Shown: positions 1-64,000 of the stretch, piece by piece
How positions within the stretch are numbered: position 1 is the first letter of the stretch
Layout: each line of letters starts with the position of its first letter
Source of the DNA: an uncultured Chlamydiae bacterium
GTDB taxonomy: Bacteria; Chlamydiota; Chlamydiia; Chlamydiales; Parachlamydiaceae
DNA length: 64,000 bases
Assembly: GCA_963754655.1 (NCBI GenBank)
Contig: CAVWGN010000001.1
Coordinates: 2,272,001-2,336,000 of the forward strand
Direction of reading: 5' to 3'
Made by a program: the position numbers and the translations under genes
Notes under the pieces: model-generated
Told to the model about the DNA's origin: nothing
The model's database searches: none
The model's input: the letters and a program-made list of their open reading frames with translations, nothing else

Positions 1-75
1 AAACTTAGGGATTTTTTCTTTTTATTAATAACCTATTTAGGCTAATTTAGAAAAAATTTTAAGGTCGCTACCGCT

Positions 76-2163
76 TTACTTTTCTTCCTCTTGACTATTT
101 AAGGCTTCTTCAAGGTCGGATATTAACTGTTTTTCGTCCGCGTGTTCTTGAAAAAGCGTCTTTATTTTTTTAGTGGATGTGATATCGCGCGGAGTATTAC
201 CCCATACATTTTTTATATCTACTTTTGCACCCTGTTTTAAAAACCATTTAACAATACGTGTACATTTTATTTGAACAGCTAAATGAAGAGCCGTATTGTT
301 ATCTTTATTTACTTGATCAATTGAAATTCCTTTTTTAAGAAGAACAGACAGGAATTTGACTTCTCTTTTTGCCAATACCACTTGATGTAATAGGGAATTT
401 CCTTTTTCATCTTTCGTTTTAAGGCTTTCGTATGTTATAGCAGCTTTGAAACTTTGCAAAGATCCTATCTTTGCTAATTCAAATACTCTATTAATCTGTG
501 GTGTTTGAGCTAAATTAGATTCTTCTTTTTTCGCTTTCTTTTGAGAGAGCTCTTTATCTGTTTGTTGATCGTATGAAATAGAATTAGGATCATTTTCCAA
601 AACATCTTCGCGCTTCCTTTTCAAATTGACTGGCTGGAAAGGTTGAAAAGCCGAACTAGATTCCATATTTGCTTGTTGGGGCAAAGAATTGTTCAACAAA
701 GAGGTGTGAAGAGAGGGTAAAGGCATTGCCGGTTGGAGAGGACTAGCTGACCCATTAGGGTTTGGGTTAGGAAGTAAAGGTTGCATAAGCCCTACTGAAT
801 TGGTATTGGAAGGATAAGATGACAAAGGTAGGCTTGGCATCATAGGCTGCATTGAAAGTGGTTGCCCTATCATACCTAGAGTGGGATAAGGATTCGAAGG
901 CTGCATTGAAAGTGGTTGCCCTATCGTATCCAGCGTGGGATAAGGATTCGAATACATAAAATTATTAGATGACACGGGTAGGTTTGGCATCATAGGCTGT
1001 ATGGGAGACCATCCTATCGTAGCCGAATTAAAATTATTATTTAAATTGTTATTTAGGTTGTTATTTAGGTTGTTAAAATTATTGTTTGAATTATTAGAAC
1101 TGTTGTTTAAATTGTTATTGAGATTATTAAACCCATTATTTTGATTATTAAAATTATTACTTAAATTATTGAAATTATTGAAATTATTGTTTCTATTATT
1201 GAAATTATTGTTCTGGTTGTTAGGATTTTTATTTGAATTGTTAATACTATTGTTATGGTTGTTGATATTGTTGTTTGAATTGTTAATATTATTATTTCTG
1301 TTATCGTTCTGGTTGTTGTGATTATTATTTAAGTTGTTAGTGTTGTTTCTGTTATTAACATTATTGTTTTGGTTGTTTAAATTATTGTTTCTGTTATCGT
1401 TCTGGTTGTGGGGGTTATTGTTTAAGTTGTTAGCATTGTTTCTGTTGCTGACATTATTGTTTTGATTATTTAAATTATTATTCGAATTAGATGAAAAAGG
1501 TTGATTTGACACAGGCGATAAGGGAGATGTAAACATTGTCGATTGGAGAGGCGTAAGCGGAGCGGCCGTATTTATTGAACTTATTGGTGCATCTAAGCAC
1601 TTAGTAATTATTTTAGTAAAAAGTGCTGTTTCCTCTGGATGTTCCTCCTGCAAATTAAATAACATTTCAAGCGCAACTTGATTTCCTTCATTGCCTGTTT
1701 TTGCAATAAGCAGAATATCTTTTATCTTTTTGACTGCTGCATCACGAGAAATTATCTTTTTAGTGCTTGATTTTTGATTAGCAGATAGGATTTCTACGTC
1801 ACTCTCCTTTTCTATCTTAGCAGCTGCTTGCCATCTTTTAATGTTGTTTTGAAGATATAAGTTTTTTGTGTAAGTAGAACTTTCTTGTTTACAAAGCGGA
1901 CACAATTTGTCTTTATTCTTTTTAAACCATGCGACAATCGCCTCCTCTTCAAAACTATGCCCACAAATAAGTGTCGAAGGCACTTTCATCACTGTGTGAT
2001 AAATCGGACAATTAAACTCCTCAGGATCCACCTCTAGAGAAACAACTGGAGCCTTATTTAATTGATTTACATTATCTTCATTTGATGGCTTCTCGGCATC
2101 CTCCACCTGTAAGGGGGGGACTTGAACAAAAGGAACAGAAGTTCCATTAGATTGAATATTCAT
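76..2163 (-). CDS. U-box/RING-like, Asn-rich low-complexity and C-terminal ankyrin-repeat protein (putative effector E3 ligase)
   Basis: N-terminal FNCPI..VMKVPSTLICGHSFEEEAIVAWF..LCPLCK; long poly-Asn tract; C-terminal GNSLLH and NNTALHLAV..GAKVDIKNVWGNTP ankyrin repeats. Confidence 0.8.
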   Translation of the reverse strand: MNIQSNGTSVPFVQVPPLQVEDAEKPSNEDNVNQLNKAPVVSLEVDPEEFNCPIYHTVMKVPSTLICGHSFEEEAIVAWFKKNKDKLCPLCKQESSTYTKNLYLQNNIKRWQAAAKIEKESDVEILSANQKSSTKKIISRDAAVKKIKDILLIAKTGNEGNQVALEMLFNLQEEHPEETALFTKIITKCLDAPISSINTAAPLTPLQSTMFTSPLSPVSNQPFSSNSNNNLNNQNNNVSNRNNANNLNNNPHNQNDNRNNNLNNQNNNVNNRNNTNNLNNNHNNQNDNRNNNINNSNNNINNHNNSINNSNKNPNNQNNNFNNRNNNFNNFNNLSNNFNNQNNGFNNLNNNLNNSSNNSNNNFNNLNNNLNNNLNNNFNSATIGWSPIQPMMPNLPVSSNNFMYSNPYPTLDTIGQPLSMQPSNPYPTLGMIGQPLSMQPMMPSLPLSSYPSNTNSVGLMQPLLPNPNPNGSASPLQPAMPLPSLHTSLLNNSLPQQANMESSSAFQPFQPVNLKRKREDVLENDPNSISYDQQTDKELSQKKAKKEESNLAQTPQINRVFELAKIGSLQSFKAAITYESLKTKDEKGNSLLHQVVLAKREVKFLSVLLKKGISIDQVNKDNNTALHLAVQIKCTRIVKWFLKQGAKVDIKNVWGNTPRDITSTKKIKTLFQEHADEKQLISDLEEALNSQEEEK

Positions 2164-2390
2164 ATTTATCCTTAATTAATAAGATATTTAACTGTGAGAT
2201 CCAATTAAACCAATAAAATGTTAAGATAACATAAAGAAACCTAACAAAAAAAAATTTTTCAATTTCTTAAAACAGTCTATTAACTAATCTTTCTACATCA
2301 TTGAAAAAAATCTCTTAAAATGATCTCACAGAAACGATTAAAATCAGGGAGCGCCCAGAAAGAACTTAATTTGAGTCATTAGATATAAGT

Positions 2391-2706
2391 GGGTGTGATT
2401 AAATTTGGGAGTTTATCTTTTTAGCAGATCGATACGAAAGGGTAGAGCGGCGTTAGCCGCTTTCACTGGGAAGCCTCGTATGAAGCGACCTTGCGAGTGG
2501 AATGCGGGGTGTAGGCAAGATAGCATTGAGCTGCGGAAGCAGCGTAAGATCACTCATACCGCTTCCGCGGTTTATATTTTATTGATGCCCACCCCGCATT
2601 TCGCTCGCAAGCTCGCTTCATACGGGGCTTCCCACTGAAAGCGGCTACCGCCGCTCTACCATTATCGATCTGCTAAAAAGATAAACTCCTAGATTTAATC
2701 ACACCC
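2391..2706. mobile_element. Palindromic MITE-like element, family D, copy 1
   Basis: Ends gggtgtgattaaat...atttaatcacaccc with long imperfect inverted arms; flanked by gatataagt / gatataggt (near-perfect 9-bp direct repeat); second copy at 53491-53811. Confidence 0.8.
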
Positions 2707-2782
2707 GATATAGGTTTCAAGCTTTAAAAAAATTTATCAAAACAAATTTAAATTTCGTATGATGAGCAAAAAAGCCTAAGCT

Positions 2783-4009
2783 ATGAATCCCTATACGCCT
2801 CATCTAAATTGGATAGACTCTCAAGAACAAAACTTGTTGTTCAGAGTCCAGCAATGGGTAGCTATTAATTCTTTTTCTTTAAATACTAAAGGCTTAGAAC
2901 AACTGTTAACTTTACTTCAACTCTCTTTTACAATCTTAGGCGGAGAAATTAATTATGTTAGTTTGCCTCCTCAGAATGTTCTGGGTACAAATGGTAGGTT
3001 TTACATTCAGCCTTTAGGAAAAGCGCTTATCATTCGCAAGCGTCCTCAAGCTCCTTTGCAAGTCTTCTTAGGTGGTCATATCGATACTGTTTATTTTCCC
3101 ACAAGCCCCTTTCAATCTATTGAAGAAATCAAGCCTGGGATTTGGAGAGGACCTGGAGTGGCGGATATGAAAGGAGGAATCGCCATTCTTTTGACTGCTT
3201 TAGAAGCTTTGGAGCGATCTTCATTTGCCACGCACATAGGTTGGGAAATTTTACTCACGCCTGATGAAGAAATTGGCTCTCCAGGTTCTGCATTTCTTTA
3301 TGAATCCGCCGCTCAACGCCATCAATGTGGTTTGATTTTTGAGCCTAGTTTTCCTGATGGGGCCTTTGTCAGTCAACGCAAAGGCTCAGCCACCTACACA
3401 ATTGCCGTCCAGGGAAAAGCTGCGCATGTCGGACGCGATTATTCCCAAGGTCGTAGTGCAGTATTTGCCTTAACACGCTTCATTCATAAATTAGAACATC
3501 TGATCAATGAAGATCTCATGATCAATGTCACCGATCTTGAAGGAAAAGGACCCGTCAATATTGTTCCTTCTTTTGCTAGCTGTCGCGTTAACTTACGCAC
3601 TTCAAATCCAAATACTTTGCAGCAAATTCCCATCCATTTACAAAAATATGCAAAAGAATGCGAACAAGAAGGAATTCGCATTGAGATGGTGCAAGACTCT
3701 TTTCGAGCACCTAAACCTTTTGATTCTTATACACAAAAGTTGTTTGAAGGGTATGCTCATTGTGCTCATGATTTAGATATTCCCTTTCAAACGCGTCCAA
3801 CAGGAGGCGTCTGTGATGGCAATATTCTAGCAAGATCTGGTCTTCCAACATTGGATACAGCTGGTGTCATCGGAGGAGCACTTCATACTCTTGATGAATA
3901 TCTGATCTGTTCCAGCCTTGTAGAACGAGCCAAACTTACCGCTCTCTTCCTCTTTAAATTAGCTTCTAAAGAAATTGTCATTTCAAGGGAGGCTGCGCAT
4001 GGAAAATGA
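2783..4009 (+). CDS. M20 family metallohydrolase, probable succinylglutamate desuccinylase substitute in the ast operon
   Basis: GHIDTV, GPGVADMKGG, DEEIGS and GALHT motifs; first gene of the ast cluster. Confidence 0.75.
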   Translation: MNPYTPHLNWIDSQEQNLLFRVQQWVAINSFSLNTKGLEQLLTLLQLSFTILGGEINYVSLPPQNVLGTNGRFYIQPLGKALIIRKRPQAPLQVFLGGHIDTVYFPTSPFQSIEEIKPGIWRGPGVADMKGGIAILLTALEALERSSFATHIGWEILLTPDEEIGSPGSAFLYESAAQRHQCGLIFEPSFPDGAFVSQRKGSATYTIAVQGKAAHVGRDYSQGRSAVFALTRFIHKLEHLINEDLMINVTDLEGKGPVNIVPSFASCRVNLRTSNPNTLQQIPIHLQKYAKECEQEGIRIEMVQDSFRAPKPFDSYTQKLFEGYAHCAHDLDIPFQTRPTGGVCDGNILARSGLPTLDTAGVIGGALHTLDEYLICSSLVERAKLTALFLFKLASKEIVISREAAHGK

Positions 4010-5375
4010 TCATTCCTTGATTGCCTCGCACTTTAAGCATGATGCACGCATTGTAGAAGCAAAAAAATTGTTAAGGGAAACGATTCATAGCTATCAGCAA
4101 TCCATTACTGCCATTCGGCCCCCTCAATCTGACTTGATTCAACCTTACGAAGACATCTTAAATACTTTTACTACTCTTCGAGGGGGCAAGCTTTATTTTC
4201 CTTATTTAGGAAGCGGATGGGGACATGGCCCGCTTGTTGAACTTCTGGACGGAAGCGTCAAATATGACATGATCAGTGGAATTGGTCCTCATTTTTGGGG
4301 GCATAGCTATCCTCCCTTGATGGAAGTCTCGATTGATGCGGCCATGAGTGATACGATCATGCAAGGACATTTACAACAAAATCAAGAAGCCTTCTTGCTT
4401 TCTCAGCTTCTTGTCAAAACTTCAGGGCTTGACCACTGTTTCTTATCATCTTCCGGCGCTATGGCTAATGAGAATGCGCTCAAGATCATGTTTCAATATA
4501 CATTTCCCGCCTATCGAATTCTGACGTTTGAGCAATGCTTTATGGGGCGAACTCTTGCTCTTTCACAACTCACTGATAAGCCTGCTTTCCGTGAAGGTTT
4601 GCCCTCTTTCTTGCCTGTTGATTATGTTCCTTTTTATCAAGCAGGAGATCCAGAAGGCAGCACGCAGCATGCTTTAAAAGTTCTTCAACAACACCTCACA
4701 CGTTATCCTCATCAGCATGCTGGAATGTGCTTCGAACTGATTCAAGGAGAAGGAGGCTTTCATGCCGGCACGACTCATTTTTTTGTCACTCTTATGCGCG
4801 TTCTTAAAGAATATCGCATTCCTATCTTCATTGATGAAATTCAGACTTTTGGACGTACCCCACAGCTTTTTGCATATCAATATTTTAAATTAGAAGATTA
4901 TGTTGATGTTGTCTCTATTGGCAAGTTATCGCAAGTTTGCGCTACCCTCTTTCGATCTAGTTTAAAACCCAAATTAGGATTATTGAGCCAAACTTTTACG
5001 AGCAGTACTATCGCTCTACAAACCAGTTATTGGATTGTGCAACACTTAATTTCGGATCATTTCTTCGGCCCCGATGGAAAATTAATATACCTCCACACTC
5101 GGTTTGAAGAACATTTTAAACGAATTGAAGCTCAATGGCCTGATCGCATTCAAGGACCTTATGGGATAGGTGCAATGGTGATTTTTACTCCCTTTGATGG
5201 CGAAGCGCAGCGAGTGGCACGCTTCGTTCAAGATCTATTTCAAGCAGGAGTCATTGCATTTGTCGCAGGCAGCCAGCCCACACGTGTACGGTTTTTGATT
5301 CCAGCTGGCATCATGACTTTAGAAGATGTCGATGCTGTGATGCAAATAGTGGAAAAAGTTCTGATCCAAGAGTAA
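3999..5375 (+). CDS. astC: Class III aminotransferase (succinylornithine aminotransferase-like)
   Basis: SGAMANENALK, ELIQGEGG, DEIQT and SIGK motifs; ATG at 3999 preceded by agggagg; context with astA/D/B. Confidence 0.7.
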   Translation: MENDHSLIASHFKHDARIVEAKKLLRETIHSYQQSITAIRPPQSDLIQPYEDILNTFTTLRGGKLYFPYLGSGWGHGPLVELLDGSVKYDMISGIGPHFWGHSYPPLMEVSIDAAMSDTIMQGHLQQNQEAFLLSQLLVKTSGLDHCFLSSSGAMANENALKIMFQYTFPAYRILTFEQCFMGRTLALSQLTDKPAFREGLPSFLPVDYVPFYQAGDPEGSTQHALKVLQQHLTRYPHQHAGMCFELIQGEGGFHAGTTHFFVTLMRVLKEYRIPIFIDEIQTFGRTPQLFAYQYFKLEDYVDVVSIGKLSQVCATLFRSSLKPKLGLLSQTFTSSTIALQTSYWIVQHLISDHFFGPDGKLIYLHTRFEEHFKRIEAQWPDRIQGPYGIGAMVIFTPFDGEAQRVARFVQDLFQAGVIAFVAGSQPTRVRFLIPAGIMTLEDVDAVMQIVEKVLIQE

Positions 5376-5384
5376 TGAAACATT

Positions 5385-6398
5385 ATGATTATCATTCGAC
5401 CTATCAGAAGAAAAGATCAAGATATTTTTGCAGAATTTTCTTTTGAATCTTTATTGGGCATGACCAATTTGCCTCGCAATCGAGAGAAATTACTCGAAAA
5501 AATTATTCATTCTGAAACAAGCTTTCTTGAAAATATTCAGGAATCGGGCAAAGAAGAATATTACTTTGTCTTAGAAGATTTGGCCACCGGGCGCATTGGC
5601 GGCACCTGTGGTATTTTAGCACACAGCACGGAAAGCTTTCGTTATTGTTATCGTATTGAAAATATTCATACGCATGCTAAGCAGAGTTTTGCGCCCAAAG
5701 AGCTTAAAATTCTCAAAGTTGTTCCCAATCCTCCTAATTCCTCAGAAATTTGTGCCCTTTACCTCCAACCCACCTTTCGCCATAGCGGACAAGGTCGCTT
5801 GCTTTCTCTCAGTCGTTTTCTATTTATTGCTGGACATCGTCAAAGATTTAGAAAAAAAATGGTTGCAGAAATGCGCGGTTATATCGATCAACGTCAAATT
5901 TCTCCTTTTTGGGAAGGTGTAGGACGCCATTTTTGCGATTTATCTTTTGTCGAGCTCATGGCTCAAATTGATTTAACTCATCATTTTATTCCTGAAATTC
6001 TTCCACAATTTCCCATTTATATTGAGTTATTACCTAAAGAAACTCAAGAGGTCATTGGAAAAATCCATGATAGCACTAAGCCAGCCTATCAAATGCTCTT
6101 ACAAGAAAACTTTTCTTTTAATCAAGAAATCGACATTTTTGAGGGTGGGCCCATTTTATCGGCAACGACATCGGAAATTCGCACGATTAAAAACAGCGCT
6201 TTAATTCAGGTTGATGTTGCAAAAGAAGGATTAATAGGGGAAATGGAATATATTTTATCGAATGAGCGTCTTGATTTCAGAGCATGTTTTGGAAAAATGC
6301 AAATGATTTCTAAAACACATGCCTTGATCAATGAAGAAGTCGCAAGCGCTCTGCAAATCAATAGAAAGGATCGCATTCGCTACGTCAATATTCATTAA
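5385..6398 (+). CDS. astA: Arginine N-succinyltransferase
   Basis: IIRP start, GMTNLP, GRLLSLSRFLFI, AEMRG, SPFWEGVGRHF and DIFEGGP motifs. Confidence 0.92.
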   Translation: MIIIRPIRRKDQDIFAEFSFESLLGMTNLPRNREKLLEKIIHSETSFLENIQESGKEEYYFVLEDLATGRIGGTCGILAHSTESFRYCYRIENIHTHAKQSFAPKELKILKVVPNPPNSSEICALYLQPTFRHSGQGRLLSLSRFLFIAGHRQRFRKKMVAEMRGYIDQRQISPFWEGVGRHFCDLSFVELMAQIDLTHHFIPEILPQFPIYIELLPKETQEVIGKIHDSTKPAYQMLLQENFSFNQEIDIFEGGPILSATTSEIRTIKNSALIQVDVAKEGLIGEMEYILSNERLDFRACFGKMQMISKTHALINEEVASALQINRKDRIRYVNIH

Positions 6399-6418
6399 AC
6401 TTGTAATTGATACCCATT

Positions 6419-7909
6419 ATGTTTGAACACAGCAGTCTCTTCATCAACAATCAGTGGAAATCAGGATCGGGCGATCTTTTTTCCTCCCTTAATCCTGCCA
6501 CTGGAGAAATCATTTGGCAAGGAAAAGAAGCGTCGCAAGCAGATGTTGAAGATGCTGTAAGCTGTGCTCAACAAGCCTTTGAAAAATGGTCTTCTTTGCT
6601 TATTGATGAACGCTCGCGTTTACTAGTGGAGTTTAGCGAAATTCTGCGCGATTCTCAACGTGACTTTGCCGAAATCATTTCCAAGGAAACAGGCAAAACG
6701 TTGTGGGATTCGCTTGGTGAAGTAGAATCCATGATCAATAAAGTGAACATTTCTCTTGAAGCTTATGGCCGACGATGCGCAGGAATGATCCGCGATCAAC
6801 CGCATGCCCGTTCCATTACACGCCATCGCCCTCATGGAGTCATCGCCGTTCTTGGCCCCTATAACTTTCCCGGACATCTTCCTAACGGACATATTATCCC
6901 TGCTCTTTTAGCAGGAAATACCATTGTATTTAAACCTAGTGAATTCACTCCATGGGTTGCAGAAGAAACGCTTCGCTTGTGGCAAAAAGCAGGTCTTCCT
7001 CCAGGGGTACTGAATTTAGTTCAAGGAGGACGCCAAACAGGACAAGCGCTAATTCATCATCCTGGCATACAAGGTATTTTCTTTACAGGCAGCTATTCGA
7101 CCGGTCTCATGCTTGCTCAATTATTTAATGCCCAAACTTCAAAAATTTTAGCTCTTGAAATGGGCGGAAATAATCCTTTGGTAATAGGAGAGATCTCTGA
7201 TCTTCATGCAGCAGCGTATGCAATTATTCAATCTGCTTATTTAAGCGCTGGACAACGCTGCACCTGTGCAAGACGGCTCATCATTCCCAATAATCCAAAT
7301 GGGGAAGATTTAATCGCTATCCTTATTGAAATGATGAAGGGTTTATCTATTGGACCTTATACTCAATTACCCGAACCCTTTATAGGTCCACTTATTTCAG
7401 AGCAACATGTAAAAAAAATTTTAGACACTCAGAAAATTTTGAGATCCAAAGGAGGAGTTTCTCTTGTCGAGATGCGCCACTTACAACCAGGCACAGGTTT
7501 TATTTCACCAGGATTGATGGATGTTACATCTATCGAAAATCGGCCAGATGAAGAAATTTTCGGTCCTTTTTTACAAGTTATTCGAGTGAATGATTTTCAA
7601 GAAGCTATTGAGGAAGCCAATCATACTCAATTTGGCTTATCTGCTGGTTTATTAAGTCAAAAACAAGAAGAATATGCTTATTTTTTCAAATATATTCGGG
7701 CAGGAATTGTCAATTGGAACGCTCCACTTACGGGCGCCAGCAGTACAGCTCCTTTTGGAGGAATTAAATGCAGTGGCAACCACCGTCCGAGCGCTTATTA
7801 TGCAGCAGACTATTGTGCTTATCCAATAGCCTCTTTGGAAACACCTGAATTGAAAATGCCTTCTTTTTTTTCACCTGGCATTCATTTGCACTTAAAAAAA
7901 GATAACTGA
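6419..7909 (+). CDS. astD: Succinylglutamate-semialdehyde dehydrogenase
   Basis: GPYNFPGHLPNGHIIPALLAGN, LALEMGGNNP, GQRCTCARR and SGNHRPSAYYAADYCAYP; ATG at 6419 (ORF track starts at 6407). Confidence 0.93.
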   Translation: MFEHSSLFINNQWKSGSGDLFSSLNPATGEIIWQGKEASQADVEDAVSCAQQAFEKWSSLLIDERSRLLVEFSEILRDSQRDFAEIISKETGKTLWDSLGEVESMINKVNISLEAYGRRCAGMIRDQPHARSITRHRPHGVIAVLGPYNFPGHLPNGHIIPALLAGNTIVFKPSEFTPWVAEETLRLWQKAGLPPGVLNLVQGGRQTGQALIHHPGIQGIFFTGSYSTGLMLAQLFNAQTSKILALEMGGNNPLVIGEISDLHAAAYAIIQSAYLSAGQRCTCARRLIIPNNPNGEDLIAILIEMMKGLSIGPYTQLPEPFIGPLISEQHVKKILDTQKILRSKGGVSLVEMRHLQPGTGFISPGLMDVTSIENRPDEEIFGPFLQVIRVNDFQEAIEEANHTQFGLSAGLLSQKQEEYAYFFKYIRAGIVNWNAPLTGASSTAPFGGIKCSGNHRPSAYYAADYCAYPIASLETPELKMPSFFSPGIHLHLKKDN

Positions 7910-7918
7910 GGAACCATC

Positions 7919-9298
7919 ATGGAAGTGAATTTTGATGGCCTTATTGGTCCGACTCATAATTATAGTGGATTATCGTATGGTAATATTGCTTCCATGCAAC
8001 ATGGTCAATTAATTTCCAACCCCAAAAAAGCTGCCCTGCAAGGTTTAACCAAAATGCACACTTTGATGACATTAGGGATTAAACAAGCCATTTTACCACC
8101 TCACGAGCGTCCTTTTTTGCCTATTTTGCATGCTTTGGGCTTTACAGGATCAGAGACAGAAATTCTAGAAAAAGCATGGAAAGCGGATCCTAAAATCTTC
8201 ATGGCCTGTAGTTCAGCAGCTTGTATGTGGACCGCCAATGCAGCCACTGTTTCTCCTTCTGCCGATTCAAATGATGAACGGGTCCATTTTACTCCGGCCA
8301 ATCTGCTTAGCATGTTTCATCGCTCTTTTGAGGCGGCTACTACCGGATTAATTCTTTTTCGCATTTTCAATCATCAAGCTTATTTCGTTCATCACCATCC
8401 CCTTCCGTATCACTCTGATTTTGCCGACGAAGGAGCAGCCAATCATACTCGCTTTTGCCGAAGCATTGATCAACCAGGGATTCAACTTTTTGTCTATGGT
8501 CGATCGATTTCCGCTGCCAATCAAACCCAACCGAAAAAGTTTCCTACGCGTCAAACAGATGAAGCTTCGAAAGCATTGGCTCGCCTTCATCGCCTTTCTC
8601 CCTCACGTATTGTCTTTGCTCAGCAACATCCTGATGCCATTGATGCCGGTGCCTTTCATAATGATGTCATTTCGGTCGGCAATCAAAATGTTTTCCTCTA
8701 TCATGAGCAAGCCTTTGTCAATACGTCAAATGTCATCCGGCAGCTGCAAAGCCAAATGGAAACTCATTGTCAAATCCCTCTGATTGCCTTAGAGGTTAAG
8801 AAAGAAAATGTGACGCTGGAAGAGGCTGTCAAAACTTACTTATTTAATTCTCAAATTGTGACTCTTCCTGATCAAACAATGGCTCTAATCGCTCCTCAAG
8901 AATGCCAATCTTCTTCCTCCGTTCATGCTTTTCTTCAAAGCTTGCTTGAAAATAAGGAACAACCAATCCGTCAAGTGATTTATCAAAATATTCGCGAAAG
9001 CATGCACAACGGCGGCGGTCCAGCCTGCCTACGCTTACGCGTTGCTTTGAAAAAGAAAGAATATGAAGCCATGCATTCTCATGTCCTATTGACAGAAGAT
9101 CTTTATCAAAAGCTTGTCAAATGGGTCGAAAAGCATTACCGCGATCAATTGCTTCCCAAGGATTTAACCGATCCTCAATTGTTTAAAGAAGGACGCCAAG
9201 CTTTAGATGAGCTTTCCCGCCTTTTGCAACTTGGCTCTATTTATCCTTTTCAAAGAATAATGGGACCTCTCCCCCCTCTGCCAGAGAAGCGTTCATGA
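7919..9298 (+). CDS. astB: N-succinylarginine dihydrolase
   Basis: EVNFDGLIGPTHNYSGLSYGN, DEGAANHTR, FHNDVISVGN and ESMHNGGGPACLRLRV. Confidence 0.95.
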   Translation: MEVNFDGLIGPTHNYSGLSYGNIASMQHGQLISNPKKAALQGLTKMHTLMTLGIKQAILPPHERPFLPILHALGFTGSETEILEKAWKADPKIFMACSSAACMWTANAATVSPSADSNDERVHFTPANLLSMFHRSFEAATTGLILFRIFNHQAYFVHHHPLPYHSDFADEGAANHTRFCRSIDQPGIQLFVYGRSISAANQTQPKKFPTRQTDEASKALARLHRLSPSRIVFAQQHPDAIDAGAFHNDVISVGNQNVFLYHEQAFVNTSNVIRQLQSQMETHCQIPLIALEVKKENVTLEEAVKTYLFNSQIVTLPDQTMALIAPQECQSSSSVHAFLQSLLENKEQPIRQVIYQNIRESMHNGGGPACLRLRVALKKKEYEAMHSHVLLTEDLYQKLVKWVEKHYRDQLLPKDLTDPQLFKEGRQALDELSRLLQLGSIYPFQRIMGPLPPLPEKRS

Positions 9299-9610
9299 AA
9301 TGACTTACATTTGTCAAGTCATCAAACTAAGTTTTCAACTTGATTACCATTATTACTCTCAATTAAAACTAACTTAAAATAATCAAGAATTCTTAACAAA
9401 ACTTCCTAGGCTCATTTTCAATAAAGTTTTTATAATTATTCAAATAAATATAGAAAGTTTTTTATTAATACGTAATAATTTGGCAATCGTTTTAATACAT
9501 AGACTTATAAAATTAAATACATTAAAATAATAAAATACAAAATTAATACCATAATTAAATTATGAAATTAATCAAAATACTATATTAAAAAATTTAATTA
9601 AAAAAAACTC

Positions 9611-11032
9611 ATGCAAGCTATCTCTGTTAATTCACAAATAATGTCACAAAATTTAAATGAAGTGTTCTTAGATACTTTATTTCCCAATGAACTTTTAAAA
9701 ATTATTTTTGATCAAATTGTCAATCAAAGCCAACCTTTGTGTGACATTTCTTCGCTTTTAATTACCTGTAAAAAATGGAAAAATATTCTTGAGGAGAATT
9801 CTTGTATCTCCTTAGTACAAGCTCTTTTTAAACTTAAAGACAATGATCGATCTGCTATTATACTTCCTCAAGAGTGTTTGAGAACCGAGCAAAAGCAGCG
9901 CTTTACACCTTATGAGCTTAAACTGATCGATCGAGCCCACCAGGAAAAAAAATTTGAAAATCTTTTAATGGTTAATTCAAACTTATTTCACTTAAACAGT
10001 TTATTTCTTTCTCTTTTGGATCATTATTCGTGGGACCCTGAAATTTGCAAAAAAAGTGCTAATAAAAATATTCAGTATGTGGCTAAAGAGCAATTATCTA
10101 TCCTAAGTTCTCTTGCATCAGGTACTGATGATCAACAATTAACCATTATCAAAAATGACTTTATTGAAAAACTTTATTCTAGCTGCCGAGGTCAACTATG
10201 GGAACAAGCAAAAACATCTGTCATTTCCACACTTAAAAAGGTTCTAATTAATGATAATAAAATTTTTATTAAAGCTGCCAGCTGTTTTGGATCTTCTGTT
10301 TTTGATATAGATGAAAGCTTTAAAAAAGATCGAGAGATTGTTTTGGCGGCCGTTCAGAAAGAAGGCAAGATCCTTCAGTTGGTAGATGAAAGGTTTAAAA
10401 AAGATCGAGAAATTGTCTGGGCGGCCGTTAATCAATATGGCTGGGCGCTTCAATACGCAGATGAAAGCTTAAAAAAAGATCGAGAGATTGTCTGGGCGGC
10501 TGTTCAGCAAGTTGGCTGGGCTCTTCAATATGCAGATGAAAGCTTTAAAAAAGATCGACAGATTGTCTTGGCGGCCGTTAAGCAGGATGGCTTTTCTCTT
10601 CAATATGCGGATGAATGTCTTAAAAAAGATCGAGAGCTTGTGCTAGCTGCTGTTAGGGAAACTGGCTGGAGTCTTAGATATGGAGATGAAAATTTAAAAA
10701 AAGATCTAGAAATTATCATGACTGCCGTTAAGCAAACGGGTGGAGCCTTTCAATATGTCAATGCAAGCCTTAAAAAAGATCGAGAATTCGTCTTGACTGT
10801 CGTTCAGCAAAATGGCGCGGTTCTTCAATTTGTAGAGGAAAGCTTTAAGAAAGATCGAGAGATTGTCTTAGCTGCTGTTAAGCAAGATGGAATGGCTCTT
10901 CAATTTGCATATGGAAGCTTTAAAAAAGATCAAGAGATTGTTTTAACTGCTATTAAACAGCGTGGTGGGGCCCTTAAATATGCACACGAAAGTCTTAAAA
11001 AAGCCTTAAAAAAGAACAAAAGATTATCTTAA
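9611..11032 (+). CDS. F-box-like and DUF4116-type repeat protein (9 repeats of 25 aa)
   Basis: FPNELLKIIF..LLITCKKW F-box-like motif; KKDREIVLAAV..G..L.YADESL repeats. Confidence 0.75.
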   Translation: MQAISVNSQIMSQNLNEVFLDTLFPNELLKIIFDQIVNQSQPLCDISSLLITCKKWKNILEENSCISLVQALFKLKDNDRSAIILPQECLRTEQKQRFTPYELKLIDRAHQEKKFENLLMVNSNLFHLNSLFLSLLDHYSWDPEICKKSANKNIQYVAKEQLSILSSLASGTDDQQLTIIKNDFIEKLYSSCRGQLWEQAKTSVISTLKKVLINDNKIFIKAASCFGSSVFDIDESFKKDREIVLAAVQKEGKILQLVDERFKKDREIVWAAVNQYGWALQYADESLKKDREIVWAAVQQVGWALQYADESFKKDRQIVLAAVKQDGFSLQYADECLKKDRELVLAAVRETGWSLRYGDENLKKDLEIIMTAVKQTGGAFQYVNASLKKDREFVLTVVQQNGAVLQFVEESFKKDREIVLAAVKQDGMALQFAYGSFKKDQEIVLTAIKQRGGALKYAHESLKKALKKNKRLS

Positions 11033-11122
11033 CAGTCATTCAAGAAGAGCTTAGCTATTTACTATTAGATTTAATTCTCTGAATGAAAAGTGTTTTAAAC
11101 TCCTTTTAATTAAAAAACAATT

Positions 11123-12271
11123 ATGCAAATGATCTCGCTTAATTTAAAAACAAAGCAAAATATTTCAGATGAAAATTTATTAGATAAATTTCTTCCTCAG
11201 GATGTGTTAGGAGTTATTTTCGAAAAGGTTGTCAATCAAAATGATGCTGTGCGTGCTATTTCTTCTATTTTACTTACCTGCCAAAATTGGAAAAGGGTGC
11301 TTGAGAAAAATCCTTGCATCTCATTGGTGCAGGCCCTTTTTCAAATTAAGAAAGGTCCTCAATCCGCTATTACGTGTCTCCAGGAGTGTAGAATAACTGA
11401 GCAAAAAAGTCATTTTACCCCTCAGGAACTTAAATTGATCGATCGAGCTAGCTGTGGGAAAAGATTTGAAAAATTGTTAATGTGTCAATCAGAATTATTT
11501 CAAGTGAATAGTTTATTTCTTTCTCTTTTGGATCGTTATCCATGGGATCCTGAATTTTGCAAAAACAGTGACAATAAAAACATCCAACTTGTGGCTGAAG
11601 AGCAATTGAATATTTTAAACGCTCTTGTATCAGGTACTGATGATCAACGATTAGCCGTTATCCAACACGAATTTTTCGAAAAGCTTTATTATAGCGGACG
11701 AAGTGCAGCATGGAAGCAGGTAAAAAGATCAGTTATTTTTACACTTAAAGCATTTCCCTCTTTTAACGATAAACCTATTTTTATTAAAGTTGCACGCTGT
11801 TTTGGAAGTTCTATTTTTGATATAAATGAAAATCTTAAAAAAGATCGAGAGATTGTTTTGGCAGCTATTCAATATTATGGCTACGCTCTTAAATATGCAG
11901 ACGAAAGCCTAAAAAAAGATCGAGAAATTGTCTTGGCTGCTGTTAAACAACAAGGCTACGCTCTTAAATATGCAGACGAAAGCCTAAAAAAAGATCGAGA
12001 GATTGTCTTGGCTGCTGTTAAACAACAAGGCTATGCGCTTAAATATGCAGATTCAACCTTTAAAAAAGATCGAGAGATTGTCTTGATTGCGATTCAGCAA
12101 ACTAGCGAAGCTCTTAAATATGCAGATCAAACTCTTAAAAAAGATCGAGAGTTTATCTTAACTGCCGTACAGCAAAATGGCTGGGCTTTTCAATTTGCAG
12201 ATAAAAGCCTTAAAAACGATCAAGAGTTTATCTTAAGGTGCCTTGCAGCCGTCAAGAAAGAAATTCTTTAA
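11123..12271 (+). CDS. F-box-like and DUF4116-type repeat protein, paralog (5 full repeats plus a partial one)
   Basis: LPQDVLGVIF..ILLTCQNW; KKDREIVLAAVKQQGYALKYADESL repeats; N-terminal half homologous to 9611-11032. Confidence 0.75.
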   Translation: MQMISLNLKTKQNISDENLLDKFLPQDVLGVIFEKVVNQNDAVRAISSILLTCQNWKRVLEKNPCISLVQALFQIKKGPQSAITCLQECRITEQKSHFTPQELKLIDRASCGKRFEKLLMCQSELFQVNSLFLSLLDRYPWDPEFCKNSDNKNIQLVAEEQLNILNALVSGTDDQRLAVIQHEFFEKLYYSGRSAAWKQVKRSVIFTLKAFPSFNDKPIFIKVARCFGSSIFDINENLKKDREIVLAAIQYYGYALKYADESLKKDREIVLAAVKQQGYALKYADESLKKDREIVLAAVKQQGYALKYADSTFKKDREIVLIAIQQTSEALKYADQTLKKDREFILTAVQQNGWAFQFADKSLKNDQEFILRCLAAVKKEIL

Positions 12272-12374
12272 GGGATCTCTTTCTCAAATAAAATCTTATC
12301 ATTACCATAAGAGCGTGCTTAATCGTATCACCCGCTTGCATGTTCTTTGCTATTATTTCTTTTGCCATTTCAAC

Positions 12375-13736
12375 TTATTTTATGTTCCCGGACACTTCCT
12401 CTAAGACTTGGTGTTGAGAAAAATAAAAGATCCAATCAGTTGCTATCAATTGTGCCTGGCGAGCATCAAAAGTATAGGTTGTTTTTGGAGCAGCACATTG
12501 GCAGAGACTCTTTAAACTGTCAAGATGGAGAACAATAAAATCCACCTCCCGCAGTGAAGAGAGCATTTCAATAAAAGCTTCATGCGATTCAATGTCGTCG
12601 ATATAGAGAACTAAAAATGCTTTTTCGGAGGCAATTTGCTTAATGGATTGAAACAAAGCTATTGTCAATTGTTTTATTTGAGAGAGTACTAAAAGATTAA
12701 AAGGCTGTCGTTTTAGCACTTCTTTGAGAACAAAGAGATGCTCTTGATCAAATAATTTATGACTCATATTGTGTTCAAAAAGACGCCAAGCTAAATCGGA
12801 TAAGGTAATGCGCGCGCACCCCACATGCTCAATGGCAATACCAGCCGCCACATTGCAAAGTTGTGCAGCTTCATCATAAGATAACTGATTTGCGATAGCA
12901 TAAGCCAGCATCGCTAACACTGTATCACCCGCTCCAGTGACATCTTTAACTTCTTTAGCATGGACAGGAAAATCAACACGTTCCCCCAAATCGTTAAACA
13001 AAGAAATTCCAGCCTCCGAACGGGTTACCATTAAAAGCTTTGCTTGACATTGCGGCAGGACGATGGCTGCTACAGTTTCTAAAGGAGTACTAGAGGGCAA
13101 ATTAGCCGCAGCATAAGCTTCGGATAAATTAGGTTTGATGATGGTTGTTCCCCTATATTTCCTGAAATCATGCCCCTTGGGATCAGTAATAATGGGAATT
13201 CCTAACAAATTAGATTGTTGAATAATGGCAGTCGATAAAGTGGAAGTCAAGAACCCTTTGCCATAATCTGAAATGGCCACCACCTGGACTCCTTGCAATA
13301 CGGATGCAAGCTGATCAATAATAGACTGTTCCAAAGCCTCATTAAGAGAAATGATTTGTTCGTGGTCAATACGCACGATTTGCTGATTATCTGCAATGAT
13401 GCGATTCTTGACCGGCGTGAAATAAGCCTCTTGAAACACAATCATTCTAGTGTCAACATTTTCCTTTTTCAACGCTTCTATAAAAGTATGACCCGCCCAG
13501 TCTTGTCCCACACGCCCAATAGCAACGACTTGTGCACCAAGGGATAATAAGTTAAGAATGACATTTCCAGCACCTCCTGGACGATGCTCTTCATGTTGTA
13601 CATTGACGATGGCAACGGGTGCTTCTGGAGAAATGCGACGGGCTTTTCCCATCGTATAGGTATCGATCAACATATCGCCTATCACTAAAATCTTCGCGGA
13701 ATTTAAGCGACTTAATACATTGGCAAGCTTTACCAT
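12375..13736 (-). CDS. hldE: D-beta-D-heptose-7-phosphate kinase (HldE/RfaE domain I) with degenerate C-terminal domain
   Basis: RISPEAPV, GGAGNV, ISDYGKG, DPKG and DVTGAGDTV motifs; adjacent to hldD. Confidence 0.85.
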   Translation of the reverse strand: MVKLANVLSRLNSAKILVIGDMLIDTYTMGKARRISPEAPVAIVNVQHEEHRPGGAGNVILNLLSLGAQVVAIGRVGQDWAGHTFIEALKKENVDTRMIVFQEAYFTPVKNRIIADNQQIVRIDHEQIISLNEALEQSIIDQLASVLQGVQVVAISDYGKGFLTSTLSTAIIQQSNLLGIPIITDPKGHDFRKYRGTTIIKPNLSEAYAAANLPSSTPLETVAAIVLPQCQAKLLMVTRSEAGISLFNDLGERVDFPVHAKEVKDVTGAGDTVLAMLAYAIANQLSYDEAAQLCNVAAGIAIEHVGCARITLSDLAWRLFEHNMSHKLFDQEHLFVLKEVLKRQPFNLLVLSQIKQLTIALFQSIKQIASEKAFLVLYIDDIESHEAFIEMLSSLREVDFIVLHLDSLKSLCQCAAPKTTYTFDARQAQLIATDWIFYFSQHQVLEEVSGNIK

Positions 13737-14728
13737 ACCTTCCCCAAAACTAAATAATGTCGGACATAATCAGCAACAGCATCTTCCAAGCTCATACAAT
13801 TGGCAGTTTCTTTCAATAATTTAGCAGTCTTAGTCATATCTGCACGACTATAATTTTGATACTTATTGACTAAATCGGATGGCATATCAATGTATTCAAT
13901 TTGTGGCGGTCGCTCTAAAGCGCGGTAAACAGCATGAGCTAGTTCATTCCAAGTGGAAGCGCGTGCACTTCCAATATTATAGATACCTCCTACATCATTC
14001 GTTAAAAAAGCACACGTCATCCGGACAGCATCTTTGACATAAATGAAATCTCGTTTTTGCTCACCATCGCTAAACTTTGTCGGCTCGGTCGATTTGAATA
14101 ACTTGACCTTTTCCCCTTTAAGAATCTGAGGAACCATACGCGTAATAGCTGAAGCCATGCGCCCTTTATGTGCTTCATTAGGTCCAAAAACATTAAAATA
14201 TTTCAATCCAACCAACTGATCTAAAACTCCTTCACTAAAAGCCCATTGATCAAACATTTGTTTGGAAAAGCCATACATATTAAGGGGTTCAAGATTAAAT
14301 ACATTCTGTTGATCATCTATAAACCCTTTAGAACCATCCCCATAAGTAGCCGCAGATGACGCATAGATAAAACGTTGTCCATTTTTAAGAGCATATTCAG
14401 CCAAACGCACACTATAGCGATAATTGTTTTCCAACAAATAGCTTGCATTTGTTTCCATCGTATCCGAGCATGCCCCTAAATGAATAAAAGCTTCAATAAG
14501 CGCTTCTTTGCCTTCTAACCAGCTGAACAGTTGCGACTTGGGAATGAAATCAATAAATTGCTTACCTACTAGATTCTTCCATTTTTCTGTTTGCCGCAAT
14601 TCATCAACAATGATGATATTATTCATTCCTATATTATTAAGATAACGCACAACACCTGAGCCAATAAAACCTGCTCCACCTGTCACCACAATCAATTGAT
14701 CATCATATAATTGCATACCGCGCTCCAT
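13730..14728 (-). CDS. hldD: ADP-L-glycero-D-manno-heptose 6-epimerase
   Basis: VTGGAGFIGS, HLGACSDT, YASSAATYG, PLNMYGFSK and YFNVFGPNEAHKGRMAS. Confidence 0.93.
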   Translation of the reverse strand: MERGMQLYDDQLIVVTGGAGFIGSGVVRYLNNIGMNNIIIVDELRQTEKWKNLVGKQFIDFIPKSQLFSWLEGKEALIEAFIHLGACSDTMETNASYLLENNYRYSVRLAEYALKNGQRFIYASSAATYGDGSKGFIDDQQNVFNLEPLNMYGFSKQMFDQWAFSEGVLDQLVGLKYFNVFGPNEAHKGRMASAITRMVPQILKGEKVKLFKSTEPTKFSDGEQKRDFIYVKDAVRMTCAFLTNDVGGIYNIGSARASTWNELAHAVYRALERPPQIEYIDMPSDLVNKYQNYSRADMTKTAKLLKETANCMSLEDAVADYVRHYLVLGKVW

Positions 14729-14942
14729 TAAAAGAAAAAGAGCAAAATAGCAAAAAACAATAAACTTTACCAGCTTTGCAAACGCTGGACCTTAAAATCT
14801 TTTTTAATCAAAAGATGTGGAATTAAATGTTGAGTAGGTTGTGTCTTAACAATGTTAGGACTCGATTATATGAGTTTTGGAGTCTCTTTTGCGATTCTCT
14901 TCATTAGAACCTTAAAAAAGGCATAAAAAGTTGTACATGGCG

Positions 14943-15470
14943 TTATTTTATAGAAACTCCACTTTTAACTTCTTTTTTTTCAAACAGATTTTCAAAATAA
15001 ATTAAAGCTAAAAGAACAAACAAAATACACGAGATAATAAAATCTATATATACAAAGGCTCCTGAATCGCCCGGATTGATTCCCCACTGTGCGATTTCTA
15101 GGGCATGTCTCATTCCTGTAAAAAGAAGAAATAAACCATAGCCAAATGCAGTTGCTGTTTGCCATCCTCTATTCATCCAGGGACTCATCATCCCAAGGAT
15201 TCCATAAGATATATTAGCTAACCCTAGTTCTAAAATAAAAGGGCTAAAAGGCCAATGAACATACTGAATCACAGAAGCTGAATAAAAGGTCTGCATGATT
15301 CCTGAGACTAATCCTTGCACTCCGATGCCAATGCAAATATAATAAAGCAAAATCAACTCAATTTTTTTTCCTCCTTTAACTTTGGCATGCAAAATGCCTA
15401 GAATTAAAGGCAGAAAAACTAATAAAAAAGAAAAAATAATATCAGCAATAGGAAATGAAAATGATTCCAT
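14943..15470 (-). CDS. Integral membrane hypothetical protein
   Basis: Several hydrophobic segments; W..SPF..ELGLAN motif. Confidence 0.6.
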   Translation of the reverse strand: MESFSFPIADIIFSFLLVFLPLILGILHAKVKGGKKIELILLYYICIGIGVQGLVSGIMQTFYSASVIQYVHWPFSPFILELGLANISYGILGMMSPWMNRGWQTATAFGYGLFLLFTGMRHALEIAQWGINPGDSGAFVYIDFIISCILFVLLALIYFENLFEKKEVKSGVSIK

Positions 15471-15740
15471 AAAGCTTTTACTTTAATAATGATTTTTAGG
15501 CTTGTTCGGGTTTGAGTAAACGACGTAAAAAACCGAAAAAGCTAAAATCGGGTTAATAATAAATTTCTGCTTAAAATCGAAAAAGCTTAGAGCATGTCCG
15601 AAATGCTAATGATCTTGGATATACAAATTTCAAATTTTAAAGAACACAACAATTCGCTCGATCTAGAATTTTGTAATTGAGTTTATGGGAAGATTCTCTA
15701 TTTTAGACAATAAGGTTGAAATTGGATGAACGATTTACAT

Positions 15741-16574
15741 TCATTCGGTGTACCAATTGAATAAAGTCCGATTTACAAAATGGGCAGGGAAAATGATTAA
15801 ATCAGATTGCTTGAAAGGCGTTCCTTGACCCAAACAGAAAAATGCAGATCCAGAACCAGACATTAAGGCAACTTCAAATCCATTTTTAAGCAGCCAAACC
15901 TTTAACTGATAAAGCTCGGGCTTGATCTCAAAGGCTGGCTTTTCTAGATCATTAAAATAAGGCAATGAGCCTGATAAGAAAAGATCTAGATCTCGTTGCA
16001 CTAGCATCTCTGAAACGGGATTCCCAAAGTTTAAACGTCGATATACCTCAGGCGTCGACAAACCTCCTTGAGGCTTAATGATCCATAAGTCGCGTCTTGC
16101 TAAAGAGGGAAGATGGCAAACGGATTCTCCTTTGCCTGTACAATAAGCCGTTCCTTGCGAGAAGAAAAAAGGAATATCAGATCCAATTTCCGAGCTCCAC
16201 TGTTTGAGAGTAGTAAGAGAAACACAAGCGTTAGTCAATTGATTGCACGCCCATAATGCCGTTGCTGCATTACTGCTTCCACCTCCTAAGCCAGACTGAG
16301 TCGGAATACGCTTAATCAGATGAATTTTAAAACCTTGTTTGAGTCCGGTTTTGCAACGAAAAAGCTCTGTTGCCTTCAAGATAAGATTTGAAGAATCGGT
16401 TGGCAAATGGGGATCCGTACAGGTCAATTCATCGCAGGTATGTAGCTTAATCGTTAACGTATCCCCAAGGCTAATAGTCTGAAAAACAGAAGATAAATTA
16501 TGATAGCCATCAGGCCGTTTTGAAATAATTCGTAAAAACAAATTAATTTTAGCAGGCGAAAATAGGCGCAGCAT
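15741..16574 (-). CDS. ispE: 4-diphosphocytidyl-2-C-methyl-D-erythritol kinase
   Basis: SPAKINLFL, RPDGYH, GLGGGSSNAA, IGSDIPFF and MSGSGS. Confidence 0.95.
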   Translation of the reverse strand: MLRLFSPAKINLFLRIISKRPDGYHNLSSVFQTISLGDTLTIKLHTCDELTCTDPHLPTDSSNLILKATELFRCKTGLKQGFKIHLIKRIPTQSGLGGGSSNAATALWACNQLTNACVSLTTLKQWSSEIGSDIPFFFSQGTAYCTGKGESVCHLPSLARRDLWIIKPQGGLSTPEVYRRLNFGNPVSEMLVQRDLDLFLSGSLPYFNDLEKPAFEIKPELYQLKVWLLKNGFEVALMSGSGSAFFCLGQGTPFKQSDLIIFPAHFVNRTLFNWYTE

Positions 16575-16582
16575 ATCCCTCT

Positions 16583-17281
16583 CTAGTACTCAACCACATT
16601 AGTTTTGTGTATTTAGACTGCTTCAAAGCCCCGGGTTAGGGTTCATTTTGTGCAAAAAATGAGCTTTATTTTTCACAATTAATTGGCATAGTTAAATTGA
16701 AGGTCGCATGTTTATGCCGTCCTTTCAGGACTCGATGTCTTTTTGATAGAACCCAGGCCTCCGCTTCGCTGCGACCTGGGCTGTAACATGACGGCCCTTC
16801 AGGCCTTAACAAAAAGACGATTTAGGGACTATAGAAGAGGGACTTAAACATCCCTTGTTAAGGCCTGAAGGGCCGTTATGTTACAGCCCAGGTCGCAGCG
16901 AAGCGAAGGCCTGGGTTCTATCAAAAAGACATCGAGTCCTGAAAGGACGGCCCTTCAGGCCTTAACAAAAAGATGATTTAGGGACTATAGAAGAGGGACT
17001 TAGACATCTCTTGTTAAGGCCTGAAGGGCCGTCATGTTACAGCCCAGGTCGCAGCGAAGCGGAGGCCTGGGTTCTATCAAAAAGACATCGAGTCCTGAAA
17101 GGACGGCATAAACATGCGACCTTCAATTCAACTATGCCAATTATTGTGACCCAGGGCATCGCCCTGGGTTAGATTAGCCCTCTTCATGTAGTCTGAAGGA
17201 CTACAAGAGAATCATCTCATCCCAACCGCGGGAGCTTTCAAGCAATCCCAATAGGCTAAAACTCATGTGACAGAGTACTTG
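16583..17281. mobile_element. Family C element (CTAG-ended inverted arms) containing nested REP-like family A repeats
   Basis: Left arm ctagtactcaaccacattagtttt; right arm aaaactcatgtgacagagtacttg; same arm found at 49476 and 49969. Confidence 0.65.
16673..17149. repeat. REP/REPIN-like family A cluster: inverted units plus a ~156-bp tandem duplication
   Basis: Unit gccgtcctttcaggac..acccaggcctccgcttcgctgcgacctgggct..ggcccttcaggcc in both orientations; outer arms tcacaattaattggcatagtt / aactatgccaattattgtga. Confidence 0.85.
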
Positions 17282-17447
17282 GCGTGTCATACTTAACCAT
17301 GGATACAAGCGTCATCTCATGTCATCAACTTAAATAAATTTATTGATGATAAGCGACGCCTAGCTTAAACTCATCTTTCAACTGATGCGCCTAAAGCTAA
17401 CGTCGCTTTTTTTACTCACTTTAATTCATTTCCCGCATATGGCAGGA

Positions 17448-17942
17448 TTACTCGGCAGCAGGCTGCTCTTCTTGAGAAGCGCGATATCCCTCTTCAGACA
17501 TCACCTTTAAATTAAAAGAAGTTGCGATTCCTTCTTTTAATTTCACAGGAATCATATGAACGCCTGTCGCTTTAATGGAATGTTTAAGTTGAATATTTTT
17601 CTTATCAAGCGTGACATTTTGCTGTTCTTTTAATAAGTCAACAATTTCATGTGCACTCACAGAACCATACATATGGCCTTCATGATCAACTTTCACAACA
17701 GTTGTCAAAGAGATGCCCTCAAGACGAGCTGCAATTTCTTCTGATTCGGTTTTATCAGCGACAGCTTTCTTTTGACGCTCTTCTTTCAGACGTTCTTGCT
17801 GACGCAAAGCTTGTTTATTAGCAATAACAGCTAAACTTTGAGGAAGCAAATAATTGCGGGCATAACCAGGTTTTACACTGACAATTTCGCCGCTGCGCCC
17901 TAAAGATTCTACATCTTCAATTAATAGTAATTTTGTTGCCAT
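17448..17942 (-). CDS. rplI: 50S ribosomal protein L9
   Basis: LGRSGEIVSVKPGYARNYLLP and MYGSVS; follows rpsR. Confidence 0.96.
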   Translation of the reverse strand: MATKLLLIEDVESLGRSGEIVSVKPGYARNYLLPQSLAVIANKQALRQQERLKEERQKKAVADKTESEEIAARLEGISLTTVVKVDHEGHMYGSVSAHEIVDLLKEQQNVTLDKKNIQLKHSIKATGVHMIPVKLKEGIATSFNLKVMSEEGYRASQEEQPAAE

Positions 17943-17960
17943 AGATTTTCTCCTTTAATC

Positions 17961-18221
17961 TTAAACTTCAGCAACAAATGGCAATAATGCCATATGGCGT
18001 GCACGCTTAATTGCAGCTGTCAGTTTCTTCTGGTGGAAGGCAGAAACGCCTGTAATACGTCTAGGTAAAATTTTGCCGCGTTCAGTGATGAAGTTGGTCA
18101 ATGTCCCAATATCTTTGTAGTCAATTTCTCTGATGCCAGCAGCTGTAAAAGGACAGCGCTTACGCTTCTTAGAGCGCATATCTGCTTGATCAGGATTATA
18201 TCTTGGTCTTCTTTGCATCAT
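17961..18221 (-). CDS. rpsR: 30S ribosomal protein S18
   Basis: [33 protein letters not shown]. Confidence 0.97.
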
Positions 18222-18233
18222 AATTCTAACTCC

Positions 18234-18578
18234 TTATTGCTGCTCAATTAGAGGTTTGAATTCAATTTTCTCCATCACCATATTGGCACGCAAAGTGATA
18301 AAGCGGATAAGATCCTCATTGAGGTGGTATTCTTGCCAAAGCTCAGAAATAGCTGACGTGGGAGATGTAAAGTAAATTAAGTAATAGTAGCCCTCTCGAT
18401 GTCCATCAATTTCATAAGCTAAGCGACGGCGTCCTTGTTCGTGAACTTTCTTGATTTCTCCACCACGACTTGTGATGCCGGCTTGAATGCGATCTAGCGC
18501 TTTGTGGCGAGCATCGTCGCTCAGCGTCGCGCTAATGACATACATTCCTTCGTAAAGGTTTTGTCTGTTTTGAATCAT
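18234..18578 (-). CDS. rpsF: 30S ribosomal protein S6
   Basis: YEGMYVI, GRRRLAYEI and GYY. Confidence 0.96.
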   Translation of the reverse strand: MIQNRQNLYEGMYVISATLSDDARHKALDRIQAGITSRGGEIKKVHEQGRRRLAYEIDGHREGYYYLIYFTSPTSAISELWQEYHLNEDLIRFITLRANMVMEKIEFKPLIEQQ

Positions 18579-18579
18579 G

Positions 18580-19239
18580 CTATTCTCCTCGCCCTGTGAC
18601 AGGGGGTTTTGTTAAATCGGTTGGCTCCGGTTCAGATTTTTGCTGGGTCTGACGCGGAACGATATTGACACTTGTCATGACGTGCGAAAAGCTTTCCTTC
18701 AGCAGACGCTGCAAGACTTCGACGCCACGGTCAATAAAAGTCGGTAATTCTTGTTGTTCTGTATGGCTAAATGACTCTAACACATAATTTGCCAACATTT
18801 TCTCACCTGGATGACCAATTCCCATACGCAAACGCTTGTAGTGAGTGGTTCCTAAGCAAGCTTCAATGCTTTTTAATCCATTGTGTCCTCCAGCACTGCC
18901 CATATTTCGCAGCCTAAGCTGCCCAAAAGAAAGGGCAATGTCATCAGTTACAATGATCAAACTTGTCAGAGGCAGTTTAAAATAATCGACATAACGCCGA
19001 ACTGCATTTCCGCTTAAGTTCATATAAGTTAAAGGCAACATGAGGTGAATCATATGATGATCCTTTCCTCCTTTAGCCACGCGAGCATTAAAACGTCGAT
19101 CTTCTTTCAAAGACCATCCCAGTCGATGTGCCAATTTTTGAACGACCAAATAGCCCATATTATGGCGGGTCATCTCATATTGCGGTCCTGGATTACCAAG
19201 CCCAACAAATAAAAAATATTGCAAATTAGTCTGGGTCAC
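18580..19239 (-). CDS. pth: Peptidyl-tRNA hydrolase
   Basis: VGLGNPG, TRHNMG, TYMNLSG and GSAGGHNGLKS. Confidence 0.96.
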   Translation of the reverse strand: MTQTNLQYFLFVGLGNPGPQYEMTRHNMGYLVVQKLAHRLGWSLKEDRRFNARVAKGGKDHHMIHLMLPLTYMNLSGNAVRRYVDYFKLPLTSLIIVTDDIALSFGQLRLRNMGSAGGHNGLKSIEACLGTTHYKRLRMGIGHPGEKMLANYVLESFSHTEQQELPTFIDRGVEVLQRLLKESFSHVMTSVNIVPRQTQQKSEPEPTDLTKPPVTGRGE

Positions 19240-19253
19240 GTTCTATCAAAATT

Positions 19254-19814
19254 TTATCGTTTTACAATAACAGCTACGACCTCATTCAAATTAGCAAGAG
19301 GGCGAACCGTCTCGGGAATTTGGAGATCTTTTAATCTCTTGGACTGTCTAAGGCCTAATTCACGAATATCTAATTCGAAATAAGAAGGAAGCTCTTTAGG
19401 CAAACAGCGAACGCGCACATGGCGGATCACTTGACGCAGAACTCCACCAAGCTTAATTCCCACGCAATCCACTTGTCCAACACATTCAATGGGAACTTTG
19501 ATATTGATTTTGTGGTCTTCGGCTAATTCTTCGAAATCTAAATGCGTAACAGCATAAGTCGTAATCGCATATTGAATGTCCTTGATGACCACTCGGCGTT
19601 CAAGGCCCTTATCATCGACTAATATAAAAATCGTCGTTGGCAGATGGCCTGGCTTGACATGACGCAAATAGGAATTAAATTCATTCGCATTGACAGCTAA
19701 GACTTCTCCGCTTTTTTCTTTTACATAAAGAACGGCAGGAATATAGCCTTCGCGGCGAAGTTTCTTCACTTCGCTTTTGCTATCCGCTGTTCTTTTTACG
19801 GTTTGCAATTTCAT
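19254..19814 (-). CDS. rplY: 50S ribosomal protein L25 / Ctc
   Basis: [12 protein letters not shown] and HLDF; ATG at 19814 preceded by ggagg. Confidence 0.93.
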
Positions 19815-19881
19815 GAATCCTCCAAAAAGGATAAAGTTAAACAAATTTCAAATAAAATTTTAAAAAACCCAACATTTAGGT

Positions 19882-20460
19882 TTAAAAGGAAGAAAGGAAT
19901 TTCTCAACTGAAATGCAGCTAATGGCATGTGCTAAAAGAGAGGCGATAAAGACCGATTCGATTTTCTGTGTTCCCACTAATCGATCCGTATAGGGAATGG
20001 TATTTGTCATCCATAGTGTTTCAAGCGGACAAGCTTCTAAACGCTTGACAAGCTTCATCACATAAGCCATGCGCTACAGTACTCTAAATACGCTTGGCTC
20101 CCTTCTCTTGGCATGCTTTCGCTGCTGATGTTAATGTTGCTCCAGTTGAGCGCATATCATCAGCGAGAAGTACATTTTTTCCATCAACATCCCCGATAAT
20201 TGTCACATCATTCACTTCTGTAGCATCGACTCGCCTTTTGTACACAGCGGCGAAGTCTACATTTAAGTGATCGGCAAAAGCTTGCGCAATTTTGACATTT
20301 CCAATATCAGGGCAACAACAACACAATCAGGGATTTGGCATTCCTGAATCCGCTTGAGCTACTAAATTAGCCGTAATTGGCACGTTTGGCTTATCTATGC
20401 GATCTTTGAGGCAATATCCAAATAAGCGATAACTGCCGTGATCCTCTTCGCCGCTGCAAG
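19882..20460 (-). pseudogene. prs: Ribose-phosphate pyrophosphokinase pseudogene
   Basis: Fragments AAKRITAVIAY, GYC..DR.DKPNVPITANLVA, PDIG..YKRR..IIGDVDGKNVLLADDMRSTGATL and TNTIP lie in shifted frames; N-terminus and an internal block are missing; sits at the usual tRNA-Gln-prs-rplY position. Confidence 0.88.
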
Positions 20461-20477
20461 TGAGTTCGCTATAACAA

Positions 20478-20549
20478 TTGGGGTGGAAGGATTCGAACCT
20501 CCGCATGGCGGTACCAAAAACCGCTGCCTTACCGCTTGGCTACACCCCA
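20478..20549 (-). tRNA. tRNA-Gln (anticodon TTG), CCA not encoded
   Basis: Reverse complement tggggtgtagccaagcggtaaggcagcggtttttggtaccgccatgcggaggttcgaatccttccaccccaa folds as a cloverleaf. Confidence 0.95.
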
Positions 20550-20723
20550 TAATTAGGAGCCTTTGGCGTTAGCAAAGACAGTATCGTAGCGATTGAAGGT
20601 TTTTTTTGCAAGCCGAAAATGAGAAAAAGAGAGTCTCGAAGCTAGAAATTTCAAATTTATTAGCGCTTGGAAATCCCATTTTTTGTATGTTAAGTCTTAA
20701 AAAATGAAAACAGGCCTCTAACT

Positions 20724-22259
20724 ATGCATATTGTTCATATCGCTTCTGAATTAGCACCTCTTGCCAAAGTGGGAGGATTAGCAGATGTTGTCTTGGGTCT
20801 TTGCCGTGAATTATCGTGGAAGGGATACGATGTCGACATTATTATTCCTAAATATGACTGCATGGACAGCGAGCAAATCCGCGATATGGCCATAGAGACT
20901 AAAGACCTCATGTCTTTTTATCAAGGCAACTGGTTTTCTAATACAATTTGGATGGGATGGGTTGAAAATCTTAAAGTTTATTTTATTGAACCGCATCATC
21001 CACGGTTTTTTTTTAATCGAGGCTGCTTTTACGGCTGTGATGACGATATTGAACGCTTTCTTTATTTTTCACGCGCTGCCATTGAATTTATTTATAAGCG
21101 TCCTTTAAATCCCGATATCATTCATCTCCATGATTGGGAAACTGCGGTCATTGCTCCTTTATATGCCGATATGTACCGCAAGATTGGTTTGAATAAACCT
21201 AGAACAGTCTTGACTATTCACAACATGGAATATCAGGGAAAATGTGCAGCGACAGATTTATCTAGCATTGGTTTAGATGGCGCCCTTTACCAACAACCGA
21301 CTAAAATGCAAGATAATCTGTATCCTCATTTGATCAATCTTCTCAAGGGCGGTATTGTCTATTCTGATTTTATTACCACTGTGTCTCCAAGTTACGCTAA
21401 AGAGGTTTTAACATCGGAGGGAGGCAAAGGATTGGAATCTACGCTTGTGCATTATCAGCAGAAATTTAAAGGTGTTTTGAATGGAATTGATTATTCTTAT
21501 TGGAATCCTGAAATTGATCGATTCCTTTCTTCTCACTATTCTCCTCGTGAAATTCCAGCCAATAAAAAAGATCGCAATACGCTTGATAAAAAAAGTTTCA
21601 TTAAAAAACTTTTGCGCGAAAAGCTCAACTTAGCAGAGGATCATCGTCCCATTGTAGGATGCATCACTCGCCTTGTCCCTCAAAAGGGAATTGATCTCAT
21701 TAAGCATACGATACGCCATATCGTCGAGAAAAAGGGACAGTTTGTTTTATTGGGAAGCAGTCCTATTCCATCCATTAGTGCAGAATTTCATCGCCTCAAA
21801 CATCAGTATACAGATCATCCTCATATTAGCTTGACACTTCATCATCAAGAAGAACTTGCTCATTTAATTTATGCGGGAAGCGATATGTTCATTGTTCCTT
21901 CTCTCTTTGAGCCCTGTGGATTGACTCAAATGATTGCCTTGAAATATGGAAGTGTTCCCATCGTTAGACGTACAGGAGGATTGGCTGATACTATTTTTGA
22001 TGTTGACCACTCGGGAAAACCTTTTGAAGAGACTAATGGATATACTTTCGATTTCCCTAATGCACTGGGTTTTGATTCTGCTTTGGATCGTGCGATTTAC
22101 TGCTGGTTTGAAGATCTTGAAAAGTGGCGTAACATCATGATTACCGGTATGAAAATGGACTTTAGCTGGAATCACCCTTCCGATATTTACCTCGACATCT
22201 ACAAAAAGCTGCGTCAGAATGGAAATTCAATAGGATCGAATTTCAAAATAGAGACGTGA
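20724..22259 (+). CDS. glgA: Glycogen synthase
   Basis: KVGGLADV, HLHDW, NGIDY..WNP, RLVPQKG and PSLFEPCGLTQM. Confidence 0.95.
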   Translation: MHIVHIASELAPLAKVGGLADVVLGLCRELSWKGYDVDIIIPKYDCMDSEQIRDMAIETKDLMSFYQGNWFSNTIWMGWVENLKVYFIEPHHPRFFFNRGCFYGCDDDIERFLYFSRAAIEFIYKRPLNPDIIHLHDWETAVIAPLYADMYRKIGLNKPRTVLTIHNMEYQGKCAATDLSSIGLDGALYQQPTKMQDNLYPHLINLLKGGIVYSDFITTVSPSYAKEVLTSEGGKGLESTLVHYQQKFKGVLNGIDYSYWNPEIDRFLSSHYSPREIPANKKDRNTLDKKSFIKKLLREKLNLAEDHRPIVGCITRLVPQKGIDLIKHTIRHIVEKKGQFVLLGSSPIPSISAEFHRLKHQYTDHPHISLTLHHQEELAHLIYAGSDMFIVPSLFEPCGLTQMIALKYGSVPIVRRTGGLADTIFDVDHSGKPFEETNGYTFDFPNALGFDSALDRAIYCWFEDLEKWRNIMITGMKMDFSWNHPSDIYLDIYKKLRQNGNSIGSNFKIET

Positions 22260-22742
22260 ACCGATTAATTCTTCGAGAGTATCTTGTAAATGATGAGTGC
22301 TAAATTCATGGGTGACATGGATGCGCTCTTGATCGATTGACATTTCTCTATTCAAAATCTCTTTTGTGATCAGGTTAGACATGAATTTTTCCCTTTGGAG
22401 TTTGCGCTCTGGAAAGGCTACCTTGAGATCGCGATAGAAGATAATGAGAAGATGAACATTAGGTTTTAAGCGATGGCTCTCTAACAATTGTTGAGCATAG
22501 TGAATACTTTCTTTTAAAAGAGGCTCTTCCTTGACGTCATAAGGACAGGCATAAAATAACACGTAAGTATCAATCTCTTCCAGATCGGGCTTTGCTGTCC
22601 ATTCAATCACTTCCTGTGGATATAAAGCTTGCAATACTTTATGAAGAATTGCTTCTTGAGCATGCGATCCTCCTACCTGAATACGAGGATGAGAGGGAAC
22701 AGAAGACTTTTTAAAAGAAGAAAATTTGTCTAAAGAAGGCAT
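22227..22742 (-). CDS. Hypothetical protein
   Basis: 171-aa ORF with upstream ggaag; no motif recognised. Confidence 0.55.
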   Translation of the reverse strand: MPSLDKFSSFKKSSVPSHPRIQVGGSHAQEAILHKVLQALYPQEVIEWTAKPDLEEIDTYVLFYACPYDVKEEPLLKESIHYAQQLLESHRLKPNVHLLIIFYRDLKVAFPERKLQREKFMSNLITKEILNREMSIDQERIHVTHEFSTHHLQDTLEELIGSRLYFEIRSY

Positions 22743-22937
22743 ACTACCACTTCCTATAAATAAATTTATATCTAAACGAAGTTAAAGATCCCAATTCCTA
22801 AGCACCGCTTATAACAAGTCAATCTTGAATTTATCGCCCTAATTCTCTAAAATCATTGACAACTTTACGAAATGACGCCATAAAACATTTAATTTTCTTC
22901 TAAGTAATAGTGTGTATTAAAAAGGAAAGGTTCACCT

Positions 22938-23558
22938 GTGAGCATTGCAAATTATCTCACCTTTATTCGAATTTTCATTAGCCCTATTTTTTTGCTTGTT
23001 TATCTCGAATATGAGACTTTTAATATCAATCTCATTACCCTTCCCTACGTACTCCTTTTTTTGTTTGGAATTTCAGAATTGTCCGATGCCTGTGATGGAT
23101 ATATTGCGCGTAAATATAATGAAGTCACAGACTTAGGAAAAATCTTAGATCCTATGGCGGATAGCATTTACCGCATTTCGGTTTTTTTAACATTTACCCT
23201 GCCTCCAATTAAACTTCCAATGATTTTAATTTTTCTTATTCTTTATCGCGATTCAGTCATTAGCACATTAAGAACCATTTGTGCTCTAAAAGGTTTCGCC
23301 TTGGCTGCTCGTCCAAGCGGTAAGATCAAAGCAGCCATTCAGGCCTTCTCCGTCTTTGTTATTCTTTTGCTGTTAATTCCTTTTTCTCTTGGACAACTTC
23401 CTGAAGAAACGCTCCAATTAACAAGCACGGTCATTGTATCTGTTGCAAGTATTTATACTTTATTTTCAGGAATTGACTACATTTATGCCAATCGACACTA
23501 CGTCTTAAAACTGATTAGAACGCATAAAGAGAATTCCATTCCCATCACGGAAGTATAA
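22938..23558 (+). CDS. pgsA: CDP-diacylglycerol--glycerol-3-phosphate 3-phosphatidyltransferase
   Basis: ANYLTFIRI; DACDGYIARKY...LGKILDPMAD CDP-alcohol phosphotransferase motif. Confidence 0.9.
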   Translation: MSIANYLTFIRIFISPIFLLVYLEYETFNINLITLPYVLLFLFGISELSDACDGYIARKYNEVTDLGKILDPMADSIYRISVFLTFTLPPIKLPMILIFLILYRDSVISTLRTICALKGFALAARPSGKIKAAIQAFSVFVILLLLIPFSLGQLPEETLQLTSTVIVSVASIYTLFSGIDYIYANRHYVLKLIRTHKENSIPITEV

Positions 23559-23598
23559 AGAAGTCAAAATACTTATATTTTAAGTAAGGATATTCCCA

Positions 23599-25149
23599 AT
23601 GAATCTTTTTCTTATGTCAGCTCTTTCTTTGCCTCTTCACAATACGCCTCTAATAGCTAGTGAATTGAATTCATCCCCTTCCTCTATCACTGAAAAAAAA
23701 TGTGAGGAGACCCGAATTGAAGATCAAATACATTCATTGATTCAACAACTTGCAATCCAACTCGATCCTTGTTTGAATCCGCATCTCAAAGATCGCAATC
23801 AATGGAAAGGCTATCGCTCTATTTTTTTGGAAGATTTAATTCCTGGAGACCTCATCCTCTTTGGATCAGCTGAAAATGACATTCAGACTATAGGCATCTT
23901 GATAGGCGATAATGAATTCATTCACATTGCTTCTGATAAGAACGTATCCGATCTTGACATCCATCACTTATCTGATTGCGAATGGGACATAGCCGGCTCC
24001 TTCCCCTATCGCATAGGGCTTAGACTGGATCAAGAAGATAAGAGCTTAGAAGAGGAACCCTTTATTCAACGACCAGAAGAAGTTGCCTTCTCAGCAAATG
24101 AAATGACAGAAACTTCCTCTTTTGTAGATCCTGCATTTCTTGATGGGCAATTTGCATGCTATTTTATCAATGAGCAAAACATGCCTCTGGTGATTTCGCC
24201 TAAAGGGGATTCTGCTGACTTAACCTCTTTTCAAATTTGGGCTGAAGGACATCAACAAGAATTGGGTTCTTTATTGAAAATAGATGGAGCTTTACTATTG
24301 CGCGACTTTCCTGTCGCAACAGCAGAACAATTTGCTTCTATCATTCAATCAATTTTAGGACGTAAATTAATGGATTATCGCGGCGGAGAAGGATCACGAA
24401 AGAAAGTGGCTGAAGGGGTTTATACTTCTACTGAAGCTCCACCAGAGTTTCATATTCCTCTTCATCATGAACTTTCTTGCTCCAATTATCCGCCTGATTA
24501 CATTTGTTTCTATTGTGAGATTGCTCCCGATTCTGGAAGCGGCCAAACCCTTTTGGGAAAAACCGACTCTATCACACAAGAAATTTTGCTCCATCCTAAG
24601 ATTTGGAATTTTTTCAATGAAAAGAAATTAAAATATATTTCACGACATCCGCCTGCGGGTAGCTTTTTTTCTAAAGTCAACCAAACCCATAAAACTTGGC
24701 AAGATGTCTTTGAAACAAACGATAAAATAGAAGTGGAAAGAATTTGCCAATTAAAAGGATTAAAATATCAATGGCTGGGTGATTGGATTGAAGTTGCAAG
24801 AGTTATTCCAGCCATTCAAGGACCTGATTTTTATTTTGATCATCCTTATTGGTTTAATCAAGCCCACCTTTACCACGCCAATCCCAGGATTCGGGGAGGA
24901 TGGATCAATCACATTCTGGCTAATCTTCTTTATCTCATTCCTTCCACGAAGCAATATGATGTGACGCTTGAAGATGGCTCTCCTATCCCAAAAGAAATCA
25001 TTTATGGTATTTACGATATTTTAGAACACAAAACCATTAAGTTTGATTGGCAAAAAGGAGACGTCTTGATCATAGATAATAGAAGAGCATTGCATGGCCG
25101 AGCTTCTTATTCAGGAGCCCGACGCATTTTAGCTTCTATGGTGCCTTAA
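23599..25149 (+). CDS. TauD/TfdA (SyrP-like) Fe/2OG dioxygenase with an N-terminal NlpC/P60-like fragment
   Basis: GALLLRDF, VYTSTE.PP..IPLHHE, WFNQAHL and WQKGDVLIIDN..LHGR; N-terminal LIPGDLILF..IGILIGDNEFIH. Confidence 0.8.
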   Translation: MNLFLMSALSLPLHNTPLIASELNSSPSSITEKKCEETRIEDQIHSLIQQLAIQLDPCLNPHLKDRNQWKGYRSIFLEDLIPGDLILFGSAENDIQTIGILIGDNEFIHIASDKNVSDLDIHHLSDCEWDIAGSFPYRIGLRLDQEDKSLEEEPFIQRPEEVAFSANEMTETSSFVDPAFLDGQFACYFINEQNMPLVISPKGDSADLTSFQIWAEGHQQELGSLLKIDGALLLRDFPVATAEQFASIIQSILGRKLMDYRGGEGSRKKVAEGVYTSTEAPPEFHIPLHHELSCSNYPPDYICFYCEIAPDSGSGQTLLGKTDSITQEILLHPKIWNFFNEKKLKYISRHPPAGSFFSKVNQTHKTWQDVFETNDKIEVERICQLKGLKYQWLGDWIEVARVIPAIQGPDFYFDHPYWFNQAHLYHANPRIRGGWINHILANLLYLIPSTKQYDVTLEDGSPIPKEIIYGIYDILEHKTIKFDWQKGDVLIIDNRRALHGRASYSGARRILASMVP

Positions 25150-25346
25150 TCGCCCAGCTGCAACCTGATGAATCTTCGTCGCATGATTTTTTGCATTTTG
25201 CAAATTGAGAGGAATGCAAAATCCCTGATGCGTTAAGTTAAGAGATGAGCGTAGCTACGCGACGCCTTCAGTCGCCGCGCCGCTTCGCTCTGGGCTCTAG
25301 GTAAGGGGTTCATAACCCACCCGTTCGGTCGCCCTCTGGGCTCGGT

Positions 25347-26670
25347 GATTGTGTAAAAAATTATGTGCAAAAAAAGGTCATGGTAAGATGATCTCTTATT
25401 AACTACAAAAAGAGGTATACCATGACCAAAAAGTATTCTATTGAGAAAAACAAATTATCTAAAGAAGTTATTGAACAAGATGTTGATTTAATGAAGTCTC
25501 TTATGAAAACTGCTCTCGAAAATTTTTTAGAAGCCGAAATGATCGAGACTTTGGAAGCAAATAAGAGTGAAAGATCCAAAGAAAGAAAAGGCTATAGAGC
25601 AGGTTATTATACAAGGCACTTAGTGACGCGAATAGGCAATATAGAGCTAAAAGTACCAAGAGACAGAGAGGGAATGTTTTCTACCGAGCTTTTTGAACGA
25701 TATGAAAGATCGGAAAAAGCATTAGTATCAGCTCTAGCAGAAATGTATGTCCAAGGAGTATCAACCAGGAAAGTGAAGGCAATCACAGAAGAACTTTGCG
25801 GACATGAATTTTCAGCGACGACAATAAGCAACATCAATAAGAGCTTGGACGAGGACTTAAAGCAGTTTGCAAATAGAAAATTGACAGAAGTTTATCCTTA
25901 TCTAATTGTAGATGCTCGTTATGAGAAAGTTAGAGAAAATGGGATAGTAAAATCGCAGGCTATATTAATTGCAGTAGGTGTGAATGGAGAAGGTTACAGG
26001 CAAGTATTAGCAGTGGAAATTGCAAATCGAGAATCTCACAATAGTTGGAAAGATTTTCTATTGAGATTGAAAGAAAGAGGATTAATAGGAGTTGAGTTGA
26101 TTATTAGTGATGAGCATGCAGGGCTTAGGAAAGCGATAATGGAAGTATTTTATCAAATCCCTTGGCAAAGATGTTATGTTCATTTCTTAAGAAATGCAAT
26201 TGATTATTTACCAAGAAAAGCAAACGACGATTGCTTACAAGAATTGCGATGGATCTATGATAGAAAGGATATTAAAGAAGCCAAAACAGATTTGAATATG
26301 TGGCTAGAGAAGTGGATGATGAAGTATCCAAAGTTATGTACATGGGTGGAGGAAAATATTTTTGAGACATTAACGTTTTACCAGTTTCCAAAACAACATC
26401 ATAAGCATTTAAAAAGTTCGAACTTACTCGAGAGAGTAAATGAAGAAATTAAGAGAAGAACACACGTTATTAGAATTTTTCCAAATGAAGAGAGTTGCTT
26501 AAGATTGATATTAGCAATTGCAGTTGAGGTTCATGAGGGATGGGTAGATAAAAGATATTTAAATATGGATCTATTAAAAGAGCAAAAGAAACAAGAACAA
26601 CTGAGCGTTGAAAAAATAGCTTAACCTAATGAGATCTCTTACCAATTTGCACATAATACTTGACACAACT
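25347..26670 (+). mobile_element. Complete IS256-family insertion sequence (1324 bp)
   Basis: TIRs gattgtgtaaaaaattatgtgcaaa / tttgcacataatacttgacacaact; 8-bp TSD ggctcggt at 25339-25346 and 26671-26678. Confidence 0.93.
25422..26624 (+). CDS. IS256 family transposase
   Basis: VPRDREG, MYVQGVSTRKV, IVDARYEKVR, ISDEHAGL, WQRCYVHF and SNLLERVNEEIKRR. Confidence 0.95.
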   Translation: MTKKYSIEKNKLSKEVIEQDVDLMKSLMKTALENFLEAEMIETLEANKSERSKERKGYRAGYYTRHLVTRIGNIELKVPRDREGMFSTELFERYERSEKALVSALAEMYVQGVSTRKVKAITEELCGHEFSATTISNINKSLDEDLKQFANRKLTEVYPYLIVDARYEKVRENGIVKSQAILIAVGVNGEGYRQVLAVEIANRESHNSWKDFLLRLKERGLIGVELIISDEHAGLRKAIMEVFYQIPWQRCYVHFLRNAIDYLPRKANDDCLQELRWIYDRKDIKEAKTDLNMWLEKWMMKYPKLCTWVEENIFETLTFYQFPKQHHKHLKSSNLLERVNEEIKRRTHVIRIFPNEESCLRLILAIAVEVHEGWVDKRYLNMDLLKEQKKQEQLSVEKIA

Positions 26671-26978
26671 GGCTCGGTCACGGTGGGCTAGTATCGGTCG
26701 TCCTCCGGACTCTAGCAGCATGATCAAAACGCCTTGACTAACATTCAATAGCTTCTACATTGCTGCTAGAGTCCGTAGGACGACCGATACTAGCCCACCG
26801 TGACTGAGCCCAGAGGGCGACCGAACGGGTGGGTTATGAACCCCTTACCTAGAGCCCAGAGCTGGGATGAGAAAACAAAAAAATATTTAACAACTAATTA
26901 TTAGAACGCTTTTCCTCCTATTTTAAATTCGCTTGGCTTTTTAAAAAGAGGCTTTTATAATTGATTGCTCAAAATTAG

Positions 26979-27287
26979 ATGAGGCATAAAATGGATTCAA
27001 AAAGCACTCAAAAGCATGAGCGTCCTTCAGATATACGTAAACAAGTGAAGCATTACCAGGAAAGTCGTGATGAATGGAAGCAAAGAAACGCAGAAAAAAG
27101 AACTAAGATTCAAGCTCTAATGACTGATAAGAAACGATTAGGAGAAAGGCTACAAAAGGAACAAGATAATATCTTGGCATTAAACAAACAGATAAAATGC
27201 CTTCAGTCGAGATTAGAAGAGGTGGAAGAGAAAAGTAAAATCAAAGACAAGCAAATTGATGAATTAAAAAAAAAGCTTGTGCAATAA
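26979..27287 (+). CDS. IS orfA, coiled-coil N-terminal part of the transposase
   Basis: Charged, helical 102-aa ORF ending just after an A9G run; the -1 frame is open into orfB. Confidence 0.75.
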   Translation: MRHKMDSKSTQKHERPSDIRKQVKHYQESRDEWKQRNAEKRTKIQALMTDKKRLGERLQKEQDNILALNKQIKCLQSRLEEVEEKSKIKDKQIDELKKKLVQ

Positions 27288-27355
27288 TTGAGCAAGAAAT
27301 TAGCAACAATCGAAGGGTCGCTCGACATCAATATCCTATATTATTTATATTTTTT

Positions 27356-28675
27356 GTGATTTCACTTGCATTAGCTGCAATAGCATTTAGAGCGATTCAG
27401 CGAATTTTCATCTCCATGCAGAGTTGTAACATTCCAATATTTAAATATTTCAATTTCCAGCCTTCATGGAAAAGCGTCGAATTGTGGTTTTTACGATATG
27501 GGCTTTACAAGCTTATAAAGGCTAAGGAAAAGGCTTCAGATTGGATTATCCTTGTTGATTTTAAAGTTCAAGCTGGTTACCAAAAGTGCTTAATAGTTCT
27601 TGGAGTTCAATTAAGTACATTACAAAGTAAGTTTGAAAAAAGGGGCAGCTTTGATATTCATCATGAAGATTTCCAACCACTAGCGCTACAACCCATGAAT
27701 TCATCAACTGGTGAAAAAGTTGCGCATGTTTTAGAAGAAATATCGGAAAAAATTGGCCCATTTCTGCAGATAGTGGCAGATCATGGCAGTGATGTAAATA
27801 AAGGTGTAAGACTATATTGCCAAAACCATGAAAAAACAATAAACACCTATGATGTGGTCCATAAACTAGCAATTCTATTAAAAAAGGAACTGGAAAAAGA
27901 TGATACTTGGAAACACATAATTCAATTGATTACAGATACAAAACAAAAGACAAAACAGAGTCCAGAGGCTTTTTTGAGCCCTCCCAAACAAAGAGAAAAA
28001 GCGCGATTCATGAATGCTGATATTTTAATTGATTGGCTACAAGATATTTTAAACCTTCTTCAAATGCAAGAGACGATTCCCCATTTAGATATAAATAGAT
28101 TAAAAGATAAAGCTGGTTGGATAGTCGATTTCGAAGAAGTCATTGAAAAATATGCTCAGATGATAGAAATCATTCGTTTGGCAAGGCATTTAGTAAGAAC
28201 TGAAGGTCTTCATAGACGAAGCTATGCGACTTTTTTTCTTAAAGCAAGACTTCACTTTAGAAGTTTGAAACCAGAAGCACTACATTTGGCAAAAGAGATT
28301 TTTTATTTTTTGAAACAGGAAGGTAGAGTGCTATCCAAGGGACAGGTGTTAGTGGGAAGCAGCGAAGGAATAGAGTCTTTGATAGGAAGACAGAAAATAA
28401 TAGTAGAGAGAACCAAAGCGACATCTAGTATAACTAAAAGTATCCTAAGTCTTGCAGGAATGGTTGGGGAAAATAATTGTGATATCTTACAAGAGGCTTT
28501 AGAAACGGTGTCAGTCGAAATGTTGGAGGAATGGGAAGAAACATGGATTGGCAAAACGGATTTAGCAAAACGAAAAGAAGTTTTGAGTTTGGGCAAAGTA
28601 AATTCAGATGTCATTGAACTTACTATAAAATCAAATAAATTGGAACCAGAACCGTTAGCGATTTTAGCTGTGTAA
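27356..28675 (+). CDS. IS orfB, putative DDE transposase
   Basis: Inside TIRs; candidate acidic triad LVDFK / VADHGSD / SSEGIESL and a YDVVH motif. Confidence 0.75.
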   Translation: MISLALAAIAFRAIQRIFISMQSCNIPIFKYFNFQPSWKSVELWFLRYGLYKLIKAKEKASDWIILVDFKVQAGYQKCLIVLGVQLSTLQSKFEKRGSFDIHHEDFQPLALQPMNSSTGEKVAHVLEEISEKIGPFLQIVADHGSDVNKGVRLYCQNHEKTINTYDVVHKLAILLKKELEKDDTWKHIIQLITDTKQKTKQSPEAFLSPPKQREKARFMNADILIDWLQDILNLLQMQETIPHLDINRLKDKAGWIVDFEEVIEKYAQMIEIIRLARHLVRTEGLHRRSYATFFLKARLHFRSLKPEALHLAKEIFYFLKQEGRVLSKGQVLVGSSEGIESLIGRQKIIVERTKATSSITKSILSLAGMVGENNCDILQEALETVSVEMLEEWEETWIGKTDLAKRKEVLSLGKVNSDVIELTIKSNKLEPEPLAILAV

Positions 28676-28808
28676 AAATCGGTTTTTAGCCCTCGTTTTC
28701 TCATCCCAGCCCAGAGCGAAGCGGCGCGGCGACTGAATGCGTGATATGGATGAACGTTGGTGCTCTTGTGGAAGAGATTGGACACAGGGACAAATCATAG
28801 ACTAAGAA

Positions 28809-30038
28809 ATGCGCAAGTTTTTTATTTCTTTTATCTTATTTTTTACCTCAACTTATGCTCAGAATATTCCTATTAAGGAAATTCTGAGCGATCTACCGGT
28901 ATCAGACCGGCAAGCCTTAAATCAAATATTTGCCTGGATTGTACAAAGAGATCACCTAAGTTATACATTGTTTGGTGACAAGCCTATTACTTTATCAGGT
29001 CACTTTATCAAAATACCATCAGGAAAGGGAGAATTGATGAATTCGCTACCTTTTGTCCAAGAAAACATTCCGGTGAATATGAATTTTATCACTCGATTTA
29101 AAGAACAGGTGCACCATTTTTTTCGACGTCCACGAGTTGTGCAAATTTTGACTTATCTTCCTGCTTTTCTGATAGGAAAACATAAAGCACTTGCAGAACT
29201 CATTATGAAATGCCGCAAAATATTTGAACAAACGCCTCAATATGTTGACAAGATGCAAGTTAAAATTTATGGGGGGGATAAATTAGCCACTTTAGTCGCA
29301 TTAGAAAAGAAAATAGAGAGCAAATCTTCTCAACAATTTTCTACAATTTTTAAATTTTCTGCCAATAATTGTTTAGACGAAGCGAGAGAAATACGAAAAA
29401 ATTTGACTGATCACAATCAAAGAATTGGAATTCTGAATCTTGCAAACCGTTGGCAACCATGTGGTGTGGGATTAGCTCCTTATGGAGGAAGTCAAGAAGA
29501 ATATTTGGCACGGCGATCTTGTCTTGCTTGGGCATTTGATCCTCAATTCCAATCCGCAACTGTACATGATGAAATGCGAGGAGTTAGGCGAAGCGAAAGT
29601 TATGATGACGAGCATTTTGAACATCATATTCCTTACTTTGGAGCTGTTGTCACAACAGATGTCACATTTATTGATCAAAATACGTTCGATGAATTTGACA
29701 TTATTTCCTCTGCGGCTCCTGATTTGCGTGCAGGATCTGATGAGTCGAATTATCTAAAAAGATTTGGCTCAGATCAAGAAGTTGCACGACAGCAAATATT
29801 AGAGAATAAAATCAAAGCCATTTTTGATTCAGCTATTATTGAAAATATCGAAAATCTGGTACTAGGCGCATACGGATGCGGCTGTTTTCAAAATGACCTC
29901 GAAGAAGTCGCGGGCATTTTTGCCAAAGTCTTAAATCTAGATGATTATAAAGATAGATTTCACCATATCACTTTTGCCATTACTGATGATGCTAAATTGG
30001 ATGTTTTCCAGGAGCTTATTCAGAATGCCGGCAGTTAA
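28809..30038 (+). CDS. Signal-peptide-bearing bacterial-type PARG-like macrodomain protein (DUF2263/TIGR02452-like)
   Basis: Sec-type N-terminus MRKFFISFILFFTSTYA; LNLAN..GGSQEEYLARRS, ISSAAPDL and LVLGAYGCGCFQN. Confidence 0.78.
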   Translation: MRKFFISFILFFTSTYAQNIPIKEILSDLPVSDRQALNQIFAWIVQRDHLSYTLFGDKPITLSGHFIKIPSGKGELMNSLPFVQENIPVNMNFITRFKEQVHHFFRRPRVVQILTYLPAFLIGKHKALAELIMKCRKIFEQTPQYVDKMQVKIYGGDKLATLVALEKKIESKSSQQFSTIFKFSANNCLDEAREIRKNLTDHNQRIGILNLANRWQPCGVGLAPYGGSQEEYLARRSCLAWAFDPQFQSATVHDEMRGVRRSESYDDEHFEHHIPYFGAVVTTDVTFIDQNTFDEFDIISSAAPDLRAGSDESNYLKRFGSDQEVARQQILENKIKAIFDSAIIENIENLVLGAYGCGCFQNDLEEVAGIFAKVLNLDDYKDRFHHITFAITDDAKLDVFQELIQNAGS

Positions 30039-30099
30039 GAGATAGAATAGACTCACGGGTCAAGCCTCCTTACTCAAAATTCGCTCTCAAAGAATAGGT

Positions 30100-31476
30100 T
30101 TAAATTTGCTCAAGCGAAACATCTGATAGAATAGGCTCTGTTTTTTTTGGTTCTATAGCAGGTGATGCAATGTTAAAGGAGATTTCATGGCGCAACAAGA
30201 AAATGCCAATGCCATTAATGATAAGTAGAGAAACTCCCGCAATCGCCATCACGGTTTGTGCTTGAGCAGTCCCCATAAATGAAAAGGCTAAAAGGGTCAC
30301 AACAGCATACGCATAATAAACAAAACGTCCCCAGCGAGGAGAGAGATGCTCAGCGCACTTTAAACCTACGCAAAAGTAAGCATTAATCGTATTATAACCC
30401 AACATAAAAAGAAAAATAGGCATAAAGATATGCATGTAGGGAAAATATTGTCCCAATGCCATTTGCACTAACATGCCTGCTTCAATAGGCTCATGCCAGA
30501 TTCCCGTGGCCAAGATAAGGAACAAACTCGTTGTACACACAATAAAGGTATCTAAAAAGATATCAAAAATGGCCAAAGCAGCCTGTTTTTCAGGCTCTTG
30601 AACACTGCTCTCACTATGAATAACAGAGGCATAGCCAACACCAATGTCCCCTGTATAGCATCCGCGCCGAATTCCATGCGACATCGTGGCAATCATGCCC
30701 GCTCCCGCAAATCCTCCAAACGCTGCATGCCCCGTAAAGGCAGAAACAAAAATCTCCTTAAAAACAGATGGCAAAGCAGACAAATTGTTTACAAGCACCC
30801 AGGCTCCCATCCCCACATAAATAAAAACAAAAATGGGCAGGCTTTTACTTGAAATATTTCCCACTCGTCGTACTCCTCCACTGCCAGCAAAAATGACAAG
30901 CGCAAGAAGAGTAGCTATGACGATATAACTATTAAATCCCAAGTTAGTCGTCACACTTGTCGTAATCACACTAAATTGGTAGACCTCAACTCCATAAATG
31001 CAAAGCAATAGGCACACAACCTGAGGAATCCAAGTTTGCTTGAAAACATGAGCCAAAAAGTACATGGGCCCCCCATTATAACCCCCTTTGCCATTTGGGA
31101 CTCGATAACGTAAGCCTAAGTAAACCTCTGAATATTTTAGAATCATGCCCGCTAAAGCAGTTATCCAAATCCAAAATAAAGCGCCAGGACCCCCTAATTG
31201 AACAGCTGTGCAAATGCCCACAATGTTTCCAATTCCGACACATCCACCCACAGCAGCAAAAAAAGCCTTTAAAGGATGAACCCCACGCTCTTGTTCCATA
31301 TTGCGAACTCGTAAAAATCCAAAAAACGTTTTAAACACAAGCGGAAGATTGCGAATTTGGAAAAAATGAGATTTTATTGAGAAATACAGCCCAAGCAATA
31401 TAACAAGCGGAACTCCAAAATAGGTCCACATTAAATTTTCTATCAGATCTAAGCGGTCAGTTAAGGCTGTCAACAT
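30100..31476 (-). CDS. Sodium:alanine/glycine symporter (AGCS family)
   Basis: VGIGNIVG..GGPGALFWIW and GGPMYF; many transmembrane segments. Confidence 0.9.
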   Translation of the reverse strand: MLTALTDRLDLIENLMWTYFGVPLVILLGLYFSIKSHFFQIRNLPLVFKTFFGFLRVRNMEQERGVHPLKAFFAAVGGCVGIGNIVGICTAVQLGGPGALFWIWITALAGMILKYSEVYLGLRYRVPNGKGGYNGGPMYFLAHVFKQTWIPQVVCLLLCIYGVEVYQFSVITTSVTTNLGFNSYIVIATLLALVIFAGSGGVRRVGNISSKSLPIFVFIYVGMGAWVLVNNLSALPSVFKEIFVSAFTGHAAFGGFAGAGMIATMSHGIRRGCYTGDIGVGYASVIHSESSVQEPEKQAALAIFDIFLDTFIVCTTSLFLILATGIWHEPIEAGMLVQMALGQYFPYMHIFMPIFLFMLGYNTINAYFCVGLKCAEHLSPRWGRFVYYAYAVVTLLAFSFMGTAQAQTVMAIAGVSLLIINGIGIFLLRHEISFNIASPAIEPKKTEPILSDVSLEQI

Positions 31477-31541
31477 TTAAAATTTTTCCTATTAATTAAT
31501 AGATAGGCTTTATAAAATAGTAAATAAAATCCTATTAAAAG

Positions 31542-32006
31542 TCAATTAATAATTTGATTTATATATAAAAATTGTTCTTTCCAGTAATAAGCATCCAAAA
31601 GCCCTTGTGTCTCGCGTTGAAGGATCTGATAGCTTAAATAAATCGCTTCAATGGAAGCTAATCCCCTTTCTGGATCGGGACAATCCTGCTGACGGCGAGG
31701 ATAAGCAGTGCGATAGTGAGTAGGAAGACTGCGATAAAGAAATTGAGGTTGCTGTTCCAATGGCTTGATCATTTTCTTTGCATAACGCCAAGTGGCATCG
31801 AGAATGAGAAGACCATGAGGGGCATCTTCTAAGGTTAAAGAAGGGGCATTGAGAGTTAAGATGATGTAATTCTGAAGGTTAGGAAGGAGTGAATAAGGAT
31901 ATGTCAGAAAGACAAAATCGGATCTTGTTTCAAGCCCCCGTAAGCTACACTTTTTTAAGTTTTCTAGGCGATGGCGAATCACGACAGTAGGAGGAAAAGG
32001 TTGCAT
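31542..32006 (-). CDS. Tsr3/DTW-like RNA-modification protein
   Basis: ENLKKCSL, ILDATWRYA, RSLP and GLASIEAIY motifs. Confidence 0.6.
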   Translation of the reverse strand: MQPFPPTVVIRHRLENLKKCSLRGLETRSDFVFLTYPYSLLPNLQNYIILTLNAPSLTLEDAPHGLLILDATWRYAKKMIKPLEQQPQFLYRSLPTHYRTAYPRRQQDCPDPERGLASIEAIYLSYQILQRETQGLLDAYYWKEQFLYINQIIN

Positions 32007-32133
32007 TTTTGTAAAAATTCTCGCAATTTAATTAATTATCAATTTTGATGATGAAAGATTAGATGATTTTAATCTTCTTTTAGGATAAATTCAAGAAAGG
32101 AATTTCTTTTCATTTTAATTAAAGGATCTTTTT

Positions 32134-32658
32134 ATGAAAAAAATTGCAACTTTGTGCTTGAGCAGTCTATCATTATTAAGTGCGACCTTATTAATGGGTC
32201 AATCTTATCCATCAGGTGATTATTCTCAAAATCCCTATGCAGGTAATCAAATCAATTGGCTAAGAAATTATTCTGATGCGGTAGCTTTATCTCAATCCAC
32301 TTCCAAACCCATAGCCATTTTATTTACGGGCACAGGCTGGTGTCCTGCCTGCATGAAGTTAGAGCGAGCTGTTCTAAACAATCCAGAATTTACACAAGCA
32401 GTCGGCCAAAGATTTGTTTTTTTAAAGGCTGAGTTTCCCGATTATTCAGAACAAGCTGTGATGGCTTCTCCCTATAAACCTTTGCTGGATCGCTACGGAA
32501 TCAATGAATTTCCCACCATTGTCGTCGTCAATACCAATGGCCAGCTGCTGTATACAGTCAATTATCGAGAAGGCGGACCTCAGGCCTATGCACAGGAATT
32601 ACTGCAAAAGCTCAATCAAGGAAGTTCTATGACTCCTAACTCCCATCATCGATTCTAA
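32134..32658 (+). CDS. Exported thioredoxin-fold oxidoreductase (DsbH-like)
   Basis: Signal peptide; FTGTGWCPAC and FPT cis-Pro loop. Confidence 0.8.
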   Translation: MKKIATLCLSSLSLLSATLLMGQSYPSGDYSQNPYAGNQINWLRNYSDAVALSQSTSKPIAILFTGTGWCPACMKLERAVLNNPEFTQAVGQRFVFLKAEFPDYSEQAVMASPYKPLLDRYGINEFPTIVVVNTNGQLLYTVNYREGGPQAYAQELLQKLNQGSSMTPNSHHRF

Positions 32659-32689
32659 GCTTTCTTACATTTTTTTCTCTGCATAAAGC

Positions 32690-34699
32690 TCAAACTACCC
32701 GCCAATCGGTCACACGCAATACTTCTTTAGGAATTTCAAATAAGAAGCGAGAGGGGCGGCTAACCGCCTCTTTTCCCATACGCTTGCGTTGCTGCGCCAT
32801 ACTCAGCGTGAGATGTTGACGAGCGCGCGTAATTGCCACGTACATCAACCGTCTTTCTTCTTCTAATCCTGTTTCTTTTAAGCTTTTTTCATGCGGAATG
32901 ATATGATCTTCTAATCCAACTAAGAAGCATGCAGGAAATTCTAATCCTTTAGCACTATGGAAGGTCATCAATTGCACTCGATCATCATGATGACGCTTCT
33001 TATTGGCTTGCATCAATTGATTATCTAAGGTGAGATTCGCAATAAAGGTAGACAAAGATCTATCCAATTCTGGATGGCATTTTGCTTTTTCTTCAAACTC
33101 AGCTAAGGAAGAGATAAATTCCTGAACATTTTCACTTTTAAAATCGCGCATCTGTTGACTCTTTACTTCTTCTTTAATGGCGCGTTGGTAATCGATGCGC
33201 TCAATTAACCACTGAAGAGTTTCGGCTAAATTCCCCTTGTCAAAGCGCTCCTTTGCTTCCTCCAAAGCCCCAATGAAATCTTCTAAGCCTTTATAAGCTT
33301 TAGCATGAAGAGCAAAATGAATAAAGCGTGAATCACGCTGCACCACTCCTTTTAGAACCTCCCATAAGGGTAACTGATGCTGACGATTATATGTCGTCAA
33401 TAAGTCTAACGTTTCTTCGCCTATCCCTCGCCGCGGCTGATTGATGATGCGCAGCAAAGCTTCTTGATCGAGTGGATTGACGATTAAGCGCAGATAGGCA
33501 CATAAATCCTTCACTTCACGCCTTTCGTAAAATTCTACTCCTCCAACAACTTCATAGGGAATTCCTTGAATCCACTGCTGTCCATTTTTCCAGGTATGCT
33601 TCATGAGAGCAAGCTCAAATTGCCGCGATAAAGCATTAGAGCGATAAAGAATCGCCATATCGCGCCAACGCAATCCTTGCACTTCTCTGAGCTTCACTAT
33701 GCGCTTCACAATAGCTTGCGCTTCTTCTTGTTCATTAGGCGAGTGAAAAATTTCAATGGCTTCTCCTTCTCCTTTATCGCTCCACAACGCTTTGTCATGC
33801 CGTTGCTGATTATTTTTAATCACAGCATTGGCTGCTTTTAAAATCATATTTGTCGAGCGATAATTTTGCTCAAGCTTAATCACTGTGGCTTGATCAAAGA
33901 GCAAAATATTTTTGACATCTGCTCCTCGCCAACCATAAATAGATTGATCATCATCTCCTACCACACATAAATTTTGGTACTTAGCAGCAAGCAAAGAAGC
34001 TAATCGATATTGAATAGGATTTGTATCTTGGTATTCATCGATCATAAGATACCGATAACGCTCCTGATACTTTTCAAGAACATGTGGAAACCGTTCAAAA
34101 AGTTCGACGGTCAATCCCAATAAATTATCAAAATCGACGGCATTGTAGGCGCGCATGCTCGCTTGCAAGCGTCTATAGACTTCTTTCGCAAAACCATCAT
34201 GCCAAGAACCCTCTTCAAGCTGATCAGGAGTCAATCCTTTATTTTTAGCTTGGCGAATCGCCGCCAAAGTAGGAGCTAAAGAAGGCAGCTCCCCTTCTTG
34301 CTGCAAAATGTCGCGCGCAATAAGGTTGATCAGCCGCTGAACGTCCTGCTCATCATAAAGACTAAATTTAGTGGTATAGCCAAGGTGGTCAATATCATGG
34401 CGCAGAATCTGCATGCAGAAGCTATGAAAAGTGCACAGCATCACTTGCGCAGCTGCCTGCGCCTCCACAAAAGTAGCTAACCGATGACGCATTTCTGCTG
34501 CGGCTTTATTTGTAAAAGTTAATCCCAAAATTGCTTTGGGAGAAACCCTTTTTTCCTGAATCAAATAAGCCATTCTTAACGTCAAAACACGCGTTTTGCC
34601 ACTCCCAGCTCCAGCCAAAATCAATACACGCCCATTGATCAATTCTACAGCTCGTCTTTGATGGGGATTAAGTAAATCAATTTCTTTACAAATAGTCAT
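32690..34699 (-). CDS. uvrD: UvrD/Rep family helicase
   Basis: AGAGSGKTRVL, TFTNKAA, IDEYQDTN, VGDDDQSIY.WRGA, LEQNYRST, TFHSAKGLEF and EEERRLMYVAITRA. Confidence 0.93.
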   Translation of the reverse strand: MTICKEIDLLNPHQRRAVELINGRVLILAGAGSGKTRVLTLRMAYLIQEKRVSPKAILGLTFTNKAAAEMRHRLATFVEAQAAAQVMLCTFHSFCMQILRHDIDHLGYTTKFSLYDEQDVQRLINLIARDILQQEGELPSLAPTLAAIRQAKNKGLTPDQLEEGSWHDGFAKEVYRRLQASMRAYNAVDFDNLLGLTVELFERFPHVLEKYQERYRYLMIDEYQDTNPIQYRLASLLAAKYQNLCVVGDDDQSIYGWRGADVKNILLFDQATVIKLEQNYRSTNMILKAANAVIKNNQQRHDKALWSDKGEGEAIEIFHSPNEQEEAQAIVKRIVKLREVQGLRWRDMAILYRSNALSRQFELALMKHTWKNGQQWIQGIPYEVVGGVEFYERREVKDLCAYLRLIVNPLDQEALLRIINQPRRGIGEETLDLLTTYNRQHQLPLWEVLKGVVQRDSRFIHFALHAKAYKGLEDFIGALEEAKERFDKGNLAETLQWLIERIDYQRAIKEEVKSQQMRDFKSENVQEFISSLAEFEEKAKCHPELDRSLSTFIANLTLDNQLMQANKKRHHDDRVQLMTFHSAKGLEFPACFLVGLEDHIIPHEKSLKETGLEEERRLMYVAITRARQHLTLSMAQQRKRMGKEAVSRPSRFLFEIPKEVLRVTDWRVV

Positions 34700-34829
34700 C
34701 TTTTGTCTCTTTCCTCAATAGAATGAATTTACTTTTTTATTAGTTTGATTAAAAAAATTCTTGCCATAGAAGTGTTTCAGTTAATATCAATTTAATGGTC
34801 GCACATTCGGCCAAATTCAAATTCGGCAT

Positions 34830-35168
34830 TCACTTCGGGATATCAAGAGAAAAACAAGCCAGTTTATCTAAAAAGGAAAGAAATTCTTGTTGAATATCCG
34901 ATAAAGTAGCATTGAGAGCTTGAGAGCGCGGGCGAATCACAATATCAAAAGTCTTTTGAAAGTGAGGATAGGAGAGACGAAAAGCTTCACGCACCAGTCG
35001 TTTAAAACGGTTACGTTGATGAGCAGCCCCATAACGCTTTGTAGCAGTAATTCCTAGTCTAGAAAAAACACCTGTCGTAAGACGGATATCTACTAGAATC
35101 CATTGCCCTGTAAATTTGAATGTTTTTTGAGTCATGCGCTGGTACTGATGACGAGTACGCAAGCGCAT
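34830..35168 (-). CDS. rnpA: Ribonuclease P protein component (true start possibly upstream)
   Basis: RLGITATKRYGAAHQRNRFKRLVREAFR; directly downstream of rpmH. Confidence 0.92.
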   Translation of the reverse strand: MRLRTRHQYQRMTQKTFKFTGQWILVDIRLTTGVFSRLGITATKRYGAAHQRNRFKRLVREAFRLSYPHFQKTFDIVIRPRSQALNATLSDIQQEFLSFLDKLACFSLDIPK

Positions 35169-35188
35169 AGATTTAGAAAAAGAATAAT

Positions 35189-35326
35189 TTAGACGCGTGT
35201 TAATTGCTTACGTCCATGTCTGCGGCGTCTATTGATCAGTTTGCGACCACTGGCAGTGCTCATTCTTTTTAAAAAACCATGCTCAGAAGCACGGCGACGT
35301 TTGCTGGGTTGATAGGTACGTTTCAC
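35189..35326 (-). CDS. rpmH: 50S ribosomal protein L34 (missing from the ORF track)
   Basis: Hand translation from [48 protein letters not shown]. Confidence 0.96.
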
Positions 35327-35573
35327 GGTAAATCTTCCTTACAAGTGATTTTTCTTAACAATTCATTTATTGACTTGGCCAAAAGGATAAGAGTTTTAGG
35401 AAATAAAAGCAACAATTTATTCTAGCTTTCAGCGTCTCTCCCTAAATTTCATCTTTCTCATGACAAAAAGATTGAATAAAAATTGTGTTTTGCTTTATAA
35501 CTAATGCTTACTTTATCTCAATTTTAAGAGTCTAGTAAACAAATCATTGGCTGCAAAGGACCTCAGCCACAAT

Positions 35574-35643
35574 CTAGTGCTCGTTGACAGGAGTTTGGGT
35601 ATATTTGTCCAAATATACCCAAACTCCTGTCAACGAGCACTAG
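35574..35643. repeat. 70-bp palindrome with perfect 34-bp arms and CTAG ends
   Basis: ctagtgctcgttgacaggagtttgggtatatttg-tc-caaatatacccaaactcctgtcaacgagcactag. Confidence 0.9.
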
Positions 35644-35702
35644 GATTCAATCATCCAAAGAAAGGTCGACATCTTTACTGATTAATGAATTAGGAAACTG
35701 TC

Positions 35703-35840
35703 ATGAAAGTTAAAGCATCGGTTAAAGCTGATCCTTCTAAAGGCGATATTCTTGTGCGTCGTTCTGGTCGTTTATACGTGATTAACAAAAAAGATCCTAA
35801 CCGCAAGCAACGTCAAAAAGGCCCAGCCCGAAAAAAATAA
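35703..35840 (+). CDS. rpmJ: 50S ribosomal protein L36, zinc-independent type (missing from the ORF track)
   Basis: Hand translation: [45 protein letters not shown]. Confidence 0.95.
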
Positions 35841-35850
35841 GGAAATCAAA

Positions 35851-36156
35851 ATGGCGAAAAAGTCATCTGTAGAAAAACAAAAGCGTCGCGAAAGGCTTGT
35901 CAACCTTAAATGGGCAAAAAGACAGGAACTACGCGATAAAGTTTACAATATGAATCTCAGCGAAGAAGAAAGAGAGCAAGCGCGTACTGCCCTCAATAAA
36001 ATGCCTAGAGATTCTTCTCCAATCCGTTTGAGAAATCGGTGCCAAATGACAGGCCGTCCCCGTGGCTATCTACGCAAGTTTAAACTTTCACGTCTTAGTT
36101 TCCGTGAACTTGCCTCTATGGGAATGATCCCAGGAGTGACGAAGTCTAGCTGGTAA
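35851..36156 (+). CDS. rpsN: 30S ribosomal protein S14 (101-aa type)
   Basis: [34 protein letters not shown]. Confidence 0.97.
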
Positions 36157-36161
36157 ACTTC

Positions 36162-36260
36162 TAGAGAAAAGCGTCAAATCAATAGAACGATAGGGATAGG
36201 GGTAGGAGGAGAAGACTCTCCGTAACCCCTATGGTTTTATTGATTTGACGCTTTTTTCTA
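36162..36260. terminator. Long hairpin between convergent genes, probable bidirectional terminator
   Basis: aaaagcgtcaaatcaata ... tattgatttgacgctttt arms fill the intergenic space. Confidence 0.6.
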
Positions 36261-36788
36261 TTATAGTTTATTCAAGGCAGCTTTTAGATCAGATAAATGA
36301 TCGACTTTTTCCCACTTTTCCATTCCCTCTGTCCAGACATAACTATTCAGCTCAAGCTGTCCTCGATTCCACAGTTCTCGCAAAGCAATTATGCTGACAG
36401 GACCCATCTGCTGATGATTTTGATCTAGATAATACCAAAGCTTATCCTCTTGCCGCTTGAGTTCTTCCTGATTAGGGACCGTAGAAGGTAAATATTGAAG
36501 AGAAGGATCAGGCTCAGAAACCGTCATGGTAGGCATTCCATTATTGCTTCGCTCATTTTTAACGGATGGAAAAAAAAGAAGAATGAGAGGAGCGAAAATC
36601 CCTAATAAAACTCCTAGGATAAACCAGAGCAAGGGATTCCTCCCTTTCGATTTGGCAAAATAGGCAGTTAAACTTGCTATAATCAAAAGAAGTAGAAAGC
36701 TCAAGAGTATATTTAAATCTGTATGAGGCATGGAAAATCCTTTGCAATGTTGCCATTTATAATAACCTAAGTTTGTTTTTTTCGCCAT
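36261..36788 (-). CDS. Membrane protein with C-terminal GYF_2/DUF4339-like domain
   Basis: AKSKGRNPLLWF transmembrane region; WYYL...QMGPVS..L..YVWTEGMEKW. Confidence 0.75.
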   Translation of the reverse strand: MAKKTNLGYYKWQHCKGFSMPHTDLNILLSFLLLLIIASLTAYFAKSKGRNPLLWFILGVLLGIFAPLILLFFPSVKNERSNNGMPTMTVSEPDPSLQYLPSTVPNQEELKRQEDKLWYYLDQNHQQMGPVSIIALRELWNRGQLELNSYVWTEGMEKWEKVDHLSDLKAALNKL

Positions 36789-36995
36789 TGGGTATGCGTG
36801 AAAGCCTCATGATTGAGCAGTTAAGCGTTAGCCCAAATGAAAAAAACCAACCCTCGTATGAGGAGTTTTTTGTCTTTTATGTCCTTTATCAACCTGCTTT
36901 AATTGCATCCTTAGACGCCAAAAACGCTAGTCAGATTAAAAAAATCATGGTAATCTATTAGGAAACACCTGTCAACTCTGCAAGGAGAATTTATC

Positions 36996-37484
36996 ATGGT
37001 TAATCCTAAATTAAAAGTTGATAAGAAAAAAGTCGATACTAAAGAATTTGAGCTACCTGAAACAGTATTTATCCGTGATATTGAAGATAAAGTCTTTCAA
37101 TCAATTGTTCTCCAATGCTTAGCACAGATTGAAGGGATTAGCCTTGTCGAGGGAAATTTCATTGATCATGTACTAGGAAGAAGCGCAGAAGGTGTTAAGG
37201 GAATTTATGCAGAACAAGATGACAAAAATCAATCTGTTAACATCAAATTAGAAGTCAATATTCTCTATGGAACTAGTATTCCTGAAAAAGCGGAAGAAAT
37301 TCAAACCAAAATTGCTGATGAGATTACCAAATTAACCGGACTGCATGTTGCTTCTGTCCATGTCGTTTTTAAAAATGTCATCTCAATGGAACAAGCGAGC
37401 AAGCTTAGCCAGCAAGGCTCATCTCAAAACGCTCCTCAACTCATGGAATCCAATTTAGGAGAAGAATATTCGGATGAGTTTTAA
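36996..37484 (+). CDS. Asp23/Gls24 family protein
   Basis: VNILYGTSIPEKAEEIQ..I..LTGLHV..VHV. Confidence 0.8.
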   Translation: MVNPKLKVDKKKVDTKEFELPETVFIRDIEDKVFQSIVLQCLAQIEGISLVEGNFIDHVLGRSAEGVKGIYAEQDDKNQSVNIKLEVNILYGTSIPEKAEEIQTKIADEITKLTGLHVASVHVVFKNVISMEQASKLSQQGSSQNAPQLMESNLGEEYSDEF

Positions 37485-38010
37485 ATTGGGTCGTTTTTTT
37501 TATCTTGCGATTAGCTTTATCATTGGCAGCTTTTTTTTCATTTTTGGAGCTTTTAGCATTGTACTTCCCTGGTCTTCTTTTTTACAGACCATTGCCACTC
37601 AATTTATTTTAGAAAACACTCTGATCCTTTCCCTTTTTGGTCTCGGATTTACCCTTATTGGCCTCTCCATCGTCATTTATGCCCTCCTTAAAACTCGCCA
37701 TCGCTATGTGCACATTCGAATAGGGGAATGGGGCGTAATTCTTGATGAAAAAGTCATTCATCAATACTTAGAAGCCTATTGGAAAAAGCATTTTCCTAAA
37801 TCGCACATCCCTTTCAATTTAAGCATCAAAAAACACTCTCTGCAAATTATTGCCGACCTTCCCTCCCTGCCCTTACGCGAACAAAAACTTTTCCTTGAAC
37901 AAGTCAAACAAGATTTCAATGATTTGTTTGGCCGGGTATTAGGCTATCCTTATGATGTTCATTTAATTGCTAGTTTCCAGGCAAATCAAACATCTGCAAA
38001 TCCCTCCTAA
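37474..38010 (+). CDS. Membrane-anchored hypothetical protein (AmaP-like position next to Asp23)
   Basis: Two N-terminal transmembrane helices; overlaps the Asp23 gene stop. Confidence 0.6.
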   Translation: MSFKLGRFFYLAISFIIGSFFFIFGAFSIVLPWSSFLQTIATQFILENTLILSLFGLGFTLIGLSIVIYALLKTRHRYVHIRIGEWGVILDEKVIHQYLEAYWKKHFPKSHIPFNLSIKKHSLQIIADLPSLPLREQKLFLEQVKQDFNDLFGRVLGYPYDVHLIASFQANQTSANPS

Positions 38011-39482
38011 ACCAACGGCACAACTTCCTGGCTGGAGCGTTGGAAAAATGCAAAAGGACGCGATGAATGGTGTGACAACATTCCTTGCTGCGCTCGAACA
38101 GAATGAGCAATTAATTGGGCCGTTTGGATAGCATAATAAAGCTGAATTTGTTCAATAGAACAGGAAGATAACTCATGGGGAGTATTCAGCAACGCGAGCT
38201 GATCTAGCAAAGCACAGCCGCGATCTAAATGGGCCCGGTCATGATGAATACCAACATAAGACCACATAATCTGCCGCAAGCATTTCCAATCTTCTTCTAC
38301 AATGGATGAGGAAGCGCCCACATGAGTAACACTTTCGCGAATATCTGGAAAATAATAAATAAACTTATTAGCTTGCTTTGCAATGTCTTCTGCGCAAGCC
38401 AACGCCCATGTTAAACTCTCTAATACACTTAATGACTCTTCTTTGTAATTCCAAAAGAGCCCTGTACAAGCGACTTCTCCAATTGCTCGCAAACGCTGTA
38501 TACTTGTTTGAGCTGCTCTGTCGATGGCAATTCCCCCGCATGTATGGGCAGCAACGGGTACAATAGGTAAGAGATCTTTGGCAATATTAAAACCATGGTT
38601 GAGACAATAGGTATCAACTGTTGGAAACTTTTCTTTTAAAGCAATAGGGTCTAAAAGTGTTAAATCCAACCATAAATGTTCACTGCGTGTCTTCAGTAAC
38701 TGATCATAAAATTGATGCACAAGATAACTAAGAGAAGAAACCTCGATTGCTAAAGGTGCTGTTTTTGAAGCGTAAATCATTCCTCCCTCTGCTAATAATT
38801 CGAGCGGAAGAGGAAAACAAGGACGATCCTTTTCAAATAGACCCATTGGATAAAATTGAATTTGATCCATATTCAGCAACCGGGCTCCTGCTCGATAAGC
38901 AATGGCAATTCCCCCTCCGCAGGCTGTAGATGAATGAGTGGAATAAGGGAATAAAGAAGGAGCGCCTCCGGTAGCTAAGATGGTTTCTTTTGCCAAATAA
39001 TATTCCAATCTCTGATTGTCATGATTATAAGCAACTACGCCAATACAAGCTGGCTTCTTATAGCGATCTGCTTTTTTAAGAGAGTGATGATCTAAAGTTA
39101 AAAGTTCAATAACGCTATGATGGGAGATGCATTCCACGTGAGAATGTTGTTTCAATTGATCTTGTAAACAACGATGAATATCAATATTGCCATTGCGATC
39201 GACAAGATAATTGGGTTCTAATAATTCATCGATACTGGGACGAGCTAAAATAGACAGGTGTTCATAAGCGCGCGAGCAGCTAACCTGCTCTTGCTTTTCC
39301 CTTTGCAATTCCCGCACTTTCTCTTCTAAGCTATCATGTCGAATAAAAGAAGCGTGGTAAACGCGTTGATCAAAAGGAGAAGTCATGATTGTAACAGCAA
39401 TTCCTCGTTTAGCCAAGGCCAAGGCCACAGCGCATCCTGCTATCCCAGCTCCTATAACTAAAATTTCTTTTGTCTTGACCAT
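38007..39482 (-). CDS. L-aspartate oxidase (NadB)-like flavoprotein, catalytically degenerate
   Basis: GAGIAG, LATGG, AYRAGA, TCGG and AIGEVACTGL retained; QFHPT, PRD and GANR motifs altered or absent. Confidence 0.75.
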   Translation of the reverse strand: MVKTKEILVIGAGIAGCAVALALAKRGIAVTIMTSPFDQRVYHASFIRHDSLEEKVRELQREKQEQVSCSRAYEHLSILARPSIDELLEPNYLVDRNGNIDIHRCLQDQLKQHSHVECISHHSVIELLTLDHHSLKKADRYKKPACIGVVAYNHDNQRLEYYLAKETILATGGAPSLFPYSTHSSTACGGGIAIAYRAGARLLNMDQIQFYPMGLFEKDRPCFPLPLELLAEGGMIYASKTAPLAIEVSSLSYLVHQFYDQLLKTRSEHLWLDLTLLDPIALKEKFPTVDTYCLNHGFNIAKDLLPIVPVAAHTCGGIAIDRAAQTSIQRLRAIGEVACTGLFWNYKEESLSVLESLTWALACAEDIAKQANKFIYYFPDIRESVTHVGASSSIVEEDWKCLRQIMWSYVGIHHDRAHLDRGCALLDQLALLNTPHELSSCSIEQIQLYYAIQTAQLIAHSVRAQQGMLSHHSSRPFAFFQRSSQEVVPLV

Positions 39483-39552
39483 ATCTCTCCTTTATTACTC
39501 GAAATAAATTGATACTTCCTTTAAAGTATATGCCTCGAAATAGGTTGGTCAA

Positions 39553-40179
39553 ATGAGGCATGCTTTTCCTCTCTTTCAATCCCACTTGGATTTAGCGCAT
39601 ACTTACTGGACGCAAATTGTTCAAAAAGGCGATCTTGCCATTGATGCAACATGCGGCAATGGTCATGATACTTTGAAATTATGCCAACTTAGCCTATCAA
39701 TCGACAAGGGTAAAGTCTATGCCTTTGATATTCAATCTCAAGCAATTAAGTCAACCCATCATTTTCTTGATACTCATCTGACAGGGGAATTAAAGTGCCG
39801 GGTGGACATTCGACACTGTTGCCATTCGGCTTTTCCCACAGACATTCTTCCACAAAGCATAAAATTGATTGTTTATAATCTGGGTTATTTACCAGGTGGA
39901 AATAAGGATCAAACCACGCAAGTGGAAACGACCCTGACAAGCTTGCATCACGCTCAAAAGCTATTGCAACCAGGAGGTGTCATCAGTATCACTTGTTATT
40001 CAGGTCATACAGAAGGCGCAAAAGAGCAAGCCGCTATTTTAGACTATGTTTCGTGCTTATCGCCTAAAGAATGGAGCTGTTGCCACCATGTTTGGCTTAA
40101 TCGACAGCAAGCTCCTAGCTTACTTATCCTTCAGCATCAAATCCCACTACCGTTCGATAGCAAAGCAAAAGATGATTGA
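39553..40179 (+). CDS. SAM-dependent methyltransferase (YtqB/MnmM-like)
   Basis: IDATCGNGHDT, YAFDIQ, YNLGYLPGG and Y.GH.EG..E. Confidence 0.8.
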   Translation: MRHAFPLFQSHLDLAHTYWTQIVQKGDLAIDATCGNGHDTLKLCQLSLSIDKGKVYAFDIQSQAIKSTHHFLDTHLTGELKCRVDIRHCCHSAFPTDILPQSIKLIVYNLGYLPGGNKDQTTQVETTLTSLHHAQKLLQPGGVISITCYSGHTEGAKEQAAILDYVSCLSPKEWSCCHHVWLNRQQAPSLLILQHQIPLPFDSKAKDD

Positions 40180-40714
40180 CACCATTAAGGGCAGAATGAG
40201 GGCAAGATTCCGTAGGAAGGTGATAGCGCTGAGCAATAGTATTTTTAGACAAACTCATTTCCTTTGGAAATGGATCGCCTCTTTCTCGATAGGTTTTAAT
40301 CTCTAAGGCCCAATACATAGAAGCAAAATCCAACCAATGATAAGGCCAACGTTTTTGCTCTTGAGTATAGATATCAATAAGTTGAGCAAAAAAATTGCGG
40401 TCAAAAGCTGGATTCTGACAAAGATAAATTGTTGTTCCTCGTAGGATTTGAAGATCGGTAAAAATTTGAATAATTTCTTCACGGACAATCGCCTCTTCCT
40501 TGCCCAATTGAACTTTATCCCATGTAAATCCATTCACTTCGATGCTAACGGGATCGCGCCTTTCCCAGACCTCTAATGGCTGTTTCACAATGGTTTGATA
40601 AGTCAGCTTTTCGTAACCAGAGGGTACATCAACGACCTTAAAAGCTATTTCCAAAAGCCGATGAGAAAAAGGATCAAGACCTGTGGTTTCAGTATCTAAG
40701 AAAATGACTTGCAT
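40124..40714 (-). CDS. DEDD 3'-5' exonuclease
   Basis: FLDTETTGLD, QNPAFD and HSAL. Confidence 0.8.
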   Translation of the reverse strand: MQVIFLDTETTGLDPFSHRLLEIAFKVVDVPSGYEKLTYQTIVKQPLEVWERRDPVSIEVNGFTWDKVQLGKEEAIVREEIIQIFTDLQILRGTTIYLCQNPAFDRNFFAQLIDIYTQEQKRWPYHWLDFASMYWALEIKTYRERGDPFPKEMSLSKNTIAQRYHLPTESCPHSALNGVNHLLLCYRTVVGFDAEG

Positions 40715-40964
40715 AAATTTTGAATTACCTTAAATCAAAGAAAAGGGGTTCCCATATAGCAAAAATTAGAGACGCATTCAACAAGTTTTTATTAAATAGC
40801 CAAAAACCATCTTTTAGGTAAACTCCCTAGCTTTCTAAAGCCTTTTCTCAAGTATTTAATAATCAAATAGAATGGAAAAAGCCCACTTGTAAAAACAAAG
40901 ATTTTTGTTGCTTGCAAGATAAAATTATGGTTATGATTAAGAGGTTTTAACAAAATTAGCAATT

Positions 40965-41339
40965 ATGAAAGTATTTAAACCTCTTTTACAGCTTTTTGTC
41001 CGCTTTCGTTATCCGGTGTCCATGCCTGAAGATGTGGCTGCTGATTTAGGAATTAATATTACAAATTCTTTGAATTTCCAAGAATTTATGAGTTGTCTAA
41101 TAGATCCCCGCTATCGCCCAACCAAATTGACTCGCTTTATGCCACGTGATCAAGCAGAAGATATCTTTCGCTTGGCTAGACGCAAGGAAAGATTTCCACA
41201 AAATTCCTTAATCTCTTATTATTTTAAAGGAGGGTGGATGGAATTTGTTTTGCAATTTGACGAGCAATCACGCTTAAGACGCCTTTACATTCGACACAAA
41301 GACCTTAAACACAAGCATGAGATCCCAATCTCTTCCTAA
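40965..41339 (+). CDS. Hypothetical protein
   Basis: 124-aa ORF co-oriented with and upstream of nusB. Confidence 0.65.
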   Translation: MKVFKPLLQLFVRFRYPVSMPEDVAADLGINITNSLNFQEFMSCLIDPRYRPTKLTRFMPRDQAEDIFRLARRKERFPQNSLISYYFKGGWMEFVLQFDEQSRLRRLYIRHKDLKHKHEIPISS

Positions 41340-41409
41340 AGTTGCAAATCTTGCCTGCTTCTGCTACACTTTCCCACGTTTTATTAATTGTCTATTGATT
41401 TAGGATCCT

Positions 41410-41976
41410 ATGGCACTGTCTCAACAAAAATTCCGCGAAATTGTCTTGCAACTCTTATATAGTCAAGATGTCACCCATTCCAATGACGCTTTAATGATTG
41501 AACTGATGATGTCGGAACTCACTGTTTCCAAAAAAAATGTGCGGTTAGCTCAAGAACGTGTACAAAAGATCAGAAAATGTCTTTCAGAAATAGATCCTTT
41601 AATTGCTTCTGTTTCAATTTCCTATGATTTCGAACGCATTCAAGTTGTGACAAAAAACATTTTGAGGCTCGGTGTATATGAGCTTCTTTATGATGATCAA
41701 ATTCCTCATAAAGTGGCCATCGCTGAAGCCATTCGTTTATCGCGAAAATTTAATACGCCGGAATCTGCTTCCTTTGTCAATGCGGTGCTTGACCATCTCT
41801 ATCAAACTAGGCAAGGTGGACAAGTCAATCTGCAAGCACTGACACAACAATCTCAAGCTTTCATACAAAGTGAACAAATCGCCTCTGATGCTGCCCGCGA
41901 ACAATCCCTTCATAAAAAAGAGCTTGGCACAAAGTCTGGAGAGGATCTTTCTCATGACACTAATGGAACAGTTTGA
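41410..41976 (+). CDS. nusB: Transcription antitermination factor NusB
   Basis: REIVLQLLY, ILRLGVYEL, VAIAEAIRL and FVNAVLD. Confidence 0.93.
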   Translation: MALSQQKFREIVLQLLYSQDVTHSNDALMIELMMSELTVSKKNVRLAQERVQKIRKCLSEIDPLIASVSISYDFERIQVVTKNILRLGVYELLYDDQIPHKVAIAEAIRLSRKFNTPESASFVNAVLDHLYQTRQGGQVNLQALTQQSQAFIQSEQIASDAAREQSLHKKELGTKSGEDLSHDTNGTV

Positions 41977-42850
41977 ACGCCATCGTCTATTAAAAGACGT
42001 GACGACTTTTGGCATTGGGGGGCCAGCAGACTATTTCATTGAAGTCCACGCTATTCCTGCTATGCAATCCGTTCTTCGTTTTTGCAAAATTCATCAATTG
42101 CCTTATTTTATCCTTGGCAAGGGTTCAAATGTATTATTTGATGATCGAGGGTTTGCTGGATTAGTCATCGCCAATCGCATTCATTTCCTCAATAAATTGG
42201 AGGAAAATATTTGGCATGTGGGTGCAGGTTATAGTTTTTCCTTACTAGGGTCACAGACTGCACGTCAAGGATGGACAGGATTAGAGTTTGCCTCAGGTAT
42301 TCCTGGAAGTGTCGGAGGTGCAGTCTACATGAATGCTGGAGCGAATGGATGCGAAACTTGTCAGACTTTAATTTCTGTTGACTTTGTCGATTCAAATGGA
42401 GAATTATTCTGTTTACCAAAAGAGGAACTGTCTTTTGGTTATCGATTCTCTTCTTTTCAACAAAGAAAAGGAGCGATTGTAGGGGCTAATTTTCGGATGA
42501 CAAAAACTCCCGAGGCTCGTCAAAAACAACTAGACATTATAAACTATCGAAAAAAAACACAGCCTTATGATGCTAAATCAGCAGGTTGTGTTTTTCGCAA
42601 TCCCTCGTGTGCTCATGCTGGTGCACTCATCGATCAAAGCGGACTCAAGGGAAAAACTCTCGGCGGTGCACAAGTTTCCACCTTGCATGCTAACTTTGTC
42701 ATCAACACAGGTCATGCCACGTCCGCTGACATTCTTAATCTCATTGAATATATCCGTCATGAAGTGAAAGCCTGCACAGGCTTTCATTTAGAAAACGAAA
42801 TACGCTGCATTCCTTATTGCCCTGCCAAGGGGATATTTGAAAATGAATGA
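41954..42850 (+). CDS. murB: UDP-N-acetylenolpyruvoylglucosamine reductase
   Basis: TTFGIGGPA, GKGSN, GLEFASGIPGSVGGAVYMNAGA, SAGCVFRNP and HANF; ATG at 41954. Confidence 0.95.
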   Translation: MTLMEQFERHRLLKDVTTFGIGGPADYFIEVHAIPAMQSVLRFCKIHQLPYFILGKGSNVLFDDRGFAGLVIANRIHFLNKLEENIWHVGAGYSFSLLGSQTARQGWTGLEFASGIPGSVGGAVYMNAGANGCETCQTLISVDFVDSNGELFCLPKEELSFGYRFSSFQQRKGAIVGANFRMTKTPEARQKQLDIINYRKKTQPYDAKSAGCVFRNPSCAHAGALIDQSGLKGKTLGGAQVSTLHANFVINTGHATSADILNLIEYIRHEVKACTGFHLENEIRCIPYCPAKGIFENE

Positions 42851-43688
42851 GTTCCGTGCCGATTTACATTGCCATACAACTTGTTCAGATGGCACGGTTA
42901 AACCACAAGATATCATTCAGCTAGCCCATGATATAGGATTGCAAGGTCTTTCTATCACTGATCATGACACCATTTCGGCTTATCCGGAAGCAGCTCCTCT
43001 TGCGCAAGCGAAGAATTTAAGTCTCATATCCGGATTAGAGCTCTCAGCTATTCATCAACACACAAGTGTGCATATTTTAGCTTATAGCTTTCCTCTCTCT
43101 TCTCCGATTATTGAAGAATTTTGCCACAGACATCATCAAAGACGCGAACAGCGCAATCAAGCGATTCTCCATCTTCTGGCTAAACATCACATGCCCTTGT
43201 CCGTTGAAGATTTGTCGCAAGAAGCATTCTCTTGCCCAAAACATTCCATTGGACGTCCGCATATTGCTATGGCAATGGTAAAAAAAGGATATGTCAATTC
43301 CATCCAAGAAGCCTTTTATAAATATATTGGCGAAGGAAAACTCTGCTATGAACCAGGAGCGATTTTTAGCGTAGAGGAAACTCTTGATATCATTCATCAA
43401 GCAAAAGGACTAGCCATTATCGCCCATCCTCATTTAATTGAGAAAGTGGGCATTTTACGAGATTTATTGGAAATGAACTTTGATGGCATTGAAGGTTATT
43501 ATGCACGCTTTCCGCGCACAGCTACTGAACGTTGGATCAAAATTGGCGAGCGCAAAGGGTGGATCATCACAGGTGGATCTGATTTTCATGGAGATATTAA
43601 ACCTACACTTCCTTTGGGAAGTTCATGGGTTAATGCAGAAACATTTGCCATTCTTGAACAACATTTTCAACTCAACCAGTCGTCTTAA
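42837..43688 (+). CDS. PHP-domain phosphoesterase (YciV/TrpH-like)
   Basis: DLHCHTTCSDG, ITDHD, GRPHIA, AHP and GGSDFHG. Confidence 0.9.
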   Translation: MKMNEFRADLHCHTTCSDGTVKPQDIIQLAHDIGLQGLSITDHDTISAYPEAAPLAQAKNLSLISGLELSAIHQHTSVHILAYSFPLSSPIIEEFCHRHHQRREQRNQAILHLLAKHHMPLSVEDLSQEAFSCPKHSIGRPHIAMAMVKKGYVNSIQEAFYKYIGEGKLCYEPGAIFSVEETLDIIHQAKGLAIIAHPHLIEKVGILRDLLEMNFDGIEGYYARFPRTATERWIKIGERKGWIITGGSDFHGDIKPTLPLGSSWVNAETFAILEQHFQLNQSS

Positions 43689-43701
43689 ACCTAAATCAAA
43701 C

Positions 43702-44958
43702 ATGTCTTATTCTGCTCTTATTCAAAAGCTTTTTAATGTCAATTTATTCGGTGGCGTCAAACTCGGTCTGCAAAATGTTCAATACCTCCAAAAACTATTG
43801 AACTTTCCCGATCGATCTTTCACGACCATCCATGTGGCAGGCACTAATGGCAAAGGCTCAGTCACGACAAAAATTGCTCATGCTTTTGAGCAGGCAGGCT
43901 ATCGAGTCGGGCTGTATACCTCTCCGCATATTTCTAGCTTCAGAGAGCGCATCCGCATCAATGGCACAATGATTCCAGAGGAGGCTGTAGAATCTCTTCT
44001 TACCTTCCTTTTTCAATTAATAGAATCTGAACAAATTCCCGCTACGTTTTTCGAGTTAACCACTTTTTTAGCTTTCCTCTATTTTGCTCATCAACACGTG
44101 GAAGTTGCGGTTTTGGAAACAGGCTTAGGAGGACGTCTAGATGCCACTAATGTGGTCTCCCCTTGCCTATCCATCATTACCTCTATTCAATTAGACCACA
44201 CTGAAATCCTAGGTCATACACGCGAAGCAATCGCTAGGGAAAAAGGAGGGATCATTAAAGAAAAAATTCCAGTCATCATTGGTCCTCATGTTCCTTTAGA
44301 ACCCATTCACTCCATTGCTTTAGACAAAGGCAGCCTTTGCATACAAGTCAAAGAAACTTCTCCTCTCTTTGAAGAGCAAAATCAAATGATTGCCCGTGCA
44401 GCCTTAAATTATCTTGCTTCTCAATTTCATCTTTCGCCTCATGACATTGAAAAAGGCTTAGGAGGAAAACAGCCTTGCCGCTTTGAAGTGATCAATGGAT
44501 CTCCTCATATCATCTTAGACGTGGCACACAATCCTGATGGTCTTCAACATCTTTTTCAAATGATGGCGCATGATTACCCAGAGCAGCCTTTGCGTCTATT
44601 ATTTGGATTATCCAAAAATAAAGATCTTACAGGCTGTTTACAGCTTCTCGCTAAGCATGGCGCTCACTTTCATCTGGTAGAGGCAAGTAATGGACGTGGT
44701 GCATCAGTTACCCATCTTTATACCCATTTATGTGAGTTAGCAGTCAATCCTTCTTGCATTTTCAAGCATGAATTCATTTTTGAAGGGATAAATCAAGCAA
44801 AAGAAAAAGCCATAAAACATGGAGAGATTCTTGTCATTTGTGGTTCTTTCTTTATCATGAAACAAGTGCGACAAGCTCTTGACTTTAATGAACCTTGCGA
44901 TCAACTAGATCTCAATGAGTCATATAGGGCAAAAGAAGATGATTTGCCTCCAAGATGA
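43702..44958 (+). CDS. folC: Folylpolyglutamate/dihydrofolate synthase
   Basis: HVAGTNGKGS, YTSPH..FRERI, ETGLGGRLDATN and LDVAHN; ATG at 43702. Confidence 0.93.
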   Translation: MSYSALIQKLFNVNLFGGVKLGLQNVQYLQKLLNFPDRSFTTIHVAGTNGKGSVTTKIAHAFEQAGYRVGLYTSPHISSFRERIRINGTMIPEEAVESLLTFLFQLIESEQIPATFFELTTFLAFLYFAHQHVEVAVLETGLGGRLDATNVVSPCLSIITSIQLDHTEILGHTREAIAREKGGIIKEKIPVIIGPHVPLEPIHSIALDKGSLCIQVKETSPLFEEQNQMIARAALNYLASQFHLSPHDIEKGLGGKQPCRFEVINGSPHIILDVAHNPDGLQHLFQMMAHDYPEQPLRLLFGLSKNKDLTGCLQLLAKHGAHFHLVEASNGRGASVTHLYTHLCELAVNPSCIFKHEFIFEGINQAKEKAIKHGEILVICGSFFIMKQVRQALDFNEPCDQLDLNESYRAKEDDLPPR

Positions 44959-45162
44959 CTTAGAGTTGCCTAAATGTTTTTATCCTCCTTTAGTTTATCA
45001 TTCTTTTTTAATAAAAATTATAATTGATAGGGAATGAACTTGTAAAGTCGCCAAGTTGAGTTAAAGATAAAAGGTTGATATAAATTCACTAATATGAATA
45101 AGATTGTTCAGCATATATTTCAAATTAAATTTTTATAAATCAAAATAAAAGGTATAAAAAAA

Positions 45163-46569
45163 ATGTTTTCTGTTAATGATATTGAAGTAAGATATTATCT
45201 TGATTTAGAAAATCAAGGAGAATGTAGAGTTTGCTCTAACAAATTTAGCAAAGAAGATTTATTGCAAGAAAAAGTCCATAAAACTTGGTGCAATCATTTT
45301 TTTCATACAGCTTGTTTAGATAATCTTTATAAAGCGAAGCCTTCAGAAAGTCTCCTTTGTAAGACTTGTAAAACACCCACAGATTATGCGTTCGATTCAA
45401 AAGATTGGAAAGCAACAATTGAAAGAATTCGACACCACATTCAGAACAGAGGAAGAGGAAGTAAAAGACATTTAGAAGACTCTAAAGAAGCATTGGTCAT
45501 ACCCCCTCCTAATTTCAAGCCTAGTCTTTGGCGTAAAATAGTGATGCATACTCTATCAAAAAATCGAGAGAGGCCCGATCTATTTTGTCGTTTTTTAACA
45601 ACTATTCAAGATATACGCTTAGTATGTAAAGATTTTTCTCAGTGGTTTTCCTTAGAGGAGTGTTCTCCAAGCTTAAAAATTTATTTAGAAAAAAATAACA
45701 TGCAAGCACATAAAATATTATCATCATCATTGGATAATCCACTCATTCTAGCCTGTGCAAAAAGAAATTTTAGCCTTATTCGCTTTTTGCTTTTGTCTTC
45801 AGATGATCCTACTACACTAGCAACACAGCGTGACGACTTTGGAGTAAATGCTTTTAATTATCTTCTTTTTAACAAACCGAACGTAAAGTCTTTGAAACTT
45901 ATGCTTGAGACAGCTCAAGTGGATATCTATGACGAATGCATGTATTCAGTAGACTGGGATTGCGGAGCGCTAGATTATTTAAATACTAATAAAGAAGATT
46001 TGGCTTGCATGAAATTGTTACTTGAAAAAGCGGACAATAAATATAACGTGTTGGATTATGAATTAGGCAACAGGCTGTTTAAAGGTGATAAAGAAATGGT
46101 TCTCTTTTTTCTAGATCAGTTATTTCAATTTTCTGATAAACCTGAGGTAGCCAATTTTTGTGCTAATTATGACTTTGCGCGCTTCTTTACTGATCACAAT
46201 ATACCAAAAGAAAAGCAGGGAGAATGGTTTGAAAAGTTTCTACCCAGAGAATTTATTCCTCGTTGGTTTAAACTTATGGAAAATGAACAATTTGAATGTA
46301 TTTTTACAGATAGTTCAAAGCGCAATCTTCTTCATAGCGCGATTTCAATTGGTGGAACAGTGGAACTTATTCAAGCCATTATTCAACATGCTCATGTAGA
46401 CCTTTTAAAGCCAAATTTTTTTTATGAATCCGTTCTAGTTTTAGCTTTAAACTCAACTAAGAGGGACATGGCAGAATACTTAGCTGAAACAATGCGTATG
46501 TTGGCGAAACAGCAGAATGATGAAGAAACATTAAATCGTATTGAAAATCTTATGCCAGAATTTGTTTAA
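45163..46569 (+). CDS. RING-H2, F-box-like and ankyrin-like protein (putative effector)
   Basis: CRVC..CNHFFHTAC..CKTC; PSLWRKIV..IRLVCKDF; NPLILAC, NLLHSAI and SVLVLAL. Confidence 0.7.
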   Translation: MFSVNDIEVRYYLDLENQGECRVCSNKFSKEDLLQEKVHKTWCNHFFHTACLDNLYKAKPSESLLCKTCKTPTDYAFDSKDWKATIERIRHHIQNRGRGSKRHLEDSKEALVIPPPNFKPSLWRKIVMHTLSKNRERPDLFCRFLTTIQDIRLVCKDFSQWFSLEECSPSLKIYLEKNNMQAHKILSSSLDNPLILACAKRNFSLIRFLLLSSDDPTTLATQRDDFGVNAFNYLLFNKPNVKSLKLMLETAQVDIYDECMYSVDWDCGALDYLNTNKEDLACMKLLLEKADNKYNVLDYELGNRLFKGDKEMVLFFLDQLFQFSDKPEVANFCANYDFARFFTDHNIPKEKQGEWFEKFLPREFIPRWFKLMENEQFECIFTDSSKRNLLHSAISIGGTVELIQAIIQHAHVDLLKPNFFYESVLVLALNSTKRDMAEYLAETMRMLAKQQNDEETLNRIENLMPEFV

Positions 46570-46746
46570 TTTTTAGTCAGAGAAACTTTTCAATCCTGAA
46601 GTTAACTGATTGTGGCTCACCTTACGTATTGCTCTCTCCTAAATAACCTCTGGTCATTTTCGGTTTTTAGAGAGAGAGCTGTTATCAGTTTGACTTGAGC
46701 GTAAGGTGTAAGATGAAGGATTGAAGAACTTCTTACCATTTAATTG

Positions 46747-47856
46747 CTATTGCGTTAGTGGCCGTAACAAAAATCCATGAGAAACACCATTAATCTTGCC
46801 TTGACCAATGATATGCCCACTATCGTTGAGATCAACAAGCTCATCTAAAGAATCCCAAACATGACCTTGATGATCAGTTAAATCCACCACTTCTAATAAA
46901 TCATAAAGCTGGCCTTTCTCCCAAATTGCCGGCTTCCCTCTTTTTTCACCCTCTAAAAATTTTCCCACAATCAAATTTTGATTATTATTTTTAATAGGAT
47001 CAAAGTGGTCGATCATGATGCATTCGCTGAAAGAATCACTCAAAAAACCACGAGTGGTGTGAGTCAAAGGATCATAAAAAGTTCCGATCACTTGACCGAG
47101 GTCATTGATGGCCCTTCCAATTCCATTAACAGGAAATTTCAAAAGGCGGATTGCCTCATCTGCGATATTATAAACAAACGTGCCCACCCTTTCCTCTTCA
47201 TGCACGCTATCTTCTTCTTTATAATAGTATCCTAAAACTTCCGATCGATTATTAATGCTTATTCCTATACAAGAGTGCAGCTGAGTAACGAGCTTGTATT
47301 CACCCTTTTGATAAATCCACATCCGATATTGAAATCCTAAAGGATTTCCTACCAAAAAGTCTTTAATGGAATCGCTGTTCATCACAACTAACTCACCATG
47401 ATCATTGACATCCCATAATACTGTTCTTTCCTGTTGAAAAGGAGAATACTTGCCTGCGTCTTTTGGAAATCCCAATCCCACCACGTTAAAAAGGGTAAAA
47501 AAGCTTAAAGGATTTTGCCAACAAAAAATTGTTTCTTGATCGAAATCCCAAATATCATCATTGACTAACAGCCATTGACTACCAAAAATTTCAGAATGAT
47601 TATTGATTAAAGGTCTAATTGAAGGGCGAATTTTAAAATAATTGAGTTGATTTGAAGAAGGATCCCAAATAAATATGTAACTTTTAGCGTTATGCTTAAA
47701 TATTCCACAAATCTGTCCGCTCTCGTTGATGCTAGTTACCTCGCTTGTTTGATAATTAAGCAGCCCGATATCGATTAAGTGGTAACGTTGCAGTGCATTC
47801 AGGGAATCAACAAAAAAAAATAATAATGAAAATAGATAAAGGAAATATTTTATCAC
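46747..47856 (-). CDS. Secreted HAF-type repeat beta-propeller protein
   Basis: Signal peptide; SINESGQICG, AINDLGQVIG and LNDSGHIIG..HGFLL. Confidence 0.7.
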   Translation of the reverse strand: MIKYFLYLFSLLFFFVDSLNALQRYHLIDIGLLNYQTSEVTSINESGQICGIFKHNAKSYIFIWDPSSNQLNYFKIRPSIRPLINNHSEIFGSQWLLVNDDIWDFDQETIFCWQNPLSFFTLFNVVGLGFPKDAGKYSPFQQERTVLWDVNDHGELVVMNSDSIKDFLVGNPLGFQYRMWIYQKGEYKLVTQLHSCIGISINNRSEVLGYYYKEEDSVHEEERVGTFVYNIADEAIRLLKFPVNGIGRAINDLGQVIGTFYDPLTHTTRGFLSDSFSECIMIDHFDPIKNNNQNLIVGKFLEGEKRGKPAIWEKGQLYDLLEVVDLTDHQGHVWDSLDELVDLNDSGHIIGQGKINGVSHGFLLRPLTQ

Positions 47857-48046
47857 TTTACACTCCTGCTAAATGGATACTTATTCTAATCCTTCTCTCG
47901 ATTTAGAACAATATGGAGTTATAAATGAACAATTCTTCAAATTGGAAGAGACTTTATTGCAGTGAATAAAATGTGTATAGCCATTTAAGCTAAGAAAAAA
48001 AGCCAAGCAGATGACCTTGAGTCGTTGCTTGGCCAAATTCCGTCAG

Positions 48047-48568
48047 TTAACCGTGATTCTGAATAGCAGCCAAAATAACCTGTGGATCTTGTCTAAGAGC
48101 TGCATATTGAGGATCCTCGCCATCGTTCTGAATGGCAGCTAAGAGAATTGCTGGATCTTTTTTAAGGCTTTCATCTGGATGCAGAAGAATCTGAACATTT
48201 TTCTTAGCGGCAGCCAGGATCACCTGTCCAATCAGGTGATGTTGCTGAGATGTCCAATGCTCGCTCACCTCAATTCCCTTATAAATAATGGATTGAATGG
48301 ATTGAGCAGGATTTTCACGTTGAAAAAAAGGCTGTACCAGGGACTTCGCCCATGAGATGGAAGGATTTTTCTCAAGAATGCGTTTCCACTTTTGACAGGT
48401 AAGTAAAATAGAATAAATATCATGTAAAGCTTGGCTGTCTTGATTGATAATCCGATTAAAAATTATTTTGAATATATCCTCAGGAATGAATATATTGACA
48501 GCTTCATTTGAAGGATTTTGCGTGATTTGTGAATGATGACTGTTAATGTACATTATTATTATCTCCAT
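48047..48568 (-). CDS. Short F-box-like protein with degenerate DUF4116-type repeats
   Basis: IPEDIFKIIF..SILLTCQKWKRILEKNP matches the 9611 and 11123 genes; DESLKKDPAILLAAIQ. Confidence 0.7.
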   Translation of the reverse strand: MEIIIMYINSHHSQITQNPSNEAVNIFIPEDIFKIIFNRIINQDSQALHDIYSILLTCQKWKRILEKNPSISWAKSLVQPFFQRENPAQSIQSIIYKGIEVSEHWTSQQHHLIGQVILAAAKKNVQILLHPDESLKKDPAILLAAIQNDGEDPQYAALRQDPQVILAAIQNHG

Positions 48569-48923
48569 TAAAAAAAGTTAAAAAACAAACAAAACATTTA
48601 ATAATTATTGATTTTTAAATAAATTTACAATTATTATGAAATTATTTTAATAAGATTTAATAATAATGTCAATAAAAAAAATTTAGTTTGTGTTAGAACA
48701 AATTTTAGAGCATCGCTCAATTCTCCCTTTTGATTATTTCGTAGAGGCTTTTAAGAATTTTTTCGTCGGAGCGACTGAGTTTGATCACTCGAAGCCATAT
48801 CCTTTTCTAAACTATTTGTCAGCTATTATCAATGTGTCAATTTTTTTTGCTGTCAGATTAACAAAACATTGTATGGATAACCAGAGAAAGATATATAAGT
48901 AATAAAAAGAAGGAGCTCATCTC

Positions 48924-49400
48924 ATGTCCTCGGTCCTGAATTTTTTCCAGTCTGAGCATGTTCTCGCTCTTCTCATTGCCATTTTGATTTTCCTGACTAC
49001 TTTATTCTTAGTTGTTAAGCGTTGGATTGGTTTTTCTATCACCCTGCTGCTTCTTCTTTTCTCTTTAGTAGCAGGCCTTCTGATTAATCATCACCAAGAC
49101 TTTCAGCATTATCTTAGCTTCTCTTCTTCTCCCGTAAAAGAGGAAGTGACAACAGCAGATTTCCACAAACAAATGCAACAAGCCATGGAGGGTTTGAAAC
49201 TAGAGGTCGCCACTGAAAAAGAAAATTTGCGTCGTGTCATGACTCAAGTTCAAGAGATTTTCAATTCTATGGATATGCAAAAGCAGAAACTACAAAACTT
49301 CATAGACGAAGTGCGTGAACGATTCAAAACACATTATCCTACAGAACATCCTCCTTTATCTACACCCTCTACAGCCCCTCTTGCTGAAGCGGAAAGCTGA
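48924..49400 (+). CDS. Membrane protein with bilobed hydrophobic segment and coiled coil
   Basis: Two adjacent transmembrane segments followed by a helical region; RBS aggag. Confidence 0.65.
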   Translation: MSSVLNFFQSEHVLALLIAILIFLTTLFLVVKRWIGFSITLLLLLFSLVAGLLINHHQDFQHYLSFSSSPVKEEVTTADFHKQMQQAMEGLKLEVATEKENLRRVMTQVQEIFNSMDMQKQKLQNFIDEVRERFKTHYPTEHPPLSTPSTAPLAEAES

Positions 49401-49475
49401 TAGCATGGAAAATGGCAGCTTATAAATATCCATGTAAGATGTCCTTCGGGAACACTCAGGGTTTCTGATGAACAT

Positions 49476-50026
49476 CTAGTACTCAACCACATGAGTTTTT
49501 GCCTATTAGGGCGGTGCAAACCCTCGATGCATTAAGTTAAGAGTAGGCGCTAGGCTATACGCGACGCATTCAGTCGCCCGCCGCTTCGCTCCGGGCTCTA
49601 GGTAAGGGGATATGAACCCACCGTTCGGTCGCCCTCCGGGCTCGGTCACGGTGGGCTATGATCAGTCGTCCTCCGGACTCTAGCAGCATTATCAAAACGC
49701 CTTGACTAGCATTCTAGCAGCATTATCAAACGCCTTACCTAACATTCAATGGCTTTTACATTGCTGCTAGAGTCCGGAGGACGACTGATCATAGCCCACC
49801 GTGACCGAGCCTGGAGGGCGACCGAACGGTGGGTTCATATCCCCTTACCTAGAGCCCAGAGCGAAGCGGCGGGCGACTGAATGCGTCGCGTAGCCTAGCG
49901 CCCATCTCTTACCTTAACGCATAGGGATTTAAAAACATCTCGATAGGCAAAAACTCATGTGGTTGAGTCTAGTACTCAACCACATGAGTTTTTGCCTATT
50001 GGAACTGCTTGCAAACTTCCACGGCT
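49476..50026. mobile_element. Family C arms (three copies) enclosing a family B element
   Basis: ctagtactcaaccacatgagtttttgcctat at 49476, inverted copy ending at 49972, and a further copy from 49969 sharing the CTAG. Confidence 0.75.
49521..49926. mobile_element. Family B palindromic MITE, uninterrupted copy
   Basis: Inverted arms of about 165 bp (atgcattaagttaagag... / ...ctcttaccttaacgcat) around a loop shared with the 25-28 kb copy. Confidence 0.85.
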
Positions 50027-50162
50027 AACTCAACAAGAAAGAGAGTATCCTTCCATTGGCAAGAAGACTTGGCAAGCTTAATGACCTAACTTTTACGCCG
50101 TATGCAACTTTTATGTCGTTCTTTTGAGACGGCATAAAACTTGCACGCGCATAAATTTTTTA

Positions 50163-51194
50163 TTAATAACTATGAGGATCAATTTTTACTTTTCCGTGAA
50201 AGATATAGTAAACAGCCGTCGTATAAGCAATCACCAATGGAATGCCAATGACAGCCATTAAAAACAAAACTTCCAATGTCAATTTGGAAGAAGCCGAATT
50301 GTAAATGGTTAAACTAAGATTGTGGGGATCGTCGATTGAACGCACCACATTTGGATAAGTGCCAATGGCATACAAAGCCAGCAAGCATACCATGTTGAAA
50401 CAAGAAGAAGCAAAGGCGTGGGCATCCCGGCCACGATAAATTTCCCTAGGGATATTCGCAACAAGCAAGATATTAAAAATGGCAATGGCAAAAAAGATAG
50501 GACGATCGTGCAAGGCTTGGATCATATGAGGCATATAAATCAGTGTTGCCATAGTTGTCACTGCATAAATAATAATAAAAAAAATAATGCAAGGATTCGT
50601 CCAGCTGCGCATCTTATCGTGAAAATCCCCTTCGGTCTTCATTAAAATATAAATCGATCCATGCATAGCAAACAAAGAAAGCGTTAACAAGCCTACTAAA
50701 AAAGCATAAGGATTAAAAATTGTGTCAATTGTCCCTATAAATTCCTTGTTTGCATCTAATGGAATGCCTCGAATGAGATTGCCTATAATCATGCCCAATA
50801 TAAAGGAAATAAGGGTACTCCCCAAAAAAAAGACAATGTCCCAAGTCCAACGCCACCACTTCATCGGCTGCTTACTTCGAAATTCAATGGCGACGGCGCG
50901 AAAAATTAAACCGAATAAGAGCATCATGACAGGCATGTAAAATGCCGATAGCATCGTCGCATAAATATCCGGAAAACCTGCAAAGAGAGCTCCTCCAGCA
51001 GTCACTAGCCAGACTTCATTACCATCCCATACAGGCCCAATCGAATTAAGCATGACGCGGCGCTCTTGATCACCTTTGGCAAATAAATGCAGCATGCCAA
51101 CTCCCAGATCAAAGCCGTCCAAGATAGCATATCCAATAATCAGAATGACAAAAACTGTAAACCAGCCAAATTCTAAATCATAGATCGGTATCAT
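50163..51194 (-). CDS. cydB: Cytochrome bd ubiquinol oxidase subunit II
   Basis: LDGFDLGVG, IGPVWDGNEVWL and RAVAIEFR. Confidence 0.96.
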   Translation of the reverse strand: MIPIYDLEFGWFTVFVILIIGYAILDGFDLGVGMLHLFAKGDQERRVMLNSIGPVWDGNEVWLVTAGGALFAGFPDIYATMLSAFYMPVMMLLFGLIFRAVAIEFRSKQPMKWWRWTWDIVFFLGSTLISFILGMIIGNLIRGIPLDANKEFIGTIDTIFNPYAFLVGLLTLSLFAMHGSIYILMKTEGDFHDKMRSWTNPCIIFFIIIYAVTTMATLIYMPHMIQALHDRPIFFAIAIFNILLVANIPREIYRGRDAHAFASSCFNMVCLLALYAIGTYPNVVRSIDDPHNLSLTIYNSASSKLTLEVLFLMAVIGIPLVIAYTTAVYYIFHGKVKIDPHSY

Positions 51195-52572
51195 GCGCTT
51201 TCTCCCGCATTAGGTATTGAAGTCCATGATAGGGTGTCGAAGTATCGTCTCCAGCTTGTTCTGGTCCATGTTTTACTTTCTCATTCAGAAGATAAATAAA
51301 TAAGAAAAATAAGACGAGATAAACGACAGAAAACATGATAATAGAAGATAAGATTTGATTAGCTGTCACTGACTTAGAAAGGCCATCCGAGATACGCAAT
51401 AGTCCATATACAATCCAAGGATAGCGACCTGATTCAGCACAATACCATCCTGTTTGATTGCCAATTTGAGGCAAAACCACTGAAAAAACCAATGTCATTA
51501 AAAAATAAGGATGGGCTTCAAGACGTTTTTTAAACCAAAGATAGAGGCCTACAAGAGTTAAACAAAACATTACAGCCCACATCCCTAACATCAAACGATA
51601 AGCATTAAAAAGAACGGGAACATTCGGCCAATCGTCTTTGGGAATTTGATCTAAGCCTTTAATTTCCGCATCAAATGAACCAAATGATAAGAAGCTTAGC
51701 AGCTTGGGAATTTGAATGGCATACTCTAATTTTTCCTCCTTGGGATTGACAATCCCATAAATTGTTAAAGGCACACTCGATTCTGTTTTATAAAGAGCTT
51801 CTAAAGCTGCAAGCTTAGAGGGCTGATATTTGGCTACCACTTTGGCGCTTAGATCACCTACTACTAACTGTAAAATGCCAGAAATCAAAGCAACGAGTAA
51901 TCCAATGTACATGGAATTACGGGCGAAAATTAAATGCTTTTTTTTCAATAGATAATAAGCTGAAATGCTAATCACTAAAAATGCTCCAGCTAACCAACAC
52001 CCTAAAATCACATGAGCGAGTCGAATAGTTGACGACGGATTAAAAACCATTTCCCAAAAACTCGTGATTTCAGCGCGGGCTTGCACTCCCTCACCTACAA
52101 TGTGAAAACCTGTGGGAGTTTGCATCCAAGAATTAGCCACCACAATCCAAATAGCACTAAAATGAGCTCCTAGACATACCATCAAGCTAGAAAAAAAGTG
52201 CAGCTTTTTTCCAACCCGATTCCAACCAAAAATTAAAATTGCCAAAAAGCCCGATTCAAGAAAAAAGGCAAATACCCCTTCTGCCGCAAGTGCACTTCCA
52301 AATACATCTCCGACATAACGCGAATAAGTTGCCCAATTCGTTCCAAATTCAAATTCCATGACGATGCCTGTGGCCACTCCAATCGCAAAAGTTAAAGCAA
52401 AGACTTTGGTCCAAAATTGCGCCATTCGCAAATAAACGACATTGCTTGTTTTAAGATAAATGGCTTCCATAATGACCATGATTAAGCCAAGTCCAATGCT
52501 CAAAACAGGAAAAATGTAGTGAAACATAATGGTCAAAGCAAATTGAAAGCGCGCGAGCGTTAAGACGTCCAT
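51178..52572 (-). CDS. cydA: Cytochrome bd ubiquinol oxidase subunit I
   Basis: [37 protein letters not shown] and ESGRYPW. Confidence 0.96.
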
Positions 52573-52896
52573 ATGATTTCTAGCCAGAAGATTTGATTCA
52601 TTAATTTTTAAAACTCAACTTATATCAAACCCGAGAAATAAATTCATTAATTCAAGCTCAATCATGAGCCAGATTTTTGTGACGATCGTTTCGAAGTGAT
52701 ATTTCTTAATATTAATGAGAAATGATTGCTCAAAAGAAGACCATAAGTGAGCTTGAATTGATGAACTGATTGATAAGGATTAGAGTTAGGTAGCAAAAGT
52801 TCTAAAAGCCAAACTTAGAAAAATAGATTTTGAGAAAACTGCGCCTACGCCTTATCTAAAGAAAGAACTATTTTCCCAATATGACAGCCCTTTAGG

Positions 52897-53000
52897 CCAT
52901 ACGTATTAAGCTAAGAGATGAGCGTAGGCTACGCGCGACGCTTTCAGCCGCCACGCCGCTTCGCCTAATCTAGCACCCACTCTTAGCTTAATACGTATGG
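52897..53000. mobile_element. Short family B derivative inserted into a family A arm
   Basis: Perfect 21-bp TIR ccatacgtattaagctaagag; direct repeat ccctttagg on both sides (52888-52896 and 53001-53009). Confidence 0.8.
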
Positions 53001-53053
53001 CCCTTTAGGCCTAACGACAAAACCCTCAGCTAATTCAAAAACTTATCTTACTG

Positions 53054-53476
53054 CCCACATTCCTAGACCAGGAAGATAAGTTTTTTGAATTAGATAAGAG
53101 CTCTGTCGTTAGGCCTGAAGGGCCGTCATGTTACAGCCCAGGTCGAAGCGAAGCGGAGGCCTGGGTAAAATAAAAAAGAATCGAGTCCTGAAAGGACGGC
53201 ATACTCAAAGGAGTGATTTCGCTTCGCAAGGGAATGGAGGATTTTCTATCTCTACATTAGCTCTAGAAGGAGAAAAAAATATCTTGCTTCTCAAAAAGAA
53301 TACCGAATATTTGTGGGATTAATTTATGCCGTCCTTTCAGGAATCGATTCTTTTTTTTATTTTACCCAGGCCTCCGCTTCGCTTCGACCTGGGCTGTAAC
53401 ATGACGGCCCTTCAGGCCTAACGACAGAGCTCTTAACTAATTCAAAAAACTTATTCTCCTGGTCTAGGAATGTGGG
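53054..53476. mobile_element. Family A inverted pair enclosing an IS200-like/RAYT TnpA remnant
   Basis: Inverted arms of about 150 bp; spacer translates as ..DFASQGNGGFSIS..LLLKKNTEYLWD*. Confidence 0.75.
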
Positions 53477-53490
53477 TTACTGGTCTAGAC

Positions 53491-53811
53491 GGGTATGATT
53501 AAATCTGGGAGTTTATATTTTTTAGCAGATCGATACGAAATGGTAGGGCGGCGGTAGCTGCTTTCAGTGGGAAGCCCCGTATGAAGCGAGCTTGCGAGCG
53601 GAATGCGGGGTGTAGGCAAGATAGCATTGAGCTGCGGAAGCAGCGTAAGATCACTCACACCGCTTCCGTGGTTTATATTTATTGATGCCCACTCCGCATT
53701 CCACTCGCAAGCTCGCTTCATATGGGGCTTCCCACTGAAAGCGGCTACCGCCGCCCTACCATTTCGTATCGATCTGCTAAAAAATATAAACTCCCAGATT
53801 TAATCACACCC
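53491..53811. mobile_element. Palindromic MITE-like element, family D, copy 2
   Basis: Colinear with and highly similar to 2391-2706. Confidence 0.85.
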
Positions 53812-54092
53812 TTCTAGGAATATTATTTAAATTCTTCTAAATCAAAATGTTGGGATGTGTTATGCTATTTTTTATCTTTGCTACTTTTGACCTTTATTCT
53901 TATCTCTCTTACAAAACCTGGGAAAGATACGAAATCCAAAAATGAAATGGTTATTAATAAATTTTAATCAAAGACCTCCGCCATCTTTCAAGCTTGGACT
54001 TAAATCAGTGTCAATGAGCACATACTCGTGTAAACAATTATTAAATGTGTTAATTAAAAATAAATAAAATGATAATAATAAGGTAAATCATA

Positions 54093-56009
54093 ATGAATAT
54101 TCCAACTTCAAGTCTTCCTTTATGCACAGGTGTTGGATACAAGCGAAACTCCACTTGTATTCAACCTTTCCAACCTCCTCGTAAACGAATCAAACAAGAG
54201 ATTAACCCTCAGACAATCTCCTCTGCTTTTCCATTTTGGCAAGAATTATCAAACTATAAGGATATTATTCTAAAAATTAGTTCTTATCTTAGAATTAAAG
54301 ATTTACTCCATTTAGAAGCTACTCATAAAGCACAAGGCAATTATACTAAGGACTTTTGGATTCAAAAGAAAAAGGATTCTGTCCCTAATTGGGCAATGTG
54401 TGAAAAAGAGCCTCATCAAGATAAATGGAACGTCTGTTTAACTTCAGCACTTAAACGCTGCGTCAAAGAATTAGCAGCAAATTCCATGGGAATTAATGTG
54501 CCATTAGCCCAAAACATCTTTCTTTACTCTCAAGGACTTTTCAAAAGATTTCCCTTGTATGGATGTTATGTTAAAAGCGAAATAACTAAATTAGCTAATA
54601 ACTCCCCTAATATCTTAAATGAATTACAATCACAAAAAGATGAAATTTATCAGTTAGCTTTACAAAAAAAGGGAGGAGAATTAATTCTTCAAACTCTTTT
54701 TGAAATACACAATTATCTTTCTCAACCCAATGCACGATCCTATTATTTAATTAGCCAATATGCAACGGAGGCAATTAATCAAAAAGCTTATTGCATTAGC
54801 CTATTTGCTTTAAAACTATTCTATCAAAAAAATTCACACGCAAATTTAAATAATGATCAACGAAATCTATTAGAAGATTTAAGTCTACAGGCTGCTAAAA
54901 AAGGATATTTTTTGGCGTTAGATCTTTTGCTCTCTCACTATTCTCCAGCAGATGTCCAAAAGTTAATTGATCAAGGCTTGTGTTATGCTCCAGTGCTAGC
55001 TCAGCAGGCTGTTCAGTTTTTCTCTACACAGCAATGGAGACAAGCTGACGCGCTTTTAGTGGAGGCCATTGCTAAATATGGAAATAAAGTTCCAGCTAAG
55101 GTTTTAAATAATGCAGCTTACATTAAAATGCGCTTGAAGCAATATTCTGAAGCAGATGCTCTCTATGCCCAAGCAATTGTCAAGTATGGGCCTCAAGTTT
55201 CAGCTTATATTCTAGACAATGCCGCTTTCGTTAAAAAAGAATTGAAGCAATATTCTGAAGCAGATGCTCTCTATGCCCAAGCTATTGCCAAGTATGGGCC
55301 TCAAGTTCCAGCTTATGTTCTAAAATATTCCGCTTTCGTTAAAAAAGAATTGAAGCAATATTTTGAAGCAGATGCACTTTATGCCCAAGCAATTGCCAAG
55401 TATGGGCCTCAAGTTCCAGCTGATGTTCTAACCGATTCCGCTTTCGTTAAAAAAGAATTGAAGCAATACCCTGAAGCAGATGCTCTCTATGCCCAAGCAA
55501 TTGCCAAGTATGGGCCTCAAGTTCCAGCTGATGTTCTAACCAATTCCGCTTTCATTAAAATACAATTGAAGCAATATTCTGAAGGAGATGCTCTCTATGC
55601 TCAAGCAATTGCCAAGTATGGGCCTCAAGTTCCAGCTTATATTCTAGCTAATTCCGCTTTCGTTAAAAAAGAATTGAAGCAATATTTTGAAGCAGATGCA
55701 CTTTATGCCCCAGCAATTGCCAAGTATGGGGACCAAGTTCCAGCTTATGTTCTAGTCAATTCCGCTTTCGTTAAAAAAGAATTGAAGCAATACCCTGAAG
55801 CAGATGCTCTCCATGCCCAAGCAATTGCCAAGTATGGGGACCAAGTTCCAGCTTCTGTTCTAGCCAATTCCGCTTTCGTTAAACAAGAATTGAAGCAATA
55901 CCCTGAAGCAGATGCACTTTATGCCCAAGCAATTGCCAAGTATGGGCATCAAGTTCCAGCTGATGTTTTAGAGGCTGCAGCTCAAGTTAAACTTCAATTA
56001 AAAGAATAA
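54093..56009 (+). CDS. NLS-like, F-box-like and 36-aa TPR-like repeat protein 1 (8 repeats)
   Basis: PPRKRIK; DIILKISSYLRIKDLLHL; KQYSEADALYAQAIAKYGPQVPAYVLANSAFVKKEL-type repeats. Confidence 0.85.
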   Translation: MNIPTSSLPLCTGVGYKRNSTCIQPFQPPRKRIKQEINPQTISSAFPFWQELSNYKDIILKISSYLRIKDLLHLEATHKAQGNYTKDFWIQKKKDSVPNWAMCEKEPHQDKWNVCLTSALKRCVKELAANSMGINVPLAQNIFLYSQGLFKRFPLYGCYVKSEITKLANNSPNILNELQSQKDEIYQLALQKKGGELILQTLFEIHNYLSQPNARSYYLISQYATEAINQKAYCISLFALKLFYQKNSHANLNNDQRNLLEDLSLQAAKKGYFLALDLLLSHYSPADVQKLIDQGLCYAPVLAQQAVQFFSTQQWRQADALLVEAIAKYGNKVPAKVLNNAAYIKMRLKQYSEADALYAQAIVKYGPQVSAYILDNAAFVKKELKQYSEADALYAQAIAKYGPQVPAYVLKYSAFVKKELKQYFEADALYAQAIAKYGPQVPADVLTDSAFVKKELKQYPEADALYAQAIAKYGPQVPADVLTNSAFIKIQLKQYSEGDALYAQAIAKYGPQVPAYILANSAFVKKELKQYFEADALYAPAIAKYGDQVPAYVLVNSAFVKKELKQYPEADALHAQAIAKYGDQVPASVLANSAFVKQELKQYPEADALYAQAIAKYGHQVPADVLEAAAQVKLQLKE

Positions 56010-56478
56010 CCCGCAGGAGATCATCTTGTAATATGACGGCTCTTTAGGCCTTAGGCCATACCATCAACAAGTTAAGAGAGGGGCTTAGACTACGCAGCGA
56101 CTGAAGCGTCGTGTAGCCTAAACTCATCTGTTAGCTTGATGCGTATGACCCTTTAGGGCTAACTACAAAATCCTCAGCTAATTCAAAAACTTATCTTCCC
56201 GGCCTAGAAATGTGAGTTAAATTCTTCTAGATCAAAATGTTTGGATTTATTATGCTATTTTTTATCTTTGATACTTTTGGCCTTTATTCTTATCTTTCTT
56301 AAAAAAGTTGGGAAAGATATGAAATTCAAAATGAAGTAGTTATTAAGAAATTTTAATCGAAAGCCTCCTGCCATCAAGCTTGGACTTAAATCAGTCTCAA
56401 TGAGCACATCCTTATGTCCACAAGTACTAAATATATTAATTAAAAATAAAAAAAATGATAATAATAAGGTAAATCATA
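56010..56478. repeat. Conserved intergenic unit of the tandem array with a decayed A/B nested element (also 58723-59188 and 61754-62252)
   Basis: Near-identical spacers containing atgacggc.ctttaggcc..catac..aagttaagag..gcgtatg..aattcaaaaacttatctt, as at 52880-53050. Confidence 0.85.
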
Positions 56479-58722
56479 ATGAATATTCAAAGTTCGAGTC
56501 TTTCTTTATGTACAGGTGTGGGGCACAAACGAAACTCCAATTGTATTCAACCTTTCAAACCTCCTCGCAAGCGAATCAAACTAGAGGCCACCCCTCAGAA
56601 CAACTCCTCTGCTAATTTTCCATTTTGGCAAGAATTATCAAACTATAAGGATATTATTCTAAAAATTAGTTCTTATCTTAGAATTAAAGATTTACTCCAT
56701 TTAGAAGCTACTCATCAAGCACAAAGCAATTATACTAACGACTTTTGGACTCAAAAGAGAAAGGATTCTGTACCTAATTGGGCCATGTGTGAAAAAGAAC
56801 CTCATCAAGATAAATGGAACATCTGTTTAACTTCAGCACTTAAACGCTGCGTCAAAGAATTAGCAGCAAATCCCACGGGGATTAATGTGCCATTAGGCCA
56901 AAACATCTTTCTTTACTCTCAAGGACTTTTCAAAAGATTCCCATTGTATGGATGTTATGTTGAAAGCGAAATAGCTAAATTAGCTACTAGCTCTTCTAAT
57001 ACCTTAAACAAATTACAATCACAAAAAGATGAAATTTATCAGTTAGCTTTACAAAAAAAGGGAGGGGAATTAATTCTTCAAACTCTTTTTGAAATCCACA
57101 CTTATCTTTCTCAACCCAATGCACGATCCTATGATTTAATTAGCCAATATGCAAAAGAGGCAATTAATCAAAAAGCTTATTGCATTAGTCTATTTGCTTT
57201 AAAACTATTCTATCAAAAAACTTCACACGCAAATTTAAATCATGATCAACGAAATCTATTAGAAGATTTAAGTCTACAAGCTGCTAAAAAAGGATATTTT
57301 TTGGCGTTAGATCTTTTGCTATCTTACTATTCTCCAGCAGACGTCCAAAAGTTAATTGATCAAGGCTTGTGTTATGCTCCAGTGCTAGCCCACCATGCTG
57401 TTCAGTTTTTCTCTACGCAGCAATGGGGAAAAGCGGACGCTCTTTTAGTGCAGGCCATCGCTAAATATGGGAATAAAGTTCCATTTAAGGTTTTAGATAA
57501 TGCAGCTTACCTTAAAACGTACTTGAAGCAATATTCTGAAGCAGATGCTCTCTATACCCAAGCAATTGTCAAGTATGGGCCTCAAGTTCCAGCTTACATT
57601 CTAGACAATGCCGCTTTCGTTAAAAACGAATTGAAGCAATATTCTGAAGCAGATGCACTTTATACCCAAGCAATTGCCAAGTATGGGCCTCAAGTTCCAG
57701 ATTATGTTCTAGCAAATTCCGCTTTCATTAAAAAAGAATTGAAGCAATATTTTGAAGCAGATGCAATTTATGCCCAAGCAATTGTCAAGTATGGGCCTCA
57801 AGTTCCAGATGATGTTCTAGCAAATTCCGCTTTCGTTAAAAAAGAATTGAAGCAATATTCTGAAGCAGATGCTCTCTATGCCCAAACTATGGCCAAGTAT
57901 GGACCTCAAGTTCCAGCTCATGTTCTAGCCAATTCCGCTTTCGTTAAACAAGAATTGAAGCAATATTTTGAAGCAGATGCACTTTATGCCCAAGCAATTG
58001 CCAAGTATGGGCCTCAAGTTCCAGCTTCTGTTCTAGAAAATGTCGCTTTCGTTAAAAAAGAATTGAAGCAATGTTTTGAAGCAGATGCACTTTATGCCCA
58101 AGCAATTGCCAAGTATGAGCCTCAAGTTCCAGCTTCTGTTCTAGCCAATTCCGCTTTCATTAAAATACAATTGAAGCAATATTTTGAAGGAGATGCTCTC
58201 TATGCCCAAGCTTTTGCCAAGTATGGGCTTCAAGTTCCAGATTATGTTCTAGCAAATGTCGCTTTCGTTAAACTAAAATTGAAGCACTATTCTGAAGCAG
58301 ATGCTCTTTATGCCCAAGCTTTTGCCAAGTATGGACCTCAAGTTCCAGATTATGTTCTAAACAATGCCGCTTTCGTTAAAAAAGAATTGAAGCAATATTT
58401 TGAAGCGGATGCATTTTATGCCCAAGCAATTGCCAAGTATGGGGACCAAGTTCCAGCTTCTGTTCTAGCCCATTCCGCTTTCGTTAAAAAAGAATTGAAT
58501 CAATACCCTGAAGCAGATGATCTCTATGCCCAAGCAATTGCCAAGGATGGAGACCAAATTCCAGCTTATGTTCTAACCCATTCCGCTTTCGTTAAAAAAG
58601 AATTGAAGCAATACCCTGAAGCATATGCACTTTATGCCCAAGCAATTGCCAAGTATGGGCCTCAAGTTCCAGATGATGTTTTAGAGGCTGCAGCTCAAGT
58701 TAAACTTCAATTAAAAGAATAA
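56479..58722 (+). CDS. NLS-like, F-box-like and 36-aa TPR-like repeat protein 2 (11 repeats)
   Basis: Paralog of 54093 with three additional repeats. Confidence 0.85.
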   Translation: MNIQSSSLSLCTGVGHKRNSNCIQPFKPPRKRIKLEATPQNNSSANFPFWQELSNYKDIILKISSYLRIKDLLHLEATHQAQSNYTNDFWTQKRKDSVPNWAMCEKEPHQDKWNICLTSALKRCVKELAANPTGINVPLGQNIFLYSQGLFKRFPLYGCYVESEIAKLATSSSNTLNKLQSQKDEIYQLALQKKGGELILQTLFEIHTYLSQPNARSYDLISQYAKEAINQKAYCISLFALKLFYQKTSHANLNHDQRNLLEDLSLQAAKKGYFLALDLLLSYYSPADVQKLIDQGLCYAPVLAHHAVQFFSTQQWGKADALLVQAIAKYGNKVPFKVLDNAAYLKTYLKQYSEADALYTQAIVKYGPQVPAYILDNAAFVKNELKQYSEADALYTQAIAKYGPQVPDYVLANSAFIKKELKQYFEADAIYAQAIVKYGPQVPDDVLANSAFVKKELKQYSEADALYAQTMAKYGPQVPAHVLANSAFVKQELKQYFEADALYAQAIAKYGPQVPASVLENVAFVKKELKQCFEADALYAQAIAKYEPQVPASVLANSAFIKIQLKQYFEGDALYAQAFAKYGLQVPDYVLANVAFVKLKLKHYSEADALYAQAFAKYGPQVPDYVLNNAAFVKKELKQYFEADAFYAQAIAKYGDQVPASVLAHSAFVKKELNQYPEADDLYAQAIAKDGDQIPAYVLTHSAFVKKELKQYPEAYALYAQAIAKYGPQVPDDVLEAAAQVKLQLKE

Positions 58723-59188
58723 CCCGCAGGAGATCATCTTGTAATATGACGGCCCTTTAGGCCTTAGGCCATACCATCAACAAGTTAAGAGAGGGGCTTA
58801 GACTACGCGGCGACTGAAGCGTTGTGTAGCCTAAACCCATCTGTTAGCTTAATGCTATGACCTTTAGGCCTAACTACAAATCCTCAGCTAATTCAAAAAC
58901 TTACCTTCCGGTCCTAGAAATGTGAGTTAAATTCTTCTAGATCAAAATGTTTGGATTTATTATGCTATTTTTTATCTTTGATACTTTTGGCCTTTATTCT
59001 TGTCTTTCTTACAAAAGTTGGGAAAGATATGAAATTCAAAATGAAGTAGTTATTAAGAAATTTTAATCAAAAGCCTCCTGCCATCAAGCCTGGACTTAAA
59101 TCAGTCTCAATGAGCACATACTTATATCACCAACTATTAAATGTATTAATTAAAAATAAAGAAAATGATAATAATAAGGTAAATCATA

Positions 59189-61753
59189 ATGAATATTCAA
59201 AGTTCAAGTCTTCCTTTATGCACAGGTGTTGGATACAAGCGAAACTCCACTTGTATTCAACCTTTCCAACCTCCTCGTAAACGAATCAAACAAGAGATTA
59301 ACCCTCAGACAATCTCCTCTACTTTTCCATTTTGGCAAGAATTATCAATCTATAAGGATATTATTCTAAAAATTAGTTCTTATCTTAGAATTAAAGATTT
59401 ACTCCATTTAGAAGCTACTCATAAAGCACAAGGCAATTATACTAAGGACTTTTGGATTCAAAAGAAAAAGGATTCTGTCCCTAATTGGGCAATGTGTGAA
59501 AAAGAGCCTCATCAAGATAAATGGAACGTCTGTTTAACTTCAGCACTTAAACGCTGCGTCAAAGAATTAGCAGCAAATTCCATGGGAATTAATGTGCCAT
59601 TAGCCCAAAACATCTTTCTTTACTCTCAAGGACTTTTCAAAAGATTTCCCTTGTATGGATGTTATGTTAAAAGCGAAATAACTAAATTAGCTAATAACTC
59701 CCCTAATATCTTAAATGAATTACAATCACAAAAAGATGAAATTTATCAGTTAGCTTTACAAAAAAAGGGAGGAGAATTAATTCTTCAAACTCTTTTTGAA
59801 ATACACAATTATCTCTCTCAACCCAATGCCCGATCCTATTATTTAATTAGCCAATATGCAACTGAGGCAATTAATCAAAAAGCTTATTGCATTAGCCTAT
59901 TTGCTTTAAAACTATTCTATCAAAAAACTTCACACGCAAATTTAAATAATGATCAACGAAATCTATTAGAAGATTTAAGTCTACAGGCTGCTAAAAAAGG
60001 ATATTTTTTGGCGTTAGATCTTTTGCTCTCTCACTATTCTCCAGCAGATGTCCAAAAGTTAATTGATCAAGGCTTATGTTATGCTCCAGTGCTAGCTCAG
60101 CAGGCTGTTCAGTTTTTCTCTACACAGCAATGGAGACAAGCTGACGCGCTTTTAGTGGAGGCCATTGCTAAATATGGGAATAAAGTTCCAGCTAAGGTTT
60201 TAAATAATGCAGCTTACATTAAAATGCGCTTGAAGCAATATTCTGAAGCAGATGCTCTCTATGCCCAAGCTATTGCCAAGTATGGGCCTCAAGTTTCAGC
60301 TTATATTCTAGACAATGCCGCTTTCGTTAAAAAAGAATTGAAGCAATATTCTGAAGCAGATGCTCTCTATGCCCAAGCAATTGCCAAGTATGGGCCTCAA
60401 GTTTCAGCTTATATTCTAAACAATGCAGCTTACATTAAAATGCAATTGAAGCAATATTCTGAAGCAGATGCTCTCTATGCCCAAGCAATTGTCAAGTATG
60501 GGCCTCAAGTTCCAGCTTATATTCTAGACAATGCCGCTTTCGTTAAAAAAGAATTGAAGCAATATTCTGAAGCAGATGCTCTCTATGCCCAAGCAATTGC
60601 CAAGTATGAGCCTCAAGTTTCAGATTATGTTCTAGCAAATTCCGCTTTCGTTAAAAAAGAATTGAAGCAATATTTTGAAGCAGATGCACTTTATGCCCGA
60701 GCTATTGCCCAGTATGGGCCTCAAGTTCCAGATTATGTTCTAGCACATTCCGCTTACATTAAAATGCAATTGAAGCAATATTCTGAAGCAGATGCTCTCT
60801 ATGCCCAAGCAATTGCCAAGTATGGGCCTCAAGTTCCAGATTATGTTCTAACAAATTCCGCTTACATTAAAATGCAATTGAAGCAATATTCTGAAGCAGA
60901 TGCTCTCTATGCCCAAGCTTTTGCCAAGTATGGGCCCCAAGTTCCAGCTTATATTCTAGCCAATTCCACTTTCGTTAAAAAAGAATTGAAGCAATACCCT
61001 GAAGCAGATGCACTTTATGCCCAAGCAATTGCCAAGTATGGGGACCAAGTTCCAGCTTCTGTTCTAAACAATGCCGCTTTCGTTAAAAAAGAATTGAAGC
61101 AATACCCTGAAGCAGATGCACTTTATGCCCAAGCAATTGCCAAGTATGGAGACCAAGTTCCAGTTTCTGTTCTAGTCCTGTCCGCTTTCGTGAAAAAAGA
61201 ATTGAAGCAATACCCTGAAGCAGATGCTCTCCATGCCCAAGCAATTGCCAAGTATGGAGACCAAATTCCAGCTTATGTTCTAACCGATTCCGCTTTCGTG
61301 AAAAAAGAATTGAAGCAATACCCTGAAGCAGATGCACTTTATGCCCAAGCAATTGCCAAGTATGGAGACCAAGTTCCAGCTTATATTCTAGTCAATTCCG
61401 CTTTCGTGAAAAAAGAATTGAACCAATACCCTGAAGCAGATGCTCTCCATGCTCAAGCAATTGCCAAGTATGGGGACCAAGTTCCAGCTTATGTTCTAAA
61501 CAATGCCGCTTTCGTTAAAAAAAAATTGAAGCAATATTTTGAAGCAGATGATCTCTATGCCCGAGCAATTGCCAAGGATGGAGACCAAATTCCAGCTTCT
61601 GTTCTAGCCAATTCCGCTTTCGTTAAAAAAGAATTGAAGCAATACCCTGAAGCGGATGCACTTTATGCCCAAGCAATTGCCAAGCTTGGACCGCAAGTTC
61701 CAGCTGATGTTTTAGAGGCTGCAGCTCAAGTTAAACTTCAATTAAAAGAATAA
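59189..61753 (+). CDS. NLS-like, F-box-like and 36-aa TPR-like repeat protein 3 (14 repeats)
   Basis: N-terminal domain almost identical to protein 1; 216 aa (6 repeats) longer. Confidence 0.85.
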   Translation: MNIQSSSLPLCTGVGYKRNSTCIQPFQPPRKRIKQEINPQTISSTFPFWQELSIYKDIILKISSYLRIKDLLHLEATHKAQGNYTKDFWIQKKKDSVPNWAMCEKEPHQDKWNVCLTSALKRCVKELAANSMGINVPLAQNIFLYSQGLFKRFPLYGCYVKSEITKLANNSPNILNELQSQKDEIYQLALQKKGGELILQTLFEIHNYLSQPNARSYYLISQYATEAINQKAYCISLFALKLFYQKTSHANLNNDQRNLLEDLSLQAAKKGYFLALDLLLSHYSPADVQKLIDQGLCYAPVLAQQAVQFFSTQQWRQADALLVEAIAKYGNKVPAKVLNNAAYIKMRLKQYSEADALYAQAIAKYGPQVSAYILDNAAFVKKELKQYSEADALYAQAIAKYGPQVSAYILNNAAYIKMQLKQYSEADALYAQAIVKYGPQVPAYILDNAAFVKKELKQYSEADALYAQAIAKYEPQVSDYVLANSAFVKKELKQYFEADALYARAIAQYGPQVPDYVLAHSAYIKMQLKQYSEADALYAQAIAKYGPQVPDYVLTNSAYIKMQLKQYSEADALYAQAFAKYGPQVPAYILANSTFVKKELKQYPEADALYAQAIAKYGDQVPASVLNNAAFVKKELKQYPEADALYAQAIAKYGDQVPVSVLVLSAFVKKELKQYPEADALHAQAIAKYGDQIPAYVLTDSAFVKKELKQYPEADALYAQAIAKYGDQVPAYILVNSAFVKKELNQYPEADALHAQAIAKYGDQVPAYVLNNAAFVKKKLKQYFEADDLYARAIAKDGDQIPASVLANSAFVKKELKQYPEADALYAQAIAKLGPQVPADVLEAAAQVKLQLKE

Positions 61754-62252
61754 CCCGCAGGAGATGATCTTGTAATATGACGGCTCTTTAGGCCTTAGGC
61801 CATACCATCAACAAGCTAAGAGATGGGCTTAGACTACGCGGCGACTGAAGCGTCTTGTAGTCTAAACTCATCTGTTAGCTTGATGCGTATGAGACCCTTT
61901 AGGCCTAACTACAAAATCCTCAGCTAATTCAAAAACTTATCTTCCCGGCCTAGAAATGTGAGTTAAATTCTTCTGGATCAAAATGTTTGGATTTATTATG
62001 CTATTTTTTATCTTGGATACTTTTGGCCTTTATTCTTATCTTTCTTACAAAAGTTGGGAAAGATATGAAGTTCAAAATAAAGTAGTTATTAAGAAATTTT
62101 AATCAAAAATACCCCTGCCATCTTTCAAGCTTAGACTTAAATCAGTCTCAATGAGCACATACTTGTGTAAACAAGTATTGAATGTATAAATTAAAAACAA
62201 AGATAGTTATAATAACTAAAAGATATTTATAATAAATTAAAGGTAAATCATA

Positions 62253-64000
62253 ATGAATATTCAAAGTTCGAGTCTTCCTTTATATACAGGTATTGGATAC
62301 AAGCGAAACTCCACTTGTATTCAACCTTTCCAACCTCCTCGCAAACGAATCAAACAAGAGATTAACCCTCAGAACAGCTCCTCTACTTTTCCATTTTGGC
62401 AAGAATTATCAAACTATAAGGACATTATTCTAAAGATTGGTTCCTATCTTAGAATTAAAGACTTACTTCATCTAGAAGCTACTCATCAAGCACAAAGCAA
62501 TTATACTAAGGATTTTTGGACTCAAAAGAGAAAGGATTCTGTACCTAATTGGGCCATGTGTGAAAAAGAGCCCCATCAAGATAAATGGGACGTCTGTTTA
62601 AATTCAGCACTTAAACGCTCTGTCAAAGAATTAGCAGCAAATTCCGCAGGGATTAATGTGTCATTAGCTCAAAATATCTTTCTTTACTCTCAAGGACTTT
62701 TCAAAAGATTTCCCTTGTATGGATGTTATGTTAAAAGCGAAATAGCTAAATTAGCTAGTAGCTCCCCTAATATCTTAAATGAATTAAAATCACAAAAAGA
62801 TGAAATTTACCAGTTAGCTTTACAAAAAAAGGGAGGAGAATTAATTCTTCAAACTCTTTTTGAAATCCATAATTATCTTCTTCAATCCAATGCACGATCC
62901 TATCACTTAATTAGCCAATATGCAACCGAGGCAATTAATCAAAAAGCTTATTGCATTAGTCTATTTGCTTTAAAACTATTCTATCAAAAAATTGCACATG
63001 CAAATTTAAATAATGATCAACGAATTCTATTAGAAAATTTAAGTCTACAGGCTGCTAAAAAAGGATATTTTTTGGCGTTAGATCTTTTGCTCTCTCACTA
63101 TTCTCCGGCAGACGTCCAAAAGTTAATTGATCAAGGCTTGTGTTATGCTCCAGTGCTAGCCCAGCAGGCTGTTCAGTTTTTCTCTACACAGCAATGGGGA
63201 AAAGCGGACGCGCTTTTAGTGGAGGCCATCGCTAAATATGGGAATAAAGTTCCAGCTAAGGTTTTAGATAATGCAGCTTACATTAAAATGCGATTGAAGC
63301 AATATTCTGAAGCAGATGCTCTCTATGCCCAAGCAATTGTCAAGTATGGGCCTCAAGTTCCAGCTCTTGTTCTAGACAATGCCGCTTTCGTTAAAATAGA
63401 ATTGAAGCAATATTCTGAAGCAGATGCTCTCTATTACCAAGCTATTGCCAAGTATGAACCTCAAGTTCCAGCTCTTGTTCTAGATCAGGCAGCTTACATT
63501 AAAATGCAATTGAAGCAAGATTCTGAAGCAGATGCTCTCTATGCCCAAGCAATTGTCAAGTATGGGCCTCAAGTTCCAGCTTATGTTCTAAAATATTCCG
63601 CTTTCGTTAAAAAAAAATTGAAGCAATATTCTGAAGCAGATGCACTTTATACCCAAGCAATTGCCAAGTATGGGCCTCAAGTTCCAGCTTATATTCTAGA
63701 CAATGCCGCTTTCGTTAAAACAGAATTGAAGCAATATCCTGAAGCAGATGCTCTCTATGCCCAAGCTATTGCCAAGTATGAACCTCAAGTTCCAGCTAAT
63801 GTTCTAGCCAATTCCGCTTTCGTTAAAAAAGAATTGAAGCAATATCCTGAAGCAGATGATCTCTATGCCCGAGCAATTGCCAAGGATGAACCTCAAGTTC
63901 CAGCTAATGTTCTAGCCGATTCCGCTTTCGTTAAAAAAGAATTGAAGCAATATCCTGAAGCAGATGATCTCTATGCCCGAGCAATTGCCAAGGATGAACC
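62253..64000 (+). CDS. NLS-like, F-box-like and 36-aa TPR-like repeat protein 4 (runs off the window, at least 7 repeats)
   Basis: ATG at 62253 after the same aggtaaatcata leader; MNIQSSSLPLYTGIGYKRN..PPRKRIK; 108-bp repeats continue to the window end. Confidence 0.82.
   Translation, partial: MNIQSSSLPLYTGIGYKRNSTCIQPFQPPRKRIKQEINPQNSSSTFPFWQELSNYKDIILKIGSYLRIKDLLHLEATHQAQSNYTKDFWTQKRKDSVPNWAMCEKEPHQDKWDVCLNSALKRSVKELAANSAGINVSLAQNIFLYSQGLFKRFPLYGCYVKSEIAKLASSSPNILNELKSQKDEIYQLALQKKGGELILQTLFEIHNYLLQSNARSYHLISQYATEAINQKAYCISLFALKLFYQKIAHANLNNDQRILLENLSLQAAKKGYFLALDLLLSHYSPADVQKLIDQGLCYAPVLAQQAVQFFSTQQWGKADALLVEAIAKYGNKVPAKVLDNAAYIKMRLKQYSEADALYAQAIVKYGPQVPALVLDNAAFVKIELKQYSEADALYYQAIAKYEPQVPALVLDQAAYIKMQLKQDSEADALYAQAIVKYGPQVPAYVLKYSAFVKKKLKQYSEADALYTQAIAKYGPQVPAYILDNAAFVKTELKQYPEADALYAQAIAKYEPQVPANVLANSAFVKKELKQYPEADDLYARAIAKDEPQVPANVLADSAFVKKELKQYPEADDLYARAIAKDE

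Follow-up and report, generated by a model that had tools for sequence, protein, structure and literature searches.

The window, the whole 64,000-nucleotide stretch of DNA analysed here, closes with four plus-strand open reading frames encoding tandem paralogs of 638, 747 and 854 amino acids and a fourth that is still open at the window end. They open a series of nine same-strand paralogs in the genome (C1:2326093-2351354; 422-854 aa), the array running on beyond the window; the first-pass annotation had recognised at least four such genes with repeats, and the array is real and larger than that. Read in register, genes 1-9 carry 9, 12, 15, 15, 3, 14, 9, 7 and 4 units of 36 amino acids, a total of 88 that counts the cap as well as the divergent first unit. 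The 8, 11 and 14 repeats originally counted in the complete window genes had left out the first unit and become 9, 12 and 15; Tandem Repeats Finder reports 108-bp arrays of 7.8, 10.8, 13.8 and 7.0 copies in the window (87-90% matches, scores 1067-2073). Paralog 1 (54093..56009, 638 aa), delimited by its ORF, its unit register and Pfam TPR_12/TPR_10, comprises a disordered N-terminus, an F-box-like segment, a helical linker and nine TPR units (55029..56006, plus strand; 9 x 36 aa plus a terminal KE), the last of them a polar cap. Paralog 2 (56479..58722, 747 aa) has 12 TPR units from 57418 and paralog 3 (59189..61753, 854 aa) 15 units from 60125, while paralog 4 (62253..64000, array from 63189) is cut by the window end and in the genome extends to 854 aa and 15 units. 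All four window genes encode PPRKRIK together with the motif YKDIILKISSYLRIKDLL, and all three complete ones end in DVLEAAAQVKLQLKE, the common cap that had been noticed before; across the nine paralogs, every reading frame is intact and the cap ending is identical. Ahead of paralog 1 lies a conserved region of ~200 bp (53880..54092, plus strand) with AAGGTAAATCATA at its end before the ATG. In an alignment of nine 400-bp upstream stretches, this region is kept ahead of all nine genes (the copies preceding paralogs 2-4 end at 56478, 59188 and 62252), and a promoter scan gave no excess over shuffles (30 found versus 32.2 expected).

The genome, assembled into two contigs, encodes four TLC nucleotide transporters and one FHIPEP export gate. 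It also contains 20 further Pfam F-box matches, none within the nine-gene array, in agreement with the initial remark that F-box families are expanded. The window additionally encodes a U-box/ankyrin protein. HrpJ (a type III marker) and Chlam_OMP6 (a chlamydial marker) were not found in the genome, and the control genomes were silent for them too. Related arrays are present in other genomes, and one relative carries the NCBI source name 'Chlamydiales bacterium'.

Residues 1-45 of paralog 1 are Ser-rich and modelled as disordered (pLDDT <50 at 1-25 and 29-36). They hold a basic motif (54141..54194, plus strand; residues 17-34) of KR, 11 residues and RKRIK, which takes in P-P-R-K-R-I-K and, judged by its sequence, resembles a c-Myc-type/bipartite NLS. 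Alignments of the family show little or no variation at K17, R18, P28 and K31. The pattern P-x-x-K-[KR]-x-[KR] is found near the N-terminus (residues 1-70) in 8 of the 9 paralogs and in 28 of the 153 family representatives, compared with 20 of 2007 genome ORFs of at least 150 aa; the NLS motif first proposed is thus borne out as an NLS-like sequence, enriched over the genome's ORFs and located in a disordered N-terminus.

The segment that follows (54231..54374, plus strand; residues 47-94), outlined by the relatives' alignment and by fold matches, is modelled as three helices (47-64, 68-77 and 81-94). Even at E<=10, Pfam F-box matches none of the window proteins, and residues 1-330 match no Pfam family, whereas among the 90 family members scanned 14 match Pfam F-box and 11 F-box-like (E<=0.01; best 1.4e-5), and in three relatives (L012, L016, L011) the F-box match falls at the position aligned to the paralog 1 segment. 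The family consensus reads LP-[DE]-[LIV][LIV]-x-x-I-x-S-[FY]-L-x-x-K-D-L-L-x-F-E. Leu-Pro mutation abolishes Skp1 binding in several F-box proteins; this pair stands at the start of F-box helix 1 in 62%/71% of family members, is replaced by Thr-Cys or Ile-Cys in 46%-identical relatives and by Asn-Tyr in all nine copies here, while other consensus residues are kept (I62, L66, D70-L71-L72, W89). With the modelled segment, 13 of the 16 Foldseek matches listed are F-box proteins, at E-values of at least 2.6. VIA-align lists 50 matches, of which 18, Legionella AnkB among them, are F-box proteins in complex with Skp1 at Z 3.5-5.1, values no higher than those of neighbouring unrelated matches, and is led by two Elongin A matches (Z 7.0 and 5.5); a profile search of PDB sequences reached F-box proteins only at E 0.3-2.3. 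The putative F-box is partly supported, because relatives match Pfam F-box and the fold matches, though low-scoring, are enriched in F-box proteins; the original F-box call stands to this extent, but finds no Pfam match in the window proteins and no Leu-Pro. The segment leads into a helical linker or solenoid (54375..55028, plus strand; residues 95-312), all-helical with pLDDT mostly >90, which has no Pfam match and belongs to no named family; structural superposition of residues 118-348 on TPR-type solenoids gives Z 8-10.6, scores that do not discriminate among helical repeats.

By their sequence profiles, the 36-aa repeats are TPRs, the fold that had been assumed for them. Pfam TPR_12 and TPR_10 exceed their cut-offs in all four window proteins (paralog 1: 45.3 bits against 30.1, and 40.3 against 27.5), and the same four proteins match neither a PPR nor a TAL family at E<=1. 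Among PDB sequences, the family profile matches engineered consensus TPRs best (E 5.5e-51 to 3.6e-32); the TPRs of O-GlcNAc transferase (OGT) match at E 3.6e-20 and designed PPR proteins at E 5e-16. Because the family helix a-x-v-l-x-n-a-a aligns opposite AEAWYNLG of the consensus TPR, unit position 23 corresponds to TPR position 1 and Asn28 to the TPR Asn6, and Pfam TPR_2 yields the identical register (unit 23 = TPR 1). The Asn28 column also holds Asn in OGT repeats, and here 47 of 70 internal units have Asn at TPR position 6.

But where does the variation between such similar units fall? Over the 70 internal units, entropy peaks at position 27 (2.62 bits), 24 (2.13) and 34 (1.83), followed by 28 (1.79), 4 (1.51) and 19 (1.32). 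Positions 24, 27, 28 and 34 are TPR positions 2, 5, 6 and 12, and the less variable 31 and 35 are TPR 9 and 13; the ligand contacts given for HOP in the available part of PMC1261162 are 2, 5, 6, 9, 12 and 13. Four of the top six entropy positions fall in this contact set (hypergeometric p ~0.003), and position 19 is TPR 33, which the same part of that source lists as another variable concave position. The suggestion that variable residues line a helix-A groove agrees with these assignments; of the two variable residue pairs described with it, the hypervariable sites hold, but the first residue of the first pair, position 23, varies only mildly (0.76 bits; A60 D7 V2 T1). An independent array of 21 units in another genus (G006) has exactly 24, 35, 34, 27, 31 and 28 as its six most variable positions. 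The modelled helix covers unit positions 23-35, and positions 24/27/28/31/34/35 should share one of its faces because they are spaced i, i+3, i+4, i+7, i+10 and i+11, so that TPR register and helix geometry together predict a single variable surface. Convex-face and loop residues, although equally exposed, are nearly invariant over the 70 units. Positions 24/27/28/34 show 54 distinct residue combinations among the 88 units; across all nine proteins, the net charge of the predicted ligand face is -1 to -7 and the pI of the repeat array 5.0-8.7. In the polar cap, F31 is replaced by Q.

The N-terminal 312 amino acids are under purifying selection (mean dN/dS 0.30, range 0.21-0.49 over 36 pairs). 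Over all repeat codons, omega is ~1 (pN 0.133 versus pS 0.140; second estimate 1.06). Repeat sites 4, 24, 27 and 28 lie 2.7-4.5-fold above the array-wide synonymous rate (Poisson, Bonferroni-significant), and the dN/dS check proposed at the outset gives an omega above 1 at the contact positions, from 1.6 against their own synonymous rate (one-sided p ~0.03-0.07) to 2.4-4.1 against the global dS, by a counting method that ignores recombination in arrays where unit exchange is present. The first-pass annotation placed the changes mostly at codon positions 1-2, and nucleotide diversity in the six most variable codons is indeed 0.40/0.41/0.26 at positions 1/2/3, compared with 0.10/0.08/0.09 in the remaining 30. 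The repeat shuffling it postulated is visible as a mosaic reuse of units between genes: units that are the same or differ by 1-3 nt occur at different indices (G4.9 = G6.6, G1.2 ~ G3.4, G4.6 ~ G8.4), while 83 of the 88 units are distinct at the nucleotide level. The genes are 88-98% identical, with a dS of 0.02-0.25 between their non-repetitive halves.

We read the locus as a tandemly amplified, eukaryote-like F-box/TPR family of a bacterium of obligate-intracellular type, probably an environmental chlamydia. Its members are most likely injected effectors that serve as substrate receptors of the host SCF ubiquitin ligase; the proteins probably enter the host nucleus and hand host proteins to the ubiquitin machinery. 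The disordered, Ser-rich N-terminus (1-45) would carry the secretion signal, and its c-Myc-type/bipartite NLS would take the protein into the host nucleus, while the F-box-like segment (47-94), its fold weakly indicated, would dock on host Skp1 or a Skp1-like adaptor. From there, the modelled linker (95-312) passes unbroken into the TPR superhelix, built of 3-15 near-identical 36-aa units, whose concave face may bind a host polypeptide in extended form, one that is probably disordered. The Asn at TPR position 6 may form a backbone-binding ladder, as in OGT, and the hypervariable TPR positions 2, 5 and 12 (9, 13) would give side-chain specificity. The gene and its upstream region were duplicated as whole units, with repeat units gained, lost and swapped between copies; diversification of the ligand-face residues, with the adaptor half under purifying selection, would result in nine receptors of different predicted specificities. 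Differences between the paralogs are concentrated at the residues predicted to contact the target. Expanded F-box/TPR families as such have already been published for Parachlamydiaceae.

The expansion could instead be largely non-adaptive, the product of birth-and-death and genomic drift, with the variable sites being exposed, unconstrained TPR positions. We regard this as possible but unlikely: omega is ~1 over all repeat codons and only 1.6 at contact codons against their own synonymous rate, Domman et al. propose drift for large F-box/BTB families without positive selection (available text of PMC4209131), and TPRs in general vary most at the very same positions (available text of PMC1261162), but against drift stand the 2.7-4.5-fold, Bonferroni-significant excess at sites 4, 24, 27 and 28, the near-invariance of equally exposed convex-face and loop residues, the lead of the same six positions in the G006 array, and nine reading frames and upstream regions that are all intact. 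Rather doubtful in our view is a vestigial F-box, the proteins then being host-entering TPR scaffolds or decoys that sequester host (nuclear) proteins without SCF, or that use another adaptor (Elongin C). The missing Pfam match, Asn-Tyr in all nine copies and Elongin A as top structural match, in place of a Skp1-bound F-box, would fit such a role, but purifying selection acts on the segment as on the entire N-terminal region, the remaining consensus is retained, and Skp1-bound F-boxes make up 18 of the 50 structural matches.

That the array reads nucleic acid by a per-repeat code, in the style of TALE or PPR proteins, as first suggested, is now strongly disfavoured. Near-identical repeats with 2-4 variable residues each, their 54 combinations, the nuclear-targeting motif and the match to designed PPR proteins are what such a code would predict, but the predicted ligand face has a negative net charge, PPR and TAL families are absent from the four window proteins at E<=1, and consensus TPRs match far better than PPRs (5.5e-51 versus 5e-16). 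Moreover, TALE/PPR code positions lie in the inter-helix loop, whereas here the variable residues sit inside helix A at peptide-contact positions. It is hardly credible that a shorter locus was misassembled into this array, even if highly similar 108-bp units in genes of 88-98% identity are hard to assemble and the only public run found has the region solely as short contigs of up to ~500 bp: nine intact ORFs with a common cap, 88 in-frame units of which 83 are distinct, non-repetitive halves that differ between paralogs, a genome in two contigs and related arrays elsewhere all speak against it.

Finally, we would like to place the F-box/TPR effector family that we favour among known systems. 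In the part of their paper available to us, Domman et al. 2014 (PMC4209131) describe NEX2, a Parachlamydiaceae F-box and TPR family with a type III signal in tested representatives. NEX2 resembles the present family in its N-terminal F-box, its C-terminal TPR repeats of variable number and purifying selection over the whole gene, and NEX2 and the F-box/BTB/U-box families share with it tandem arrays whose copy number differs sharply between close relatives. However, NEX2 has a mid-protein DUF294 where residues 1-330 here lack any Pfam family, and the F-box here escapes Pfam and has no Leu-Pro. The available text reports no positive selection, whereas the site-wise counts here point to ligand-face diversification, and 'nucleus' and 'nuclear localization' are absent from it. 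Legionella pneumophila AnkB and Agrobacterium VirF, translocated bacterial proteins that hijack the host SCF, also combine an N-terminal F-box with a C-terminal interaction module, and 5k35, a structure of AnkB bound to Skp1, appears in the segment's fold matches (Z 3.8). AnkB has ankyrin repeats and is membrane-anchored, and the targets of VirF are nuclear. Neither of them forms a tandem array of nine genes with near-identical repeats, and their Skp1 binding is demonstrated, whereas Skp1 binding, translocation and SCF hijack are predicted here.

OGT shares the long TPR superhelix (profile E 3.6e-20) and the recurring Asn column to which Asn28 corresponds, its asparagine ladder presumably sitting at TPR position 6. 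According to the available part of PMC11145291, the OGT Asn contacts extended peptides through their backbone in bidentate fashion, with neighbouring residues giving selectivity. By contrast, only 47 of the 70 internal units here carry the Asn, a catalytic domain is absent and peptide binding is predicted. Designed consensus TPRs (CTPRs) and repeat libraries show the same near-invariant scaffold with variation only at concave-face positions, and the polar last unit (F31 to Q) is like the solvating helix, a feature of CTPR design; the present array, however, has a natural 36-aa unit instead of 34 aa and sits in a putative effector with F-box and NLS-like parts. With TALE and PPR proteins, the family shares tandem, near-identical helical repeats of 33-36 aa, few variable residues and reshuffling of units, but it differs in its acidic to neutral ligand face, its TPR profiles and the placement of its variable residues within helix A.

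The first-pass annotation had described tandem paralogs with 108-bp repeats, a PPRKRIK motif, a further shared motif and a common C-terminal cap, and ORF calls together with Tandem Repeats Finder confirmed this description. Within the window, four plus-strand ORFs lie at 54093-56009 (638 aa), 56479-58722 (747 aa), 59189-61753 (854 aa) and from 62253 past the window end at 64000; their 108-bp arrays comprise 7.8, 10.8, 13.8 and 7.0 copies (matches 87-90%), and PPRKRIK and the motif YKDIILKISSYLRIKDLL are present in all four, with the common cap at the end of the three complete genes. When the N-terminal 330 aa were searched against the genome that holds the window (2 contigs, 3.16 Mb), nine copies emerged on a single strand, at C1:2326093-2351354 of the contig carrying the array. 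Paralogs 1 to 9 measure 638, 747, 854, 854, 422, 818, 638, 566 and 458 aa and hold 9, 12, 15, 15, 3, 14, 9, 7 and 4 units, each of exactly 36 aa; among the total of 88 units, 81 are distinct as protein and 83 as DNA. The same upstream sequence of ~200 bp, ending AAGGTAAATCATA-ATG, stands before all nine copies, which argues that gene-plus-upstream units were duplicated whole. The array is split just past the window end: at C1:2338940-2342022, paralogs 5 and 6 are separated by an IS481-type transposase (rve, LZ_Tnp_IS481) and two small ORFs. An 89-aa antisense ORF inside the repeats of paralog 3 (61083-61352, minus strand) is itself periodic and is therefore most likely a by-product of the repeats, not a gene. 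Upstream of the array, the 1.5 kb between cydA and the first paralog (52573-54092) contain no ORF of at least 80 aa; here, 53014-53841 reaches a summed depth of 17-37 in soil-metagenome contigs versus 1-7 for the adjoining genes, with several loose ends, and may be a dispersed repeat. Over the window, soil-metagenome DNA consists of short contigs only (85-100% identity) with gaps, for example none at 56533-57153; such gaps are no sign of absence, and coverage of this kind is no check on the assembly. Rfam returned no family on 52400-64000, promoter and terminator scans gave no excess over shuffles, and a search for RNA data carrying the region listed none.

Matched against Pfam, the repeats are TPRs: all four window proteins score above the gathering cut-off for both TPR_12 (38.9-75.3 bits, cut-off 30.1) and TPR_10 (31.2-75.1 bits, cut-off 27.5). 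A profile built from 112 family members matches engineered consensus TPR proteins (E 5.5e-51 to 3.6e-32), the TPR domain of OGT (3.6e-20), kinesin light chain (1.6e-19) and designed PPRs (5e-16); these matches came with the profile, whereas the TPR array of one protein, used alone as query, retrieved no PDB sequence at E<=0.001. In the printed alignments the family helix a-x-v-l-x-n-a-a-x-v-K-x-x-L aligns on AEAWYNLGNAYYKQ of the consensus TPR, which makes unit position 23 equivalent to TPR position 1. The register is the same with Pfam TPR_2 (residues 335-364 on profile positions 1-30), and L26, A30, A6, Y10 and A13 fall at TPR positions 4, 8, 20, 24 and 27 in the alignment to the consensus TPR. 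The structural model, which covers the first unit, shows the TPR helix-turn-helix there (helices 315-329 and 335-347). The array period of 108 bp, or 36 aa, differs from the 34-residue TPR period, and the two extra residues sit in the G-P-Q-V-P loop that joins one repeat to the next. The clan admits longer variants, TPR_10 and TPR_12 among them, and the unit is a TPR plus two loop residues.

Variation within the unit is concentrated at TPR contact positions. Across 70 internal units, entropy is highest at unit positions 27 (2.62 bits), 24 (2.13), 34 (1.83) and 28 (1.79), followed by 4 (1.51) and 19 (1.32), with moderate values at 31 (0.98) and 35 (1.03); in TPR numbering these three groups correspond to positions 5, 2, 12 and 6, to 18 and 33, and to 9 and 13. 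The 'first pair' of residues had been singled out as hypervariable, which holds for its second member, position 24, but not for its first, position 23, which is only mildly variable. Magliery and Regan (PMC1261162) report positions 2, 5, 9, 12, 13, 33 and 34, on the concave face, as the most variable in TPRs and positions 2, 5, 6, 9, 12 and 13 as the ligand contacts of HOP; four of our six top-entropy positions lie within this six-position contact set (hypergeometric p about 0.003). A fifth, unit position 19, is TPR position 33. The helix bearing the variable positions spans unit positions 23-35 in the model of residues 1-348, and the spacing of 24, 27, 28, 31, 34 and 35 (i, +3, +4, +7, +10, +11) places them, by register and helix geometry, on a single helical face. 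The same six recur elsewhere: in two genes (21 units) of G006, a genome of another genus whose copies share 26% N-terminal identity, the six top-ranked positions are precisely 24, 35, 34, 27, 31 and 28, and this set supplies five of the eight highest-ranked positions in metagenome proteins of 46% identity (26 units). Asn occupies unit position 28 (TPR position 6) in 47/70 units of the array, 13/21 of the G006 genes and 17/26 of the metagenome proteins, and this residue falls on the Asn that recurs in the OGT repeats, whose asparagine ladder we take to be located at TPR position 6. As described in PMC11145291, the OGT ladder holds the backbone of an extended peptide, and neighbouring residues give selectivity.

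What, then, would such a face bind, and how did it come to vary? The first-pass annotation had left the ligand as protein or nucleic acid, and reading of nucleic acid in the manner of TALE or PPR proteins fared poorly in the comparison: no PPR or TAL family matches any of the four window proteins in Pfam at E<=1, and the predicted ligand face, far from basic, has a net charge of -1 to -7. Nucleic acid is disfavoured as the ligand because of this charge and the array pI of 5.0-8.7. A diversity-generating retroelement as the source of the variation was likewise rejected, as the consensus of the most variable codon, GCC, lacks adenine, the changes show no specificity for adenine, and the sole element inside the array is the IS481-type transposase, scanned over the first 277 of its 373 aa, beside two small ORFs (232 and 171 aa) outside the scan. 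Units do move between genes. Equal or near-equal units stand at different indices in different paralogs (unit 9 of paralog 4 equals unit 6 of paralog 6; unit 2 of paralog 1 and unit 4 of paralog 3 are 1 nt apart, unit 6 of paralog 4 and unit 4 of paralog 8 are 2 nt apart), which supports gain, loss and exchange of units, and units 7 and 8 of paralog 4 are equal, a fresh tandem duplicate.

Selection differs between the two halves of the proteins. Over the N-terminal 312 aa of the nine copies, mean dN is 0.047 and dS 0.156, with a ratio of 0.30 (range 0.21-0.49, 36 pairs). Pairwise pN/pS in the repeats is 0.133/0.140 overall, 0.38/0.26 at the six most variable codons and 0.082/0.118 elsewhere; picking sites by variability is circular, which a contact set fixed a priori avoids. 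Taken jointly, the six canonical contact positions have an omega of 1.6 versus their own synonymous rate and, versus the global rate, 2.4 (all-site tree) or 4.1 (tree from which the variable codons were left out). When changes are counted by parsimony on a FastTree of the 70 units, sites 4, 24, 27 and 28 stand at 2.7- to 4.5-fold the synonymous rate of the whole array (Poisson p 2e-4 to 8e-10, significant after Bonferroni correction), with sites 25 and 34 nominally significant; all these counts ignore recombination and the trees rest on 108 bp. That the changes fall mostly at codon positions 1-2 was borne out by nucleotide diversity. Judging from the codon counts, constraint at the contact positions appears clearly released, but diversifying selection there is probable, not proven.

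The N-terminal model (residues 1-348 of paralog 1; pLDDT 88, pTM 0.83) has a disordered stretch at residues 1-45, helices at 47-64, 68-77 and 81-94, and then an unbroken helical solenoid into the first TPR. The disordered part reads KR, 11 residues, RKRIK, and PPRKRIK with the upstream KR is found in all four window genes; in relatives as distant as 21-24% identity, K17, R18, P28 and K31 stay invariant or almost invariant. Within their first 70 residues, 8/9 paralogs, 28/153 family representatives and 20/2007 genome ORFs carry the pattern P-x-x-K-[KR]-x-[KR], and 9/9, 30/153 and 21/2007, respectively, a bipartite pattern; the NLS-like motif is thus enriched about 18-fold over genome ORFs. Importin-alpha recognizes NLS classes of the form K-K/R-x-K/R (P-x-x-K-R-x-K in the c-Myc type) or bipartite ones in which KR is paired with a basic cluster, and we liken the motif found here to the c-Myc class. 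With its basic cluster in a segment modelled as disordered, it would be accessible in the way a classical importin-alpha NLS is. The NLS proposed from the first reading of the sequence hence stands as a conserved motif in a modelled-disordered region; nuclear import itself we infer. A lipoprotein reading of the nearby 'LPLC' was set aside: Cys11 has no preceding hydrophobic stretch, paralog 4 has Tyr in its place, and the column holds Cys in just 12% of the family.

Is the segment that follows an F-box, as had been suggested? None of the genome's 20 Pfam F-box matches (PF00646 / PF12937) lies within the array, Pfam returned 0 families on residues 1-330 and 1-116 even at E<=10, and the Leu-Pro at the start of helix 1 is Asn-Tyr in 9/9 paralogs. 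Relatives are closer to the canonical form: among 90 family members, 14 match F-box and 11 F-box-like at E<=0.01, three of seven scanned relatives match Pfam F-box just under cut-off at the position aligned to residues 55-95, and the 112-row family alignment has the consensus L(62%)-P(71%)-x-[DE]-[LIV]-[LIV]-x-x-I-x-S-[FY]-L-x-x-K-D-L-L-x-F-E...K...T...W. A model of residues 38-135 (pLDDT 82) predicts the three-helix fold of F-boxes in Skp1 complexes. F-box proteins make up 13 of the 16 matches listed by Foldseek (E >=2.6) and 18 of the 50 listed by VIA-align (Z 3.5-5.1, with unrelated rows at similar Z), among them Cdc4, FBXO31, FBXO3, Fbw7, beta-TrCP, FBXL2, Skp2 and Legionella AnkB; two Elongin A rows (Z 7.0 and 5.5) stand above them. 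The enrichment of F-box proteins is strong and each single score weak, and sequence-profile matches to F-box chains have E 0.3-2.3. The suggestion thus holds for the fold and for the relatives' Pfam matches but not for an own Pfam match or the Leu-Pro: by predicted fold and ancestry we consider the segment an F-box, with Skp1 binding of this subclade only putative. For the middle part, superposition on TPR-type solenoids reaches Z 8-10.6, a score with no discriminating power among helical repeats; the whole N-terminal model has no PDB match at E<=0.001 in Foldseek, generic helical-repeat rows only, and in the ESM Atlas the best score, 0.85, is below the useful range (ankyrin and viral clusters). 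The N-terminal region defines an unnamed family consisting of a divergent F-box and a ~220-aa helical linker. At L011:1336-3195 (minus strand; a relative's locus in genome G023), a 619-aa ORF appears to hold two consecutive F-box-plus-linker copies and almost no TPR array, and its Pfam F-box match comes from the second copy.

Among 1.84 billion proteins, 253 cluster representatives match the N-terminal profile at E<=0.001, 84 of them at <=1e-30. The distribution among genomes is patchy, with the family in 0/3 congeners, 4/41 relatives (own genome included) and 5/200 scored genomes of an order sample, one further genome being left unscored. Several of these genomes have tandem sets too, for example G006 at C3:1234664 and 1238701 and at C2:166296-171873, and another genome, G199, at C28:290565-298837. 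Where given, source names of relatives are 'hypothetical protein', 'Tfp pilus assembly protein PilF' or 'TPR repeat protein', and one is recorded from 'Chlamydiales bacterium'. In one-genome-per-species contigs, an 8-row alignment gave 47 pattern matches to related loci, none of them confirmed. The genome's content fits an environmental chlamydia, as initially assumed, with the phylum probable on the same footing, because it includes four TLC nucleotide transporters, one FHIPEP export gate, the F-box matches (20, of which 17 above cut-off), and U-box/ankyrin and DUF4116 proteins; searches for Chlam_OMP6 and HrpJ gave no match, with the controls silent too, so that these negatives are uninformative. 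A second tandem set, part of the 20 F-box matches but outside the window and positionally unrelated to the TPR array, lies at C1:2072209-2083658; its seven ORFs (~463-471 aa, minus strand) all match Pfam F-box, at 19.5-23.1 bits. Within the window, a 695-aa protein (76-2163, minus strand) that combines a U-box (32.8 bits, cut-off 21.4) and ankyrin repeats is a candidate eukaryote-like effector of ubiquitin-ligase type, and a 468-aa protein (45163-46569, plus strand) has sub-threshold RING-finger (21.3 bits) and ankyrin (26.8 bits) matches. DUF4116 repeat proteins are encoded at 9611-11032 (plus strand, 9 repeats), 11123-12271 (plus strand, 5 repeats) and 48047-48568 (minus strand), the last being small, with an N-terminal 'IPEDIFKIIFNRI' stretch that is F-box-like by eye. 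An arginine succinyltransferase (AST) catabolic cluster (2783-9298, plus strand; astA-like, astD, astB, transaminase, M20 hydrolase) sits in this otherwise host-dependent-looking genome, and an IS256-family transposase (381.5 bits, cut-off 150) lies at 25422-26624 (plus strand).

F-box/repeat effectors are a route by which several intracellular bacteria seize host ubiquitination, and we know of no targets assigned to the large chlamydial F-box/repeat families. The best-supported reading of the array is a set of nine substrate receptors that would be injected into the host cell. The disordered N-terminus would supply the secretion signal and nuclear import, the divergent F-box would dock on a host Skp1-type adaptor, the rigid linker would place the repeat array, and the concave face of the TPR superhelix would hold extended host polypeptides via the Asn ladder and its variable neighbours, presumably for ubiquitination. 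A more far-reaching version, which taken as a whole we think improbable, makes the array a natural, shuffle-able 'TPR library': a semi-regular asparagine ladder would hold the extended host polypeptide, each 36-aa unit would read a short stretch via positions 2, 5 and 12, unit order and number (3-15) would encode long disordered or repetitive nuclear targets, and unit exchange among the nine genes would retarget an SCF-type degradation signal. If true, this would be a protein-reading counterpart of the TALE and PPR codes, independently recurring in several chlamydial genera. The array offers nine close natural variants that share a scaffold resembling designed consensus TPRs and differ almost only in unit number and at the residues predicted to contact the ligand; this makes target finding by comparative pull-down unusually tractable, as it does structure-guided tests of how TPR superhelices read extended peptides.

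Finally, we would like to place the array among the known chlamydial families. Domman et al. 2014 (PMC4209131) describe massive expansions of F-box, BTB and U-box proteins in Parachlamydiaceae, with tandem arrays, variable repeat numbers and overall purifying selection, type III signals in tested members of related families, and a NEX2 family with an N-terminal F-box, DUF294 in mid-protein and C-terminal TPRs. As far as that text goes, F-box and TPR features such as these are already described, and the array therefore belongs to a known kind. It differs from NEX2 in its middle region, which contains no Pfam family, whereas both end modules are present. A literature search gave, among the matches listed, no paper joining F-box, NLS and Parachlamydiaceae, and the terms 'nucleus' and 'nuclear localization' do not occur in the text of PMC4209131; the conserved NLS-like motif hints at the nucleus as the place where the proteins act, on which the 2014 text is silent. 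Relative to that text, then, the unnamed N-terminal module and the conserved NLS-like motif look additional, as do the consensus-like scaffold, the confinement of variation to canonical contact positions and the recurrence of this pattern in another genus.
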